Shown here: piece after piece, positions 1 through 64,000 of the stretch
Position numbering within the stretch: position 1 is the first letter of the stretch
Layout: every line of letters starts with the position of its first letter
Assembly (NCBI RefSeq): GCF_038025025.1
Contig: NW_027117347.1
Location: 1-64,000 of the forward strand
Direction of reading: 5' to 3'
Length of the DNA stretch: 64,000 nt
From: Phyllosticta citribraziliensis
Taxonomy: Eukaryota
Program-made: the position numbers and the translations under genes
Notes under the pieces: generated by a model
What the model was told of the DNA's origin: nothing
Database searches by the model: none
The model's input: the letters and a program-made list of their open reading frames with translations, nothing else

Positions 1-112
1 ACCCTAACCCTAACCCTAACCCTAACCCTAACCCTAACCCTAACCCTAACCCTAACCCTAACCCTAACCCTAACCCTAACCCTAACCCTAACCCTAACCC
101 TAACCCTAACCC
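1..112. repeat. Telomere, (CCCTAA)n, about 18 perfect copies
   Basis: Perfect CCCTAA tandem array from position 1. TTAGGG is the canonical Pezizomycotina telomere repeat. Confidence 0.99.
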
Positions 113-179
113 TTTTCAATCCAGGCTTGCGCGAATCGGACATTCCCTTGGTCTGGGGGAGGTGTCATCCTAAGTAGAG

Positions 180-3100
180 CCATAGTAGAGGGTTTTATTC
201 TAGTTAAAGACTTTAATAAGGAATAGTATATAAGGATATATCTCTAGTAGTTTTAATAGCCTAGACTTTCTCTTTAATTTAAGTATATATAACCTAGATT
301 CTATATAGAGCTAGAGTAGGTACTTCTTAAGTTAGGCCTTAACTAATCTCTTATATAGAGCCCTATCCTAACTAGAGAATTTAGTAGTAAATAGAGTATT
401 AAAAAACTTATTATATAGTTTTATTATACTAGCTCTACTCTTTAATTTAAACTAGTATAAATTTAATTTTATATAGACCCTAGTAGGGAACCTATATAGA
501 TTAAGCTACTAGTATCCTACTAAGCCTAACTTAGAGCTATTTAATAAGGGAAGAAGTATAAGATTATATATTATATAAATATACTACTCTTATATTACTT
601 ATTAATTTAAGCCTATATAATCCTAATTCTATTTAGAATCTAGCTAGGAATTATCTAGCTAAGCTACTATTTAGTACTTAGAGCTAGATCTAGAGAATCT
701 TAATAAGGAATAGATCTTAAAATTATATACTATATAGATTTTTTACTTTAATATTTCTTATTAAAATAAGCCTATATAACCTTAACTTTATATTAATTCT
801 AGCTAGGAACCTATTTATATAGGGCTACTACTTAGAATCCTCTAAATTAGACCTAGGAATCTTAATAAGGAATAATATATAAAATTATATAATTTATAGC
901 TTTATTTTTCTTATTAGTCTTATTAAAATAAGTCTATATAACCTAGACTAGAAGCTATTTTAGGTACTAAACTCTTTTAATATAAGTAGTATATAGTAGA
1001 GCCCTATACCTAAGCTAAACTTCTTAGGGAATAGATTATATAAGAATCTATTTTATATACTATTCTAAACTAGCCTAACTATTAAATTAAGCCTATATAA
1101 ACCTAAATTTATAGGAATTTAAGTAAGGTATTAGTCTAGACTAAATATAAGATAAAAACCCCTTTACTTCTCCTATTTAATAAATCCTTAGCTAAGTAGT
1201 AATTAACTAAATAGGTTTATTACTTTTAATATACTCTCTTAAGGGAAGATATATAATTACTAGTCTATTAATATCTAGGTTTATACTTATCTAAGGCTAA
1301 ACCCTTTATAGGATCTAATATAAAACCCCTATTAATATAAAAAGCTACTAAGTAATAGAGTATAGGGCTTCTAGTCTTATAGTTTTATTATATTTAAGGT
1401 ACTCTTTAAAATAAGCCTATATAATTTTAGATTTATCTAGCTTTAGACCTTATCCTTATTTAAGACTACTCCTTATATAAGACCTCTATTAATATAAAAA
1501 ATATACTTAAAGAAAAAGAGTAAGATCTTATATCTTATAGCTTTATTAAGTTTAAAGTACTCTTTAAATTAAAGTAGTACTATTTTAAATTCCTCTATTT
1601 ATAGATCCTATCCTTATTTAAGGCTATATCTTATATAGAATCTCTATTAATATAAAGAACTTACTTAATAATAGACTATAAAAGCTCTTATCTTATAGCT
1701 TTATTAAGTTTAAGGTACTTTTTAAATTAAAGCTATATAATTCTAGATTTCTCTATTTATAAATCTTATCCTTATTTAAAGCTATATCTTATATAGGACC
1801 CCTACTAATATAAAGATTTTATTAAGAAATAGAGTATAAAGGAATTTTAATAATAGTTTACTTAATATAAAGGTCCTCTTTAAAATAAGCCTATATAATT
1901 ATAAATTCCTTTATTTATAGATCTTATCCTTATTAAAGGCTAGGCTTTTTATAGGTCCTATATATAACCCTTACTAATATAAAGAACTTACTTAAAAGTA
2001 AAATATAAGGCGCCTAATCTTACTATCTTATTAAATTTAAGATATACTTTAAAGTAATTTTATATAAATTTAAAATTTCTAGCTTTAAACCTTATACTTA
2101 TTTAAGAGGTTAAAATATATATAGACTCCTATATAGAGCCCTTCTTAAAAGATATACTTAATAAAGACTAGAATATAAGGTCTTATAAATTATAATTTTA
2201 TTATATTTAAGGTACTATTTAAATTAAGGCTATATAAATCTAAATTCTTCTACTACTAGGCCCCTTACTTAGCTAATTAAAATATACCTTAATATTTACT
2301 AGATACTCTTTAAGAACTTAATAAGGACTAAAATATAAGGCCCCTATCTTACTATTTTATTAAATCTAAGGGTCCCTTTAAAATAAGCCTATTTAAATCT
2401 AGATTTTTTAGATCTATATCTCCTATTTACCTAATTAAAATATATATTAAGGCCTACTAGATACCCTTAATAAGGCGCCTTTAATAAGGATTAAACTATA
2501 AGATCTCTTCTCTTATACTCTTTTCCTATTTAGTATACTCTTTAAAATAAGCCTATATAATTCTAGGTTCTTCCTATTCTAGGCCTATTATTTACTTAAA
2601 GGTTAACCTATATAGAATATACCTATAAGATAAACTTAATAAGGATTAAAGTATAAGATATCTTTTCTTATAGCCTTTTCTAGTTTAATATACTTTTTAA
2701 AATAAGCCTATATAATACTAAATCTATTAAGGTTTAGGCCTATTATATACCTAAAGATTAATCTATATAAAACGCCCTATAAGGTAAACTTAATAAGGAT
2801 TAGAGTATTAGATTTCTAGTCTTATAGCTCTATTTAGTTTTAAATTCTCTTTAAAATAAGCCTATATAATTCTAGATCTCCTCTATTCTAAGCCTAATAC
2901 TTATTTAAAGGTTAACCTATATAGAATACCCCTATAAGGTAAACTTAATAAGGATTAAAATATAAGATTTCTAGTATTATACCCTCTTCTAGTTTTAAAT
3001 TCTCTTTAAAAAGAGCCTATATAATTCTAGACTCCTTTAATACTAGGCCTATTACTTATTTAAAGGCTTAACCCTATACTAATTTCTCCTATAAGGTAAA

Positions 3101-6100
3101 TAAGATAAGGACTAGAGTATATAGCTTTTTAATTAGATTTATTATCTACTTTAATATGCCCTTTAAAACTAGCCTATATAATAATACTAAATCCCTTAGG
3201 GGTAAGGCCTTTTACTTATTTATAGGCTAACTTATATAAGATTCCCCTCTATAGAGAACTTAATAAGGGCTAAAATACTATACTTTTAACTTAATAGTCT
3301 TATTAAATTTAACTTTAGCTTAAAAATAAGCCTATATAACTCTAGATCTATTTAGGTTTAGGCCTTTTTCTCTTATAGGGGTTAAAATATATATAGATTC
3401 TTATAGAAAATACTTCCTTAATAGTAATTTTAATAGATAATAAAGAGTAATACTTCTTATTTAATAGTCTTTTTAAATACTACTTCTCTTATAAAATAAG
3501 CTAGTATAATCTTAATCTTATCTATTTATAGAGCTCTTTACTAATAAAGTCTAACTTTAAAGAGGCTACGTCCTACTAGATCTACTTATTAATAAGTATA
3601 CTAATATACTTCTACTTATAATATCTTATTAGTCTAGCTATAATCTCTTAATTAAACTAAGTTTCTAACTAGTTTTCTAATAGTATAGCTTATATCTACT
3701 TAGGCTAAAAAATAGGTAAAACTCCTCTACCTATAAGACTAGCTTAGTAAGAATAGTAATATAAAAGTTTCTAGCTAGTAGTATTATTAATTAAGCCCTA
3801 ATAATTTAAATAAGACTATATATTCTAGTTAGCTCCTATTTTCTATACTAAATATATATATTTTAGCTTATAGGGGAGAGCCTTACTTATAAGAGTAACT
3901 CTTTATATATATAATATATAATAGATTATCCTCTCTTATAAATCTTTATAAAAGGCCTTAAATATTTAGTAGAAAATAGTATAAGACTAATTCCCTATCT
4001 ACTTTTAACTACTTTTACTTTTTTATACTTAAGGTTAACTCTTATATAGAACCTACTATTTTTATATCTAACTTAATAAGTAGTATTAAAATAGGTATCT
4101 TTTATTATCTTCTACTTAATCTAGTAATACTCTTTTAACTAGATAAAGAAGTATAAAAGGAGGATAGTCCTAGACTTATATAGGCTAATTATTAAGTAGC
4201 TACTATATAGCCTACCTCTCTTTTAAAACTAAGATAAGTAGACTACTAGTAATCTAGTAACTAGATACCCTTACTAATTTAGCTATTCTATTTTATATAG
4301 AGCTATATAAATATTAATTTCCCCTATAGGTCCTAGATTATTAGTACTTAGGTCTAGACTATAAAGCGCCTACTATAATAGTACTAACTAAATAAACTAA
4401 GTATTTAAAAAGGCTTCTTTATTAGTCCTAACTACTATAGCTATCTCTTAATTTAAGAGGAGCTAAAAGAGTAAATCCTTTAATACTTTTTAAAATCTTA
4501 ATTTTTTAAGTTTACTACTAATTAATATCTACCCCCTACTTAGTCTTTTAATAGATAATATAGTATAAGTATATTTAATACCTATATTTTACTTATCTTA
4601 ATCTACTCTTTTAAATAATACTATATACTTATAAGTAGTATAGAACTCTAGCCTCTATATTAGTTAAATATTCTATAGAAGCCTACCTATATACTATTAT
4701 AAGATAAACTTAATAGATAAGTAATAGTACCTAGATTTCTTACTTACCTAGAGTTAATTAACCTTACCTATTTTAATAAAACTTATATACTTATAAGAGG
4801 TCTACTCCTAAGGCCTTAATAGGCTTAGGTTAATACTATATAAAACTTACTAGTAAGAGATTCTAATAGGTAATAAAGTATAAAGTATACTTATTACTAT
4901 TTCTAGTTAGTTTTCTAGTACTCTTAAAATAAAAGCTATATAAACTAGGAAATATATTAGTACTTACTTAATAGACTAATATATCTACCTTAACTCTTAT
5001 ATATACTACTATAATACTAACTAGATAAGAAATATAGTATAACTAGTATCTCTAGTTACTCTAGCTAAGTTTAAGATGCTCTTTTATAGGAGCCTATATA
5101 ACTTAGAAATTCTTTATTTTTACTTAAAATATTTAATCTTTTCCTAGCTTAACCTAGCCCTACTACTAGTTAAAACCCTTACTAGATAGTATAATAAGAA
5201 ATTCTATAATAGTTCCTATCTTTATAGTTTCTAGCTAAATCTATTATACTCTATAATAGGAATCTATATAAATAAGAAATTTCCCCCCCCTTTCTAAATA
5301 GTTAAAAGAATTATTATTTAGCCCCTATTTAGGTCTATTAGCTATAATCTTAATAAGAAATAGATTATAAAGCTTATCTCTACTATTTTCTTTTAATCTA
5401 GGCCTACTCTATATAATAAGACTATATATTCTTAAAAAACTCTTATACTTTATTTTAAACTAGTCTTAAATAACTACCTAGAACTCCTTATTTAACTTTA
5501 ATAATTTAACTAGTAAGCACCTTAGAATACTATATTTTACTTAGAAGGGGTTTTAAATAGACTAAAAATTAAAATCTAAGTTAAGGAAGAGTCTATATAG
5601 TCCTACTCTTTAAGTACTTTAAACTATTTATATCTACTACTAGAAAGGTACTATTATAAGGGAGGAAATAACTAGGTATTATATAATACTATACTTATTA
5701 CTCCTAGAGTATATTTTACTTATTCTTTAATTTAAGACTATATAATCTTATCTAGCTACTTAGTAACTACTTAAGGCAGCCTAGGTTAACTCCTATATAA
5801 ATAGCTAAAGAAGATAACTTAATAAGCTACCTTATATAAACCTAGCTTTTATTACTTTTTAACTAATTAGAATATACTCTTTAAGCTAAAAAGAGTATCC
5901 TTATACCTATTCCTTTCTATAACTTAATTTAGCCCCTAGTAATATTAGCTAGAACTAGGCCTATAACTCTTTTAATAAGTACCTTTTTATAAGGCCTCTT
6001 TTTACTCTAGCTCTATTAATTTAACCTTCCTCTTTTAAATAGACCTATATACTACTAAGGTAACTTATATAGAGCTTAATTAAGCCTAAACTTAATACTA

Positions 6101-8590
6101 GCCTCCTACTTCTTATAAATAATAGTACCTATTAAAAACTACTATATAAAGGAATTACTAGCTACCCTAGGCTTAGATTCTATTATACTTTTAGGTAAGC
6201 CTATATATTTTAGACTAGACTAGTATAGTACTTATACTTAATATAGTAAGATAGAGATATTATATATAGTAGTTTATTTAATAATTTAATAAATATAGTC
6301 CTATATTTTACCTCTTTAAGTATTTCTAACCTAGCTTTATTTACTAATTCTAGTATACTATACGCTTTATACCTAGCCTTAGGGTACCTAATTCTACTAA
6401 TATTAAAGTACTTAATAGATATACTTTATAGGGACCCTTAATAGAAAATATTATATAAGGTATTTCTAGTATACTTTATATAAAACTCGCCTTACTCTTT
6501 CTAGAAATACTATATACTTAGTACTAGACCTATTTAGTACTTATAATAGGTCTAAGTAGTTAATTTATAAGTAAATACGCCCTATATAAGAATTAAATAA
6601 GTATAACCTAGTATAAGTCTCTACTATATAGATTTAGTAGTACTATTCTTACTCTTTTAAAGGAGACTATATATTTAGGGTCTTAATAAAAGTAATAAGC
6701 TTCTTAACTTAAAATTTTAGCTTATATACTTATTTAGCTATATATTTAAGTAGCTTATTATACCTTTTAAATAGGCTATTAGTTCTTTTACTAGTCTTTT
6801 CTAATATAGCCTTTTTTATTCTTTAGAAAAGGGAACTTACTTTAAGAGTATTTAAGAACCTACCTCTTTTCTCTTAAGATATACTTTATAGCCTACTAAA
6901 AGACCTTCTACTTAGGGATAATAATAACTATTACCTTTTAAAGTATTATTTTATTAGTATCTAATATAGAATTCTTTACTCTTTTAAATAAGCCTATATA
7001 ATTCTAAATCTAGTTAATATAGCCTATACTATATTACTAGAATAGTCTATACTAGGTACTAGGTAGGATACTAATATAATAACTCTATAACTAAAGTAGC
7101 TAATAAGCTTATAGTGCCCTTATTTAATTTACCCTTACTTAGGTATATAAGAAATTATATTAATAAATATACCTAAGTAATATTTAGCTAGAAATAAGAC
7201 CTAATATATTTTAGACTACTAGCTAAGTAGATAAGTAATAGAGTATAAAGCCTTTAAATAACCTTTTTAGATATAGAATTCTACTCTTATTTAAAATAGC
7301 TTATATATTTTAGGGTAGACCTATTTTATAGGAGATATAACTAAAAGTATAGCTAGAAATAGCTTATTATAAAATACTAACTAACCCTATTAAAGAGTAA
7401 AGTAGATAGGTAAGATAGATTATATAACTTATCTTACTACTTTTAACTCTAAATTCTTAATATTTTAGCCGGCCCTATAGAACCTAGTCTAGACTTATAT
7501 TACTAGTACTTTATCTAACTTTTTATAAAATACTATAAAGGTAGGGCCGTCTAAGGGTAATTTAACTAGTATTATAGCTAGAATAGTAGTCTTTATTACT
7601 TCTAGCTAGGTTAAGGGTACTAACTCTATAAAGAATATACTTTTAGGATTAGAATTATCTATTTAGAACTTATATTAGCTTATATTAACTATATTATAAG
7701 ACGTCTTATAACTAAGAACTTAATAAAGAATAAGGAGTAAAGAATTACCTTAGACTCTTTTTACTTATCTAGTATAACCCTTATAAATAGGACTATATAA
7801 TTCTAAAACTTTACTATAGTACTAGCTTTAGATATTTAGATAAGATATAGATCTTTATAAGTAGCTAGAATTAAATAATACTAAGCTATTTAGCTTCTTC
7901 TTAACTAGATTCCTACTCTTTAAGCTTTACTTTTTCTAGTACTAAGGGTATAGTAGTAATCTAAACTTATTTAGACTTTCTATAAGTAGGAATTAAATAG
8001 GTAAAATCTTATAAGAGGGTAAACCTAGCTAATTATATTACTTATAACCTTTTATCTATTATATTCTATTAATTAGACCTTACTCTTTTAAATATATATA
8101 TACTCTCCTAAGTTAACTATAGTATTAGTATAGGCAGGCCTAAATATTAAGAATAATAGAAGATACTATATCTATACTAACTAGATAAGAAATATAGTAT
8201 AATAGCTAATTATAGTCTAAACCTACTAAGTATAAGTCGCTCTTTAATTTAGATATATATATTTTAAGGAGGAGGCGTACCCTATAACTTTTTAATACTA
8301 AGCTATATATTTAGTAAAAGTCGCCTAGTAATAGTATATCTATAGAATTTTAGTACTATAACTTTAAATACTCCCTTAGATTAAGCCTTAGACTTAAGGA
8401 AGTTAAAAGATTAGGTAGTTAAATAGGCTATAAAGATAATTATAGTATTAGAAGGGACGGCCTACCTAGGAGAGTAATAAGGATAACTACTATCTTAAAG
8501 GAGACTCTTTAATTCCTATCTATCTAGGACTCTTCCTCTATAGTCTTAGAGGATACCTTTAAACTAATGCCTTAGGAGACTTTTTAATCA
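180..8590. other. RIP-mutated AT-rich block
   Basis: CpA/TpG (and CpG) almost absent, large TpA excess, no ORFs. C>T/G>A conversion is visible when these units are compared with unmutated array units. Confidence 0.95.
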
Positions 8591-9488
8591 CTACCCGGCC
8601 CGAGAAATTTCTATAATTAGTGGCGCTGCGTCGACTTAGACGCGTTTGCTATACCTCTCCTAAGAAGCGTTCATCTGCCACGACAACACCTTAGGAGCAG
8701 TCGTCTGTCGCCCATCATCTTCCTACTGCCCGCGAGGAGCATTCAGGCACCTGGTGGCCATGGAAACCAACTAAAGGCGGCTGCGGCTGGTGGTCGACTC
8801 TGAACCAACCACCTTCATCGCCAACACACACCACTCGACAATGCGACGAGATTAAATGCCCCAATCACAGGAAATAGGCAAATAGGCTACGCTCGTTCCA
8901 TCTACGGTCGCAAGAGGGCAGCCACGGGCTTCAGCGGTTGGCCCCCAAATGCGCCGCCAGCCCGTCGCAACGCCGCGAATGTTACAACCAGCTCCACACT
9001 GATCCTGCAGCGCCCTTCCCATGGGAAATAGGAAATAAGACATTGCCCTCTCTACTGGGTGCGTTTGAGACCCGGCCGCGGGCGTCTGGCGGTCTGGTGC
9101 GAGGCTCACGTCCAACCCGTTTCACCACCAGCACGTGCCCCAAGCATACAGTGACCACAGAAGCCGTGCTCCTACATGAACCAAGCAAAGAAATGTCCCT
9201 CTTCCTATTGGGGCTTGAAAGCAGCCGGCGCCGGGAGTGTGCGGCCTCGTTTCGAGCCCGGCCTCACCCCGTGTCGACCACCACCCACCACGGCTCGCCC
9301 GCCGTTGGTCTAATCGATTATCTATTGCGCAGACTTCTTGGGAGACTTTCAATCTACCGGCCCACCAAGTTTCTGGTGGGATAGAGGACTCTGCGGACTG
9401 GAAACCTGACCGGATCACCCAGCCGGAAATCCCTGCACCGAGTATCTTCACGCAGACTGGCTGGGACTCCGATCGATTCATAGTCGAA

Positions 9489-9590
9489 GACGTCGTCCTT
9501 TGGATGAGGGAGGACATCAGTGCGCCGTTTGCCCGGGGACGTCGTCCTTTGGATGAGAGAGGACATCAGTGCGCCGTTTGCCCGGGGACG
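9489..9590. repeat. 49-bp tandem duplication (2 copies)
   Basis: GACGTCGTCCTTTGGATGAGRGAGGACATCAGTGCGCCGTTTGCCCGGG occurs twice head to tail with one mismatch. Confidence 0.95.
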
Positions 9591-11374
9591 CCATGGTCGC
9601 GGGAATGAAAGAGTGTTGCGGGTCTGGTGGTGGAGAGTTGGAGTAATGCCGTGCTGGTTGACAGCCTGGTTGGCTACTGCTCTTATAATCTACTAAATGA
9701 ACAGTTCTCTTTCAGACAGAAGTGGTCTCCTCAGCTCCCGGGGCGGGTTTCGCTTTGCGCAGCTCATGCGGGCCACACAGGGCTCGCCGACGACCTCCCT
9801 GATGCGCAGCTACCCCAGTCTTCGAGCGCAAGGCTCCCAATTCCATGGGAATACGGAGAAATATGAGCTCTTTTGAATTGGCCTGCGCGGTTTGGGAAGG
9901 AGCCTGTTAGTCGCAAGCCCCAGACCAGCTTTCCGCGAGTTCATCCACTCCCCATGGCCAACCGGCGACACTTTGATCAGCATTCGAGCCCCAAGCCTGT
10001 TATTTCGCGAAAATGTCAATTCGGCCGTCCTTTTCAAGATGGGCTTGCGCGCCTTTGTCGTTCTCAGCTCCTCCCGTTTAACAGGGGAGTATCTGAATCC
10101 GCTGAACTCGCCGTCGTTACTCACTGTCGATACCCTCTTGACGGGTACCAGAGTACGAGGCCTGTCTTGCTGCAGAATTTCCAATTGGACAGTGCTCTTT
10201 TCAACGGGACCGCGCGATCCGGACTATGCGCAGAAGGCCAACCCAGACCGCACCCTAGCCCGCCCCGACCACACCCTTCGGCCAGCAGATTCGTCACCCT
10301 TGCAGTGCGAAATCCAGTCTCGCACGGGTCTACCAAAGAGACTGCGCCGATTCGAATGAGCCATGACTCGTGACCATCAGATCAGGACTTTCCTGCATAC
10401 GGAACCCCACAACACTGCCTGCAAAACGAGGGAAGAGGAGCAAGAGATGAGCACAAACGCGCGAGGCAAACTTTTTATACGGATCGAATCAGAAAATTCG
10501 CCTCTTCAAGATGAGCCTGCGCGCGAGCGACCGGAACAGTAAGGCACTTGTATTTGTCCCCGGAAGTGCCACCGCCTGCAAAACAAACCAGGCAGAGAAC
10601 TTTTCCGAAGCCAGGCGGGGCCCAGAGAGGCTTTATAAAACCTTCCAGGCAGCGCCGCTCTTTCGATTGGTACTGCGCGATCCCGAGAAGAGTCGTTGGA
10701 TGGGTTGAACTTGTCCCGGACGGCAACCTCCGAAGGTCTCTTCGTCAGGGTAGGAATCCGGGACTTGGGAGAGAGGGACTTTAGATTTTGGCATGAGCCA
10801 GCTTAGAAAGGTCCGCTCTTCAAGAATTGGGGCTGTTCTCCCGCGCCGGAGACGTGGTTTGCCTCAGGGTGGCCCGGGGCATCACCCACCAAAACAGGAC
10901 CAGCGGCAGTTAGCTGGGTATTTGAGAACGAGGAGCCGGCTTACTACCAATCGAATCGGAAAATCCTCCTCTTTCAATGGGACATGCGCATTCTGGGTCC
11001 ACATCTGGTGCTCCACGAGTACTGTCCCAGGATGACACCACGAGCAAAACAGCCCCACCGGGATTCTAGCTGGATATTTGAGAGCGAAGGGCCGTTCCCT
11101 CGCCAATTGAATTAGAAACCTCCCCTCTTCCCATGGGACACGCGCGTTCTGCGTCCGCATCTAGTGCTTCACGAGATCTCTTCCTGCATAATGGACCCAC
11201 CAGCAAAACAGGACGAGCAGAAGTAGAGCTGGATTTTTGAGCGCCAAGTTCCGTTTCCTCGTCAATTGGGTCACGAGCCTCCCCTCTCGAAAGTTAACCT
11301 GCGCATTCAGGCCAGAGCCATGGTTCCTTTTCAATCGGGCAAACTCACAACACGTCCATCATGCGAGCATCCAG

Positions 11375-11706
11375 CGCAGAAGAAGCGAAGCGACTGGTGA
11401 GAATAGGATATGGAAAGGCACAACGCGACCTGCCGGAGCTCGCAGATGGACGCAGAAGAAGCGAAGCGACTGGAGGTTGGAGGAGGGGAGCACTCGACAA
11501 ACCAGAGCTCGCGGATGGACGCAGAAGAAGCGAAGCGACTGGAGGGTGGAGGAGGGGAGCACTCGACAAACCAGAGCTCGCGGATGGACGCAGAAGAAGC
11601 GAAGCGACTGGGGGTGGAGGAGGGGGAGCACTCGACAAACCAGAGCTCGCAGACGGACGCAGAAGAAGCGAAGCGACTGGGGGTGGAGGAGAGGGAGCAC
11701 TCGACA
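11375..11706. repeat. 69-bp minisatellite (~4 near-identical copies plus a partial one)
   Basis: CGCAGAAGAAGCGAAGCGACTGG starts at 11375, 11451, 11520, 11589 and 11658. It explains the overlapping repetitive ORFs in all frames. Confidence 0.95.
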
Positions 11707-12689
11707 GCCTGTGCACTGGAGAGCCACCCGCGGTGCGATCTCCCCTCCTGACTCGAGATCTCGACGAACAAACGTCCGCGAAGGCTTAGAATTGGATGTT
11801 TAATCAAAGGACCTCTACAAACAAGGATGGGACTGCGCAATGTTGAAATTATCTAGATCTACCAATGTCTGCCGCGACTATGCACGGGGCATCAAGTACA
11901 GCCAGAATGAGGCCAATCATGTCCGGCACTGTCCTGAATAGGCTCGGACTACGTTTTGCAACCTCAGCGGCCTCGAAAGCGTGGGACCAAGGACCTCCTC
12001 TCCAGATCCCGCCTGGTGGCAAAAGACAAGCCCGTTGACGTCCGGAAGAGGCGTCCACTGTCAACTCTGTCTACTTCTTTGCCAGTTTTTCCTCTTGCCG
12101 ACGCAGCTTCATCTCCACGCTTGCGTTTCGTGCCCTGTGGGCCATGCTCTCCCTTCTCTCCGTCACGAGATTGTCTGGTGGGCCGGCATCATCAAGAGCG
12201 ATGGCTGAGTGGTGTCAGGAGTGGGCCGAGACGTGGGCCCAGGATCAGATACCTAGGATTGGAGCGCAGAGCTCGGCTGGCCTGTCCAAGACCTTCTGTA
12301 GGTCTAGAAAGTAGATAAGAGTATGTTTGGGCGACTGGGGATCTGTCGGAAAGCCAATGGGGCTGCCTAGTGTCTTGCCCGTCGGCCAAACCGCATTCGA
12401 CAAGTAGTATTTAGCGCTCCCTCACTCCTTTCCCGCTTCCCCCCAAACTTTGTAGGCTTCTTCTATAGACATCATGTGATAGGTAAAAGGTTGTTTCTTG
12501 CTTGCCGCTGTGATACCGCGCTGCCCACAGCCCAAAAGCCGAATCCACTCAACGACAGTTCACGGTTCCTCGTCAAAGCATGTATTTTGTGGCTTCCAAC
12601 TCTGTCCGTCCCTAGTTTAGAGTGGTTATGACATGCTGCGATGCTTTGTGCGCCAAAAAGACCCCTACCCGGTCCGAAATGCTTCGAAT

Positions 12690-13745
12690 ATTACCATCGA
12701 CGTCCGAAAACATTCACGTATTCCCTCAGACATGCCTTGAATGGCCCCAGACTTTTTATATGGCGTTTCAAGCGTCGTCTTCCACCCCGAGGCTAGCCAA
12801 AACGCTGATCCCGTGTCTTTTTGGCAAAAAGGGGTCTCCAAAAACCAACCCTACATGTTTAAACTTCTTCAATCTTGTCCAAACCGCTCCCATACTTTGC
12901 ACTTCACCCTTTCTCGGCCTTCTTCCACCCTAGGGCTTGTCAGAGACCTGTATCTCGGCCTAGATTCAAAAATGAGGTTTCCCAAAACTTTACCCAAATA
13001 CATCAACTTTCCCATTTCTAGCCGTATCGCCCCGGGACTTTTTCTATCATGTTCTACGGGCAATCTTCCACTATCGGAGTAGTCAGAAGGGCGAAAATCG
13101 GGCTGGTTCTCAAAAGGGGGTTTTCAAAAATCAACCCCTGACACACAAACTTCCTCAGTTTTGGCCGTATGGCTTCCAGAAACTTTCTATGATACTCTCC
13201 AGGCTCTTCTCCACTATTGGCATGCTCAGAACGGTATATATACGCCTATTTGCAAAAGTGAAGAATTCAAAAACGAATCGGCAGAAACCAAACTTTCGCG
13301 TCTTTGCTCCTACAACTCCAAGATTAATTCTACGAGCCTCTCAGCGCCAGAAAGACTACTAGGGAGACTTTCATGGCATTCGGAGCAGGTTTTGTTGTGT
13401 CTGAATCTCCAAATCCACCAAAAGTGGATTTCCAGGAACCCCAAAACCACGTCCGATGCATCTGAAACTAAGCCAGGCGTCTCTGCGAGGTACGAATGAC
13501 TAGACGCGAGTGTTTCCAGGCTGAATGGACCAGATTTATACTCGCAGGAAATTTAGTATCCCAAAACATCACCTCCGAAACCTTTCATGGAATCAGCCCG
13601 AATGCTCCCGGAACTCTCCCTATAGCCTCTAGGGGCTCAGATGAAGGAGTCAAGGCCCTCTCCAGCCGTGTTGGTAGAGCTTTCGTGTTTAAATATACCA
13701 GTGATTAGAGGTTTAATTGTATTTCTGCTCCACCAAAAGCTTCGA
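12690..13745. repeat. Non-coding region with degenerate internal repeats (~143/285 bp and ~320 bp offsets)
   Basis: 12741 ATGGCCCCAGACTTTTTATATGG ~ 13024 ATCGCCCCGGGACTTTTTCTATC ~ 13167 ATGGCTTCCAGAAACTTTCTATG. 12826 CAAAAAGGGGTCTCCAAAAACCAACCC ~ 13112 CAAAAGGGGGTTTTCAAAAATCAACCC. TCCACCAAAAG at ~13414 and ~13728. Confidence 0.55.
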
Positions 13746-14182
13746 TTTTGCCCTCCATTTTATTTTTCCCCTGTGGAAAAGGGCTTGAATGTGCCACTAG
13801 AGAGCTCTGAGAGCAAGCGGGCTTCATTTGAACTGGTTCCGTTACAAAACGATCCGCCTACGCCAGAAAATGTTCCAATACAGGGCCAAAGCGGTGTCAA
13901 TGGGCGATTACAAGGCTTCGGGTGGTTTATACACTTTTAATTGACCCTTTAGTATTATTCCGAGCATCTAAAAGCATCTGGAAGCCCGCAAAGTCAAAAG
14001 GAGAACCGAGGAGCACTCAAAAGTCAAACGCCCAAGGAGCGTCGGGACCTTGAATACAAGCTGCTCCGCGCATAATCTGCATGAGAAGGGTCCATGGAGC
14101 ATTTAAACGGCCATGTAACGCCTTGTTGGACGTGGAAGCATCTTCTACAAGTGAAGCGGGCTGGGTGGACGGGGCGGCACGT

Positions 14183-15107
14183 TCAGACTTGGACAAGGAC
14201 AACAGGGTGCACGCACGATGAGGAGCATTTGATTGGACTTGCGAGCATCAGAGTCGCTCCGGCAGGGGCAGGTGCTCTGCTCCGAAGGGAATACCCATAC
14301 CGCAGAAGCGAATACGACGGCGGCAAGCAAAGCCCCGCCAGTTCTCCCAGACGTCTTCTCCCAGCACACCAATCATCCCCAAAGAGCGCTGCGCGAGACC
14401 TACACTTGTCTTCTTCAATCGCCGTCCACAACCTCTCCTCAGCGTCCGCTTGTTTCAAGGCCGACTCGGTGTAACTCCTCCTCTTTTCCTCATCCTCGTA
14501 GGCGTTGATTTCGTCCAGACTCTCCTCGAGATCCTTTCGAATGTCCAACACAGAAGTCATCGACACCATGACATTCTTTTCCTTGTACTCTTGCATGGCC
14601 CGCTTTTGGATTACGGTGTTCGCTGTGGTAAAGTCAGCAAATGAAAGCATATCGGGAAAGACGCTCACCTTGGTAAGGAGTGAGCCTGACAGCCTTGCGG
14701 GTGTAACTGTGCCAGTCATGAGTTCCCAGCTTCTTCGCGTCATCATCGTGAAGGGCAGCGGGACTGTGGCCAAGTCCGAAGCCGGACGAAATGTTGCCGG
14801 ATCCGATTCTTGCGAAGAGAATCTCGCCGGCCAAAGCCTGGTCGAGCTTCCACACCTTGTAGATGACGAAGTTCTGGATGGAGTATTGGGGGAAATGGGC
14901 GGCGCAGATGGCTTCCACGAGCTTCATGATGTACGCGTTGCCGCCGCGGTGGTTGGCGTATGCTTCGAACATGGCTTTGGCGTTGTTGGTGAGGCCGAAT
15001 CGCGCAAACGGACGCTTCTGCCTTTCATCTCCTGGCTGAGCGGGCAGCATGGTGCGGGCGCGGGCCACAAACTCACGCACCCTGCGGAGAGCCTCCTCAT
15101 CTTCCAC
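14183..15107 (-). CDS. Two-exon gene (~290 aa): divergent GIY-YIG-like domain followed by an acidic helical region; start codon uncertain
   Basis: Intron 14668-14623 (GTGAGC...GCTGAC...CACAG) joins ORFs 14634..15107 and 14183..14773 in frame. The segment FGLTNN..AMF..Y.NH..GNAYIMKLVEAI...YSIQNFVIYKVW...QALAGEILFARIG.G.ISSGFG aligns by eye with the RIP relic at ~62980-63250. The family assignment is by motif recognition only. Confidence 0.7.
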
Positions 15108-15334
15108 GTATGCGTTTCCGGTGGCATGATGGAAGCGCGCGGTGCTGCAACAGGCGGAATTCGTGTGCGTTGTCGCGTAGGTGCAAGGCGGTTGTCAACG
15201 GAGGTGGAGATGCCCTGGTGGAGGGCGCGGAAGTTTTGGATGGGAGGATTGAGGTTCAAAGTTGGGTGTCGGAACTGGAGCTCTCCCCATTCGGGCCGCG
15301 ATAGCCTCCGGAGGAGCAGGCGCCGGGCGTCGTA

Positions 15335-15562
15335 GGTATAAAGTCTCGGACTCCCTCCGCTCCTCTCTCTTTTCCCTCTTGGTCCACGTTCACAACTCGT
15401 CGGTACGTTGCTTGTTGCCGGTTGCAAGCCAGTACTAACCTTGGAGTCTGAATAGCCTTCACATCTCTGCCCTCGGACCGACCAACCAACCAACCAACCA
15501 AACCCTCTTCTCAAGTAAGCCTCATTACCAAAACCATGGGTTTGCATGGCTAATGGCTATAG
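15335..15562 (+). promoter_or_regulatory. TATA box and 5' UTR with two introns
   Basis: GGTATAAAG at ~15335, then a CT-rich tract and introns 15403-15455 (GTACGT..TACTAAC..TAG) and 15515-15562 (GTAAGC..GCTAAT..TAG) immediately before the ATG at 15564. Confidence 0.7.
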
Positions 15563-15563
15563 A

Positions 15564-15842
15564 ATGCCCGATTCACCTGAGCCGCCTCCTTTGAGCGAAC
15601 TCATTCCGAAGTTTTTGGCGCAATTAGAAATCAATGATGGAATACTTCAGCGGCATCCCGCCCTCATCGCCATGATCGATCGACGCCTCGCTGATCGACG
15701 CCTCGCTCGCGACAACAACAGCAGCAGCGGCGAGCCCGCGGCGGGCAGCGGCGGCGAGGCCGGCAAGGATGACGGCGCTGGCGGCGAGGGCGAGGGCGAC
15801 AAGGGCGACAAGGAGAAGAAGGAGGAGAAGAAGGAGGGCTGA
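15564..15842 (+). CDS. Small orphan protein (92 aa) with G/E/K-rich tail
   Basis: The ATG follows the spliced 5' UTR and codon usage looks coding (MPDSPEPPP...GEGDKGDKEKKEEKKEG). A degenerate paralogous tail lies at 24960-25130. Confidence 0.7.
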   Translation: MPDSPEPPPLSELIPKFLAQLEINDGILQRHPALIAMIDRRLADRRLARDNNSSSGEPAAGSGGEAGKDDGAGGEGEGDKGDKEKKEEKKEG

Positions 15843-15871
15843 GGAGGCCATTAGAAAAATTCCTCATTTCC

Positions 15872-16078
15872 ATGCCGAATGACTTGAAGCTTGACATTGT
15901 GATTCCCACTGCAGCATATGGGTCCGTTGGGTCGTATTCGTATGACAACCCACGCAAAGCACATCTCGTCGAAAAGTACGAGCGGATCGTCGAGTTGGAG
16001 CAAAAGATCGAGGTCATGGAGGCCGCACGCCGCCAATCGTACATTTCCAAGCTTGCGGCATGGACTCTTTGGAAGTGA
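15872..16078 (+). CDS. Small orphan coiled-coil protein (68 aa)
   Basis: ATG-initiated ORF with a helical segment (LVEKYERIVELEQKIEVMEAARR), 30 nt after the previous stop. Confidence 0.45.
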   Translation: MPNDLKLDIVIPTAAYGSVGSYSYDNPRKAHLVEKYERIVELEQKIEVMEAARRQSYISKLAAWTLWK

Positions 16079-18341
16079 AGACCGTGGCGAGTGGGACCTT
16101 TTGACCAGATCATGGCGACGCGGCCTTATGTCCCGCCGAACTCCACAACATCCTCCATCTGACAACACAACATTTTCAATTCACTCTTTCCAATCTCCAA
16201 CAAACACTCAAGTCAGCCATCACCCCTCGCCTTGGATGTTGCACGACTGACAGCTGTAGGATGACTCCCGAGAACAATGACACGTCTCGGGGTAGGCAGC
16301 AATCAGAATTTGTCCACCCGAGCAATCTCCAAGTGATCAAGTGTCGTGAATGAGCATGCAGGATTCTCCCGTGAACAGTGAGTACTGGTCCAGCAAATGG
16401 TCAAACGTGACTACTAAGTTCAACCAAGGAGGTTGGAAAGGCTTCTGATTGAAGGATTCGCAAACGTCTTCGTGGAACCATCGAACGGCTGCTGGCGGTG
16501 AGGGATACGACAGGCATGCCCAGCGGAGCATTCTGCTGTCGTCCTCATCAGGCCTGCCCATCACCGCGGCGGAAGGCTTTGCAGGCGGTTGGGGATTTGT
16601 CCACATCTCCAAGTCTCGGCATACTTCGCTCACCCTGTGTTCGCGCGGATGCGGACTTCCCGAGTCAGATTTCGTGGTCTGCGGCCCATACGGCTGCGAA
16701 GAGAGACTCTGCGCAACCTTGCAAGCAGAACGAAGATCGTAAGTTGTCTGGCAGTAGCCCTGCCGGCCGTCGTTGGTATGAACAGAAGCCGGAACCACCG
16801 ACGAGCGGACGCCGAGCTCCTCGAAAAGCACAGGGAGCTCAACAATTACGCCGAGCTCGAAGCGCAGGCAAATAAATGCGCGCGGAATCGACGCAAATGA
16901 AGAGGGAGTCAGAGGAGTATTTCGCTCGCGGCAAGGCCACGATGGAACGACTCGAAGCGGGTATCTCCGAGGCGAACAAGGCACACGAGACCAGGAGCCT
17001 CCAAACCCGCCATGGGCGAGTAGTCGCAATGAGCTAGGATACGTCCAATCGGTAGTCTTGTGGGCAGAGCAAGCGTCGGACTGTTGGCTCTTCTCGTGAG
17101 TCAATGTCAAATCCCTCCAAATTTCGCACAGAAGGTGAACGTACCACCCGAACGCTTGGGAAAGCCGAGCCAAAGTCTGCATGAGGACTCGTGGCTCGTC
17201 TGCTTTGATTTTTTCGGTGCATGGTGATCATCCTCTCCGAGCTGGAATCCGAAACTTGGCTGAGGGGGCACTGCTTAGGGAGCGAGCAGAGGTCAGGTTG
17301 CAGACGCCGCATCCACGGAAAACCGAACGTGAAATTTGCGCGAGGAGAGATGGCAAAAGGCTCTGAAGGTCGCGCAGTTCGCGGTTTGAGGATCCCAGCA
17401 CCATTCCTCCTCCATTGTAATTGCCATCGTTGGACTGAATTGTTCGAGGAGCTTCGTAGCGGATCTTCGGCTCTAGATGGTTGAGTCGTTGCCGAAGATT
17501 GGCTACCAAGGCTGCCCCGTGAACGCCTGACAGGGCCCTTGGAATGAAGCCTGGGTGTCCCTGGGCCTCGGATCCGCGGGTGCAGCCTTCTTGTTCGAAG
17601 CTCCAATCCAGCAGAGCGTCGTAGACGGTCTCGGTACGTATATCGTGTGGAAGGACTCGCGCTGCGATCGCTGGAGGCACAAGAGGCTTCGAGGGACGGT
17701 CGACGTGGCGGGTTTGAAACCGAGTCTGGCAGGGATCGAGTTAGCCTGGCACCAAGCACAGAAGATGCGGACAGCAAGACTACCATACATCTCAACCTAG
17801 CTCTCTGCTTGGTCGCGGGACACCAAAGCTTGTGCAGTGCTGTTGTGACGCGCCGTGGACGGGCCCGCGGCTGGCCATGTGGCCGCATTGAGAGGATGTC
17901 GTGCGGCTGGTCATGTAATGAGAGTCATCGCTTGTGCATTGGACGCGTCTTTGAGGCGGAGGCTGTGGTGATGGGATGCGGTCGTGCCGTTGATGAAACG
18001 TCGTCGCGCGGAGATGCAGGTTGGGGCTGCCCGCGCCACACGAGAGCCCTGGTAGATTCCAGCTGCGCCACAACCAACCTCACCCGCCGCTCCATCTAGA
18101 GACTTCGAATTGGACGAATGCGCGAAACAGAGGTAGTCATCGAGGAGCTCGGGGAGCATGCTATCGCGCGAATGAAGAGCAGCCGCCGAGGAGAATCAAC
18201 ACGGCTAGCCGCCAGGATGCACTTTGGATGGTGTCATGAATTGTGCGAGAAGAGTCTTCATTTGCATCCTTTGAGGGTTTGTACAGCTGCCCCACCAATC
18301 CCAACCATGAGTCCTGAACTTGCTCCCTACCAGTTCCTCAG

Positions 18342-19131
18342 CTAACCGCCGACAGTATGTCCCGTCTGCATGGCCGCAAGCTTCTCCTCCATGGCTCCCA
18401 TCTTCTCCTCCATAGCTGCCATCCTCTGCTCCATTTCAACCATGCGCAGGCTGCGCTCGTGCCTCAGCATCAAGAGCGTCCTTTTCCTTTTCAAGCTCGG
18501 CACAACGCTCCTCGAGGCGGGCCACGCGGTCTTCAACGTGGGAGACATGCTCTAAGACCTTGGAACAATGCTCTTGGACGCGGTCGGCATGGTTTCGGGC
18601 GTTGGTGGCAGACTCGTGGACGTTGGAACAATGCTCTTGGGCGCGGGCAGCACGCTCTCGGGCTTCGGCGGCATCATCTTGGACTGTGGCGGCACGCTCT
18701 TCGACTTTGGTAACATGATTTTCGACTTTGGTGGCAAACTCTTGAACGCGGGCAGCATGCTTGTGGACGTGAGCGGCATACTCATGGATACGAGCAGCAC
18801 GATCTTCGACGTTTCCATTGCCCACATCGGTGCTGATGTCTTTGAGATTCGAGTTCTCGCGTTCAAGGTCGTGGATCTTGCGCTCCAGCTCGCGAATGAT
18901 CGCCGAGTAAATGCCTCCTTTGGGTATTAGCATCATCCTTGTAGACGAGGAAGCACGACTTACCGCCAGAGCCTATGCCGCCGGTCTTGAGCTTTGGGGT
19001 GGCCATCGAAGGAGGGGGGCTATCGTCTAAACGTCTGTCAGCTTCATCCTTGGGTACAGGCATGTCAACATACGGCCCACGGCACTCTGACTGGACTCCG
19101 AGCTGGGCTTGGAGAAATCCTGAGACTCCAT
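18342..19131 (-). pseudogene. Three-exon heptad-repeat coiled-coil gene with an apparent +1 frameshift near the 3' end
   Basis: ATG at 19131 (MESQDFSK). Introns 19073-19027 and 18963-18918 have canonical signals and keep frame. The protein has 7-aa repeats (VEDRAAR/VQEFATK/VEERAAT). Removing one base at ~18450 fuses EARAQ to LRMVEMEQRMAAMEEKMGAMEEKLAAM. Confidence 0.75.
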
Positions 19132-19425
19132 CTTCAATTGCTTGATGGCGTGACCAGGGAAAGGCGTGTTTGTGTGGGTGGCGCGAGTTGAACGTGTTTG
19201 TCGGGTTGTGGTGGGTTTAAGCGAGCGGTACCTATTGATGTCGACGCCGCCGTCGGCCACAACATCAACACAACCTGGATTTGCCCGGCATACACCCACC
19301 TGCGCTTGCTCTCGTCTCCATCCGCCGGGCATCACCTGCCAACTCACCATCAAAAGCGCCCTTGTCGCGCCCTCACATTCCCCTCTCTTCGTCTTGCCAC
19401 CGCCCACATCTCTTCATGTGCTGCG

Positions 19426-20076
19426 ATGTCATCCTTCCCGAAGGTCCTCTCGAAGAAAAAGCTCAGGGTCCTCGCGTGGATTGAGGAGTCAACAGCCCAG
19501 ACCGCGCACTCCATCATCTCCGAGTCGATCGCGCAAAAGGACGAGGCCGGCGTTGCAATGGAGCTCTGGGAGTATTCTACGGACATCCTCTCGGTCTTGA
19601 AGCACATCTTGTCGTTCGAAAAGGACGTGTCGAAGCTCAAGGCGATGCTTCAGAACGTCGTCGAGGGCAGGAGCGTGCCGGGAGAGGTGCAGTTGGAAGA
19701 TTTCCTCGAGGTATTCGACAAGGTCCACGCGGAGAAGGCCAACTTGAACGAAAAGAAAGGCAAGTACTCTTGGACATTCAGTGAACCAATCTGACTTTGA
19801 CCAGACCAGAAGCACCAGTTGGCTGAGCAGGAGCAGGCTGGCCCGGCAAGCAAGAGACAGCGGCTTTCGACCGAGGCCCCCGAGGATCAACAGCAGCGCG
19901 CCATCACGACCCCGACGCATGAGGGCAAAGCGCCTCCGCCCTTGGTGGATTGGTCCAAGGCCCTTTTCTGCAAGATGCCGCCCGGCTGGGACTATGAGCC
20001 TGACGAGCCTGACGAGAATGACCTCAGTCTTGTCTGGGAGAGGTTGGTCTACGGTTTCGGTCGACCGCGGTCGTGA
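19426..20076 (+). CDS. Two-exon orphan protein (~200 aa) with putative NLS (PASKRQRL)
   Basis: A GC-AG intron at 19760-19804 (GCAAGT...CTGAC...CCAG) joins ORFs 19198..19794 and 19819..20076 in frame. The gene is divergent from the one starting at 19131. Confidence 0.75.
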
Positions 20077-20799
20077 TCCGAGTTACGAGACGCCATTGCC
20101 GCCCGTGGAACGCCATTGGGATCGAGTTCGAGGTCCGACGGACATGCAGGGTGGTTTTTGCGGTGGGCAACTGCAGAATTCTTGAAAAGGTCAATACACG
20201 GGGTCAATACACGGCGCCATTGACGGTTGGGGCAGCAACAGGAGTGGAAAATTGGAAAGGAGTCTTCATCAATCAATGCTAGCTCAAGAAGAAATTGACC
20301 TACAATCGATGGCATTCAACCCAACAAGACGTGCGGGCGCATTCTTTTCATGTAGCGGAGGAGCACTTGGCGTTTGTGCCGGGCTGCGGTCAAAACGTCA
20401 TCGGATGAGTTCAGGACAGCTCGATTGGAAGGCCAAGCCTGTTCGAGGAGACATGAGGCAATTCGAGATGGAGACGAGGCGTGGATAGGCCTGCGGCATG
20501 CGGCGGTTGGGTCGGGGATGAGGTGTCGTTTGGGTGAGTGGAGCGAGCAGTGACGGGATCTGCCGGGCCGCGCGGGCCGAGCTGGGTCCGTCGGACCCCT
20601 GTCGCGCGCGGATCTCAACCTCAACCTCTCTCGACTCACGCGCGCTGACCGTACGCCACTCCTCTCCACTCTACATCCCCGCCATGACCCTACGATGCGC
20701 ACTCGCTCTCCACATCCGATCTGCCTTCGAAGGGCGAATCCATGCGTCCGCCACCCCGATACCTCGCTGTGAGCCGCAGAGGAGGAATAGGTCCGACCA

Positions 20800-21020
20800 A
20801 CGTACTCTCGAGGACCGCAACGAGCGGTTTGACGACCGCAAGGCGTAGGAGCAGCTCTTCCTTAACCATCAGAAGCTACACCATCTTCTTGTGTTCCTCT
20901 GAAAGGTCAGCGTTGCTTCATGGTACAGGATTGGGACGCACCGAAGAGGGAGGTCTTGGACTCGCGCTCGTCCGCCTTCTCCATAGCCTCGAAAAATTTG
21001 ATCATGGTGAGCCAGTCCAT
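20800..21020 (-). pseudogene. Small spliced helical-protein gene with an in-frame TAG
   Basis: Reads MDWLTMIKFFEAMEKADERESKTSLF, intron 20941-20899 (GTGCGT..GCTGAC..TCAG), then EEHKKMV*LLMVKEELLLRLAVVKPL. The TAG at 20878-20876 could derive from CAG. Confidence 0.5.
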
Positions 21021-21104
21021 TATATCATTCGCCAGGTTTTCTGCGGACGGGAATGGCTTGCTCGAGATTTCCTCTGGAGATCGAGGGATGGCGGAAAGAT
21101 GTGA

Positions 21105-21790
21105 GTTGGAGAGGCAAGGCTAGAGTTTGGGAGACATGAGGGATGGGGCTGTGGCTTTGCAGGATGCAAGGTGCGCCAATTCACAACTCTTTCATTACAC
21201 TTTCACTTCACGATTTTGGCTGGGCAGATGGATTGTATTCAATGGCTGACTTGTAAGCCCAGACGCTCCACCTCAAAAATGTCCCACCCGAAAGGTCGGC
21301 ATTGTGCCGCATGTTCAACCGGACCTGTAATCGTCAGTGTTGTGCTCGGCGACGCAAGGTGAAGCCTTACTTGGAGTCATCGGTAGAAGGGCTGCTGGCC
21401 GCGAGCTGAGCCCGAAGGCTATCGATCATGGCATCCTTGTCCTTGACCTGGGTCTGGAGGCCGTCAATGATGTCGTCCTTGTCCTTGAGCTCACCCCGAA
21501 GGCGGTTGACGAGCGCGGCGAAATGTAAAAGCCGCTCCAGCATCGAGCCCACGGGCATCTCATTCAGTACAAGCGGCATCTACGGCTGGTTAGTATGGAT
21601 ACTGGCGGAAGCGCTCGCACTGGTCGTCTTACGTTGGAAGATGTGATTGAGCTTGATGGAGGGTAGATGATTCAGTGGCAGAACGCGTGGTGACCGTCCA
21701 GGCCTGTAACCACCACCGCAGCACCGGAAGCGAGCGGCGCACAGACCTCCCCATCTTCCGTCTACACCACCAAGACGCCCCAGGCGACTT
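21105..21790. repeat. Segmental duplication copy A (pairs with 26710-27490)
   Basis: Colinear similarity including UTRs, e.g. GGCTGGGCAGAYGGATTGTATTCAATG, GAAAGGTCGGCATTGTGCCGCAYGTTCAACCGGACCTG and TCTACACCACCAAGACGCCC. Confidence 0.9.
21315..21579 (-). CDS. Small coiled-coil orphan protein (KDxxIDxLQxQ repeats), paralogue A
   Basis: A 5' UTR intron ends right before the ATG. The 3' intron 21370-21325 gives the C-terminus DDSKSG*. The paralogue at 26907-27276 has the same structure. Confidence 0.75.
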
Positions 21791-21897
21791 TGCACCTTCT
21801 CCAAACCTCAAACTCTGCACATTTCTCCCTCGCCTCCGCAACGTAAGAGGCTGCAATCCAACCTGTTGGGCAGAAGATTGGCTAACATGCCGACAGT

Positions 21898-22849
21898 ATG
21901 GATGCTCAACCTCCAAGGCGCGACCATGGCGCCGATATGCTGCGCCTCTTCAACGAGATCCGGTCAGTAGCCGTCAATTCCATCTTACTCAATGCTGTAC
22001 CGACATTTTTGTAGCGGCAAACTCGACGAGGCCAACGCCACCCTCGTCTCCCACATGGGCTGGCTCGCCGCCCTCGCCAAACATGAGCAATCGCTGCATG
22101 TGGCCCGCCCTCCTCGACAGGGTCTGCCTGACATTTCTACGACAGTCGAGGCGGCTGTCTCTGCGTTGCGTGACCATCAGCGGGAGCTTTCCACCGTTGG
22201 AGATCCGTCAGATACGTTCACCAACGTCTTGGCGCACCAGAGGCAAAGTCTTCAGAATCGATTCACTGCTTCCATGCGAGCCTCTAGAGTAGCAGCCACG
22301 CAATCGCTGCAAACGGTCCGCGCTCCTCGCCCCCTCTTGACGAACGAAGTTTCTGCGCGTGTCCAAACTGCCGCAAACACCTTGAATGCCCACCGTCAGC
22401 AGCAGGCAGAGTCTACCATTTCCGACGCCGCGAACGATCTGCCTGGCTTCACCCGCGCCGTGTTCAATCGAGAGATGGCGCGCAGGGCCCACCACGAGAT
22501 AACGAGCACACCAAGAGCAAGCCTGGCCGCTCCTGGACCGCTCCCCCGTCACGCTCGCCGAGGCGGCCCCCGCTTTCGGAACTGGATGACGACGCTGGAT
22601 ACCATCCGCCAGAGTCCTCGCATTGCCGCTCTCCCGCCAAACAGGGCCGTCTTTACGCAGGGGGAATTGGCTTACCTGAGAAGCATGGACATCGCGGTTG
22701 CCACTGCCACGCGGACAATCAATGAGATGGCGCAGGTTGTGCAGGAGCTAGATGTCCGTCTCACAGCCTTGGCCACGAAGTCGGTAGCTGTTGAGCGCAA
22801 GCTTCGTGACTACCACGGTCGCCACGGAATTCATCGTGGTAGTCCGTAG
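21898..22849 (+). CDS. Two-exon helical orphan protein (~300 aa)
   Basis: 5' UTR intron 21843-21896, ATG at 21898 (MDAQPPRR), and intron 21963-22014 joining in frame to GKLDEANATL of ORF 21992..22849. Confidence 0.75.
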
Positions 22850-24149
22850 TTCGCGATGGTGGCTACGGGGCCTCCTCAGGTGGAGCTGGCGCTAAGAATG
22901 AACAACCAAGAGAGCACGTTACTTGGTAGGGACGCTGGATGAGGTATTGGGGACCAGAGATTGGAATGGTGGGATGACGTATGGCGTGGGAGCGCGTTAC
23001 TTGACAAAAGGCTGGATGAAGGATGACCAAGGCTTGGGATATTCAGATTGGTTGGATAGGTTCGATCAGAGCAAGTAGAAAGCTTGGGAAGTTCAGAGTC
23101 CCGTGTAGCAGAATGGATACTACTCGCCTCTGATAAGCGCAATGACTGCATGAAACCTCTGTCCCGTAGAGCATTCTATCCTTGTGTTACTACTCCGACT
23201 CGCACTCTCCTCAGGCTCGACGATGTGCCCCAATATGGACTCCCGCGCCCAATCTTCTCGACATCCACCATGTCTCCACGGTCCACTGTGGCTGATGCGG
23301 TGCGTCCTCTTTGTCTGCTTAGCCCAGATGCTAATTCCAGAGGCTGTCGAGTTTATGAAGTTGGACCTGAAGAAGGCCAGGATTGTGCCGCCTTTCTTTC
23401 AATTCTCGAGACATGGTGCGGAACCATCGCCGAGTGCCGCAGTCACAAGGCCGAGTCTGACATTGGAAAAGCTGTCGAAAGGCAATCTTCAACGCGATCG
23501 ACGAGAACAGGGCCACTCGTGGAGGCATTGAGAGCGCCTGGGGCCGGACATTTCGTGCGAGAACATCGGGACCAAGTGCGAGCAACATCAAATCGAAGAC
23601 TATGTTGAGTCGGCTTGCCTTCGCCATTCCTCCGTTCCAAGCTCATTTGCATTGTGACGAGAAAGATCTGACTTGAGCCCAGGCATTTGAAGGACAGCGC
23701 AGGGGACGGGTCTTTGTGAGGCTTCTCGTTGTGGTGTTGGCACGGCGGTGCGCGGAATATATTTGATTCTGTCAAAGGTTTGAAAGGACGCAGCCAGCGA
23801 GGCACTCGAGCGGGTTCAATTGGGAGGTCAGGCCAGTTGTTCTGTCAAAGATTTAAATTAGCCTGCGCAGCCTCTGAGGGATGCGAGTGAGGGTCCAATT
23901 ACGCAAGCGCATGTGATTGGAGCTGTGATTTGAGAGGTGTCCAGGAAAGATTCGGCTGGCCTTCATACTGCCATCAGCCTCGCTACGGCCATGCTGAGAT
24001 GATGCCGTGAGTGATGGGACGCCGTGGTGTGGAGTGTGGCGTTGGTGGTTGAGGTCCGGGCGGCTGGGCCAAAGCGCGCTAGTCCTTTTTGGACCACGCG
24101 CCACCACTCCCAACCGTTTCCTCCATCTCTCCTCTGGACAACACGGCAC

Positions 24150-24670
24150 GCTCGACGACCATCGCTCTCGGACCTCTCACGGCCAATGTGGCCTCGAAAT
24201 CCCCCGCCGACACGGCGCAGACATTGCTGGGCGCCAGCTTCGACGCGACGCGCACAAGCGCTGCCTGGGTAACTCCATTAGCTCACGCCATTGACGAGAT
24301 CTGACCGCTCGCAGACTTCTTCCAGGCTCAGCACCCGACGCCTCATCGTCAATCTCCGTTTGGCGCATGCATCCTCTGCCATGATGTCGTCCGCGAGTCC
24401 CCTCCCCAGGACCGCATCAACGTCTTTGACGCGGCTGGCTCCGCTCACCCGCGCAATTCGGGACCCCCCAAGTCGGCTTCATCGCAAACACACTCGAGAT
24501 CGCCCCGCTCTTCCGTGAGACAAGCCAAAGCCTCGGTACAATGGTCATGGTTAGAGGTTGGGTTTAGGTTTAGGCTACCAAGGGGCCACGGCGCGGCTCG
24601 CGTCATCCCTTGCGCCTTGCAAATCCTACGCCACAAACTTCCATTCTCCGTTAGGCGTCGAAACGCTTAG
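24150..24670 (+). pseudogene. Orphan pseudogene with in-frame TGA; RIP paralogue at ~34870-35700
   Basis: Reads LAHAIDEI*PLADFFQAQHP. The RIP copy has aagataggactacttactaatttcttctaggct (E-M-G-P-L-A-D-F-F-Q-A after de-RIP), i.e. GGA where this copy has TGA at 24302. Confidence 0.55.
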
Positions 24671-26055
24671 CGGGACCGAGGCCCCCAACATTGGACAGCC
24701 CCTTCCGTGGTCCGATGCGTTTGTGGAGGTAGCAATGGAGTAGGATGAGTCTGTCGCGAGCTTGGCAGTGTGATGAAGCCGCTTTTCGACACCGCGCACA
24801 AGGTAGCGCTACCTTGTCAACTTCGTGGTACGAATGGCAATGAAAGCAACGAAAACAGGCGGCCAGCCTCTTGCAATCCCCTGGACATCTCTACTGGGAC
24901 TTTCTACGCGTGCTGGATCATCCTGGCCCAGCTCCGAAATCACCGAACGCTTGCAATGCCTCACCGGCGGCAACAACAACAGCGGCCGCGGTTGGCACCA
25001 CCGCTGGCGGTGTCGAAGACACCAAAACCAACTCTCCTACCCCTCGTCTTCCGGACACGGTCCCCCCAATGATGTGTCTGAGGGCCCAGGTGGCAGCGAC
25101 GGCGAGGGCGAGGGAAGGAGGAGGGCTGAGGAGTACGTTTAAGGATCCTGTCTAGAAATCATCGGTATGCCTTCCTTTCGCTTTACCTCGTTCTTATCAC
25201 TGCGCTGACCATTCAATGCAGATTCTGTACCTGTCCATCTCTACCCCGCCGCTCTGCCGCTCTCTTTGTGGTGTCCCTGTACCATTTTCCTGTAAAACTA
25301 CCATCATCGTACGTAAAGCCTTCTCATTGCGCTAAAATCAAAGAATGAAAACCGCTTTCCTGTCATCTTCCTCTTCTTTTCCGGTCTTCACAACCGTCCA
25401 TCATACAATCATTACGTATAAGCTAACAATTTGTATAAGAACCATATCATTCCATCATGCCTGGCCAACAGCCAAGCCAAACCCACCAAAGAGCGAGATC
25501 GACAGGCCGGTGGACCAGGCACGCACCGCCGCTATCAGGAAATCTCAGACCTCGCAGCAAGATTTCGAGCCAACACACCTCCGATCCCCTCGCCCTCCTG
25601 GACCCACCACAACTTCGCGGCGAAGAGAGACAAGGAGAGGCACAGGAAGAGGGGGAGACATTCTGCTTGCGTGTTGAGCGCGAAGCTATTCTCCTCTTCT
25701 GATTGCATCGACCGTGCTTTCAACAACAGGTTGTATTCGCTCTCTTTGAGCTGTTGTGTGCGCCGCCATTCGCGAACAGCAAGAAGCAGGCAACAAAGGC
25801 TGGAACGGACACCTTATCGCCTTCGAAATACAAGGGAGATGTCCTCCCGCGCAGGCACACCTCCAATGTGGCCATGAAGAGTGGACTGACGAGGCGGCGC
25901 ATGAACCATGGGAGATGCGGACAATTTTGGACGACGTTTGAGGACAGGGTATGGAGGGCATTCTGCTTGATTCATTTTTGGCTCCCTCATGCCCATCGCG
26001 CTTCTAAGCTCCACGTCACTTGCACTAGTGTGACGTCCATGGCCCACCCTCCTTC

Positions 26056-26622
26056 TCATTCCTGGTTTTCCGTTGCGTCCTTCGCAGCTTTGAGCTCCTC
26101 GAGCTGAGCACGCAGCGCTACGCACCTGGCGCGAAGCTCTTCCTTCATGGCATCCTTCTTCTCGAGCTGATCACGCAGCGCCGCTTCCTGAGCACTCTGC
26201 TGATCCATCTGGGCACGCTGCCGATCCATCTGAGCACGTTGCTGCTCGATACGGGCATGCAGTGCCACGCTCTGGGCACGCAGCTCCGCTTCCTCGGCGT
26301 GCATGACCCTGGCCAGGAGCTGCTTGTGGTATTCTGCAAGTGTCAGTGTATGCTCCCCGAGACCAACGTTCCATGACGTACCGCAGGTGGCACAAGCGCA
26401 AGTGGACATGTCGCAAGTTGTGGCGTTGTCGTGATCGGAAGCCATTCTACGACCATCAGCTTTCCCCATGACGCCAGAGAGACGGATAATCACCTTTTGG
26501 GGGGTTTCTTCGGTATCATGCGAAAAGGGTGGGTGGAGGTGGGTGGTGTCGTTGGTGGAGATGGATGTGTGGTCTTCCGCCTTTACAACCGCAGCCCAAA
26601 CATCATCGGCGCTTCGGCACAT
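26056..26622 (-). CDS. Orphan protein (~188 aa) with CxCxxC motif and C-terminal coiled coil
   Basis: ATG at 26622 is in frame with ORF 26056..26784. TCACATCG is followed by repeated ELRAQ/QRAQMD heptads. Confidence 0.65.
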   Translation of the reverse strand: MCRSADDVWAAVVKAEDHTSISTNDTTHLHPPFSHDTEETPQKVIIRLSGVMGKADGRRMASDHDNATTCDMSTCACATCGTSWNVGLGEHTLTLAEYHKQLLARVMHAEEAELRAQSVALHARIEQQRAQMDRQRAQMDQQSAQEAALRDQLEKKDAMKEELRARCVALRAQLEELKAAKDATENQE

Positions 26623-26709
26623 TGATTCCGGTAGCGCCTGGACGGCCAGGAAGGTGGCACATGTTGGAAAAACTACAGAATCACAGGCACGCAAGCAGAA
26701 GGATGTGGG

Positions 26710-27490
26710 CTGGAGAGGCAGGCTGGAGTTTGGGAGCACGGAGATGGCGCTGCGGCTTTGGAGGATGTGAGGTACGCCATTCACTGCACTTTTACTTCAT
26801 GATATTGGCTGGGCAGACGGATTGTATTCAATGACTAACTTGTGATCCCAGAAGCCCACCCCTTCATAAAACGTCCCACCTGAAAGGTCGGCATTGTGCC
26901 GCACGTTCAACCGGACCTGCAATCGTCAGTGTTGAGCTCCGCGGCGCAGGATGAAAAATTACTTGGGAGCCGAGTCATTGGCAGAGGAGCCGCTGGCTGC
27001 GAGCTGAGCCTGAAGGCTGTCGATGATGGCATCCTTGTCATTGATGATGGCATCCTTCTCTCTGACCTGGGTCTGGAGGCCGTTGATGACATCGTCCTTG
27101 CCCTTGAGCTCAGCCTGAAGGCCGTTGATGACTTCGATTGTCAGCGAGAGCCGGTCCGCAGCCGACGGCATGGAAAGCTGAGAGAAAGGACGGCGGGGTG
27201 CCCTTCTTTGCAGGAGAGGTGGGGAGGGCGGCGGGGCGGCAATGCGCGCGCCTTTGTCGGCGATCGCGTGAGGCATCTACGGCAATTAGTCTGGATGTTG
27301 GTGGGAGCGCTCGCACTGGTTGACTTACCTTGGAAGATTTGGTTTAATTGAGGGAGGGCAGGGTTGAATTTCGCGGTGGTGGGTTGAAGGTGGTTGTCCA
27401 CGGCATGCCAAACCACTCACCGAAGTCACCAGAGCACCAGAAGCGAGCGACGCACAGGCCCTATCTACACCACCAAGACGCCCGCTCCAG
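26710..27490. repeat. Segmental duplication copy B (pairs with 21105-21790)
   Basis: Same shared blocks as copy A, in direct orientation about 5.6 kb away. Confidence 0.9.
26907..27276 (-). CDS. Small coiled-coil orphan protein, paralogue B
   Basis: ELKGKDDVINGLQTQVREKDAII matches ELKDKDDIIDGLQTQVKDKDAMI in paralogue A, with conserved intron positions and the KSG* end. Confidence 0.75.
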
Positions 27491-27682
27491 CCATCACCAA
27501 TCTTCGAAATCTGCAATCACGTTGAGCACTCACAGTTCACGGGAAAATCCTGCATGCTCATTCACGATACTTGATCACTTGGAGACTGCTTGGGTGGGCA
27601 GATTTTGATTGCTGCCTACCCCGAGACGTCACCTACGCACAGAGAAACCATCATTCCAGCAAGCCCCGGTCCGCCGAGAAGC

Positions 27683-28125
27683 TCACTTCTTGTCCTCGCC
27701 CTCAGCCTTGATCTCGTACTTGACGTCGGGGTGGGTCTTGGCTTCGCCAAGGAGGACCTGCAACTCCTTCAAGAGGGCATGGTAGTCTTCAATCTTCACA
27801 CCGTCCTTGCCGTCGAGCTCGGAAATCTTGCCAGCGAACACGTTGTCGAGCTGGTGCTTGATGTCGACGAGGTCGAAGGTGTCGGCGAGGTAGTTGATCG
27901 CCTCCAAGAACTCCTCAACCTTGCGCTTGCAGGCGTCGATGGTACCGACTGAAAGGTCAGCAAGCGACAAAATGTGGCGATTCGGTACTTACTGCCGGCG
28001 AGAATGTGGTGAGCGAGCAAGAGTCTCTCGTATGCGTCGTTGATGTCAGGCTTCGGGCCGGCTGCGACTGTTGGCAAAGCACACAAGAGTTTTGGAAGCT
28101 ACTCACGAGTGGTATTGTCGGACAT
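27683..28125 (-). CDS. Three-exon helical orphan protein (~120 aa)
   Basis: TATA box GGTATAAAAG at ~28272-28263, a 5' UTR intron, ATG at 28125 and introns GTGAGT..CAACAG and GTAAGT..CTGAC..TCAG give MSDNTTLAAGPKPDINDAYERLLLAHHILAGIGTIDACKRKVEEFL...EDKK. Confidence 0.8.
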
Positions 28126-28865
28126 GGTTTCTGCTGCGTCCTGTCAGTGGCGCCCGTCGCAGAGGGCGAGTGGGCTTACCTTTGAGTTTGGTATCGGAGA
28201 GGAGGGTGATGGATGAAAGGTGTGGTGGGAAGATGGATGGCGGATCGAGAGGGGGAAGCCGACCTTTTATACCCCAGCATGAGTGTCTGCGGGCGGCTGT
28301 CAAGGTCAGGTGAATGTTTGCCAGGCCAGGCCTCTTCCAACCACGCCCACAAACCGCTGGCACGCGCCTGAAATCAGCAAGCAGCACGCCTTTCTCCGTT
28401 GGTGCCTAGCAATGGCGTCAGTTTTGCCACTCAAAATGAGTCTGCGGTGCCACAACGTCGGGTCCGGTAGTCATGCAGTCAAGGAACGTTGCCATCCGGC
28501 TTGATGAATACTGCCGAGGTTATCAAGAGCATGACCAGGCTTCAGCCAACGTTTGCACATCTGATTGAGCCAATATGTTTGCAAACGCTTCTTGATTCTA
28601 CCGTTTTCTGCACCAACAGAATGTGGAAATTGGGTGGAAGGGATTTTATTTGCTACTCAATGGCGGCAGCAACCTCTCCCTGAGCCTCTGGAACTGCTCC
28701 TCCGGGAGCGCGAATTTGTGGAGACGAAAAAAGGCATCACAAAGCACCAAGCTGTAGAGAAATCTCTCCATTCTTTCTAATTCCTCGTCCTTTGAATCCC
28801 AATTGTTTTGAATCCCGATTTTTCCAATCCCGGTTGTCCTTCGATCCTTGTCCTTCTAGCCCATC

Positions 28866-30506
28866 TCAATCACCAGCAATCCAGTGGGAGATTTCGTCGA
28901 GACTGGTCATCTTACTGTCGAGAGGCATCATCAAGAAACCGACGCCTTTGGGGCGGAGTTTGATACACGGGCGTTTTTTCTGCCTGCAGACGCCGCAGGC
29001 TTTGCTGGCAGCCTTTGCTGACGCGTGACCCACGCCCCTGGAATCGAGATGAGCCGTCATGTAGCAGACTCCTTTCTTTGCATTTTTGCTGGTCGCTTGC
29101 ACCGCAACCCGATGAACCTTATCATCGTCCTGGGAAGATTCCATGCACAAGCGCCTGATCTCTTGCCTGAGCGCAGAGGGCCATTCTTGATACACTGTTT
29201 CTTCCCCGTTTGACTTGGCCCACAGATTGGTGAGAACATCGGACCACCCCTTTTTGCGAGATCCACCGTCACGGGAAGGGTCTTCCGTGTTCTCCTCGTC
29301 ATCCACATTCTCCTGTCCGGCAGAGGGTTCCAAGTCTGCGTCTTCGAGTCCTTCTTCGCCAGCGTCGAGAGACTGCTCACGAGCAGGCTGACCAGAACCG
29401 GTCCACGAATGCTCCCCAGACTGCCCACGAAGACCTACAGACTGGCGCCGACTGACAGGCTGGCCGGGGGCGAGAGACTGCTCAGGGTCAACGTCCAGAA
29501 GTTGGCCACGACCCTTAGACCGGGTGCGACGGATGGGGGCAGGCTGTCCACCACTGGTGCGTGAATGCTCTGCTGCAGCAGGCTGCTCACCACTGGCAGA
29601 CTGGCGACGACTGGCAGGCTGGCCGGGAGCGACAGACTGCTCAGGGCCAACGTCCAGAGGTTGGCCACGACCCATAGACCGGGTGCGACGGACAGGACGT
29701 TGGGCAGGCGGGCCCCGATCGGGATCGAGAGGCTGGCCACTGGGAGTCTCTTGGAGGGGAACGGGGGAAGATGATAGTAGATTGGGGTCGGCAATTGGAG
29801 AGTCGACATTCAAATCGGGACGGCGCAGTTTGTTGGCAAACTCGTCGCGGCTGACCGCCACCTCTCGCCCTGTGGCGTCTGGGGCGTAGGTTGCAGCTTT
29901 GGCTGGCTTGGTGGGGGGTGGAAGGTCCTCCGCTTTTGCCTCCGCCTTTTTCGCCGCTTTCGCCGCTGCTCTTGCTGCCATCTTTGCCCTTACAGCGTCC
30001 AGTGCTGCTTCTGCTGCTGACGAATCCTTCAGATCTGGGGCGAAGGGGTTGGTTGGAGCGCCACCCAGGCCAGTTTCATGGGGGTCTTGCGACAGGCCAG
30101 CGGGAGGAGCCTCTCTGGTGGCGCCACGGGGGTTTTGAATTGGACCACCACCGAGGCCAGCGCCACGGGGGTTTTGAGTGGGAGCACGACCAGTGCCACG
30201 GGGGTTTTGAATTGGACCACCACCAAGGCCAGCGCCACGGGGGTTTTGAATTGGACCACCACCAAGGCCAGCGCCATGGGGGTTTTGAGTGGGAGCACGA
30301 CTAGTGCCACGGGGGTTTTGAATTGGACCACTACTAAGGCTAGTGCCACGGGGGTTTTGAATTGGACCACTACCAAGGCCAGTGCTATAGGGGTTTTGAG
30401 TGGGACCATGACTAAAGCCGGCGCCACGGGGGTTGTGAAGACTGGGGGGCAGATCTCTAGGAGTACTAGTAATGACAGAGCTATATAGATTGTTAGTTAT
30501 ATGCAT
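28866..30506 (-). CDS. Surviving 3' part (546 aa ORF) of a large low-complexity protein with GAGLGGGPIQNPR repeats and a C-terminal C..CxxC-x6-C motif; 5' part RIP-damaged
   Basis: Longest ORF in the window, with tandem 13/10-aa repeats at 30125-30435, a duplicated RRTRSxGRGQxLDVxPEQS block and KACGVCRQKKRPC. Coding-like RIP sequence continues upstream to an ATG CCG CCT AAA at 31498. Confidence 0.75.
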   Translation of the reverse strand: MHITNNLYSSVITSTPRDLPPSLHNPRGAGFSHGPTQNPYSTGLGSGPIQNPRGTSLSSGPIQNPRGTSRAPTQNPHGAGLGGGPIQNPRGAGLGGGPIQNPRGTGRAPTQNPRGAGLGGGPIQNPRGATREAPPAGLSQDPHETGLGGAPTNPFAPDLKDSSAAEAALDAVRAKMAARAAAKAAKKAEAKAEDLPPPTKPAKAATYAPDATGREVAVSRDEFANKLRRPDLNVDSPIADPNLLSSSPVPLQETPSGQPLDPDRGPPAQRPVRRTRSMGRGQPLDVGPEQSVAPGQPASRRQSASGEQPAAAEHSRTSGGQPAPIRRTRSKGRGQLLDVDPEQSLAPGQPVSRRQSVGLRGQSGEHSWTGSGQPAREQSLDAGEEGLEDADLEPSAGQENVDDEENTEDPSRDGGSRKKGWSDVLTNLWAKSNGEETVYQEWPSALRQEIRRLCMESSQDDDKVHRVAVQATSKNAKKGVCYMTAHLDSRGVGHASAKAASKACGVCRQKKRPCIKLRPKGVGFLMMPLDSKMTSLDEISHWIAGD

Positions 30507-31218
30507 AGCGGTAGAAAAGGCTTCTCTATGAATATAAGGAAGACTGAGACTATATCTAGATACTAGAAGTATTAGTGCTATAGCGATATTAGGTAAATGG
30601 CTGAGGTCTTTACTAGAATAGACTTACTTTAGGCCTCTAGGCTAGTTTGCCCTTATAGATAGGCTAGATATCTCTAGGAATTTATCTATTTTACCTTTCT
30701 AAGAAGGAGAGTATGGCCTCTTATAATAGCTAGGTTAGCTTTTACTTTTAGATTAAGAATCCTATAGTAAATAAAAGCCTAGGTCTTTAGTCTCTAGACT
30801 ACTAGTAAAGGACTCCTCTATATTTACTTTAGATAATATCTCCCTTATATAGTAAGAGAAATAACTAGCTTAGGTTAGCTCCCTTAAGTAGTAAGTAAGA
30901 TGGCTAGTATATAGGAGAGTCTTATTATTAGATAATCTTTCTAGAGTAGAGTCTATTAATATTATATTAGTTAAAGGAGTTCTAATATCTTATAGAGGTA
31001 TAGCACTCTACTAGGGTAATTATCTAAGTAGGTAATATAGGAGTATTTATACCTAGTACTAGGAGCTATTATTAAGGGCCGTATAAGTATTATATAACTA
31101 TAAGTTTATAAGTATAAAGGCAGCCTTTCTAGTATCTCTAGGTTATTAGATTCCTTTAAGGAGGGAGTTATAGAAGATATATTAGATATACTACTACTTA
31201 TCTTAATAGAATTTTCTA

Positions 31219-31355
31219 TAGTAGAGGTAGGAGTATTTATATATAATAGACTAGTAGAGGTAGGAGTATTTAAATATAATAGACTAGTAGAGATAGGAGT
31301 ATTTATATATAATATAACTATAGTAGTAGGAGTATTTATATATAATATACTAGTA
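31219..31355. repeat. 33-bp tandem repeat x4 inside a RIP-damaged coding relic
   Basis: TAGTAGAGGTAGGAGTATTTATATATAATAGAC repeated. Confidence 0.85.
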
Positions 31356-34300
31356 GTAGTAGCTTAACCCCTTAGTATAGAGATATTACCCTTATCTTTA
31401 GACTTACTATATTCCTTAAGCTTCTCTATTTTCTAATAGATGTCCTTAGTTTTTTTAATTAAGTTTTATATATTCTTAATATTAATTTTAGGCGGCATTC
31501 TTAAAATATTAGTAATATCTAATATATAAAGTGCTAGTCTTACTTATTAATAGGTAGATTAGGTAGCCAGCCCTATTAAAATACTTAATAGTTAATAGAG
31601 GTAGTTATTTAGTAGTTACTTTAGTTAGTAGTTATCTTAGGGTTATAGCTAAGTAATAGGACGGCAATATTTTTAGCCCTATACTATAAGTAAATACTCC
31701 CTAGTAGAACTAGAATCTTTAAGTAGATACTCTATTTATATAGGCCTATAGGGATTAAGCTATAAATAAATAGTTCCTATATAATTAATAGCTAGTCTCT
31801 AGATATTTCTATCTACCTATAACCTACTTTAGGCTAGCTTTATTAGTTCTAGTACTATCTTACTTAGGTATAGTAGGTAGCTATACTAACTAGGCTATTA
31901 TCTAGTATAGTACTACTCTAATTCTCTACTACTAGACTTATAATACTCTTTTATTCCTATAACTATAGTATCTCTAGGTAAATAGTATACTAATATCCTC
32001 CCTTATCTAAAGGATAATATCTTTAATAACTCTAATATCTCTTATAACTCTAATATCCTTAAAGCTAGTAAATATAGCTAGTCCCTAGTATCTAAGATCC
32101 TAGACTCCTACCCTAATAAAGAAACCTTTAGTATATTAAGTATAATTTATTTTATAATAAGAGTTAGAGCTAACTTTATTCTAGTTAATAAGTATACTAA
32201 TACTTAGAGCAGCGCGTCTATCTATTACTAAGAGATAAGAAATATTAATAGTAAGGAATAGCTAAGCTTGCTTTAAATAATAGGGCTAACCTCTATAGAT
32301 ATATAGTATAACTATATATAGCTTTACTAAGTATACTTAGAACTTACTAATAATATTAAGGCTATAGACTAGCTTAATATTAGAAAGGAGAAGGAGATTT
32401 ATAACTTATATACCCTTAATAGAGACTTATATAAGGCTATAGAAAAAGCTAAAGCTAACTTAGTACTAGTAATTAAATCTTAGCTCTTAACCCTTATATT
32501 AAAAGAAGAAGTCTCCTAGCTTACTAAAAAGGTTAAATCACTTATTCTTAAGATTAATAATATAGCTAATACTATTTCTTAGCTTAGTAATATAGTTAGA
32601 GCACTCTATATAAGGGATTATAGACTAGAGGATATTAAAGGTAAAGGTTAAGTAAGTATATTATTAAGGAGGATAGTAAGTACTACTACCCTTTCTACTA
32701 TATTATTAATAGCTAAGGCTAAGGCTATAGTTAAGTAATACTATAGTAGTTTACCTTATATATAACCTAGTAGTATATTTAAGTCTATAGGTATACTTAC
32801 TAGCCCTAGTATATCTACCCTCTCCTTATACTAATAGGCTACCTAAACTATTAGCCTAGTTTATACTTATAGCCCTAAAAAGGGACTTAGTTAGTATACT
32901 ATAACTCTAAGTAAACCTTCCCTTACCCCTTAAGGTAGCCCTATTACGCCGTCTACCCTACGCCCTAAGAATTTTATTAAAAAAACAGTAAAAAGGATGG
33001 CTTTATAGACTAAGTATAATAAGTAACCTAGTACTAATAAGGACCTTCTATAGTTAAGGCTTATTATAAGCTATATATAGTAGTTAGGAAAGGGCTAGAG
33101 TTAGTTAAGTAGAGTATAATAGTATAATATAGACTCTTTCCCCTTTTAAGACCTATTTATAATAAAGTAAAGAGATTTAAAGGTTTTAATATATTATAAT
33201 AACTATAAACTTAAATCCTCTAGTATAGTTAATATAACTAGAGGAGAAGAATAGAAAGCTTTAGACCTAACTTATAAATAGTATTACTAACTAGTAAAGA
33301 TAGATAAGGCATATAAGGTTATTTCTACTATAATTAGCCCTAGAATAATTATTATTAGTTATTAGTATAGGGTCTAGATAGTAGATAAATAATCCCTAAT
33401 AGATAAGATTAATTTATTATATACTATAACTTTTATAATTAGGCTATAGATATAGCTATCTAAGTAGACTAGTCATCCTCTAGCTACCTAATAGTAGCCT
33501 ATTTATAGCCTAAGATATACTAGTAACACTTTATTCTCTAGAAATAAAAGGGAAGTAGAGATAATTAATACATTTAAATCTATATAAGAAGGTTAGGAAA
33601 TAAGTCTAATTTTAAAGTATAAAGTAGATGCCTATTTTATAATCTATTTTTTATAAGTGTCCTAGCCTATAATACTATTATAGCTGCTTTAATCTAAAGC
33701 TTAAAGACTAGTAATTAGGAGCTATTATCCCTATACTTAAATAATCCTATCTAGTATCTTAATATCCTACTACCTAAGCTGGCTAACCTTATTTCTACTA
33801 TAAGAAGTAGCCTATAACTACCTTATATCCTATTAGAGTAGTCTTAGTCCTTATAACTATAATAGTAGGCTCTAGATCTCTATCCCTAGAAGTAGTATCT
33901 ACTATATAGGCTTATTATCTTTTTAGCTTAGCTTTATCTCCTCCCTACTTCTTATACTTCTAACCTAGGTAGAGTTAGCATCTTATAATTAAGTAAAGTA
34001 GTAGAGAGTTACTAAGGGTCTCTTCTCTTATACTCCTAGTATAAACTAGTTACTTAAGTTCTATAATATAATCCTATAACTAGGTAAGCTTATTATAGAG
34101 GTTACTAGTTTAATCTTCTAAGTAGAAAATATTAGCCTTAAGCTTAGAGTTATCTAGGAATATTAGTACTACCTATAATAGAAAGATCTAACCTACTATA
34201 AATAGTCTCTACTTTATACTTATATGCTTTATTTAGCTCCTCCTAAGATACTATAGAGTTAGTAGGAAGCTCCTTAGGGCTTATCTTAATATATAAGTAG

Positions 34301-34869
34301 TATGGCTTTACTATCTAATCTAAATATATAGCTATAGTAGAGGAGGGGTCGTAAATTATAGCTAATATAGTAGATAGGAAGATAGAGTTAACTATATTAA
34401 ATTTAAATAGATTTAATCTAAGAAGAGGATAGGAGTAGACGTAGTAGTAGATATAGAATATTTATATAGGCCCTCTTAATCTAATAACTACCTAAATACC
34501 TATTATCTATTTAGCTTTCTAGCTTTTTTTAGAATATATAGGACTAGACTTACTTCTTATAGTATATTAATCCTTACTACTATTTAGTAGGATTCTATTT
34601 AAGAAGTATTTAGACCCTATAAAGCTTACTACTATATAGTACTCTAGCTAGGGATCGCTATACTAGCTAAATAAAAAGGGAGGGAGCTTTAATAACTACT
34701 TTAATATACCTAGACTAATTTATAACGCCTAGGCTAGTTACTTTTAGAAATTATTTAAGATAGATAAGAAATTTTCTATTAGTAGCTAGAGGGCATATAG
34801 AGCGACGCATAAATTACTCCTAGTAAGGGTATATAATATACTATAGTAATAGAGATGCTATAGTATTAT

Positions 34870-35700
34870 TAGTAGTAGTTAGTAGTTAAGGTAGCTAGGC
34901 CTAAGTATACTAGTCTAGTTATAGAATATACTACTACTCTTTTAACTATTTCCTCTATCTCTTCTTTTTATCTAGATAATATAACACGCTTAACTACTAC
35001 TATTACTCTTAGACTTCTTATAGCTAGAGTGACCTTAAAATTCCTACTATAGGGTAGATATTACTAGGCGCCTAGATAACTTTCTCTATTAGCTTATACT
35101 ATTAATAAGATAGGACTACTTACTAATTTCTTCTAGGCTATATAGTACCTAATCCCTTATCCTTAATCTCTACTTAGTATATTATACGCTCTCTACTATA
35201 CTCTTAGCTCTTTTATTATCTATAGGCTACCTACTACTTACTAGGGCTAGATACTTTTAATATAACTAGCTCTACTCCTACTATAATATACTTATATATA
35301 TAGTCTAGGATGCTCCCTAGGTTACCTTTATTAAAAATAGACTTAAGATTTATCCTCTATAAGATAATTATAAGACCTTAGTATAATAGTTATAGATAGA
35401 GGTTAGGTTTAGGTTTAGACTACTAAGGGGCTATAGCGCGGCTTATATTATCCCTTATACCTTATAAATCCTATATATACTATAAACTTCTAATCTCTAT
35501 TAGGTATTAAAAAGCTTATTAGTAGAACTAAGGCCCCTAATATTAGATAGTAGTAAAGTAGGATATATTACTATATACTAGAGACTTACTACCTTATTAA
35601 CTTTATAATTTAAAGGGTAATAAAAGTAATAGAAATAGGCTACTAGCTATATTATAATCTACTAGATATATTTACTAAAGACTTTCTATATATACTAGAG
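34870..35700 (+). pseudogene. RIP-inactivated paralogue of 24040-24920
   Basis: For example 35398 gaggttaggtttaggtttagactactaaggggctatagcgcggcttatattatcccttataccttataaatcc versus 24554 gaggttgggtttaggtttaggctaccaaggggccacggcgcggctcgcgtcatcccttgcgccttgcaaatcc. Confidence 0.9.
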
Positions 35701-37169
35701 CATCTTATAGGAAACTAGCCTTACTAGCTAAGTAAAACTCCTTATTAATCTAGAATTAAAAAATTAGGTTAGCCTTCTTACTAATATCTATTCTCTTCCT
35801 ACCTTTTTTTAATAATCTTTAGTCTTTATTAATAATATATAATATAAAGGCTAATATTTTATAGACTAATTTTATTAATTTATCATGCTACCTTAATAGA
35901 TTAATCTATATAGCTATTTAGCTAGTACTAGCTAGGTATATAAGGACTTTAAAAAAAGATAGTAAAAGTATAAGGAAGATATTAAAAATACTAATAAGAT
36001 AACTAAGGAGCTCCTCTTTAAGTACTACCTAGGAGTTAGCCTGGCCTAAGGGTAAGAGTAGTTAGAGATAATAGTAGTAGTAGTATTATTACTACTCTAT
36101 AGACTAGTAATATTCTTATCTTTTTTATTAAGCTCCTTATCCTTTTCTACTAATCTATAGTAGAGAAGAAGGAGAAGAAGGGATAGCTAGCCTATAAGTA
36201 CTAAGAGGAAGAGAGGAGATAGGGATAGAGATAAATACTAGCTAAGATAAAGTAGTAGATTAATAAAGCTATTTTAGCTACTAAGTCTATTAAGATAGAA
36301 ATTATAATAAAGCTTTTATACTCTTAATCTTATATCTTATAAATAAGGCTTTATAGTTATAATAGAATACTATAGAGCTAATAGTAGTAGCACTAAAGGG
36401 GAATCTATCTACTATTATAGTAATACTAAGGAGTAGTTATCTACTATTATAGATATATTATAGAGTAATAGCCTAGTAAGACCTAGGAGTTCCTATTCCC
36501 TTTAATATATACTATAGTATATAACCTAAGGGTATAAAAGCTTAATTATATCTCTATCTTAGAGGCCTTAGCGCCTAAGTAGTATTAATAGGTTACTTAT
36601 AGGCCTTTACTAATCCCCTTTAGACTTTAGCTAATACGTCCTTAGCTTTAGCTAGCTCCTCTTTAAGCTTCTAGATTTACTCCTCCTTCTTAGCTAGTAG
36701 CTTATTCTTATTAATAATCTTCTAGTCCTTCTACTTATAGCTAGGGTAATCTTTAGGGTTATTAATAGCTTTATCCTCTTCTTTTAAGTTAATACGCGCT
36801 ATATACTAAGTATTAATTAATATACTAGAGTTACTAAACTTCTTTAAGGCTTTAATCTAGATATAGAGCTTAGTAGCCCTCTAAATAGTACTCTATATTT
36901 TACTTATATTAATAAAGGGAGGTATTTTATAGAGGTTAGTAGCTATCCTATAGTATATATAGAGGTATAATAGAAGGAGGTAGATAAAGGAGCTTACTTA
37001 AATTAAGAGATATTAAGAAGTAGACTAATTAGAGTAGTTTTATAATATTAATAGATAAATACTCCCTAGATGCCTTTACTAGACCTAATTTCTAAGTAGT
37101 AGGTTATAGGCTAATAGACGCTAAGCTAAATAGACTAGTTTATAAGTAGTAGTATAGTACTAGTAATTA

Positions 37170-37880
37170 ACCTATAATAATTCCTCTCCCTCTACTATAT
37201 ACCTTAAATATCTACTTTATATACCTCTAAAAGCCTTATCTTATAGAAAACTAAGTAAGTATCCTTTTATGCCTTAACTTCTATAGACGTGTATTTTATA
37301 GGGCCATACTAATAGAAATAGATATTATATCTAAATAGAGTAAGGCTATTTATAAGTAGTAATACTATATGCTCTATACTTTACTAATAGTCGCAGGCAC
37401 CTATAATAAACTTATAGACTACTTTACTAATATTAAGGAAGAAGACGTCTCTAAGACTCCTAATAGTAAATCTAACTAGTCTATTATTAAGGAGTTTATT
37501 AAGAAGGCTTATAAAGAAGTAAGCTAGTATAATTAGACCTCCTTTAAGGCCTATAAGCTAGAGTATAAGCTTAAGGAGCTAGAGGAGATAGTTACTAGTA
37601 GTAAGTTTTAAGCTAAAGTTATATATTATCTACTAATACTATAGATAATTTCTATAACCTTTCTAAGAAGATCTCCTACCTCTATAATAATATCTATAAA
37701 GTTATTAATAAGAATAATATAGATACTATTATATATAACTTTAAGGCTACCCTTATCCCCTAGGTTATTAAGCTTACTAAGAATAAATTAGTTATACTTA
37801 AGGAATATAAGAACCTAATTAAGGAGCTAGAGGAATTTTTATATAAGGTGTAAGGTAAGGTTAAGGATAAGGAATAGCTA
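37170..37880 (+). pseudogene. RIP-inactivated paralogue of the 27683-28125 gene
   Basis: Same intron junction (gttactagta|gtaagt is the RIP form of GCCGGCA|GTAAGT) and a similar C-terminus (EEYKNLIKELEEFL versus EDYHALLKELQVLL). Confidence 0.6.
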
Positions 37881-40800
37881 TACTAGGGCTAGTAGTACCT
37901 AGAGGTTATCTACTAACTAATAGGTAGTATAGAGGATAACTACTCCTAGGTATAGCTATTAGTAAATAGACGCTTCTTAGTATATTTATATTAAAACCTA
38001 AGGAGTAAGCATAAGTAAGTATCTATAAGAGTTAGGTATTAGTATTAAGAGTAAGTAGATAATTAAAAGCTACTAACTAAGTATCCTTAAAATTAAGTAT
38101 TATAAATAATATTATTAGATAGTAGAGGTGCCCTCTAAATACTAGGAATATAGAACTTAACTATACTTCTAGGTAGTACTACCTAGATAGTAGAGGGTTA
38201 TAGATACTATACTAAAACCTAGATATATAGTTTTTATAAGGAAAGATAATAAAAGCCCTAAAGTCTAGTAGTTTATAGGTCTAGAATAATAGAATTTACT
38301 ATTCTTAAACTATAGCTTATAACCTTATACTATAAACCTAGAGATAATAGCTTATACCTTTTTAACTACTATATACTCTTAGCTCCTCTTAACTCGCCTA
38401 GCATATAGATTACCTACTAAGGCTGCCTAATAAGGCCTAGAATAGAGCCTAGATATCTATAGGCCTAGGATCTAAGTAAGTACTATCTTTATAACCTTCT
38501 TATTTATAGTCCTAATACCTAGGTAGTAATATACTTCTAGATTATCTATACTAAAAGATAAGCTCCTTCTCTTTTACTTCTTTCTTATCTCCTCCTTCTC
38601 TTCTAACTACTAGGAGTAATATATCTAGGGAGGTTATACTAGCCTAAGTAGTAGTTATAGTAGTAGTAGAGCTACTACTATAGTTATAGCTACTAGAAGG
38701 ATTATCTTCTATCTAAATAGCTATATTATTAGTAGTAATACTATAGCTATTAGGCAGCGCGCGTATAGTAAGCTTAAGACGCAGCATTTCTCTAGTAAAG
38801 TTAGAGTTAAGGCGATAACTAACTAGGTAGATAGTATTAATACTTATATAATTTTCTCTATTCTTACTACTCTCTTTAATATTCTATATTATATAAACCT
38901 CTATCTCTTCCCTATTATATATTTATTTATTAAGCGCCTTATAGTCGATTATTCTATTTATATATTAGTAGAGTAGTAAATACTTATAATAAGACTATTT
39001 TATATATAATAGCTATAAGCTAGGATATAGAGGTAGGGTAGTAGGAGGAGAGGTAGAGATAGAGGGTAAAATAAGTAAGTAATAAAACTTAGATTATTAA
39101 TATAACTACTAGTCTAGAAAGAACTTTATATTCTTACTTAATAATATAATAAAGTATAGCCTTAGGCTTACCTACTAGACTTCTACTACTATACTTAGTT
39201 ATAAGGTTAAGCGCATCCTTACCTTTACTATCTAAGGCACATACTATAATTAGCATACTAGTTAGACTATTAGTTATAGAGAAGACATTATATTATATCT
39301 ATATAATAGTAGAAAGAAAGCTTTTATTTATCTAGGTATACTCTAGTATAAATCCCTAATATAGATAATAAAGCTAATCTAGCTAGAATATTAAGAAGTA
39401 AGGACTCGCTCCTAATTTAAACTAAGTATATAATACTAGCTAACCCCTAGTATAGATTAGAAGAAGAGGCAGTATTACTATACTATATATACTACTAATA
39501 AAGAAGACGACCTAGAAGAGGAGTATAAGGACTTTTCTAACTATAATAAAATTAATAATATCTAGAAGATTACTAATATAGACCTACTTATTATATTTAA
39601 TATTCTTAATATCCTATATAGTAAAAGGGTCGTTAATGGCCTTACTAAGGTAGAATATAGTATCTAGATAAAGAGTAGTATACTTACTAGTAGGGAGAGT
39701 AATACTATTAATAATAATAAGCTTACCTATACTATCCTACTTCTTAAATATCTTAATCTAAATAGTATAGTTAACCGGGTTCTAGATTAGATCAGCATAG
39801 TATAGGGTAATAAGGCTAGTAGGGAGCTAGAAGTAGGACCTTAATAAGATATTAATATACTATATACCCTAGCTCTAGGTTATTATAGTAGCAAGCCTGG
39901 CGCTCTTATAGCGTAAGATTAGGATAATACTATTAGGGTTAGAGAATATAAATTTATACTTAAGGACTTATAGGCTATACTAGATAACTAGCTATAGAGT
40001 AAGCACGACGTGTGCTATTTAGTTAGTACTAGTAAATAGTAAATATTAAAGGTTAGGGTGTTTACTAGGGTGCTACTTTAGTATATATAGTCTTATAATA
40101 AGGTAGCGCTTATTATACCAGATTATAGTATAGTTAGTAGTATATATAAGGTTAGTAGGTTAGAAGGTAAGAGTATAAGTAGTAAGAAGGAATTAATCTA
40201 GACTCTTTAGTTATTTTATCTTATACTATTTATAAAGGCTTTACACGCTACCCTTATAATATTCTTACTTAAACTAATAGGAGTTAGTTTACTTTAGCTA
40301 TCTTACTATTCTTCTTCTATTCTATAAATACTTACTACCTAACTTACTACTAACCTTAACCTTATTAGCTATAGGTAATAACTAGTTAGCCTACACGCTA
40401 TAGGGTAAGAGTCTATACCTAAGCTAAATACTAATAATAGTAATATACATCCTTAGCTAACTAACTTTAAGCTAGTCTTTATAGTAAGCTAAGATAATAG
40501 GAATTTATAGCTGCCTATTTTCCCTTACCTTAACCTTAAAGTAGGTTCTTATAATAGCTTATATACTATACCTTATCTATCCTAGTACTATAAGACTCTT
40601 ACTAACTAAGGGAGCATTTTAACCTATATAGCTTGTCCTCTATTATAGGCCCTCCCTATAATAAGACTCTACTAGATAGTAGAGGCATTTATACTAACTT
40701 ATACTATACTTTAATACTATAGCTAGAATCTCTTAGGCTTAACTCCTCTTATATTATAGGCTCTTTATAATAAGACCCTACTTAATAGCAGCGTTTAACC

Positions 40801-41584
40801 TAATACATATAATATATATAAAAAGACTCTTATTAACTCTTATAATACTTAGACGTCGCAACTAAATCTAGTTAAGACTATTAAAGGGAAGGCGTTACCT
40901 ATAATAGCTAGTATTAAGAGAACTATTAGGACGCGCCTAGAAAGACAACTATACTACTAGTTAAAGACTATAAGTTATACTACCTAAGGTACCCCTAGAG
41001 ATACTCTTAGAAGATAAGGTAAAAGAAGCGTAATAAGGCGTATAATAGGAGAACTAAAGTATCTATATACTAGTAGTAGAGAGTTCTAAGGGTAGCTAGG
41101 ACGCATCTAGATTAATAGGCCTAAAGCTTTTTATATACTCCTAGAAAGATAAGGGCAAATAGTATACTACCCTAACTATATATAAGTCCTAACCTAGCAC
41201 CTCTAGGAATTTATAGTATATAGCTAGAACTAAAGCCTAGTCTAGCTCTTTTAAGGATATATCTATAGCCTCCTATTATAGTATAATTAATATCTAGATA
41301 TCTAACTAGAGGGCAATAGGAGCCTTATATTAGAGCGTATAAGTATAGCCTTAGAAAATATAGAGAGGGCAGCGTTTATTACTATTAACCTACTAGTAGT
41401 ACTATTTAAGGCGTAAACTAAGAATATAGTAGCTAAAGGCTTATAGATAGATATTATATCTATAAAAGGCTAAATATAAATCCTATATATAGAAAGATCT
41501 TTATTACTAGACTAGAGCTTATAGTAATAACCTATAAAGTTCTTTAAAAGCGCCTTATTATAGATTTTATATAGATAGTAGTAT

Positions 41585-41915
41585 TATAACTAGGCACTAT
41601 AAAGCCTAGAGATAGAAGCTCTATATCTATCTAACTACTAGGTACTTCCTATACCTATAGGCCAGCGCTAGCACTTTATAGCCTTCCTTAAAGCCTTAAG
41701 GCTAGTTATATATATGCGTTATTTATAGTCTCTATTTTAGATAAAGACTTATAGTATAAGTAATAAAGGATAAAGAGGCTCTAAGAGATACTTAATAAAG
41801 GTAGGTTCTATAGATATATAGAGATTCTAGGGTCCTAGTAGAGTTTAGAATTAGCTATATAGTAAAGAATAAGATATATATAATAAGAGTACTAAACCTA
41901 GCTCTATCTAGAGTC
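41585..41915. repeat. RIP-mutated dispersed repeat, second copy at ~44640-45030
   Basis: Shared blocks agatagaagctYtataYctatctaactactaggta, aaagacttatag, gaggctctaagRgaYRcttaata, tatagatatatagag and ttagctatataStaaag. Confidence 0.75.
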
Positions 41916-42454
41916 TTAATTATACAGGTTCTACTATATAGTTAGGGACGTTTAAGACGCGCCGCATTATTAGGGGCTAGCTATATAGCCTAGGGTAAGG
42001 AAGCTAGGTACTATAAGATTAGCTATAAACTTAAGTTACTAGTTATAATTTTAATATACTAGTAAAGTAGAGCAATATAGATAAGGTTATAGTATTAAAG
42101 AGATATTATAAGATATAGGGATTAGGGGCGGCCTATACTATATAAGAACCCTAAGTAGATCCTAGCTATAGCTACTTAGTTATTTATCCTAGTATTTAGT
42201 AGATACTATAGTAATATTAACCTTCTTCCTTTCCTATATCTTCTTCTATTATCTAATTCTCTCCCTTAAATCTTATATCCTAGTAAGTAACCTAGGCTCT
42301 CTAAACTTTATACTATACTAACCTATACTAGATGTCTACTAAAACCTCCTAAGCTACTTAGGTCGCCACCTATATAGCTCTCCTTTAAGATGATATTAAT
42401 ACCCTCCTTAGCTATATATAGGAGGATAAGGCCCGCGACTCTTATAACTACTAT

Positions 42455-42650
42455 ACTAAGTATAGTAAGCTTAGTAACTATAGCATCTATAGTAGTAAGC
42501 TTTATAAGTATAAGTCTATTAACTATAGTATATACTATAGTAAGCTTTATAAGTATAAGTCCCTTAATTATAATATCTATAATAGTAAGCTTTATAAGTA
42601 TAAGTCCCTTAACTATAGCGTCTATAATAGCAAGCTTTATAAGTAGTATA
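42455..42650 (+). repeat. 45-bp (15-codon) tandem repeat in a RIP-destroyed gene
   Basis: agtaagctttataagtataagtcccttaactatagcRtctataat x4-5. Confidence 0.85.
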
Positions 42651-45600
42651 GGTATAAAAAGCTACAATTATTCTAAATTTAAATACTAATAGTAGATAGC
42701 TAAGCTAGATAAATATTAGATAATTCTATAAAGAGTAAACTTATAAGCCTTATTACTACTACTACTACTACTATACTTATAAGCCTTATTACTACTACTA
42801 CTACTACTACTACTATTATTACTACTACTAATACCCCTTACCTTTAGGCTAGGCTGCTACCCCTAGACCCTTTATATATTTATAGTAGAGAAGAAGGAGA
42901 AGGGGAGGATAGTCTATAAGGTATAAAGTATAAGTTAGGAGATAGGGGGGATAAAGAGATAATCTAGAAGCTAATAAAAATATTATAGGAGATGCTTAAT
43001 TAATATAAGATAGTCTTAGATATTACCTCCTCTATATTTAAGAGGCAGGGCTATAAGGATTAGGAGTATTATACTATATAGCTTCTTACCTTAGCCTAAG
43101 AAATAGAGGAGGGTAGGTATTAGTATTTAGTATTAGGGGCAAGTTATTATAGTTCTATAAATATATCTATAAACCCTTTAATCGCCTACTAGATTTTTAT
43201 ATAACTATTTAATTAAAAGCCTTTCTATAACCTCCTTAGTTAAATATAGTACCCTATAATACCTATAGTGACTTTTATATAAGCCTTTAGTATATTATAC
43301 CTATACTATTTATAGCGGCGTTTAAAGCCTCCTAGTAGCTTTACTAAGGGTGCGCATCTAAGCTACTAGTTATATTTAACTATTTACTAGACTAGTACTT
43401 ACTATTTATAGGAGAATCCTATATATACTTCTCTAAGAGTTTAATATAGTCCTATAGGATCTTAAGCTTTTACTTAAGTAAGTCTAATATATAGTTAGTA
43501 TAGGACTTATAGCGGCCCTTAAGCTAAACCTTATTAAGATAGAGCAGGTAGATATTATCCTTTTATTAAGTAATATAGAGTAAGTTAAGGGTATTAGAGG
43601 AGAGTATAGAGATATACTTACCTATAATACCTATAGTAGACTATATCGCGTACTAGTAGCCTATAATTATAGTAGTACCTTATCTAGCTACTATATAAAC
43701 CTATCTCTCTCTCCTAGCCCTCTACCTTATTCCTTCTTAGTCTATACTACCTATACCCTAGTATATCCTACTACTACTACTACCCCTTTCTAATCTAGAC
43801 TAACTATTCTATATAGCCTACTTCTACTCTAGTCTTTCTATTAAACTATCTAAGTAAGACTAATACTCTTCTTCCTAATATATTACTATACTAAAGATTT
43901 TAAGATGCTACTCTCTAACCTAGATACTATAGATAAGTTTATCTTAAGATTTAAAGTATATATAGATAATAGTCTAACCTTTATATCCTAATATAGTCGC
44001 GCGAGCTATATAAATAACCCTACTAGTAATAACTCTACTTCTACTACTACTACTAATAATACTAATACTAAAACTATAGACTATATTACTTCTAGTATAT
44101 CCTATACTATCTTTTCTAGAGTTAGTACTAACTATTCTAAGACTTCTAGATAAAGGATGAGCGCATCACCTAGCTTAAAGAGAAATATAAGAAAAAGGAT
44201 AAGTATATTATCTAGCTTAAGAAGGAGTTAGAGGACATTAAAGGTACTAGTTATATAGAGTAAGATTAGATTATATAGGTTATATAGATTAACTAGGTAG
44301 TAGTACTACTTCTTAGAGCCTTAAACTTATACTTATATAAGTATACTACTAGTATATAATATAATAAATAAAGGGCTTCTTTAGGGGAAGAAGGGCTATA
44401 ATTTATATATACTATAAAGTAGACCTAAATATAAAGTATTAGAGAATATAGAGAGGTAACTATAAACTCTAATATAATAATAAAGATCCTTATGCGCGTG
44501 AGATTTATATCTAGTCTTTTATAGATATAGTTTCTATAAGTTATTACCTACTATTATCTTAATTTACTCCTTAAGTAGTGCTACTAGCTAGCTAGCAGCG
44601 ATAAACGCTTTAAAGCTATAAAGCCCTTTAAAAGTGCCTTATAACTTAGCGCTATAAGGCCTAAAGATAGAAGCTTTATACCTATCTAACTACTAGGTAT
44701 CCCCTACCTCTGTGCTATCCTAGAAGTAGTAAAGATAGACTATTAAGGCTGCCTATATAGTGCTTAAATAAGGCCTTTATTATACTTTAAAGGAGCCTAG
44801 GATATCTGTAGCCTCATCTTAAGGCTAGGTTAATAGTATCTATTTTAAGAAAGACTTATAGGGTCTAAAGGTATAGGAGGCTCTAAGGGACGCTTAATAT
44901 AGATTTATAGCCTAGATAGGGTTTATAGATATATAGAGTTCCTAGGTCCTAGAAGGGTTTTAAGTTAGCTATATACTAAAGTATAAGATATAGATATTAA
45001 GGGCACTATAGATTCTAATCTAGCTCTAGCTATAGCTTAATATAGGTAAAGATTCTCTCTAGCGCTATAACTCTATATATACTACCTAGTAAGAAAGATC
45101 CTTATATACTAACCCCAGCCTAACTATATATAACAGCTTATTTTTAGAGAGTAAATTAGGCCTAGAACCCTCTATATCTAGTTATAGAAGGTAGATATTA
45201 TAGCGCGGCTAGTTATAGGGGATTCTATCCTAGTACTAGTATTAGGGCCTAAGAGGTATTAGAAAGTATAGTATAGACTTATAAGTAAACCTATAGTAAT
45301 TAAGAATTCTAAAAGATAGGTTATATTACTTAAATTATAGTAGTAATAAGGATTCGCGGCATCTTTATATAAAAATAATATAGTATTAGTAACTATAGAC
45401 CTAGAACCTAAAGAAAAACCCCCTAGTTTTAGTTAGTAAGTAGAAGAAAACTAATAATAATAGGCAGGTTTTAGAGGATTAATAAGTAGAGAAATAGGGA
45501 TCTATAGCTTATATTAGTAGTAGATCTTATAGGATTCTAAGCTATAACCCTTACTTCTAGAATATTTAAATCTTAGTAAGTTATAAAGTAATATAAAGCG

Positions 45601-47149
45601 ATATAAAGTAACTAGTTCTTAATTCTATTAAAGCTTAAATATTTATTAGATACTGCTATACAGAAAAGAGAGTCCTAGGGAAGGCGGATTTATAGATAGA
45701 AGGGTATATAAGAATTCTATTAAGGGGGTATAGATTAGTATAAAGTCTCTATAGTTAGACAGTATAGCCTAATCTTTACCTAGGTTCTCTAATATTAACC
45801 CCACTCTATATTACTAACTCTAGTAGTCTAGTAGAACATCACAATATATAGCAGCAATTATATATAGATTTAATGATATTTCTATTAAAAGGTAAACCTA
45901 TAGGCCTATAGCGCCTATTATTAAACTTATCTACTATAAAACTAATACTACTATTACTATTAACCTTAAAAGGCAAATAGACGTCCCTTTAACTACTAGA
46001 GGCGACTAGCTATTACCTATTATAATATCTATATTACTACTAGTAGTAGCCTTCTTTATAGTAGCCTTCTCTTTAGTAACCTTCTCTTTAGCACGCCTCT
46101 TTACCTTAGCCTGCTTAGTAGCCTTCTTAGTAGCCCTCTCTTAGGTAATCCTCTTTACCTTAGCCTTAATAGCGACCTACTAGCCTTCCTTAATAAGTAG
46201 TAACTTGGCACGCTTAAACTTATCTATAATACGCTTATTAAGGGCCCCTATCTTAATTAACTTATAAGTAGCATCTAGCTTAAAGGCTTTAAAAACTTTA
46301 TAGTACTTATTAATAAGGTCCTCTATACTATCTATATTCTTTTAGACTTCTACTACTACCTAGAGCTTATAGAAGCTAGTTATTTTACTATTCTTCTTTA
46401 TAAGCTTCTTAACTTCTTCCTTAATATTCTAAAGTATAACGTTTACTTTATTACTATATAACCTCTTAGTTTTAATATAAGGCTATAGCTAAGTAGTAAA
46501 TATTATAATAGAACTGCGCTCTTTTATAAAGAGGTTAATAAGCTCTAGATAAATAGCCTTTTAAGTAATAGAGGCCTCTACTATATATTTACTATTTAAG
46601 ATAAGATTATTAATCTATAGTTAAAGGTCTTTCTACTAAGCCTTATATAGCTTAAGGAGGTCGGCATACTCTATATACTTATCCTTATCTATTCCCTTAA
46701 TCTCCTTTTACTTATTATTACTTTTCTTTTCCTAGTTAGTAATAAAAGGCTATACTACTTTAATAATAGTAATAGAGTTAATATTAGTATTAGCCTAAGT
46801 ACTTATACTCTTAATAATAAGCTTATTTATATCCTTAAAGAATTTAAGCAACTTACTTAAGATATAGATAATAGGTTACTATAGAGACTTATAGGGCTTA
46901 GTAGGTAGGACTATATTAGTTAGAGAAAGGTTCTACTTAGCTATCTATAATTAAATTAGTTAAGAAATATAGGAAAGGGTAGTAGTTTCTTTATATACCT
47001 TATATTTTAGGTAGTATATAGGTAGAGCGATATTTAAGCAAGTAGTATTAGAGAGGATAATAGAGAGGAAGAGTAAGAAGATTAGTAAAGAGGGTAGTAA
47101 ATATAGTAAATACTACCCTAAGTAATAAATAATAAGTAAGGCCTAGATA

Positions 47150-50100
47150 AAAACCTAGTAAATACTAGTATATAAGTAGGTAGTTAAATACTTCTAGCGC
47201 CTATACTAGTACTCTTATCTATACTAGTACCTATCTCTATACTACTATATAGAGCTCTATTAAACCCCCTATTACTCCCTATCTATCTATTACCCTCCTC
47301 TATTACCCTCCTCTATTACCCCCTCTATTACCCCCTCTATTACCCCCTCTATTACCCTCCTCTATTACCCTCTTTTATTAACCCTTCTATTAACCCTTCT
47401 ATTATACCTAGGAGCTAATCTAGCTCTAGTAAGGGCTCTAGATCCTTAACTTATAGGACTAGGTATAGGGGTAGCCTAATACTAGATTAGGGCCTACCTC
47501 TCTTTAGTAGTAATAAGTATAAGAATAAAGAGGTATAATATTAGGCTTAAGATAAATCTATAATCTATAATAGAGATATAGATAACTAGGTGCCCTAATT
47601 CTCCCCTAAAGCTCTAGATCTAGATAAAGCTTATAGTTTAAGCTTAGACCCTAAAGATAATAAAATTATTACTTAAGGTCTATAGTTCCTAGATAATAAA
47701 AAAGCTAGAGATATAAATATTACCTAGAATAATAAGGATAAGGATATACTTAATAACTCTAAAGATAATAATACTCTATAAGCTCCTCTATAAGATTAGA
47801 ATATTATCTAGGATAAGGACATACTTAATAACCTTAAAGATAATATTATATAAGCTCTTCTATAAGATTATAATATTATCTAGGATAAGGACATACTTAA
47901 TAACCTTAAAGATAACGTTATATAAGCTCTTATATAAGATTAGTATAATAAGGAAATACTTAATATCTCTAAAGATACTAATCTACTAGGAGTCGCTCTA
48001 TAAGTCCCTATTAAGTAAGATTAAACCTAAGAATAATATATACCTATTCCTCTATCCTCTCCCCTACCTATTCTATTATTTACCCTTAATTATACTAGCT
48101 ATTAATACTATAAAAAGCGTTAGGTAGGTTATTAAGAGCTCCCTCTAGTACCCTATTAGTAATATAAAGAGCGCTAAGTTAAATATTAAGAGCTCCTTCT
48201 AGAGCCCTATTAGTAATATAAAGAGTACTAAGGATATTAAGATATCCCTCTAATACCCTATTAGTAGTATAAAGAGTACTAAGGATACTAAAATATCCCT
48301 CTAGCGCCCTACTAGTAGTATAAAGAGTACTAAGGATATTAAGATATCCCTCTAGTACCCTATTAGTAGTATAAAGAGCGCTAAGGATATTAAGAGTACT
48401 ATAAAAAGTATTAATAGGAAGTAGGATATTAAGAGCTCCCTCTAGCACCTTACTAGTAGTACTATAAAGACTACTAAGGATATTAAGAGCACTATAAAGA
48501 GTATTAATAAGAAGTAGGATATTAAGAGCTCCTTCTAGTACTACCTTAAATATACTATTTAAGGCGTCTACCTCCCTAATACCCTAGGTAGGAGAGTTAG
48601 CTAGCGCTTAATATAGAGCCTCTACTAGGTCCTATATTACTTAAGTTAGTTAAGTAGGGACTTCCTTATTAATAGCGTACTAGATAGAAGTACTAAGAGT
48701 ATTTATCTAGTAATTAGTAATAGTACTAGGAGCGTTTATCTAGTAATTAGTAATAGTACTAAGAGCATTTATCTAGTAATTAGTAATAGTACTAGGAGTA
48801 TTTATCTAGTAATTAGTAATAGTACTAGGAGTATTTATCTAATAATCTATAATAGTACTAGAAGTGTTTATCTAGTAATTATTAGAGTAGCTAATAGCCC
48901 TATAAATTATAGGATACTTACTAGCTAGCTAATTATTAAAGCTAATAGCCCTATTAATTATAAGATACTTATTAATATAGCCGCATTTATTTATCTAATA
49001 GTTATTAGAGCAGCTAATAGCCATTATAAGATACTTACTAATAGGGCTAAGTATACTTACCTAATAATTATTATAGTAGCTAACAGCTATTATAAGATAC
49101 TTACTAATAGGGCTAATTATACTTACCTAATAATTATTATAGTAGCTAACAGCCCCATTAAATTTAAGATACTTACTAGTAGGGCTAAGTATATTTACTA
49201 GCTAATTATTAGAGCCGCCAGCCCTATAAATTATAGGATACCTACTAGTAGGGCTAAATTTATTTACTAGCTAATTATTAGGGCGGCTAACAGCCCTATC
49301 TATTATAAGATACTTATTAATATAGCCGTATTTATTTATCTAATAGTTATTAGAGCAGCTAATAGCTATTATAAGATACCTACTAGTAGGGCTAAGTTAA
49401 TTTACTAGCTAATCTTTAGAGCTACTAGCCCTATCTATTATAAGCTACTTACTAAGAGACGTAAGATCCTTATTAAGGGCAAGATAACTACTAAGAAAGC
49501 TAAGCAAGCTCTATTAAAAATTATAACTATTAAGAAACTTAATATCCTAATTAAGGAGTAGAAGATCTCTAAGAAAGCTAGGTAAGTTCCTTTAAAAATT
49601 ATTAAGAGACAAGCTTAATGCGCCTTCTAGAGACTTAAAGTTACCTAGAAAGCTAAGAGAGCTAAGTAAGTTCCTCTAAAAGTCTTTAATAGCTTAGCTT
49701 AATATACTATCTAGAAAGTAAAACTTATAGAGGCCCTTACCTAGAAAGCTATAAGTCTCCTTAGTAGGTATATTTCTTAGATAGTATTAAAGTATTTTAA
49801 CTTAGCTAAAGTCCTCCTTAAGAGTCTAGTTAGTAAGAAGTAGAAGAGCGCAATATAGTAGACTAAAATAAAAGAGATTTCTAGGTTTAACTAGTAGATA
49901 AACTTAGTAGATAGCAGGAGGCTATCTAGGTAAATATAACTATAAGTACTTTAACTACTACTATAGGCCTATTAACTATAAGACTAGTAGCTAGTATAGC
50001 TATAGGCCTATTATCTACTATAGGCCTATTATCTACTATAGGCCTATTAACCGCCGCAGGCCTATTAACTATAAGACTAGTAGCTAGTATAACTATACGC

Positions 50101-50683
50101 CCTTTAGCTATATACCCTTTAGCTGCAACATCAGTCCCCTTTAGACTAGTAGATAGTGCAGCTTTAGGCCTATTAGATATAATAAGACTAGTAGGCTATT
50201 ATAGTCCTAGTATAGTTACTAGTATATCTATACCTAAAGACCTAGAACCTGGTTCTTTAGATTTAGATAATAATAAAGAGCTATTATCTAAGCCTACTTA
50301 GCCCCTATATTAGGCTAGATCTCTATTACTAGATAACGTCTAATTACCTAAGAGAGGTATAGGTAACGTACTATTTAAGATAGGGGAATAGGACTTATAG
50401 GGCCTTAACCCCTCTTAAAATATAGAAAATACACGACCGCTCTAAGAGGCTAATAGTTTTAAATATAAGTAGCTAGAATATAGCGTGTACTAGGGTAATA
50501 TAAATAACATACTAGATATCTAGTCTAGTATTTATAACCCCTTATTTAAATTACTCTCTTCCTTTATAATCCTAGATATTAATCCCTAGGTTTAACCTTA
50601 AATAGCTTAGTAGTATATAGTACTATATAAGGATAATTTAATACCGTTCCTTATTTACCTATTTAAAGATAAGGAGGCCTAAG
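47150..50683 (+). pseudogene. 5' part of a large RIP-destroyed repetitive gene, interrupted by the Gypsy element
   Basis: Successive codon-multiple repeats (69 bp at ~47730-47970, 54 bp at ~48130-48545, 33 bp at ~48700-48880, 18 bp at ~50000). The reading frame continues across the TSD (FEDKEAQ|AKKKNLD after de-RIP). Confidence 0.65.
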
Positions 50684-50856
50684 TATTATAAGTTTAGTTA
50701 GGATATCTTTTTTTAAGTAAGGATTATATTATTATTATCTCTATCTTAGCCCTAGAGCCCTACTTATTCTTATCTACTTACTTATACTATTAAGCCTACT
50801 AGCTAGTACCTACCTTACTTACCTAAGGCGTCCCTAACTATCTATAGACTATAATA
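50684..50856 (-). repeat. LTR (3' LTR in element orientation)
   Basis: TATTATA...TATAATA, the RIP form of TG...CA ends. Near-identical to 62293-62465. Confidence 0.95.
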
Positions 50857-53800
50857 GTAGTAGCTAAAAATAAAGGAGTTATCCTTAACTTAGAATTTAC
50901 TATTCTCCTCTACCTATTAAGAAATATCCCCTTTTTAGGATAAGAAAGGAAAGAAAAGGAAGTAAAGAAAGAAAGAAAGAAATAAGTCTATATTAAGATA
51001 TATTTAGTTACTAGCCTCTTTATCCTTATCTATATTAGACTAGTCCTTACTGCCCGTCCTATTATTATTATAAGGTAGGGCTAATAGTAGGATAAGTAGG
51101 TTCTTCTATATATTAGTACTATAACCGCTTTTATCTTCTCCTAATATAGGCACGTAATATATAATAGTACCTATGTCTATATAGAAATCAGGGTGCATAT
51201 ATCTACTAGGAATATAGCTTATAAACTAGTTAGTAAACCCTATATTAGTACCTAGGAATTACTCTACTAGGCCATCTATATCCTATAGTATATATAGTAT
51301 AAGTAGCTATAAAGCGAGCAGTCTAGCGATCTATAGGTATTTTAGGGGGTTATTATTAATATACTAGATTAGGCAGCTTAATCCTATATAGAAAGTAAGG
51401 TTATTAACTACTATATTAGAGATAAACTTATTAGGGATAATTCCTCTAATAATAAGGTATACGGCTTAGTAAGGTTCTATTATAAGGAGTATAGCTATTA
51501 GGTTAGTATAGTAGTAGAGACAGCCTACTTTACCTAGATTAGGATATTAATAGATTATATAGTTTACTAAGTATCCTAGGAAAGCAGCTTTAATAGTATT
51601 AGTAATATTACTATAGTTAGTAGGATTATTATTAGGGATTAAAGGGTCTTTTATACTAGTACTAGAACTAATATTATTATTATTATTATTAGGTTCGCCT
51701 AGAAGTAGCTTGTCTTAAGTTATAAGTAGGGCGTTATTAGCATCTACTATAAATATAGTATAGTTAGGGTAGTCTAGGTAAACCTATAGTATAAGCTTAT
51801 CTAGGCCTTTAGGTTTCTTATCCTATAATAATATCTCCCTATTAGGAGGGGGCATACCTTAAAGTATCTCTATAAGCTCTACTTTATTATTATTAATAGG
51901 ATAGTTATATTAGTACTAACCTACTCCTACTCTAGGAGTATAAAACTTAGTACCTATAGACTACTTATTTCTACTTTTTATAAGGGTAGTAGTAAATATA
52001 TAGATCTCTACTAGTAGTATATTGCCTCTTATTATACAGTCTATTATAATAGCATAGTAGCCCTACCTATTCTATATTTCTTATTTATAAAGGTGCTACT
52101 TTATGCCCTTAGGGACTAAGATATCCTTATATATAGAGAAAAGTAGTCTATTATAACTATAAATAGTAAGGCCTCCTATTACCTAAGGGTGCGTCTTATT
52201 AATATTAGGGTTACTAGGCTCCTTCTTACTAATATACTTATTATAGCCTTTCCTACTAATAAGTCTATACTGCCCTATAAGTATTATATACTAGATTTTA
52301 CTATCCTTATCTTAGTAGTATAAGGCCTATCTATTAGGGTAATAATATAGGTTTAGTCCTCTATCTTTATAGTAAAACGGCTAGATTTAGTAGAGGTTAT
52401 AGAACTTAAGATCTATTATTACTTAATAAGCTAAGTAGTAGAGGGCCCCTATTATTATAGAGGATAGGCTTATACTAGGTAGGAGAAGGTATTAATCTTT
52501 AATAAATATACCTAAAATATAGTTAATAATAGGAAAGTTACTAGTATTTATAAGGAATATAGTATCCTAGTCCTATTTATACTCTATAAAAGTCTTAGAG
52601 TTATAGAATAGATAGTATATACTTTCCTTTAGGAATAACTAGTTACCTATTTTACCTTAGAGACTGACTACTACTAGTTTATCTAGTATAATATTAGGCG
52701 CGCCCCTTAGTTTCTTTAATTATATAGTAATATTTAGTATACTAGTAGCCTTTCCTATTTTCTTTATCTTCTATAGTATAGCTAGTCCCTTAGGGTCCGC
52801 CCTTTCTTTTCTCTACCTTAGTATTAGGGTATCTAGGAATTCCTTTCCTAAATCTATATTATTATTAGGAACTTAGGATATGCATTAAATTATAGCTATA
52901 ATAATTTTATTAGTATTATAGGAAGTATTAGTAAGTTAGTAGGTTTACTTTTTAATAGTAGAATTCTAGGCCTATAGGTCTATATTAGTAATATCTACTA
53001 TTTTATAGCTTACCTTAACCTATAGAGTTACTCTAATTGTACTAAAATTAGGAGGTATCTATATTAGGTAAGAAGCTAGTATTCTTATACTAAGAAGGCT
53101 TATAGCTAGGTTAGAGGTAAGACTAGGTTAAGGTATAGTTTTTAGTAAGAAGGTAGGCTTCTACTATCTCTTATCCTTAGTATCCTCCTCTAATTCCTTA
53201 GTAGTAAAGTACTTATACTTATTACTATAATTAGTATTATACTCTTTTATATACGCGTCTAGTATACTGCTATTTTTATTATTTTAGTAGAAGCTATAGG
53301 TCTAGTATCTTAAGCCTCTAGCCCCTAACACGCCGCATCCTTATATAGTTATAGATGGTGCGTTTATTATTAGTATATCTACTATTAGTATTATAGTACT
53401 ATTATATAAGATAGTATTAAAGAAGTCTACTATCTCTTTATTATTAGTAACTTAGTTTAGCGCGTCCTATTATAAATACTTACTAGTATTAGGAGAAAAG
53501 TAGTTATTCTATACTTCTAGTCTAGAGATGGCATTATTTTACTTAAGGGTAGGTATACTATTACTAGTAGTAGGGGTATTATTTAGTATTATATTTACTA
53601 GGACCGCGCCTATATTAGGTGCTATATTATTAGGTACTATATTATATAAAAGGTCCTACTATTCTTATAGGCTAGTAATAGCTATTAGGGTAGTACTAGT
53701 AAGTCTATTCCTATTATAGTTTAAAGGCTAACTATATTGGTCTCTTAGGTAGCTTATATATTTATATTATAGGTAAGGTTATATAGTAAGGTTAGTATAG

Positions 53801-56800
53801 GGTTATAAGTTAATATTCTATAGACCCTAATATTAATTAGGTACTTATACTATAGCTAGTACTAGTTGCCCTACTAATACACGGTCCTCTTCTTACTTAG
53901 TAATACTTAAGTATATAAAATATTTTTAGTAGTAATATTCTTATAGGCCTTCCTTTACTAGGAGGTACTTAGGCGCGCCTTACTAGCTCCCTCTATAAGA
54001 TAGGTACTAACTTAGTACTCTTCTCTAGTAGCTTAGGGTTTCTTCTCCTTATTCTTTATACCTAGTAGACGACCTTACTACTTTAGTACTATAGGGATAA
54101 CTATTTCTAGCGGTATATATAGTAGTTTATTATATAACAGCCTGCCCTATAGTAGTTTATTATATACCTTAGTAGGTAGCAGCTTAACTATATTATTATT
54201 TTCCTCTAGGTCCTTAGGTACTATAGTAGTATATTAAGGCGGTCCTAGTTTCTATTAGGGCCTATACTAGTCTAGCTTTACTATTATCTCCTTATTTATC
54301 CTTATATTATATTTTCTAATAAGATCTATTGCCCCCTCTAAGTTATCTAAGTTATACTATACTTAATACTATAGCCCCTAGCCTTTCTAGTTAACTAAGT
54401 ATTATAGTTTCCTAGTCCTATAATATTTACGTCTATCTACTAAGCGCGAGATTTTATACTTAGGTACTAGCTTATTAGTATTAATAATAGGTCCTAGCTC
54501 TAATATAGTATTATACTTAAAAGGGTTAGGGCTATCCTTTTCCTTTTCTAATTAAGAGATATTAATAACTAGATAAATCCTTAAACTACTAGAGATGGCT
54601 AGTTTATAGGCCTATATACTAACTACTTATATTACTTTATAAGGTCCTATATACATGTTCTAGAGTTTCTATAGTAGGTTACTATATACCTTATAACTAT
54701 AGTATAACTATAGATATACCTTATCCCCTAGTTTAAATTAGACTAGATAGTACTTACTATTATATTACTCCTTTTATACTACTACTATAAAAGTAAGGGC
54801 TTCTTAGGCTTTAGTATAGTAGTCTAAATAGAGGGTTTTTAAGTCTATATCCTTAGTAGATTCTACCTAGTTATACCTATCATCCTATAGGTTAAATCTA
54901 TATAAGATTTTATAGGGGGTACATCCTATTAAGGCGTTTTAGGAAGAATTTATAGTCCCCTAGATATAAGGAAGAGCGTCTACCTAACTCTAATTAGAGT
55001 TAGCTATAATAAAGAAGTATAGGGTAATCTCTACTATCTAGTTAGTACGCTTACTTTATCTATCTATCTAGGGATAGTAAGTAGTAGTAGTATTTAGATT
55101 AATTTTTATTATCTTAAAAACGCCGCTTATAAATCACCCTAGCTAATAGGAGTCCTAGTCTATAATTATAATAGAAGGTAGACCCTATCTATATCTATAG
55201 AGTTCTTTAAACTATAAACCTCCCTAATTACCTATAGTCTAGGTCTCTTAACTAGGGATTAGTAAGATTACTTTAGAAAATTTATAGATTATAGTTAGAA
55301 GTATATTAAAACCCCCTTTACTATATATAGGCAGCTTAGTAATAAAATTAATATATATAGTAAAGAAGGGGACCTTTACTACTATAATAGGGACTATTAA
55401 CCTATTAGGTTTATATTAAGGCGTTTAGTTAATATAACAGTTAGGATAGTAATTAATATATACCTATACCTACTAGTATAGGTACCTTATATAGTAGTAA
55501 GTATAAATATAATCTATATATTAGTCTACACCTTAATAGAAATGCTAATTATATACTTATTTAAATACTACTTACTTATAGCTTTAAGGAATATATAGCT
55601 ATTCTTACTAGTCTCCTAAATAGTCTATAAAGTAGATTAGCCCTTTCTATAAGAAGAAGTATAGACTAGGGACTAGTCCTTTATAGGGGTCCTTATTTTC
55701 TTCTATATCCCTAAGGGGAACGGGCTCTATAGTAGTAATAGGGGCTAGTATTACTATAGGTATAGGGTTTATACTAGTAGGTCACTCTATAGTTATTATA
55801 GGGTTTACTAGCCTATAGTTATATTCCTACTACTACTTAAGGGCCTGCTCTAAAATACAGAGTACCTTTACCTATTATATATTAGTACTATATACTATAT
55901 AGAGCTCTTACTTAAATCTATTAGAGAGCTCTACTAATACTATATAGAAGTAAGTAGCAGTATTACTACCTTCTAAGGTATACTAAACTAGGTCCTTATT
56001 ATTAGGGAATTTTATAGTATTAAGGGTATTATCCGCGTCTATAGTCGCCTTAAATAGCAATTAGCTTAGTATATTAGGGATGATATAGTTCCTCCCTAGC
56101 TAGTACTATACCTTTAATAGATACTAGCTCAGGTATTAGCTTATATATATTAGATATAGGTTTAGCTGCTCTACAGATTAGGAGTTTCTAAAGTATAGCT
56201 ATTATATAATAGTAGTAACTACTAAATAGTTAGTAAATACCTAAGTGTCCTTAGAGGCCTATATTAGTATTTATAATTTCTTAACTACCTAAATAACTCC
56301 TATTATCTTAAGCTTAGTAGTCTAGTATCTCGTCTTAGCTCCTAAAAGGCGCCAGGATAGGAAGGCTATTAGCTTAATAGACTACTTTAGGAAGTCCTTA
56401 GCCTTTTTAAGCTAATTTATAGTAGGGTTTTTACCCTCTATATTCTCTATATTTATAGTAGGAGTCTAGTCTTCTATAACTAGTTTAGGATTACCTTTTA
56501 TATAGTAGGCTATTATACTAAAACCTAACTCTTTACTAGCATCTATATTAATAAAGAGGGGTCTCTTAGGTATATAGTAAAAATACTATTATATTTTATA
56601 AAGGGTCGTTTATATGGCCTTAAATAATACTACTAGTACTAGGGAGTCTAGTAGTGCCTATACTACTATATATTAGTAGTGCGCTTGTTTATCTTTAGGA
56701 GCGCTTTATAATAGCACGGTCTTTATAGCTTCTAGTAGTTCTACTAGTTATATATAGTAGGGATAGTTATCCTATAGCTAGCTAGTAAGCCCTATAAAGG

Positions 56801-59800
56801 TTTCTAGTTCTTAGAGGGTCCTTAGGAATTTAAGGTCTTTTAGAGCTTAGATCTTAGCTTCTAATATTATAATACTAAACCTAGATACCTACTATCCTAA
56901 TAGTATAATAGATAGGTATCCTAACCGGGACTTCTTAGTACTTAGGCTTATATTTATACTATTAAGGATAGTAAATACCTTTTTAAGGTAATCTAGGTAT
57001 TCTTCTAATATTTTAGAGAAAATAGTAATATTATTAATATATATTTATATAAAAGCGCGGCAGTTTTAAAGAAGAGTATTATACTACTATTATATATACT
57101 ATATAGAGTTATAGTGTCCTATTAGGGCTATATTTAACTATTTAGCACCCTAGTAGGTAAGTATAATTAGCTTATATTAGTTATTAGGATAGATCTGCTA
57201 CTAATAGAAGAAAGAGATAGTGTCTACTACTAAGATATAGAGATAGCCCTAGATATTAAAGATAATATTAGTAGCTAGAGGGAGTAGCTATAAGTCCTTC
57301 TTACTAATAGTATTAAGGGCTTATATATCTATAACTACTTATCCTTTCTACTCTAGAGTCCTATTCTCTCTAGGGACTAGCTTCTATACTATAAATATAG
57401 AGAAGCTAAGATAAGTATCTCTATATACCTATTCTACTTTTCCTTATTTATATATAGGGTTAAGCGTGGCATCTTAGAATTTATAGTCCCTTTAGGATAT
57501 AGGGTATAGTCTTTAATATTTAAAATATTTATACTAGCCTAGGACTAATAGTATCCTTATTTAATCCTTTTTAGGAACCTTAATAAATCCCTTTTAATTA
57601 TAGAAAAGATCTTAAAACTAATCTACTAGTTTCTAGTATAGTAACTAGACCTTAGGGGTCCTAAATATAGTAATACTATTATTAAGCTTAGCCTCCTCTA
57701 TAATAGGGATAGTAGGGTTTAAACTAGCTAGGCTATATTCTATATCTATAAGGCGGTACGCCCTATTAAATTCTATAGTAATAATACTACCTAGCTATAT
57801 ATTCTAGGAGATTATAAGAGGCCAATCTAAGTTATTTCTAGTAATAATCTAGTTTATATCTATACTAGTAACTATAGTATAAAGGGTACCCCCCTTTTAT
57901 AGGAAGGGTATAGGATGCGCGGTTTTATTAGGATAGAACTTATATACTTAGTAAGGAAGGTCTAGTCCTAGAATTTTAATAAGTAGCTTTACCTAGGACT
58001 ATAGGGGTATTATTATATTCCTTATAGTATGTATATATTAGTAGATAGGAGTAGAAAATAGCTTAGTTATTATACTAGTATTTAGTCCCTTAGGCCCTAT
58101 ATATAGCCATACTACTTAGTTCTAACTAATATTAATAATTACCTCTTTAGGATGTAGGAGGTTATTCCCTATAAGTAGAGGGATATTTAACTTATTAGTT
58201 ACCTAAGTATAGTAGGGAAGAAAGCTAAGAGCCTATTCTACCTTAGTTTATCTAGATAAGTAAAGGGGAAGTATTATATAGTTAGTATATTCTATCTTAT
58301 ATCCTACTCTAGTAATAATTATAGGTTTCTTAAGTATTATTACCCTAATATTAGGGAGCTTTTCCTTTAAAAATATTCTATTTACTATTAAGGATAAGGC
58401 ACCTATATTAAGATACCTAATATCTACTATTTCTATAGGGGTTAGCCTAAAACTAATCTCTATTAATTAATATTTAGGAAATAGAGGTAGATTGTCCCCT
58501 ATACTAAGTCCTATAAAGGCTATAGATAACTCTAAGATTAGCACCTTTAGTTCTATATTAGATATAGCCTTATCCTTTATCTTCCTATATTTGCTATTAA
58601 CCGTATTAAACCCTAATATAGTAAGGTAGACTATTTAGTAACGGCATCTCTAACTAAGTATAGGAGTGCCTTATCTATAGCACTATATTACCTATACTAT
58701 AAGGCTAAGAGGAAAGATTAATGCCTACTAGAAGGCTATAACTACTAGAGTAAGGATATACTAAGAGGAGATAATATATTACTTAGTTCTATTATTCTAA
58801 TAGCTTTTAGGTACTAGTTACCTACTAACTAGATAGTACTCTATTTAGGTCCTAAATTCTTAAGCGGCCTAATACTTACTTAGTTTAAACTATATTTAAA
58901 ACCGTTATCCCTTAGGTACTAGTATAACTTATATTTAGAAGGGAAGCTTATCTAGTAGCTATTATATACTTTCTAGGGATTAAGTACTATTATATTACTA
59001 CTAGGAGTATAGTTAAAAGCGTTATCCTAGATAAGTATATATCTATACTAGGAGTAGTAGTTAGCTCCTATTATAATTATAGGCTTACTATTATTTAACT
59101 ATAGCTTCTCCTTATTAGTTATAGGGGTCTCTATACCGGCGTCCTTATTACTTTTAGTATTTTTACTTTCCTTATTACTATCCTTATACTTGCTTTTAGA
59201 GCCATCCTAGGTATAGTATTATATATATATAGTAGGTTTATAGTTATAGTTATAGTTATAGTCGTAACGATCCTTAGGCTTTAAGTAGGACCTAGAACTA
59301 GACTCTTTTAGGTTAGGAGTAGGAAGTATACCCTACTTAGAATAGATTACCTATTTTATATTACTTAGTCTCCTAGTACTTATATTATACTAGGACGCTA
59401 AGCGCGCTCTATTAGATTAATTAAAAGGCTAGCTAGTAGTCTATATTAAAGCGCGTCCTTAATTCTAGCCCTTAGGGAAGAATACCTTACTAGTAGTAGT
59501 TATATTAAAATATTAGGATAGGTGTTTCTAAGTCTACTAGTAACTCTTAATATTCTTAATAAATACTTAGACTATAGTATTTACTATAGGTTTAGGGATC
59601 TACTACTAGAAGTAAGGGTTAATACATATATAGGTATTAGCTAACTAATTATATATAGTAGGGAAACTAGCAGCTTATCCTAGATATATATAGGTAATAA
59701 TAAAGTCCCTTATACTTTTAGTATAGACCTCTAGGAGCCTAAAGCGTACTCTATTTAGTACTTTAATAGCTTTATATCGTGTTATACTAAAGTCTTTATA

Positions 59801-62292
59801 TAGTAGTAAAGTCTAATTATTAATACTATATTTAGTATATATAAAAGCTTAGTCTTCCTCTATAAGTTAGGAGGTATACTATATATTTAATAATCCTTTT
59901 AGGCACTTCTATAGGTTAGTATAGATTAGATCTGCTCTATAAGTAGTATAAGCTATTAAGGTGCTATTAATAAACTACTCTATAGTATAGTATAAGACCT
60001 TCCCTTATTTAGTTATACTACCTTTATAGCTAATATCTTCTTCTAATAGATTAGGGTTAAAGTAACTAATATTATCTAGATAGAAATACTAGGTTATTCT
60101 TCTAGTATATAGTCCTAATACCTAGTTATACTCCTTATTATTACCTATACCCTATAGGGGAATAAACTAAAAAGTAGTAGACTATTTATCCTCTTCTCTA
60201 TCCCTAGGGGGAGGGGAGCTTAATAGGAGTAGCTCTTCTATCTTATACTAGGTATACCTTTTCTAGTATCTCTATTCCTAGTTTTTACTAGAGAAATAGT
60301 TTCCCTCCTATAACTATAGTAGTCTTAATACTGCTTAGCCTCCGCCTTAGGGCGCGCTTATTTTAAGTATAAATAGGTATATACTAAGCTTCTTAAGTTA
60401 CTTATTAACCCCTTTATTTATTATAGTAAGGTTTATTATCTGCGCTTTCTATTATTTAGAAAATATATCTTAGAGCATATCTAGCTTTACTTCTAAAGAT
60501 TCTAGAGTTATAGTAGGCTACTAGATCTCCTTAGTCTAGTCTATAGCGCTGTACTAGTTGCGTATATACGGCAGTATTATATTATATAGGGGTGGCTAGT
60601 TATAGTATATATACCTTAGGGGAGGATTCTAGTTTCCTAGTAGCTATTAGTAGGAGAAAGGAAGACCGCTATATAGGTATTAGCTAAAACCTAGACCTGC
60701 GCCACTCTAGAAAATATTAGGTAGTTAACTAAAGGGTTAGTAAGAGCGGCCTTAAAGAAGCCTATAGCTAGATAGAAAGGAAGGTTATCTAAACTAGCCT
60801 TTATAAGTATAGCTAGTATCTTTACTAAAATTTAGTAGGATATAGTAGTCTTTAAAATTATTATCTATAGAAGAATAAGGACTCTATAGATTATATTCTA
60901 GTTTATTATCTATAGGTAGGCTACTAGTATAGGTGACTAGCTACTTTCCTTTAAAAGGTTTTAGTTAAGAAGTATAAGGGGGTATTACCTACTTATCTTA
61001 GAGCTAGTATAGCCTTATACTTATATATATCTATAACTAGAGTTATTAATAGGTGCGTATAGAAGTAGAGTAATATAAAGAAGATAAGCATCTTTAAGTT
61101 AGTATAGGTATTAGTAAAATAGGTTATTAAGGCTCTATAGATAGTATAGGTTATAGATAAATTAATATATAGTATAGAGATTTTAATTAAGGTCGTCTAT
61201 AAAGTAAGGTAATAGGCGTTTATATCTAAAAAGAGGGTAGATCTACTAAGTAGGTAATTAGTTAGCCCTTTCCCTATCTAGGTATAGTATAGCCTCTAGT
61301 AGGAGGAGTAGGTCCTAATAGTTCCTAGATTAATTCTAGTATAACTTCTAGGGTAATTATAGCAGGTCCTAAAGGTAACTAGGGCGCTATCTTAGCTTAT
61401 AGCTAGAGAGGCGCTTTAAGGACTATACCTAGAGCTAATACCTCTAGTATAATAGGACGTCCTAGTATAGTTAGAGAAAGGTACTAGAATAGATTATATA
61501 GGAACTAGGATACCCTTAAGCCTATACTTATATTATATTAGCCTAGCTCCTTACGCGGCGTAGTTAGGACTGGGTTTAGTAGTAAACCTACTATATTAGT
61601 AGATATTAGTATACTTAGTATTATAGTCCTTATACCCTTAGCTAGAGCCTCTTCTACGCGTTCCTATTCTATAACTACTAGGCAATTCTCTAGGAATAAT
61701 TTAGTATAGGCGGTATTAACTCGCTCTAAGGCTTATTAGAAGGTAGCCTAGTTTATACCTCCTATAGAATTCTAATATACTAGATAATCTAGGTGCCTTT
61801 AAGATGCCTTAGCTTAATAAGTAGACACTTCTATACTACCTAGGGGCTTAAATATTTCTATAAGGAGGTTAATATAAGTCCTTACTACTAGAGTAATCTA
61901 TTTAAGCTGTTACTTATATTTACTATAATAAAGGAAGGCCTTAAGCTACTAGATAGATAGTATATCCTCTTCTAAAACTAATATAGTAAACTTATTATTT
62001 AGGGACTATATTATAGATAGTTCCTTATACTAGTACTAAGTATTAAAGGGAGGGGTAAGTATAGTAGAAGTAAGGGTCCTACTATAATAATACTAGTACT
62101 AGGTTATATAAGAAGGGAGATCCTTACTAGGTGCTATATAGAAGTATATTATTAGCTATTTTAAGGAGATCTTCCTAGGTTTTAGTAGAAGTAGACTTAT
62201 AGTATTTATATATTAGTAGTAATAAAGGTCCTAGATATAGAGGGGATGCTATAGTAAAAGGAAGTACTATAGTACTTTTAGCTACTACTTAA

Positions 62293-62465
62293 TATTATAA
62301 GTTTAGTTAGGACGTCTTTTTTTAAGTAAGGATTATATTATTATTATCTCTATCTTAGCCCTAGGGCCCTACTTATTCTTATCTACTTACTTATACTACT
62401 AAGCCTACTAGCTAGTACCTGCCTTACTTACCTAAGGCGTCCCTAACTATCTATAGACTATAATA
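62293..62465 (-). repeat. LTR (5' LTR in element orientation)
   Basis: Direct repeat of 50684-50856 differing only by transitions. Confidence 0.95.
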
Positions 62466-63860
62466 CTAAGCTAAGAAGAAAAATCTAGATAACCTTAACT
62501 TTATAGTATTTCTTAATTAGGGCTTATATATTCTCTATTCTATAAGTAAAGAGCTAGTCTATATAATTATTAAGGGAGATATGGCCTAGCTGCCCTATAT
62601 AGTACTAATAAGATAGCAAGCTAAGTAGATAATTAAATATTATAATAAGGAGCGCTCACATCTAACTACTAAGAAAAAAGGCTAGTATTAGCTAATAATC
62701 TATATAAACTACCTCTATAATAAGGACGGCTATAGATTACTAAGGGTATATATTAGCTACTTTATAGATTACCTAGAAGAGTACCTTATAGATAATAACT
62801 ATACCTTATAGGTTAAGAGCTTATTTCTTTATAATTATATATATAGCTATAGGTAATACCTTAATATAGGAGCTATTTATTTAAGAGGCGGTCCTATACC
62901 GACCTGTATTTAAACTATTTATAGTTTTACTAGAAGTATATATAGATACCTTAAGACTAATATATTAGATCCCCCTTAAGCCCTATCTAAAGTTAGATAT
63001 ACTAATAATATAATAAAGTAACTTTATAAGTATTTAAAGTACTAGAGCTCTAACTTTTTAATAAATCTAATAGACGCCTTAATATACCTAGAATATAAGG
63101 GTAAGGGGTATAGCATCTACTAATTTATTCTCTATAAGGTCTTTACCCCCTTATAAGGCTAGATTAGTAAGGTCCTAATTAATTAATTAGGTATAGGCTA
63201 TATTAAGATAGGGTATAGCATGTCGTCCTTACTAATAGGCTATAGTAACACCTTATACCTAATATACTTTATTAAGATCTACTATAAATAGGCTGGTAGA
63301 GCGCGCCTCTATATACCGTTTTATAGTAAGTTTTAAACCCTATATAGCCTGCAAGTCTAACTAGTAGCAGTATAATTATATAAGCGCGTATAGTAGAAGA
63401 AGATAAAGCTAGCTATTTAGAGGGTATCTAAGCTAGAACTAGCTAGATAAGAGATGATAAACACTATAGACTAGTTATTAAGATAGGTTACTAAGTTAGA
63501 AATAAAGTCTAAGAAGGTCTAGGTATATATAAATAAGATAATTAAATCCTATAAGTAAGTATTAGAAAAGGTAGCTAATACTAAGAAGAGGGCTAACCTA
63601 TTAACTAGGATAGCTACTATTATTATAGATAATAATAGATAGTAGTAGGACTAGCCTAATAAGGATAACTAGCTATAGGCCTAGAAAAAGAAGAAGAGGG
63701 AGGTAGTAGAGTTAGCTAAGTTATAAGAGTTTAAGGAGTTTAAGGACTTAAAGGAGTTAGAGTAATTAGAGCTAATAGAGTAGTTAGAATAGTTAGAGTA
63801 GTTAGAGTAGTAGGAGTAGTTAGAGGAGTTATAGGAGTTATAGGAGTTAGGAAAGGGTAA
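62466..63860 (+). pseudogene. 3' part of the interrupted RIP gene: GIY-YIG-like domain and Q/E/L coiled-coil tail
   Basis: De-RIP reading IYxNYL (~62698) then EVGYxxNxxKRLxEHxKHQSSNFLMNLxDAL...YSIHQFxLYxVFxPxQGxIxEVLxxRLGxGY...G.GMS..PAG (~62990-63245), ending in (QLE)n...GKG*. Confidence 0.65.
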
Positions 63861-64000
63861 AGAAAAGTAGTATACTAAGTAATAGCCTTAGGTCTTTACT
63901 ATATATTAAGGGGTAAGTAGTTATTAGTTTAATTAATAGAATATAAAGAGTTTCTAATATAGCTTATATAAATAATATATTAGGACTGCTATATAAATGC

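Follow-up and report, generated by a model that had tools for sequence, protein, structure and literature searches.

A RIP-degraded satellite array beside a telomere of Phyllosticta citribraziliensis, with two short boxes as putative former protein-binding sites

Layout and period of the array

The window analysed here, a 64-kb stretch of DNA, starts at a chromosome end, and its first 11.3 kb are occupied by a head-to-tail array of 71 units in a single orientation that extends from the telomere to ~11340. The array is followed by a block of genes that are lineage-specific and lack Pfam domains. The features referred to below are as follows.

1..113, + strand: telomere repeat, (CCCTAA)n, the C-rich strand reading inward, as at a left chromosome end (TRF period 6, (ACCCTA) in 18.8 copies, 100% matches; sequence)
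111..172, + strand: terminal monomer fragment spared by RIP, its box intact (anchor 105 has a matrix score of 16.4; GC 0.538 and (CpA+TpG)/(ApC+GpT) 1.60 for 111–175)
105..3636, + strand: blocks A and B, comprising 22 RIP'd monomers whose homology spans the entire unit, probably the youngest part of the array (masked-motif alignment z, nhmmer, TRF)
3637..8547, + strand: block C, 32 RIP'd monomers whose interiors are hardly more similar than random sequence (interior mean z 0.67; phase profile; HMM matches)
8548..11340, + strand: block D, 17 monomers, un-RIP'd from ~8600 (GC 0.563, normal RIP indices; alignments; six anchors of at least 10 bits)
8590..8700, no strand: proximal RIP border, inside the array (50-nt GC profile and composition profile; GC rises from 0.40 to 0.60)
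9489..9590, + strand: young 49-bp tandem duplication within a single block D monomer (TRF, 2.1 copies, 98% matches)
10968..10994, + strand: example of an un-RIP'd core box, CTCTTTCAA, 5–6 nt, RCYTGCGCRWTC (anchors; two-box pattern)
11070..11092, + strand: example of the second box, TGGATATTTGAGAGCGA-like, RIP'd form TTAATAAGGA... (alignments; phase profile; D2 family of 18 copies)
11322..11345, + strand: last, partial copy, the 5' half of a box (TTCCTTTTCAATCGGG), at which array homology stops (sequence; alignment of the last units with downstream DNA)

The telomere repeats continue directly into the 5' edge of the terminal box, CCCT being common to both. An initial annotation of this DNA had described a motif recurring periodically from the telomere junction to 11.3 kb, in about 70 units whose spacings are not codon multiples, and this description was borne out. 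A dynamic-programming chain gave 71 units with a mean spacing of 159.6 bp (SD 6.5, range 147–174), and the spacings were spread evenly over the three classes mod 3 (26/22/22). The autocorrelation peak expected near 158 bp, in RIP-blind purine/pyrimidine (RY) letters as well, was found at lag 158 in 170–8560 (z of 6.0 in ACGT and 5.3 in RY) and at lag 156 in 8560–11340 (z of 4.2 and 3.1, respectively); control stretches peaked at lags 21–63 instead. TRF returned periods of 155–159 at 541–945, 1318–1963, 2481–3121 and 10968–11268.

To model the motif, the array itself was used to train a 40-column RY weight matrix, applied with a threshold of at least 10 bits. This matrix gave 41 peaks on the + strand of 1–11400 and four on the − strand of the array, compared with none on either strand of the GC block (11.4–30.6 kb) and three on both strands of the AT isochore (30.6–64 kb), together 105 kb of strands; these three are the only matches outside the array within the 64-kb window, which is chance level. 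As the array served as training set, the number of peaks is to some extent built in, which does not apply to their phasing. Spacings between successive peaks, 40 in all, were 154–170 bp, or fell at 305–327 (two units), 466 (three), 799 (five), 1119 (seven) and 1628 (ten). The RY 14-mers that recur most widely in the array all fall within the originally described motif and link copies hit by RIP (764...6986) to copies that it spared (10037, 10509). In an independent repeat search, a 60-nt segment with the motif at its centre had 26 copies within the array.

Where it is un-RIP'd, the core box is ~28 bp long and reads CTCTTTCAA, 5–6 nt, GCCTGCGCRWTC; besides the example listed, good copies start near 111, 9867, 10029, 10195, 10501 and 10657. 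The second element that had been reported upstream of the motif was also recovered, as a second peak of RY 12-mer sharing at unit phase 96–119, ~40–60 bp before the next motif window. Matches to the two-box pattern occur at 10502–10679 and 10969–11146, with a chance expectation of 0. Anchors of at least 10 bits are present in six of the 17 block D units and number 13 in block C, where core and second box are detectable in phase in part of the units. Block D further contains a variant subfamily (8832–9307) and a coherent proximal subfamily (10276–11340). In five block D units CAAAAC precedes the next anchor by 72–73 nt, and in four YCAATYG stands 7–15 nt ahead of the motif window.

Homology, RIP state and conservation along the unit

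When the motif was masked, RY alignments between neighbouring members of the 22 distal units gave z-values mostly of 5–13, with block means of 3.4 (A) and 5.3 (B). nhmmer E-values ranged from 1e-15 to 1e-34 across 1240–3477, and TRF reported its 155–159 periods in blocks A and B at 75–82% matches. Whole-unit homology extends over 105–3637 and 10811–11277; an HMM of block B finds interior-only parts of block C units (for example 4293–4385 and 4798–4898); and in the proximal five to six units several interior boxes are common at fixed phase. Units within 8548–10800 mostly retain the box alone. These whole-unit, interior-only and fixed-phase homologies lead us to conclude that all units derive from a single monomer. 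The array has the properties of satellite DNA, namely one length class and orientation, homology along the unit (in block C as traces only) and the lack of coding content. The claim that the unit outside the motif has diverged almost beyond alignment holds for ~3637–10800 and fails for 105–3637 and 10811–11277, and the view of the array as repeat-spacer-like rather than a neutral satellite gives way to that of a true satellite, whose 22 distal units are homologous end to end.

The tract from 175 to ~8590 is RIP'd, and 111–172 and 8600–11340 are not. Between 175 and 8560 GC is 0.243, TpA/ApT 1.77 and (CpA+TpG)/(ApC+GpT) 0.01, values that denote saturation; between 8600 and 11340 the corresponding figures are 0.563, 0.60 and 1.26. 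Within the box, C>T and G>A are the sole differences between the RIP'd and un-RIP'd consensus, and such transition-only differences, together with CpA/TpG depletion and TpA excess, are the marks of a RIP'd repeat. That RIP hides three quarters of the array is confirmed by these indices, and the G/C positions of the box are destroyed in 53 of the 71 units, GCCTGCGCR having become GCCTATATA. Because RIP rewrote these positions in three quarters of the units, the box can no longer act there as a sequence-specific site, and the earlier proposal of a phased protein-binding site under present-day selection cannot hold for that part of the array. Block C was RIP'd even though its units had already diverged in RY terms, whereas the equally diverged block D was spared; simple tandem-repeat recognition therefore fails to explain the border, whose sharpness raises the question of what RIP recognised. 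Independent contigs cover the un-RIP'd part only, so the RIP'd 8.4 kb is documented by the assembly alone.

Conservation along the unit is not uniform. Pairwise identity in the box compared with the rest of the monomer was 73% versus 59% in young block B and 47% versus 35% in un-RIP'd block D, and the box is thus moderately better kept, the effect being modest. RY 12-mer sharing folded on unit phase, a statistic that magnifies small per-site differences, peaked at 8–31 (the motif) and at the second box, and fell to the background level at phase 48–95 in the older blocks; re-anchored controls put through the identical procedure were flat (0.04–0.67), without such peaks. The two boxes are prominent in all blocks, among them the one that RIP spared. 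For each of 17 unit segments, a 24-column matrix was derived exclusively from block B and run on blocks C and D. The motif segment gave 14 matches in block C and six in block D (2.5 and 1.4 expected), and the other 16 segments gave 2–13 and 0–4, a C+D mean of ~8 compared with 20 for the motif. RY information was 13.5–13.7 in motif windows and 12.5–12.8 in the best interior windows; in block C, relative to the homogeneity of young units, the box was retained no better than some interior bins. The phase profile and the block-B matrix both agree with the initial annotation, for which uniform conservation along the unit would have meant a plain decayed satellite. A short box standing above its monomer, as in satellites of the CENP-B-box type, is present here with a modest effect.

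Signals of coding or structured RNA are absent. No frame exceeds 168 codons stop-to-stop in the array proper, the longest lying in its un-RIP'd part; a 203-codon frame at 11192–11803 begins in the last unit and falls mostly within a 69-bp repeat beyond the array. No splice joints were found in 8564–12600, although neighbouring genes show them. An RNA-processing signal, the other function suggested initially, was not supported either: Rfam gave no credible match in 8560–11800 at E up to 10, ARAGORN found no tRNA, folding z was near 0 on both strands (+0.17 and −0.11), a consensus structure for 13 units contained 0 pairs, and no inverted repeats were found in the array. The array does not belong with tandem small-RNA genes (tRNA, 5S, snRNA, snoRNA or SINE-like), having no family match or conserved structure. 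As to nucleosomes, the argument put forward earlier is one from the unit length only; the 10-bp periodicity of WW dinucleotides showed no clear excess over controls, with a power at 10.0–10.6 bp of 2.0–2.75 in the array and 1.75–1.80 in controls, on higher baselines.

Origin of the array and nature of its boxes

On balance we favour the view that the array is a RIP-degraded satellite at a chromosome end, with boxes preferably read as former protein-binding sites. The satellite and its degradation by RIP, taken alone, we hold with considerable confidence; that the boxes are or were bound by protein is our most tentative step, a possibility to which we would give somewhat less than even weight. 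A non-coding monomer of ~158–160 bp would have been multiplied head to tail up to 71 units, presumably by unequal exchange or by replication-based copying at the chromosome end. The proximal units, the most diverged, would be the oldest and the distal 22 the youngest. The distal 8.4 kb would later have been recognised as a repeat and RIP'd to saturation, whereas 2.8 kb on the proximal side and the final 60 bp beside the telomere would have escaped; the result is an AT-rich and most likely heterochromatic tract that separates the telomere from the first genes. The core box and its partner ~40–60 bp upstream have diverged more slowly than other parts of the monomer. Before RIP, a protein that recognises specific DNA sequences may have bound them, at one site for each nucleosome length, by analogy with the CENP-B box, in which case the seven intact un-RIP'd copies would be the sole candidates that could still be bound today.

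Plain decay is a serious contender, though on the whole an unlikely one. The boxes would then be patches of low mutation or indel rate, with no factor bound and no sequence-specific function beyond that of telomere-adjacent repeat DNA. This would fit the modest identity gap (73% versus 59% and 47% versus 35%), the closeness of motif-window RY information (13.5–13.7) to that of the best interior windows (12.5–12.8), and the erasure of the box by RIP in most units with no visible consequence; the spread of unit lengths (SD 6.5) is, by our estimate, what accumulated small indels would give. It sits less well with the prominence of two boxes in every block when re-anchored controls lack peaks, with the 20 motif-segment matches in blocks C and D against a mean of ~8 for the other 16 segments, and with the CpG-rich word TGCGCR, whose density in block D (3.65 per kb) is 5.7 times that of the GC block (0.64 per kb).

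Fungal core promoters are marked by CT-rich tracts and TCAA-like starts, and human TERRA-type promoters are CpG-rich repeats close to the telomere, from which transcripts run into it. Un-RIP'd units, with a CCAAT-like box, a CT-rich tract and an initiator-like TCAA, might form a multimerised promoter-like or transcription-unit module that drives subtelomeric non-coding transcription or a small downstream frame, and we regard this as improbable. YCAATYG precedes the motif window by 7–15 nt in four units, the last partial box lies ~25–40 nt upstream of the ATG at 11361 of a small repeat-containing frame, and contigs from two runs containing spliced RNA fall on the un-RIP'd array (8827–9539 from X1 and 10683–10936 from X2); however, these runs may include DNA too, and the contigs give no strand, start or level. 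Against a promoter, moreover, the CCAAT-like box is confined to four of the 17 un-RIP'd block D units, the array lacks discrete ends or joints in the contigs, and neither RNA structure nor an RNA family was detected. An array of repeats and spacers, or of small structured RNA genes or processing signals, with interiors acquired or diversified unit by unit, is very improbable. The box does persist in phase among interiors of near random similarity over 3637–10800, but interiors are homologous in 22 distal and about five proximal units, interior-only HMM matches occur in block C, the supposed repeat is just 47–73% identical among units, and searches for an Rfam family, tRNAs, inverted repeats, a stable fold and consensus pairs were all negative. 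With such box identity, and interiors homologous in at least 27 units, the array also falls outside the CRISPR-like repeat-spacer class. Periodicity is the one point in favour of a degenerate or spliced repeat-protein gene, which can be practically dismissed: unit lengths are even across the mod 3 classes (26/22/22), the longest stop-to-stop frame of the un-RIP'd array proper has 168 codons, and 8564–12600 lacks the splice joints that neighbouring genes show.

A bolder form of the protein-binding reading, which we think unlikely though less so than a promoter, would make the box pair at its fixed distance the recognition module of a putative subtelomere-binding protein of filamentous fungi, which would set its sites at nucleosome-length intervals beside the telomere, as a fungal equivalent of the CENP-B box in alpha satellite. 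The array would be common to chromosome ends, that sharing would have triggered RIP of the distal 8.4 kb, and the working sites left would be the telomere-adjacent copy and six intact proximal ones. If the box is a binding site, it would suggest that filamentous fungi possess a DNA-binding factor specific to subtelomeres and that nucleosomes at a chromosome end are phased by the sequence; if not, the array is a well-resolved case of uneven satellite decay. Either way, it should aid the annotation of AT-rich 'unknown repeat' tracts in fungal assemblies.

Comparison with known systems

A satellite of this kind is uncommon, not unprecedented. It is established that satellite monomers at subtelomeres can be of nucleosome length and that satellites can carry protein-binding boxes, the CENP-B box being an example (reviewed in PMC8122249), and plant examples of subtelomeric satellites include those described for potato (PMC3276127) and khipu of Phaseolus (PMC3797529). 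Subtelomeric satellites of other eukaryotes resemble the present array in being non-coding, head-to-tail, in one orientation and abutting the telomere (PMC8122249); here the monomer is ~160 bp, with subfamilies and an age gradient. The difference is that this array lies in a RIP-competent ascomycete and is mutated to saturation over three quarters of its length. Long satellites are rarely described in RIP-running fungi because RIP destroys repeats, and our literature search found no comparable array in a filamentous fungus. Alpha satellite, with its 171-bp monomer, shares the nucleosome-length unit and one short box that is better kept (PMC8122249). In contrast, the array described here is telomeric rather than centromeric, and its box is a putative site of unrelated sequence, with modest excess conservation and largely overwritten by RIP.

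The distal tandem-repeat domain of the 'true' subtelomere, as outlined for fungi and other organisms in PMC8381367, likewise places short tandem repeats beside the telomere; the definition given there requires duplication at several chromosome ends, whereas the present array is known from one end alone. The AT-rich tracts of PMC13535480 are similar in consisting of tandem repeats rather than recognisable transposons, but the accessible text of that source gives no monomer, motif or telomere link for them, and 'telomer' occurs in it 0 times. A parallel for the mutation itself is provided by Neurospora, in which natural tandem duplications that have diverged undergo RIP, C-to-T mutation there too being limited to the repeated tract, with fairly sharp borders. 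Here, by comparison, the tract is a 53-unit satellite stretch, and its border lies inside the array between two equally diverged blocks. As RIP-hit and RIP-spared units stand side by side in one array, it constitutes a natural before-and-after record of RIP acting on a satellite.

A satellite of 71 monomers at a chromosome end

The telomere repeats at 1–113 mark the left end of the chromosome. They are followed by a satellite of 71 head-to-tail monomers of ~160 bp, three-quarters of it mutated by RIP (the C>T and G>A mutation of repeats in fungi), non-coding and without the signature of an RNA gene. The window divides as follows (coordinates on the forward strand).

1–113: telomere repeat, (CCCTAA)n, 18.8 copies with 100% matches
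~175 to ~8590: AT-rich, RIP-mutated tract of the array, 24% GC
8600–11340: tract of the array free of RIP, 55–58% GC
End of the array to 30.6 kb: GC-rich gene block, delimited by composition
30.6–64 kb: AT-rich tract, 29–30% GC

Both AT-rich tracts carry the signature of RIP. TpA/ApT and (CpA+TpG)/(ApC+GpT) are 1.77 and 0.01 at 175–8560, and 1.92 and 0.10 at 30.7–64 kb; the GC-rich parts of the window give 0.49–0.60 and 1.26–1.34. The host is therefore a RIP-competent ascomycete, and Ascomycota is also the taxon given in the single protein-atlas entry that names one. At 30–40 kb, the lags of the autocorrelation come in multiples of 3, pointing to RIP-mutated coding sequence, perhaps of old transposons, and several RIP-mutated minisatellites of 33–72 bp lie at 31.2, 42.5 and 47.3–49.6 kb. 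The subtelomeric monomer is absent from 30600–64000.

The initial annotation had proposed a periodic array with a unit of ~158 bp, and autocorrelation, word sharing and matrix spacing all agree with it. In the RIP-mutated part the autocorrelation is strongest at lag 158 (z 6.0 with four letters and 5.3 in the purine/pyrimidine alphabet, RY, which is blind to RIP), and in the un-mutated part at lag 156 (z 4.2); in control stretches the maximum lies at short lags, 21–63. The top shared RY 14-mers of 111–11400, found with no prior motif, all fall inside the motif that had been described, and connect mutated copies with un-mutated ones at 10037 and 10509. A 40-column RY matrix at a threshold of at least 10 bits gave 41 peaks on the plus strand of the array and 4 on the minus strand, against none in the GC block (38 kb, both strands together) and 3 in the AT isochore (67 kb, likewise). 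The count is partly circular because the training set was the array. The spacing of the peaks is not circular; gaps are 154–170 bp or near multiples spanning 2, 3, 5, 7 and 10 units. Chaining of anchors yielded the 71 units, with a mean of 159.6 bp (SD 6.5, range 147–174), and independent repeat finding recovered 26 in-array copies of a motif-centred 60-nt piece and 18 of an 85-nt piece extending from a second box, ~40–60 bp upstream of the next motif window, into the motif.

Within the motif, a box of ~28 bp, the consensus of the 7 good un-mutated copies differs from that of the 34 good RIP-mutated copies only by C>T and G>A. Equating GCCTGCGCA with GCCTATATA was thus correct, GCCTATATA being the RIP-mutated form of the box. 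These results describe one locus in one assembly.

Common descent and uneven decay of the monomers

Unit interiors were compared in the RY alphabet against shuffles, with the 40-nt motif window masked. Blocks A and B (105–3637, 22 units) are homologous throughout, with neighbour z-scores mostly of 5–13 and block means of 3.4 and 5.3. Interiors are near random in block C (3637–8548, 32 units; mean z 0.67) and in block D (8548–11435, 17 units), except at 10811–11277, where z is 6–8. A profile built from block B only matches interiors alone in block C (HMM positions 57–143 at 4293–4385 and 46–141 at 4798–4898), and most of its 24-column interior segments exceed expectation there (3–13 hits vs 2.5 expected). 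Block C does not consist of foreign ‘spacers’, and a repeat-spacer organization, as had been suggested, is not borne out by the array, given also the interior homology of blocks A and B. When block D was mutated by RIP in silico and searched with the block B HMM, matches were weak and on both strands, and a control matched too.

Several boxes are common to the final 5–6 units of block D at fixed phase. Ahead of the next anchor in block D, CAAAAC lies at 72–73 nt in five units, YCAATYG at 7–15 nt in four and TTTGAS at 41 nt in three. Units 8832–9307 are a variant subfamily, with GCGTTTGAG or GCTTGAAAG in place of GCGC. We read the array, from these sequence relationships, as a satellite that has subfamilies and is graded in age: the proximal units would be the oldest and the distal units the youngest. 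One un-mutated monomer contains a tandem duplication of a 49-bp unit at 9489–9590 (2.1 copies, 98% matches); this duplication is young, local and free of RIP.

Conservation along the unit was followed by the sharing of RY 12-mers, folded onto the phase of the unit (tolerance 15 nt). In the RIP-mutated blocks A–C, sharing peaks at phase 8–31, the motif, and at phase 96–119, the second box; in block D the motif peak alone stands out, and in blocks C and D sharing falls to the shuffled level at phase 48–95. Anchoring on the motif could itself produce a peak, and eight control stretches were therefore re-anchored by an identical procedure, using this matrix and chain. They yield flat profiles (0.04–0.46, apart from a single bin at 0.67) and average anchor scores of −2.1 to −4.8; after re-anchoring, block C scores +5.1 and block D +2.5, with peaks of 1.09 and 1.10 respectively. 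The 12-mer statistic enlarges small per-site differences. Pairwise identity in block B is 73% in the box vs 59% in the rest of the unit, and in block D 47% vs 35%, the latter being about the value for a gapped alignment of unrelated sequence. In block C, relative to the homogeneity of young units, the box is kept no better than some interior bins. Conservation along the unit is thus uneven, but moderately so: decay is slower in the two boxes than in the remainder of the monomer, and the earlier description of a conserved motif with divergent interiors had the direction right, but the contrast is smaller than it seemed by eye.

RIP borders, transcription and neighbouring genes

RIP is saturated across 53 units and ends within ~100 bp at 8590–8700, inside the array. 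In the RY alphabet, to which RIP makes no difference, blocks C and D had diverged to the same degree, and therefore similarity between neighbouring units fails to explain why block C was hit and block D spared. RIP can mutate DNA between closely spaced repeats and can sense interspersed homology at only 36% identity, according to one source (PMC4858203). All of 111–8590 may once have had a second copy, for example at another chromosome end, and the border at 8590–8700 would be the end of this former duplication. The array would have grown by unequal exchange or by replication-based copying, and its RIP-mutated tract is presumably heterochromatic. A contig from X2, one of four coded sequencing runs, matches the window from 8731 on and is preceded by 182 unlike GC-rich letters, with no splice signal at the flanks; near this border, another isolate may be differently built.

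Beside the telomere, the last ~60 bp of the array (111–172) are free of RIP, with a GC fraction of 0.54, and RIP begins at ~175. An edge effect of RIP may account for this escape, as may later repair, healing or copying. In a single observation, the telomere repeats join the terminal box exactly at its 5′ edge, with CCCT in common. The idea that telomeres were seeded by healing at the CCCT of the box was dropped as a general account, since CCCT is there in a minority of units.

The array is non-coding. The longest stop-to-stop frame within the array proper has 168 codons, and a 203-codon frame at 11192–11803 starts in the last unit and mostly crosses a 69-bp repeat past the array. Unit spacings, as had been stated, are not codon multiples (26/22/22 modulo 3) and ignore codon phase. 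The array is also not a recognisable RNA gene array, and the idea that the motif is an RNA-processing signal finds no support. Rfam gave nothing credible on the un-mutated 3.2 kb, even at E up to 10, ARAGORN found no tRNA, and there are no pairs of inverted repeats of at least 12 nt. The 17 un-mutated units fold about as well as their shuffles on both strands (mean z +0.17 and −0.11; 25 mononucleotide shuffles each), and RNAalifold gave no consensus pairs among 13 of the 17 block D units (u8661, u9307, u9477 and u11217 were left out). As to nucleosomes, the proposed link comes from unit length; 10-bp periodicity of WW dinucleotides is not distinctive in the array.

Parts of 8600–13600 are present in all four coded runs, none of them on record as RNA. 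Two of these, X1 and X2, contain RNA; their contigs skip stretches of 46–63 nt with CT..AC ends in two minus-strand genes; neither shows a splice joint at 8564–12600. A 713-nt contig of X1 (8827–9539) and a 254-nt contig of X2 (10683–10936) lie on the un-mutated array, a weak hint of low transcription, as runs of this type can include DNA and the contigs give no strand, ends or level. Contigs of the four runs confirm the un-mutated part only; the RIP-mutated stretch 3650–8563 is covered by none of the four, and 12932–14023 by neither X1 nor X2, but such gaps are uninformative.

The GC-rich block contains the following features.

11354–11706: 69-bp (23-codon) tandem repeat directly downstream of the array, 3.9 copies, 96% identity
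14208 to at least 17789, minus strand: spliced transcript, introns of 46–63 nt with CT..AC ends on the plus strand
18416–20000, minus strand: spliced transcript, introns of the same size and ends
28866–30623, minus strand: 585-codon frame, with 39/33-bp units at 30121–30453

The 69-bp repeat is stop-free in all six frames and covered by X1 contigs; an ATG at 11361 opens a frame through it that would encode ~143 aa with 23-aa repeats. No Pfam domain was found in the frames of the two spliced transcripts (14208–20000), one frame having sub-threshold coiled-coil matches, and the 35 frames of 11.4–30.6 kb gave nothing beyond such matches for one frame. Several collinear segments of 73–99 nt, 85–88% identical and free of RIP, are shared by 21191–21512 and 26780–27131, ~5.6 kb apart, which look like two paralogous genes. 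Two copies of a 96-nt piece, 93% identical and 159 bp apart, lie in the 585-codon frame (at 29438 and 29597). The frame belongs to no Pfam family and a protein atlas search gave no usable relative; the atlas includes its product from residue 40 onward, and the structural model is poor.

A possible role for the boxes and comparison with known satellites

We tentatively prefer the explanation that use by a DNA-binding protein preserved the boxes, and hold it with clearly less than even confidence. If a protein did bind there, only seven copies of the box would be intact today. The main rival is neutral decay, in which a satellite simply decays unevenly along its unit. A smaller rival concerns the un-mutated units, which could be promoter-like modules; they carry a CCAAT-like box, a CT-rich tract and TCAA, and the last partial box lies ~25–40 nt before the ATG that opens the frame through the 69-bp repeat.

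Relatives were sought by scanning metagenomes with the two-box pattern, which gave 102 loci, all single chance matches except L063, with 2 matches, and L024. The latter, a contig of 3116 bp, is a prokaryotic CRISPR array with a 37-nt repeat and a period of ~72 nt; it is unrelated to the fungal array, and its 14 fits to the pattern are coincidental. Neither nhmmer, with an HMM of the un-mutated units, nor blastn found a relative among the 102 loci, the best being L088 at E 0.12. A partial literature search found no filamentous ascomycete for which a ~158-bp subtelomeric satellite that has a conserved box is described.

The AT-rich isochores of Annulohypoxylon are described as mainly tandem and unknown repeats (PMC13535480). 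‘True’ subtelomeres have a distal domain of short tandem repeats, as outlined in PMC8381367, and satellites with monomers of nucleosome length are common in the subtelomeres of plants and animals (PMC8122249). For the protein-binding explanation there is a likeness: the boxes here would resemble the CENP-B box, the element of alpha satellite that is used by a protein (PMC8122249).
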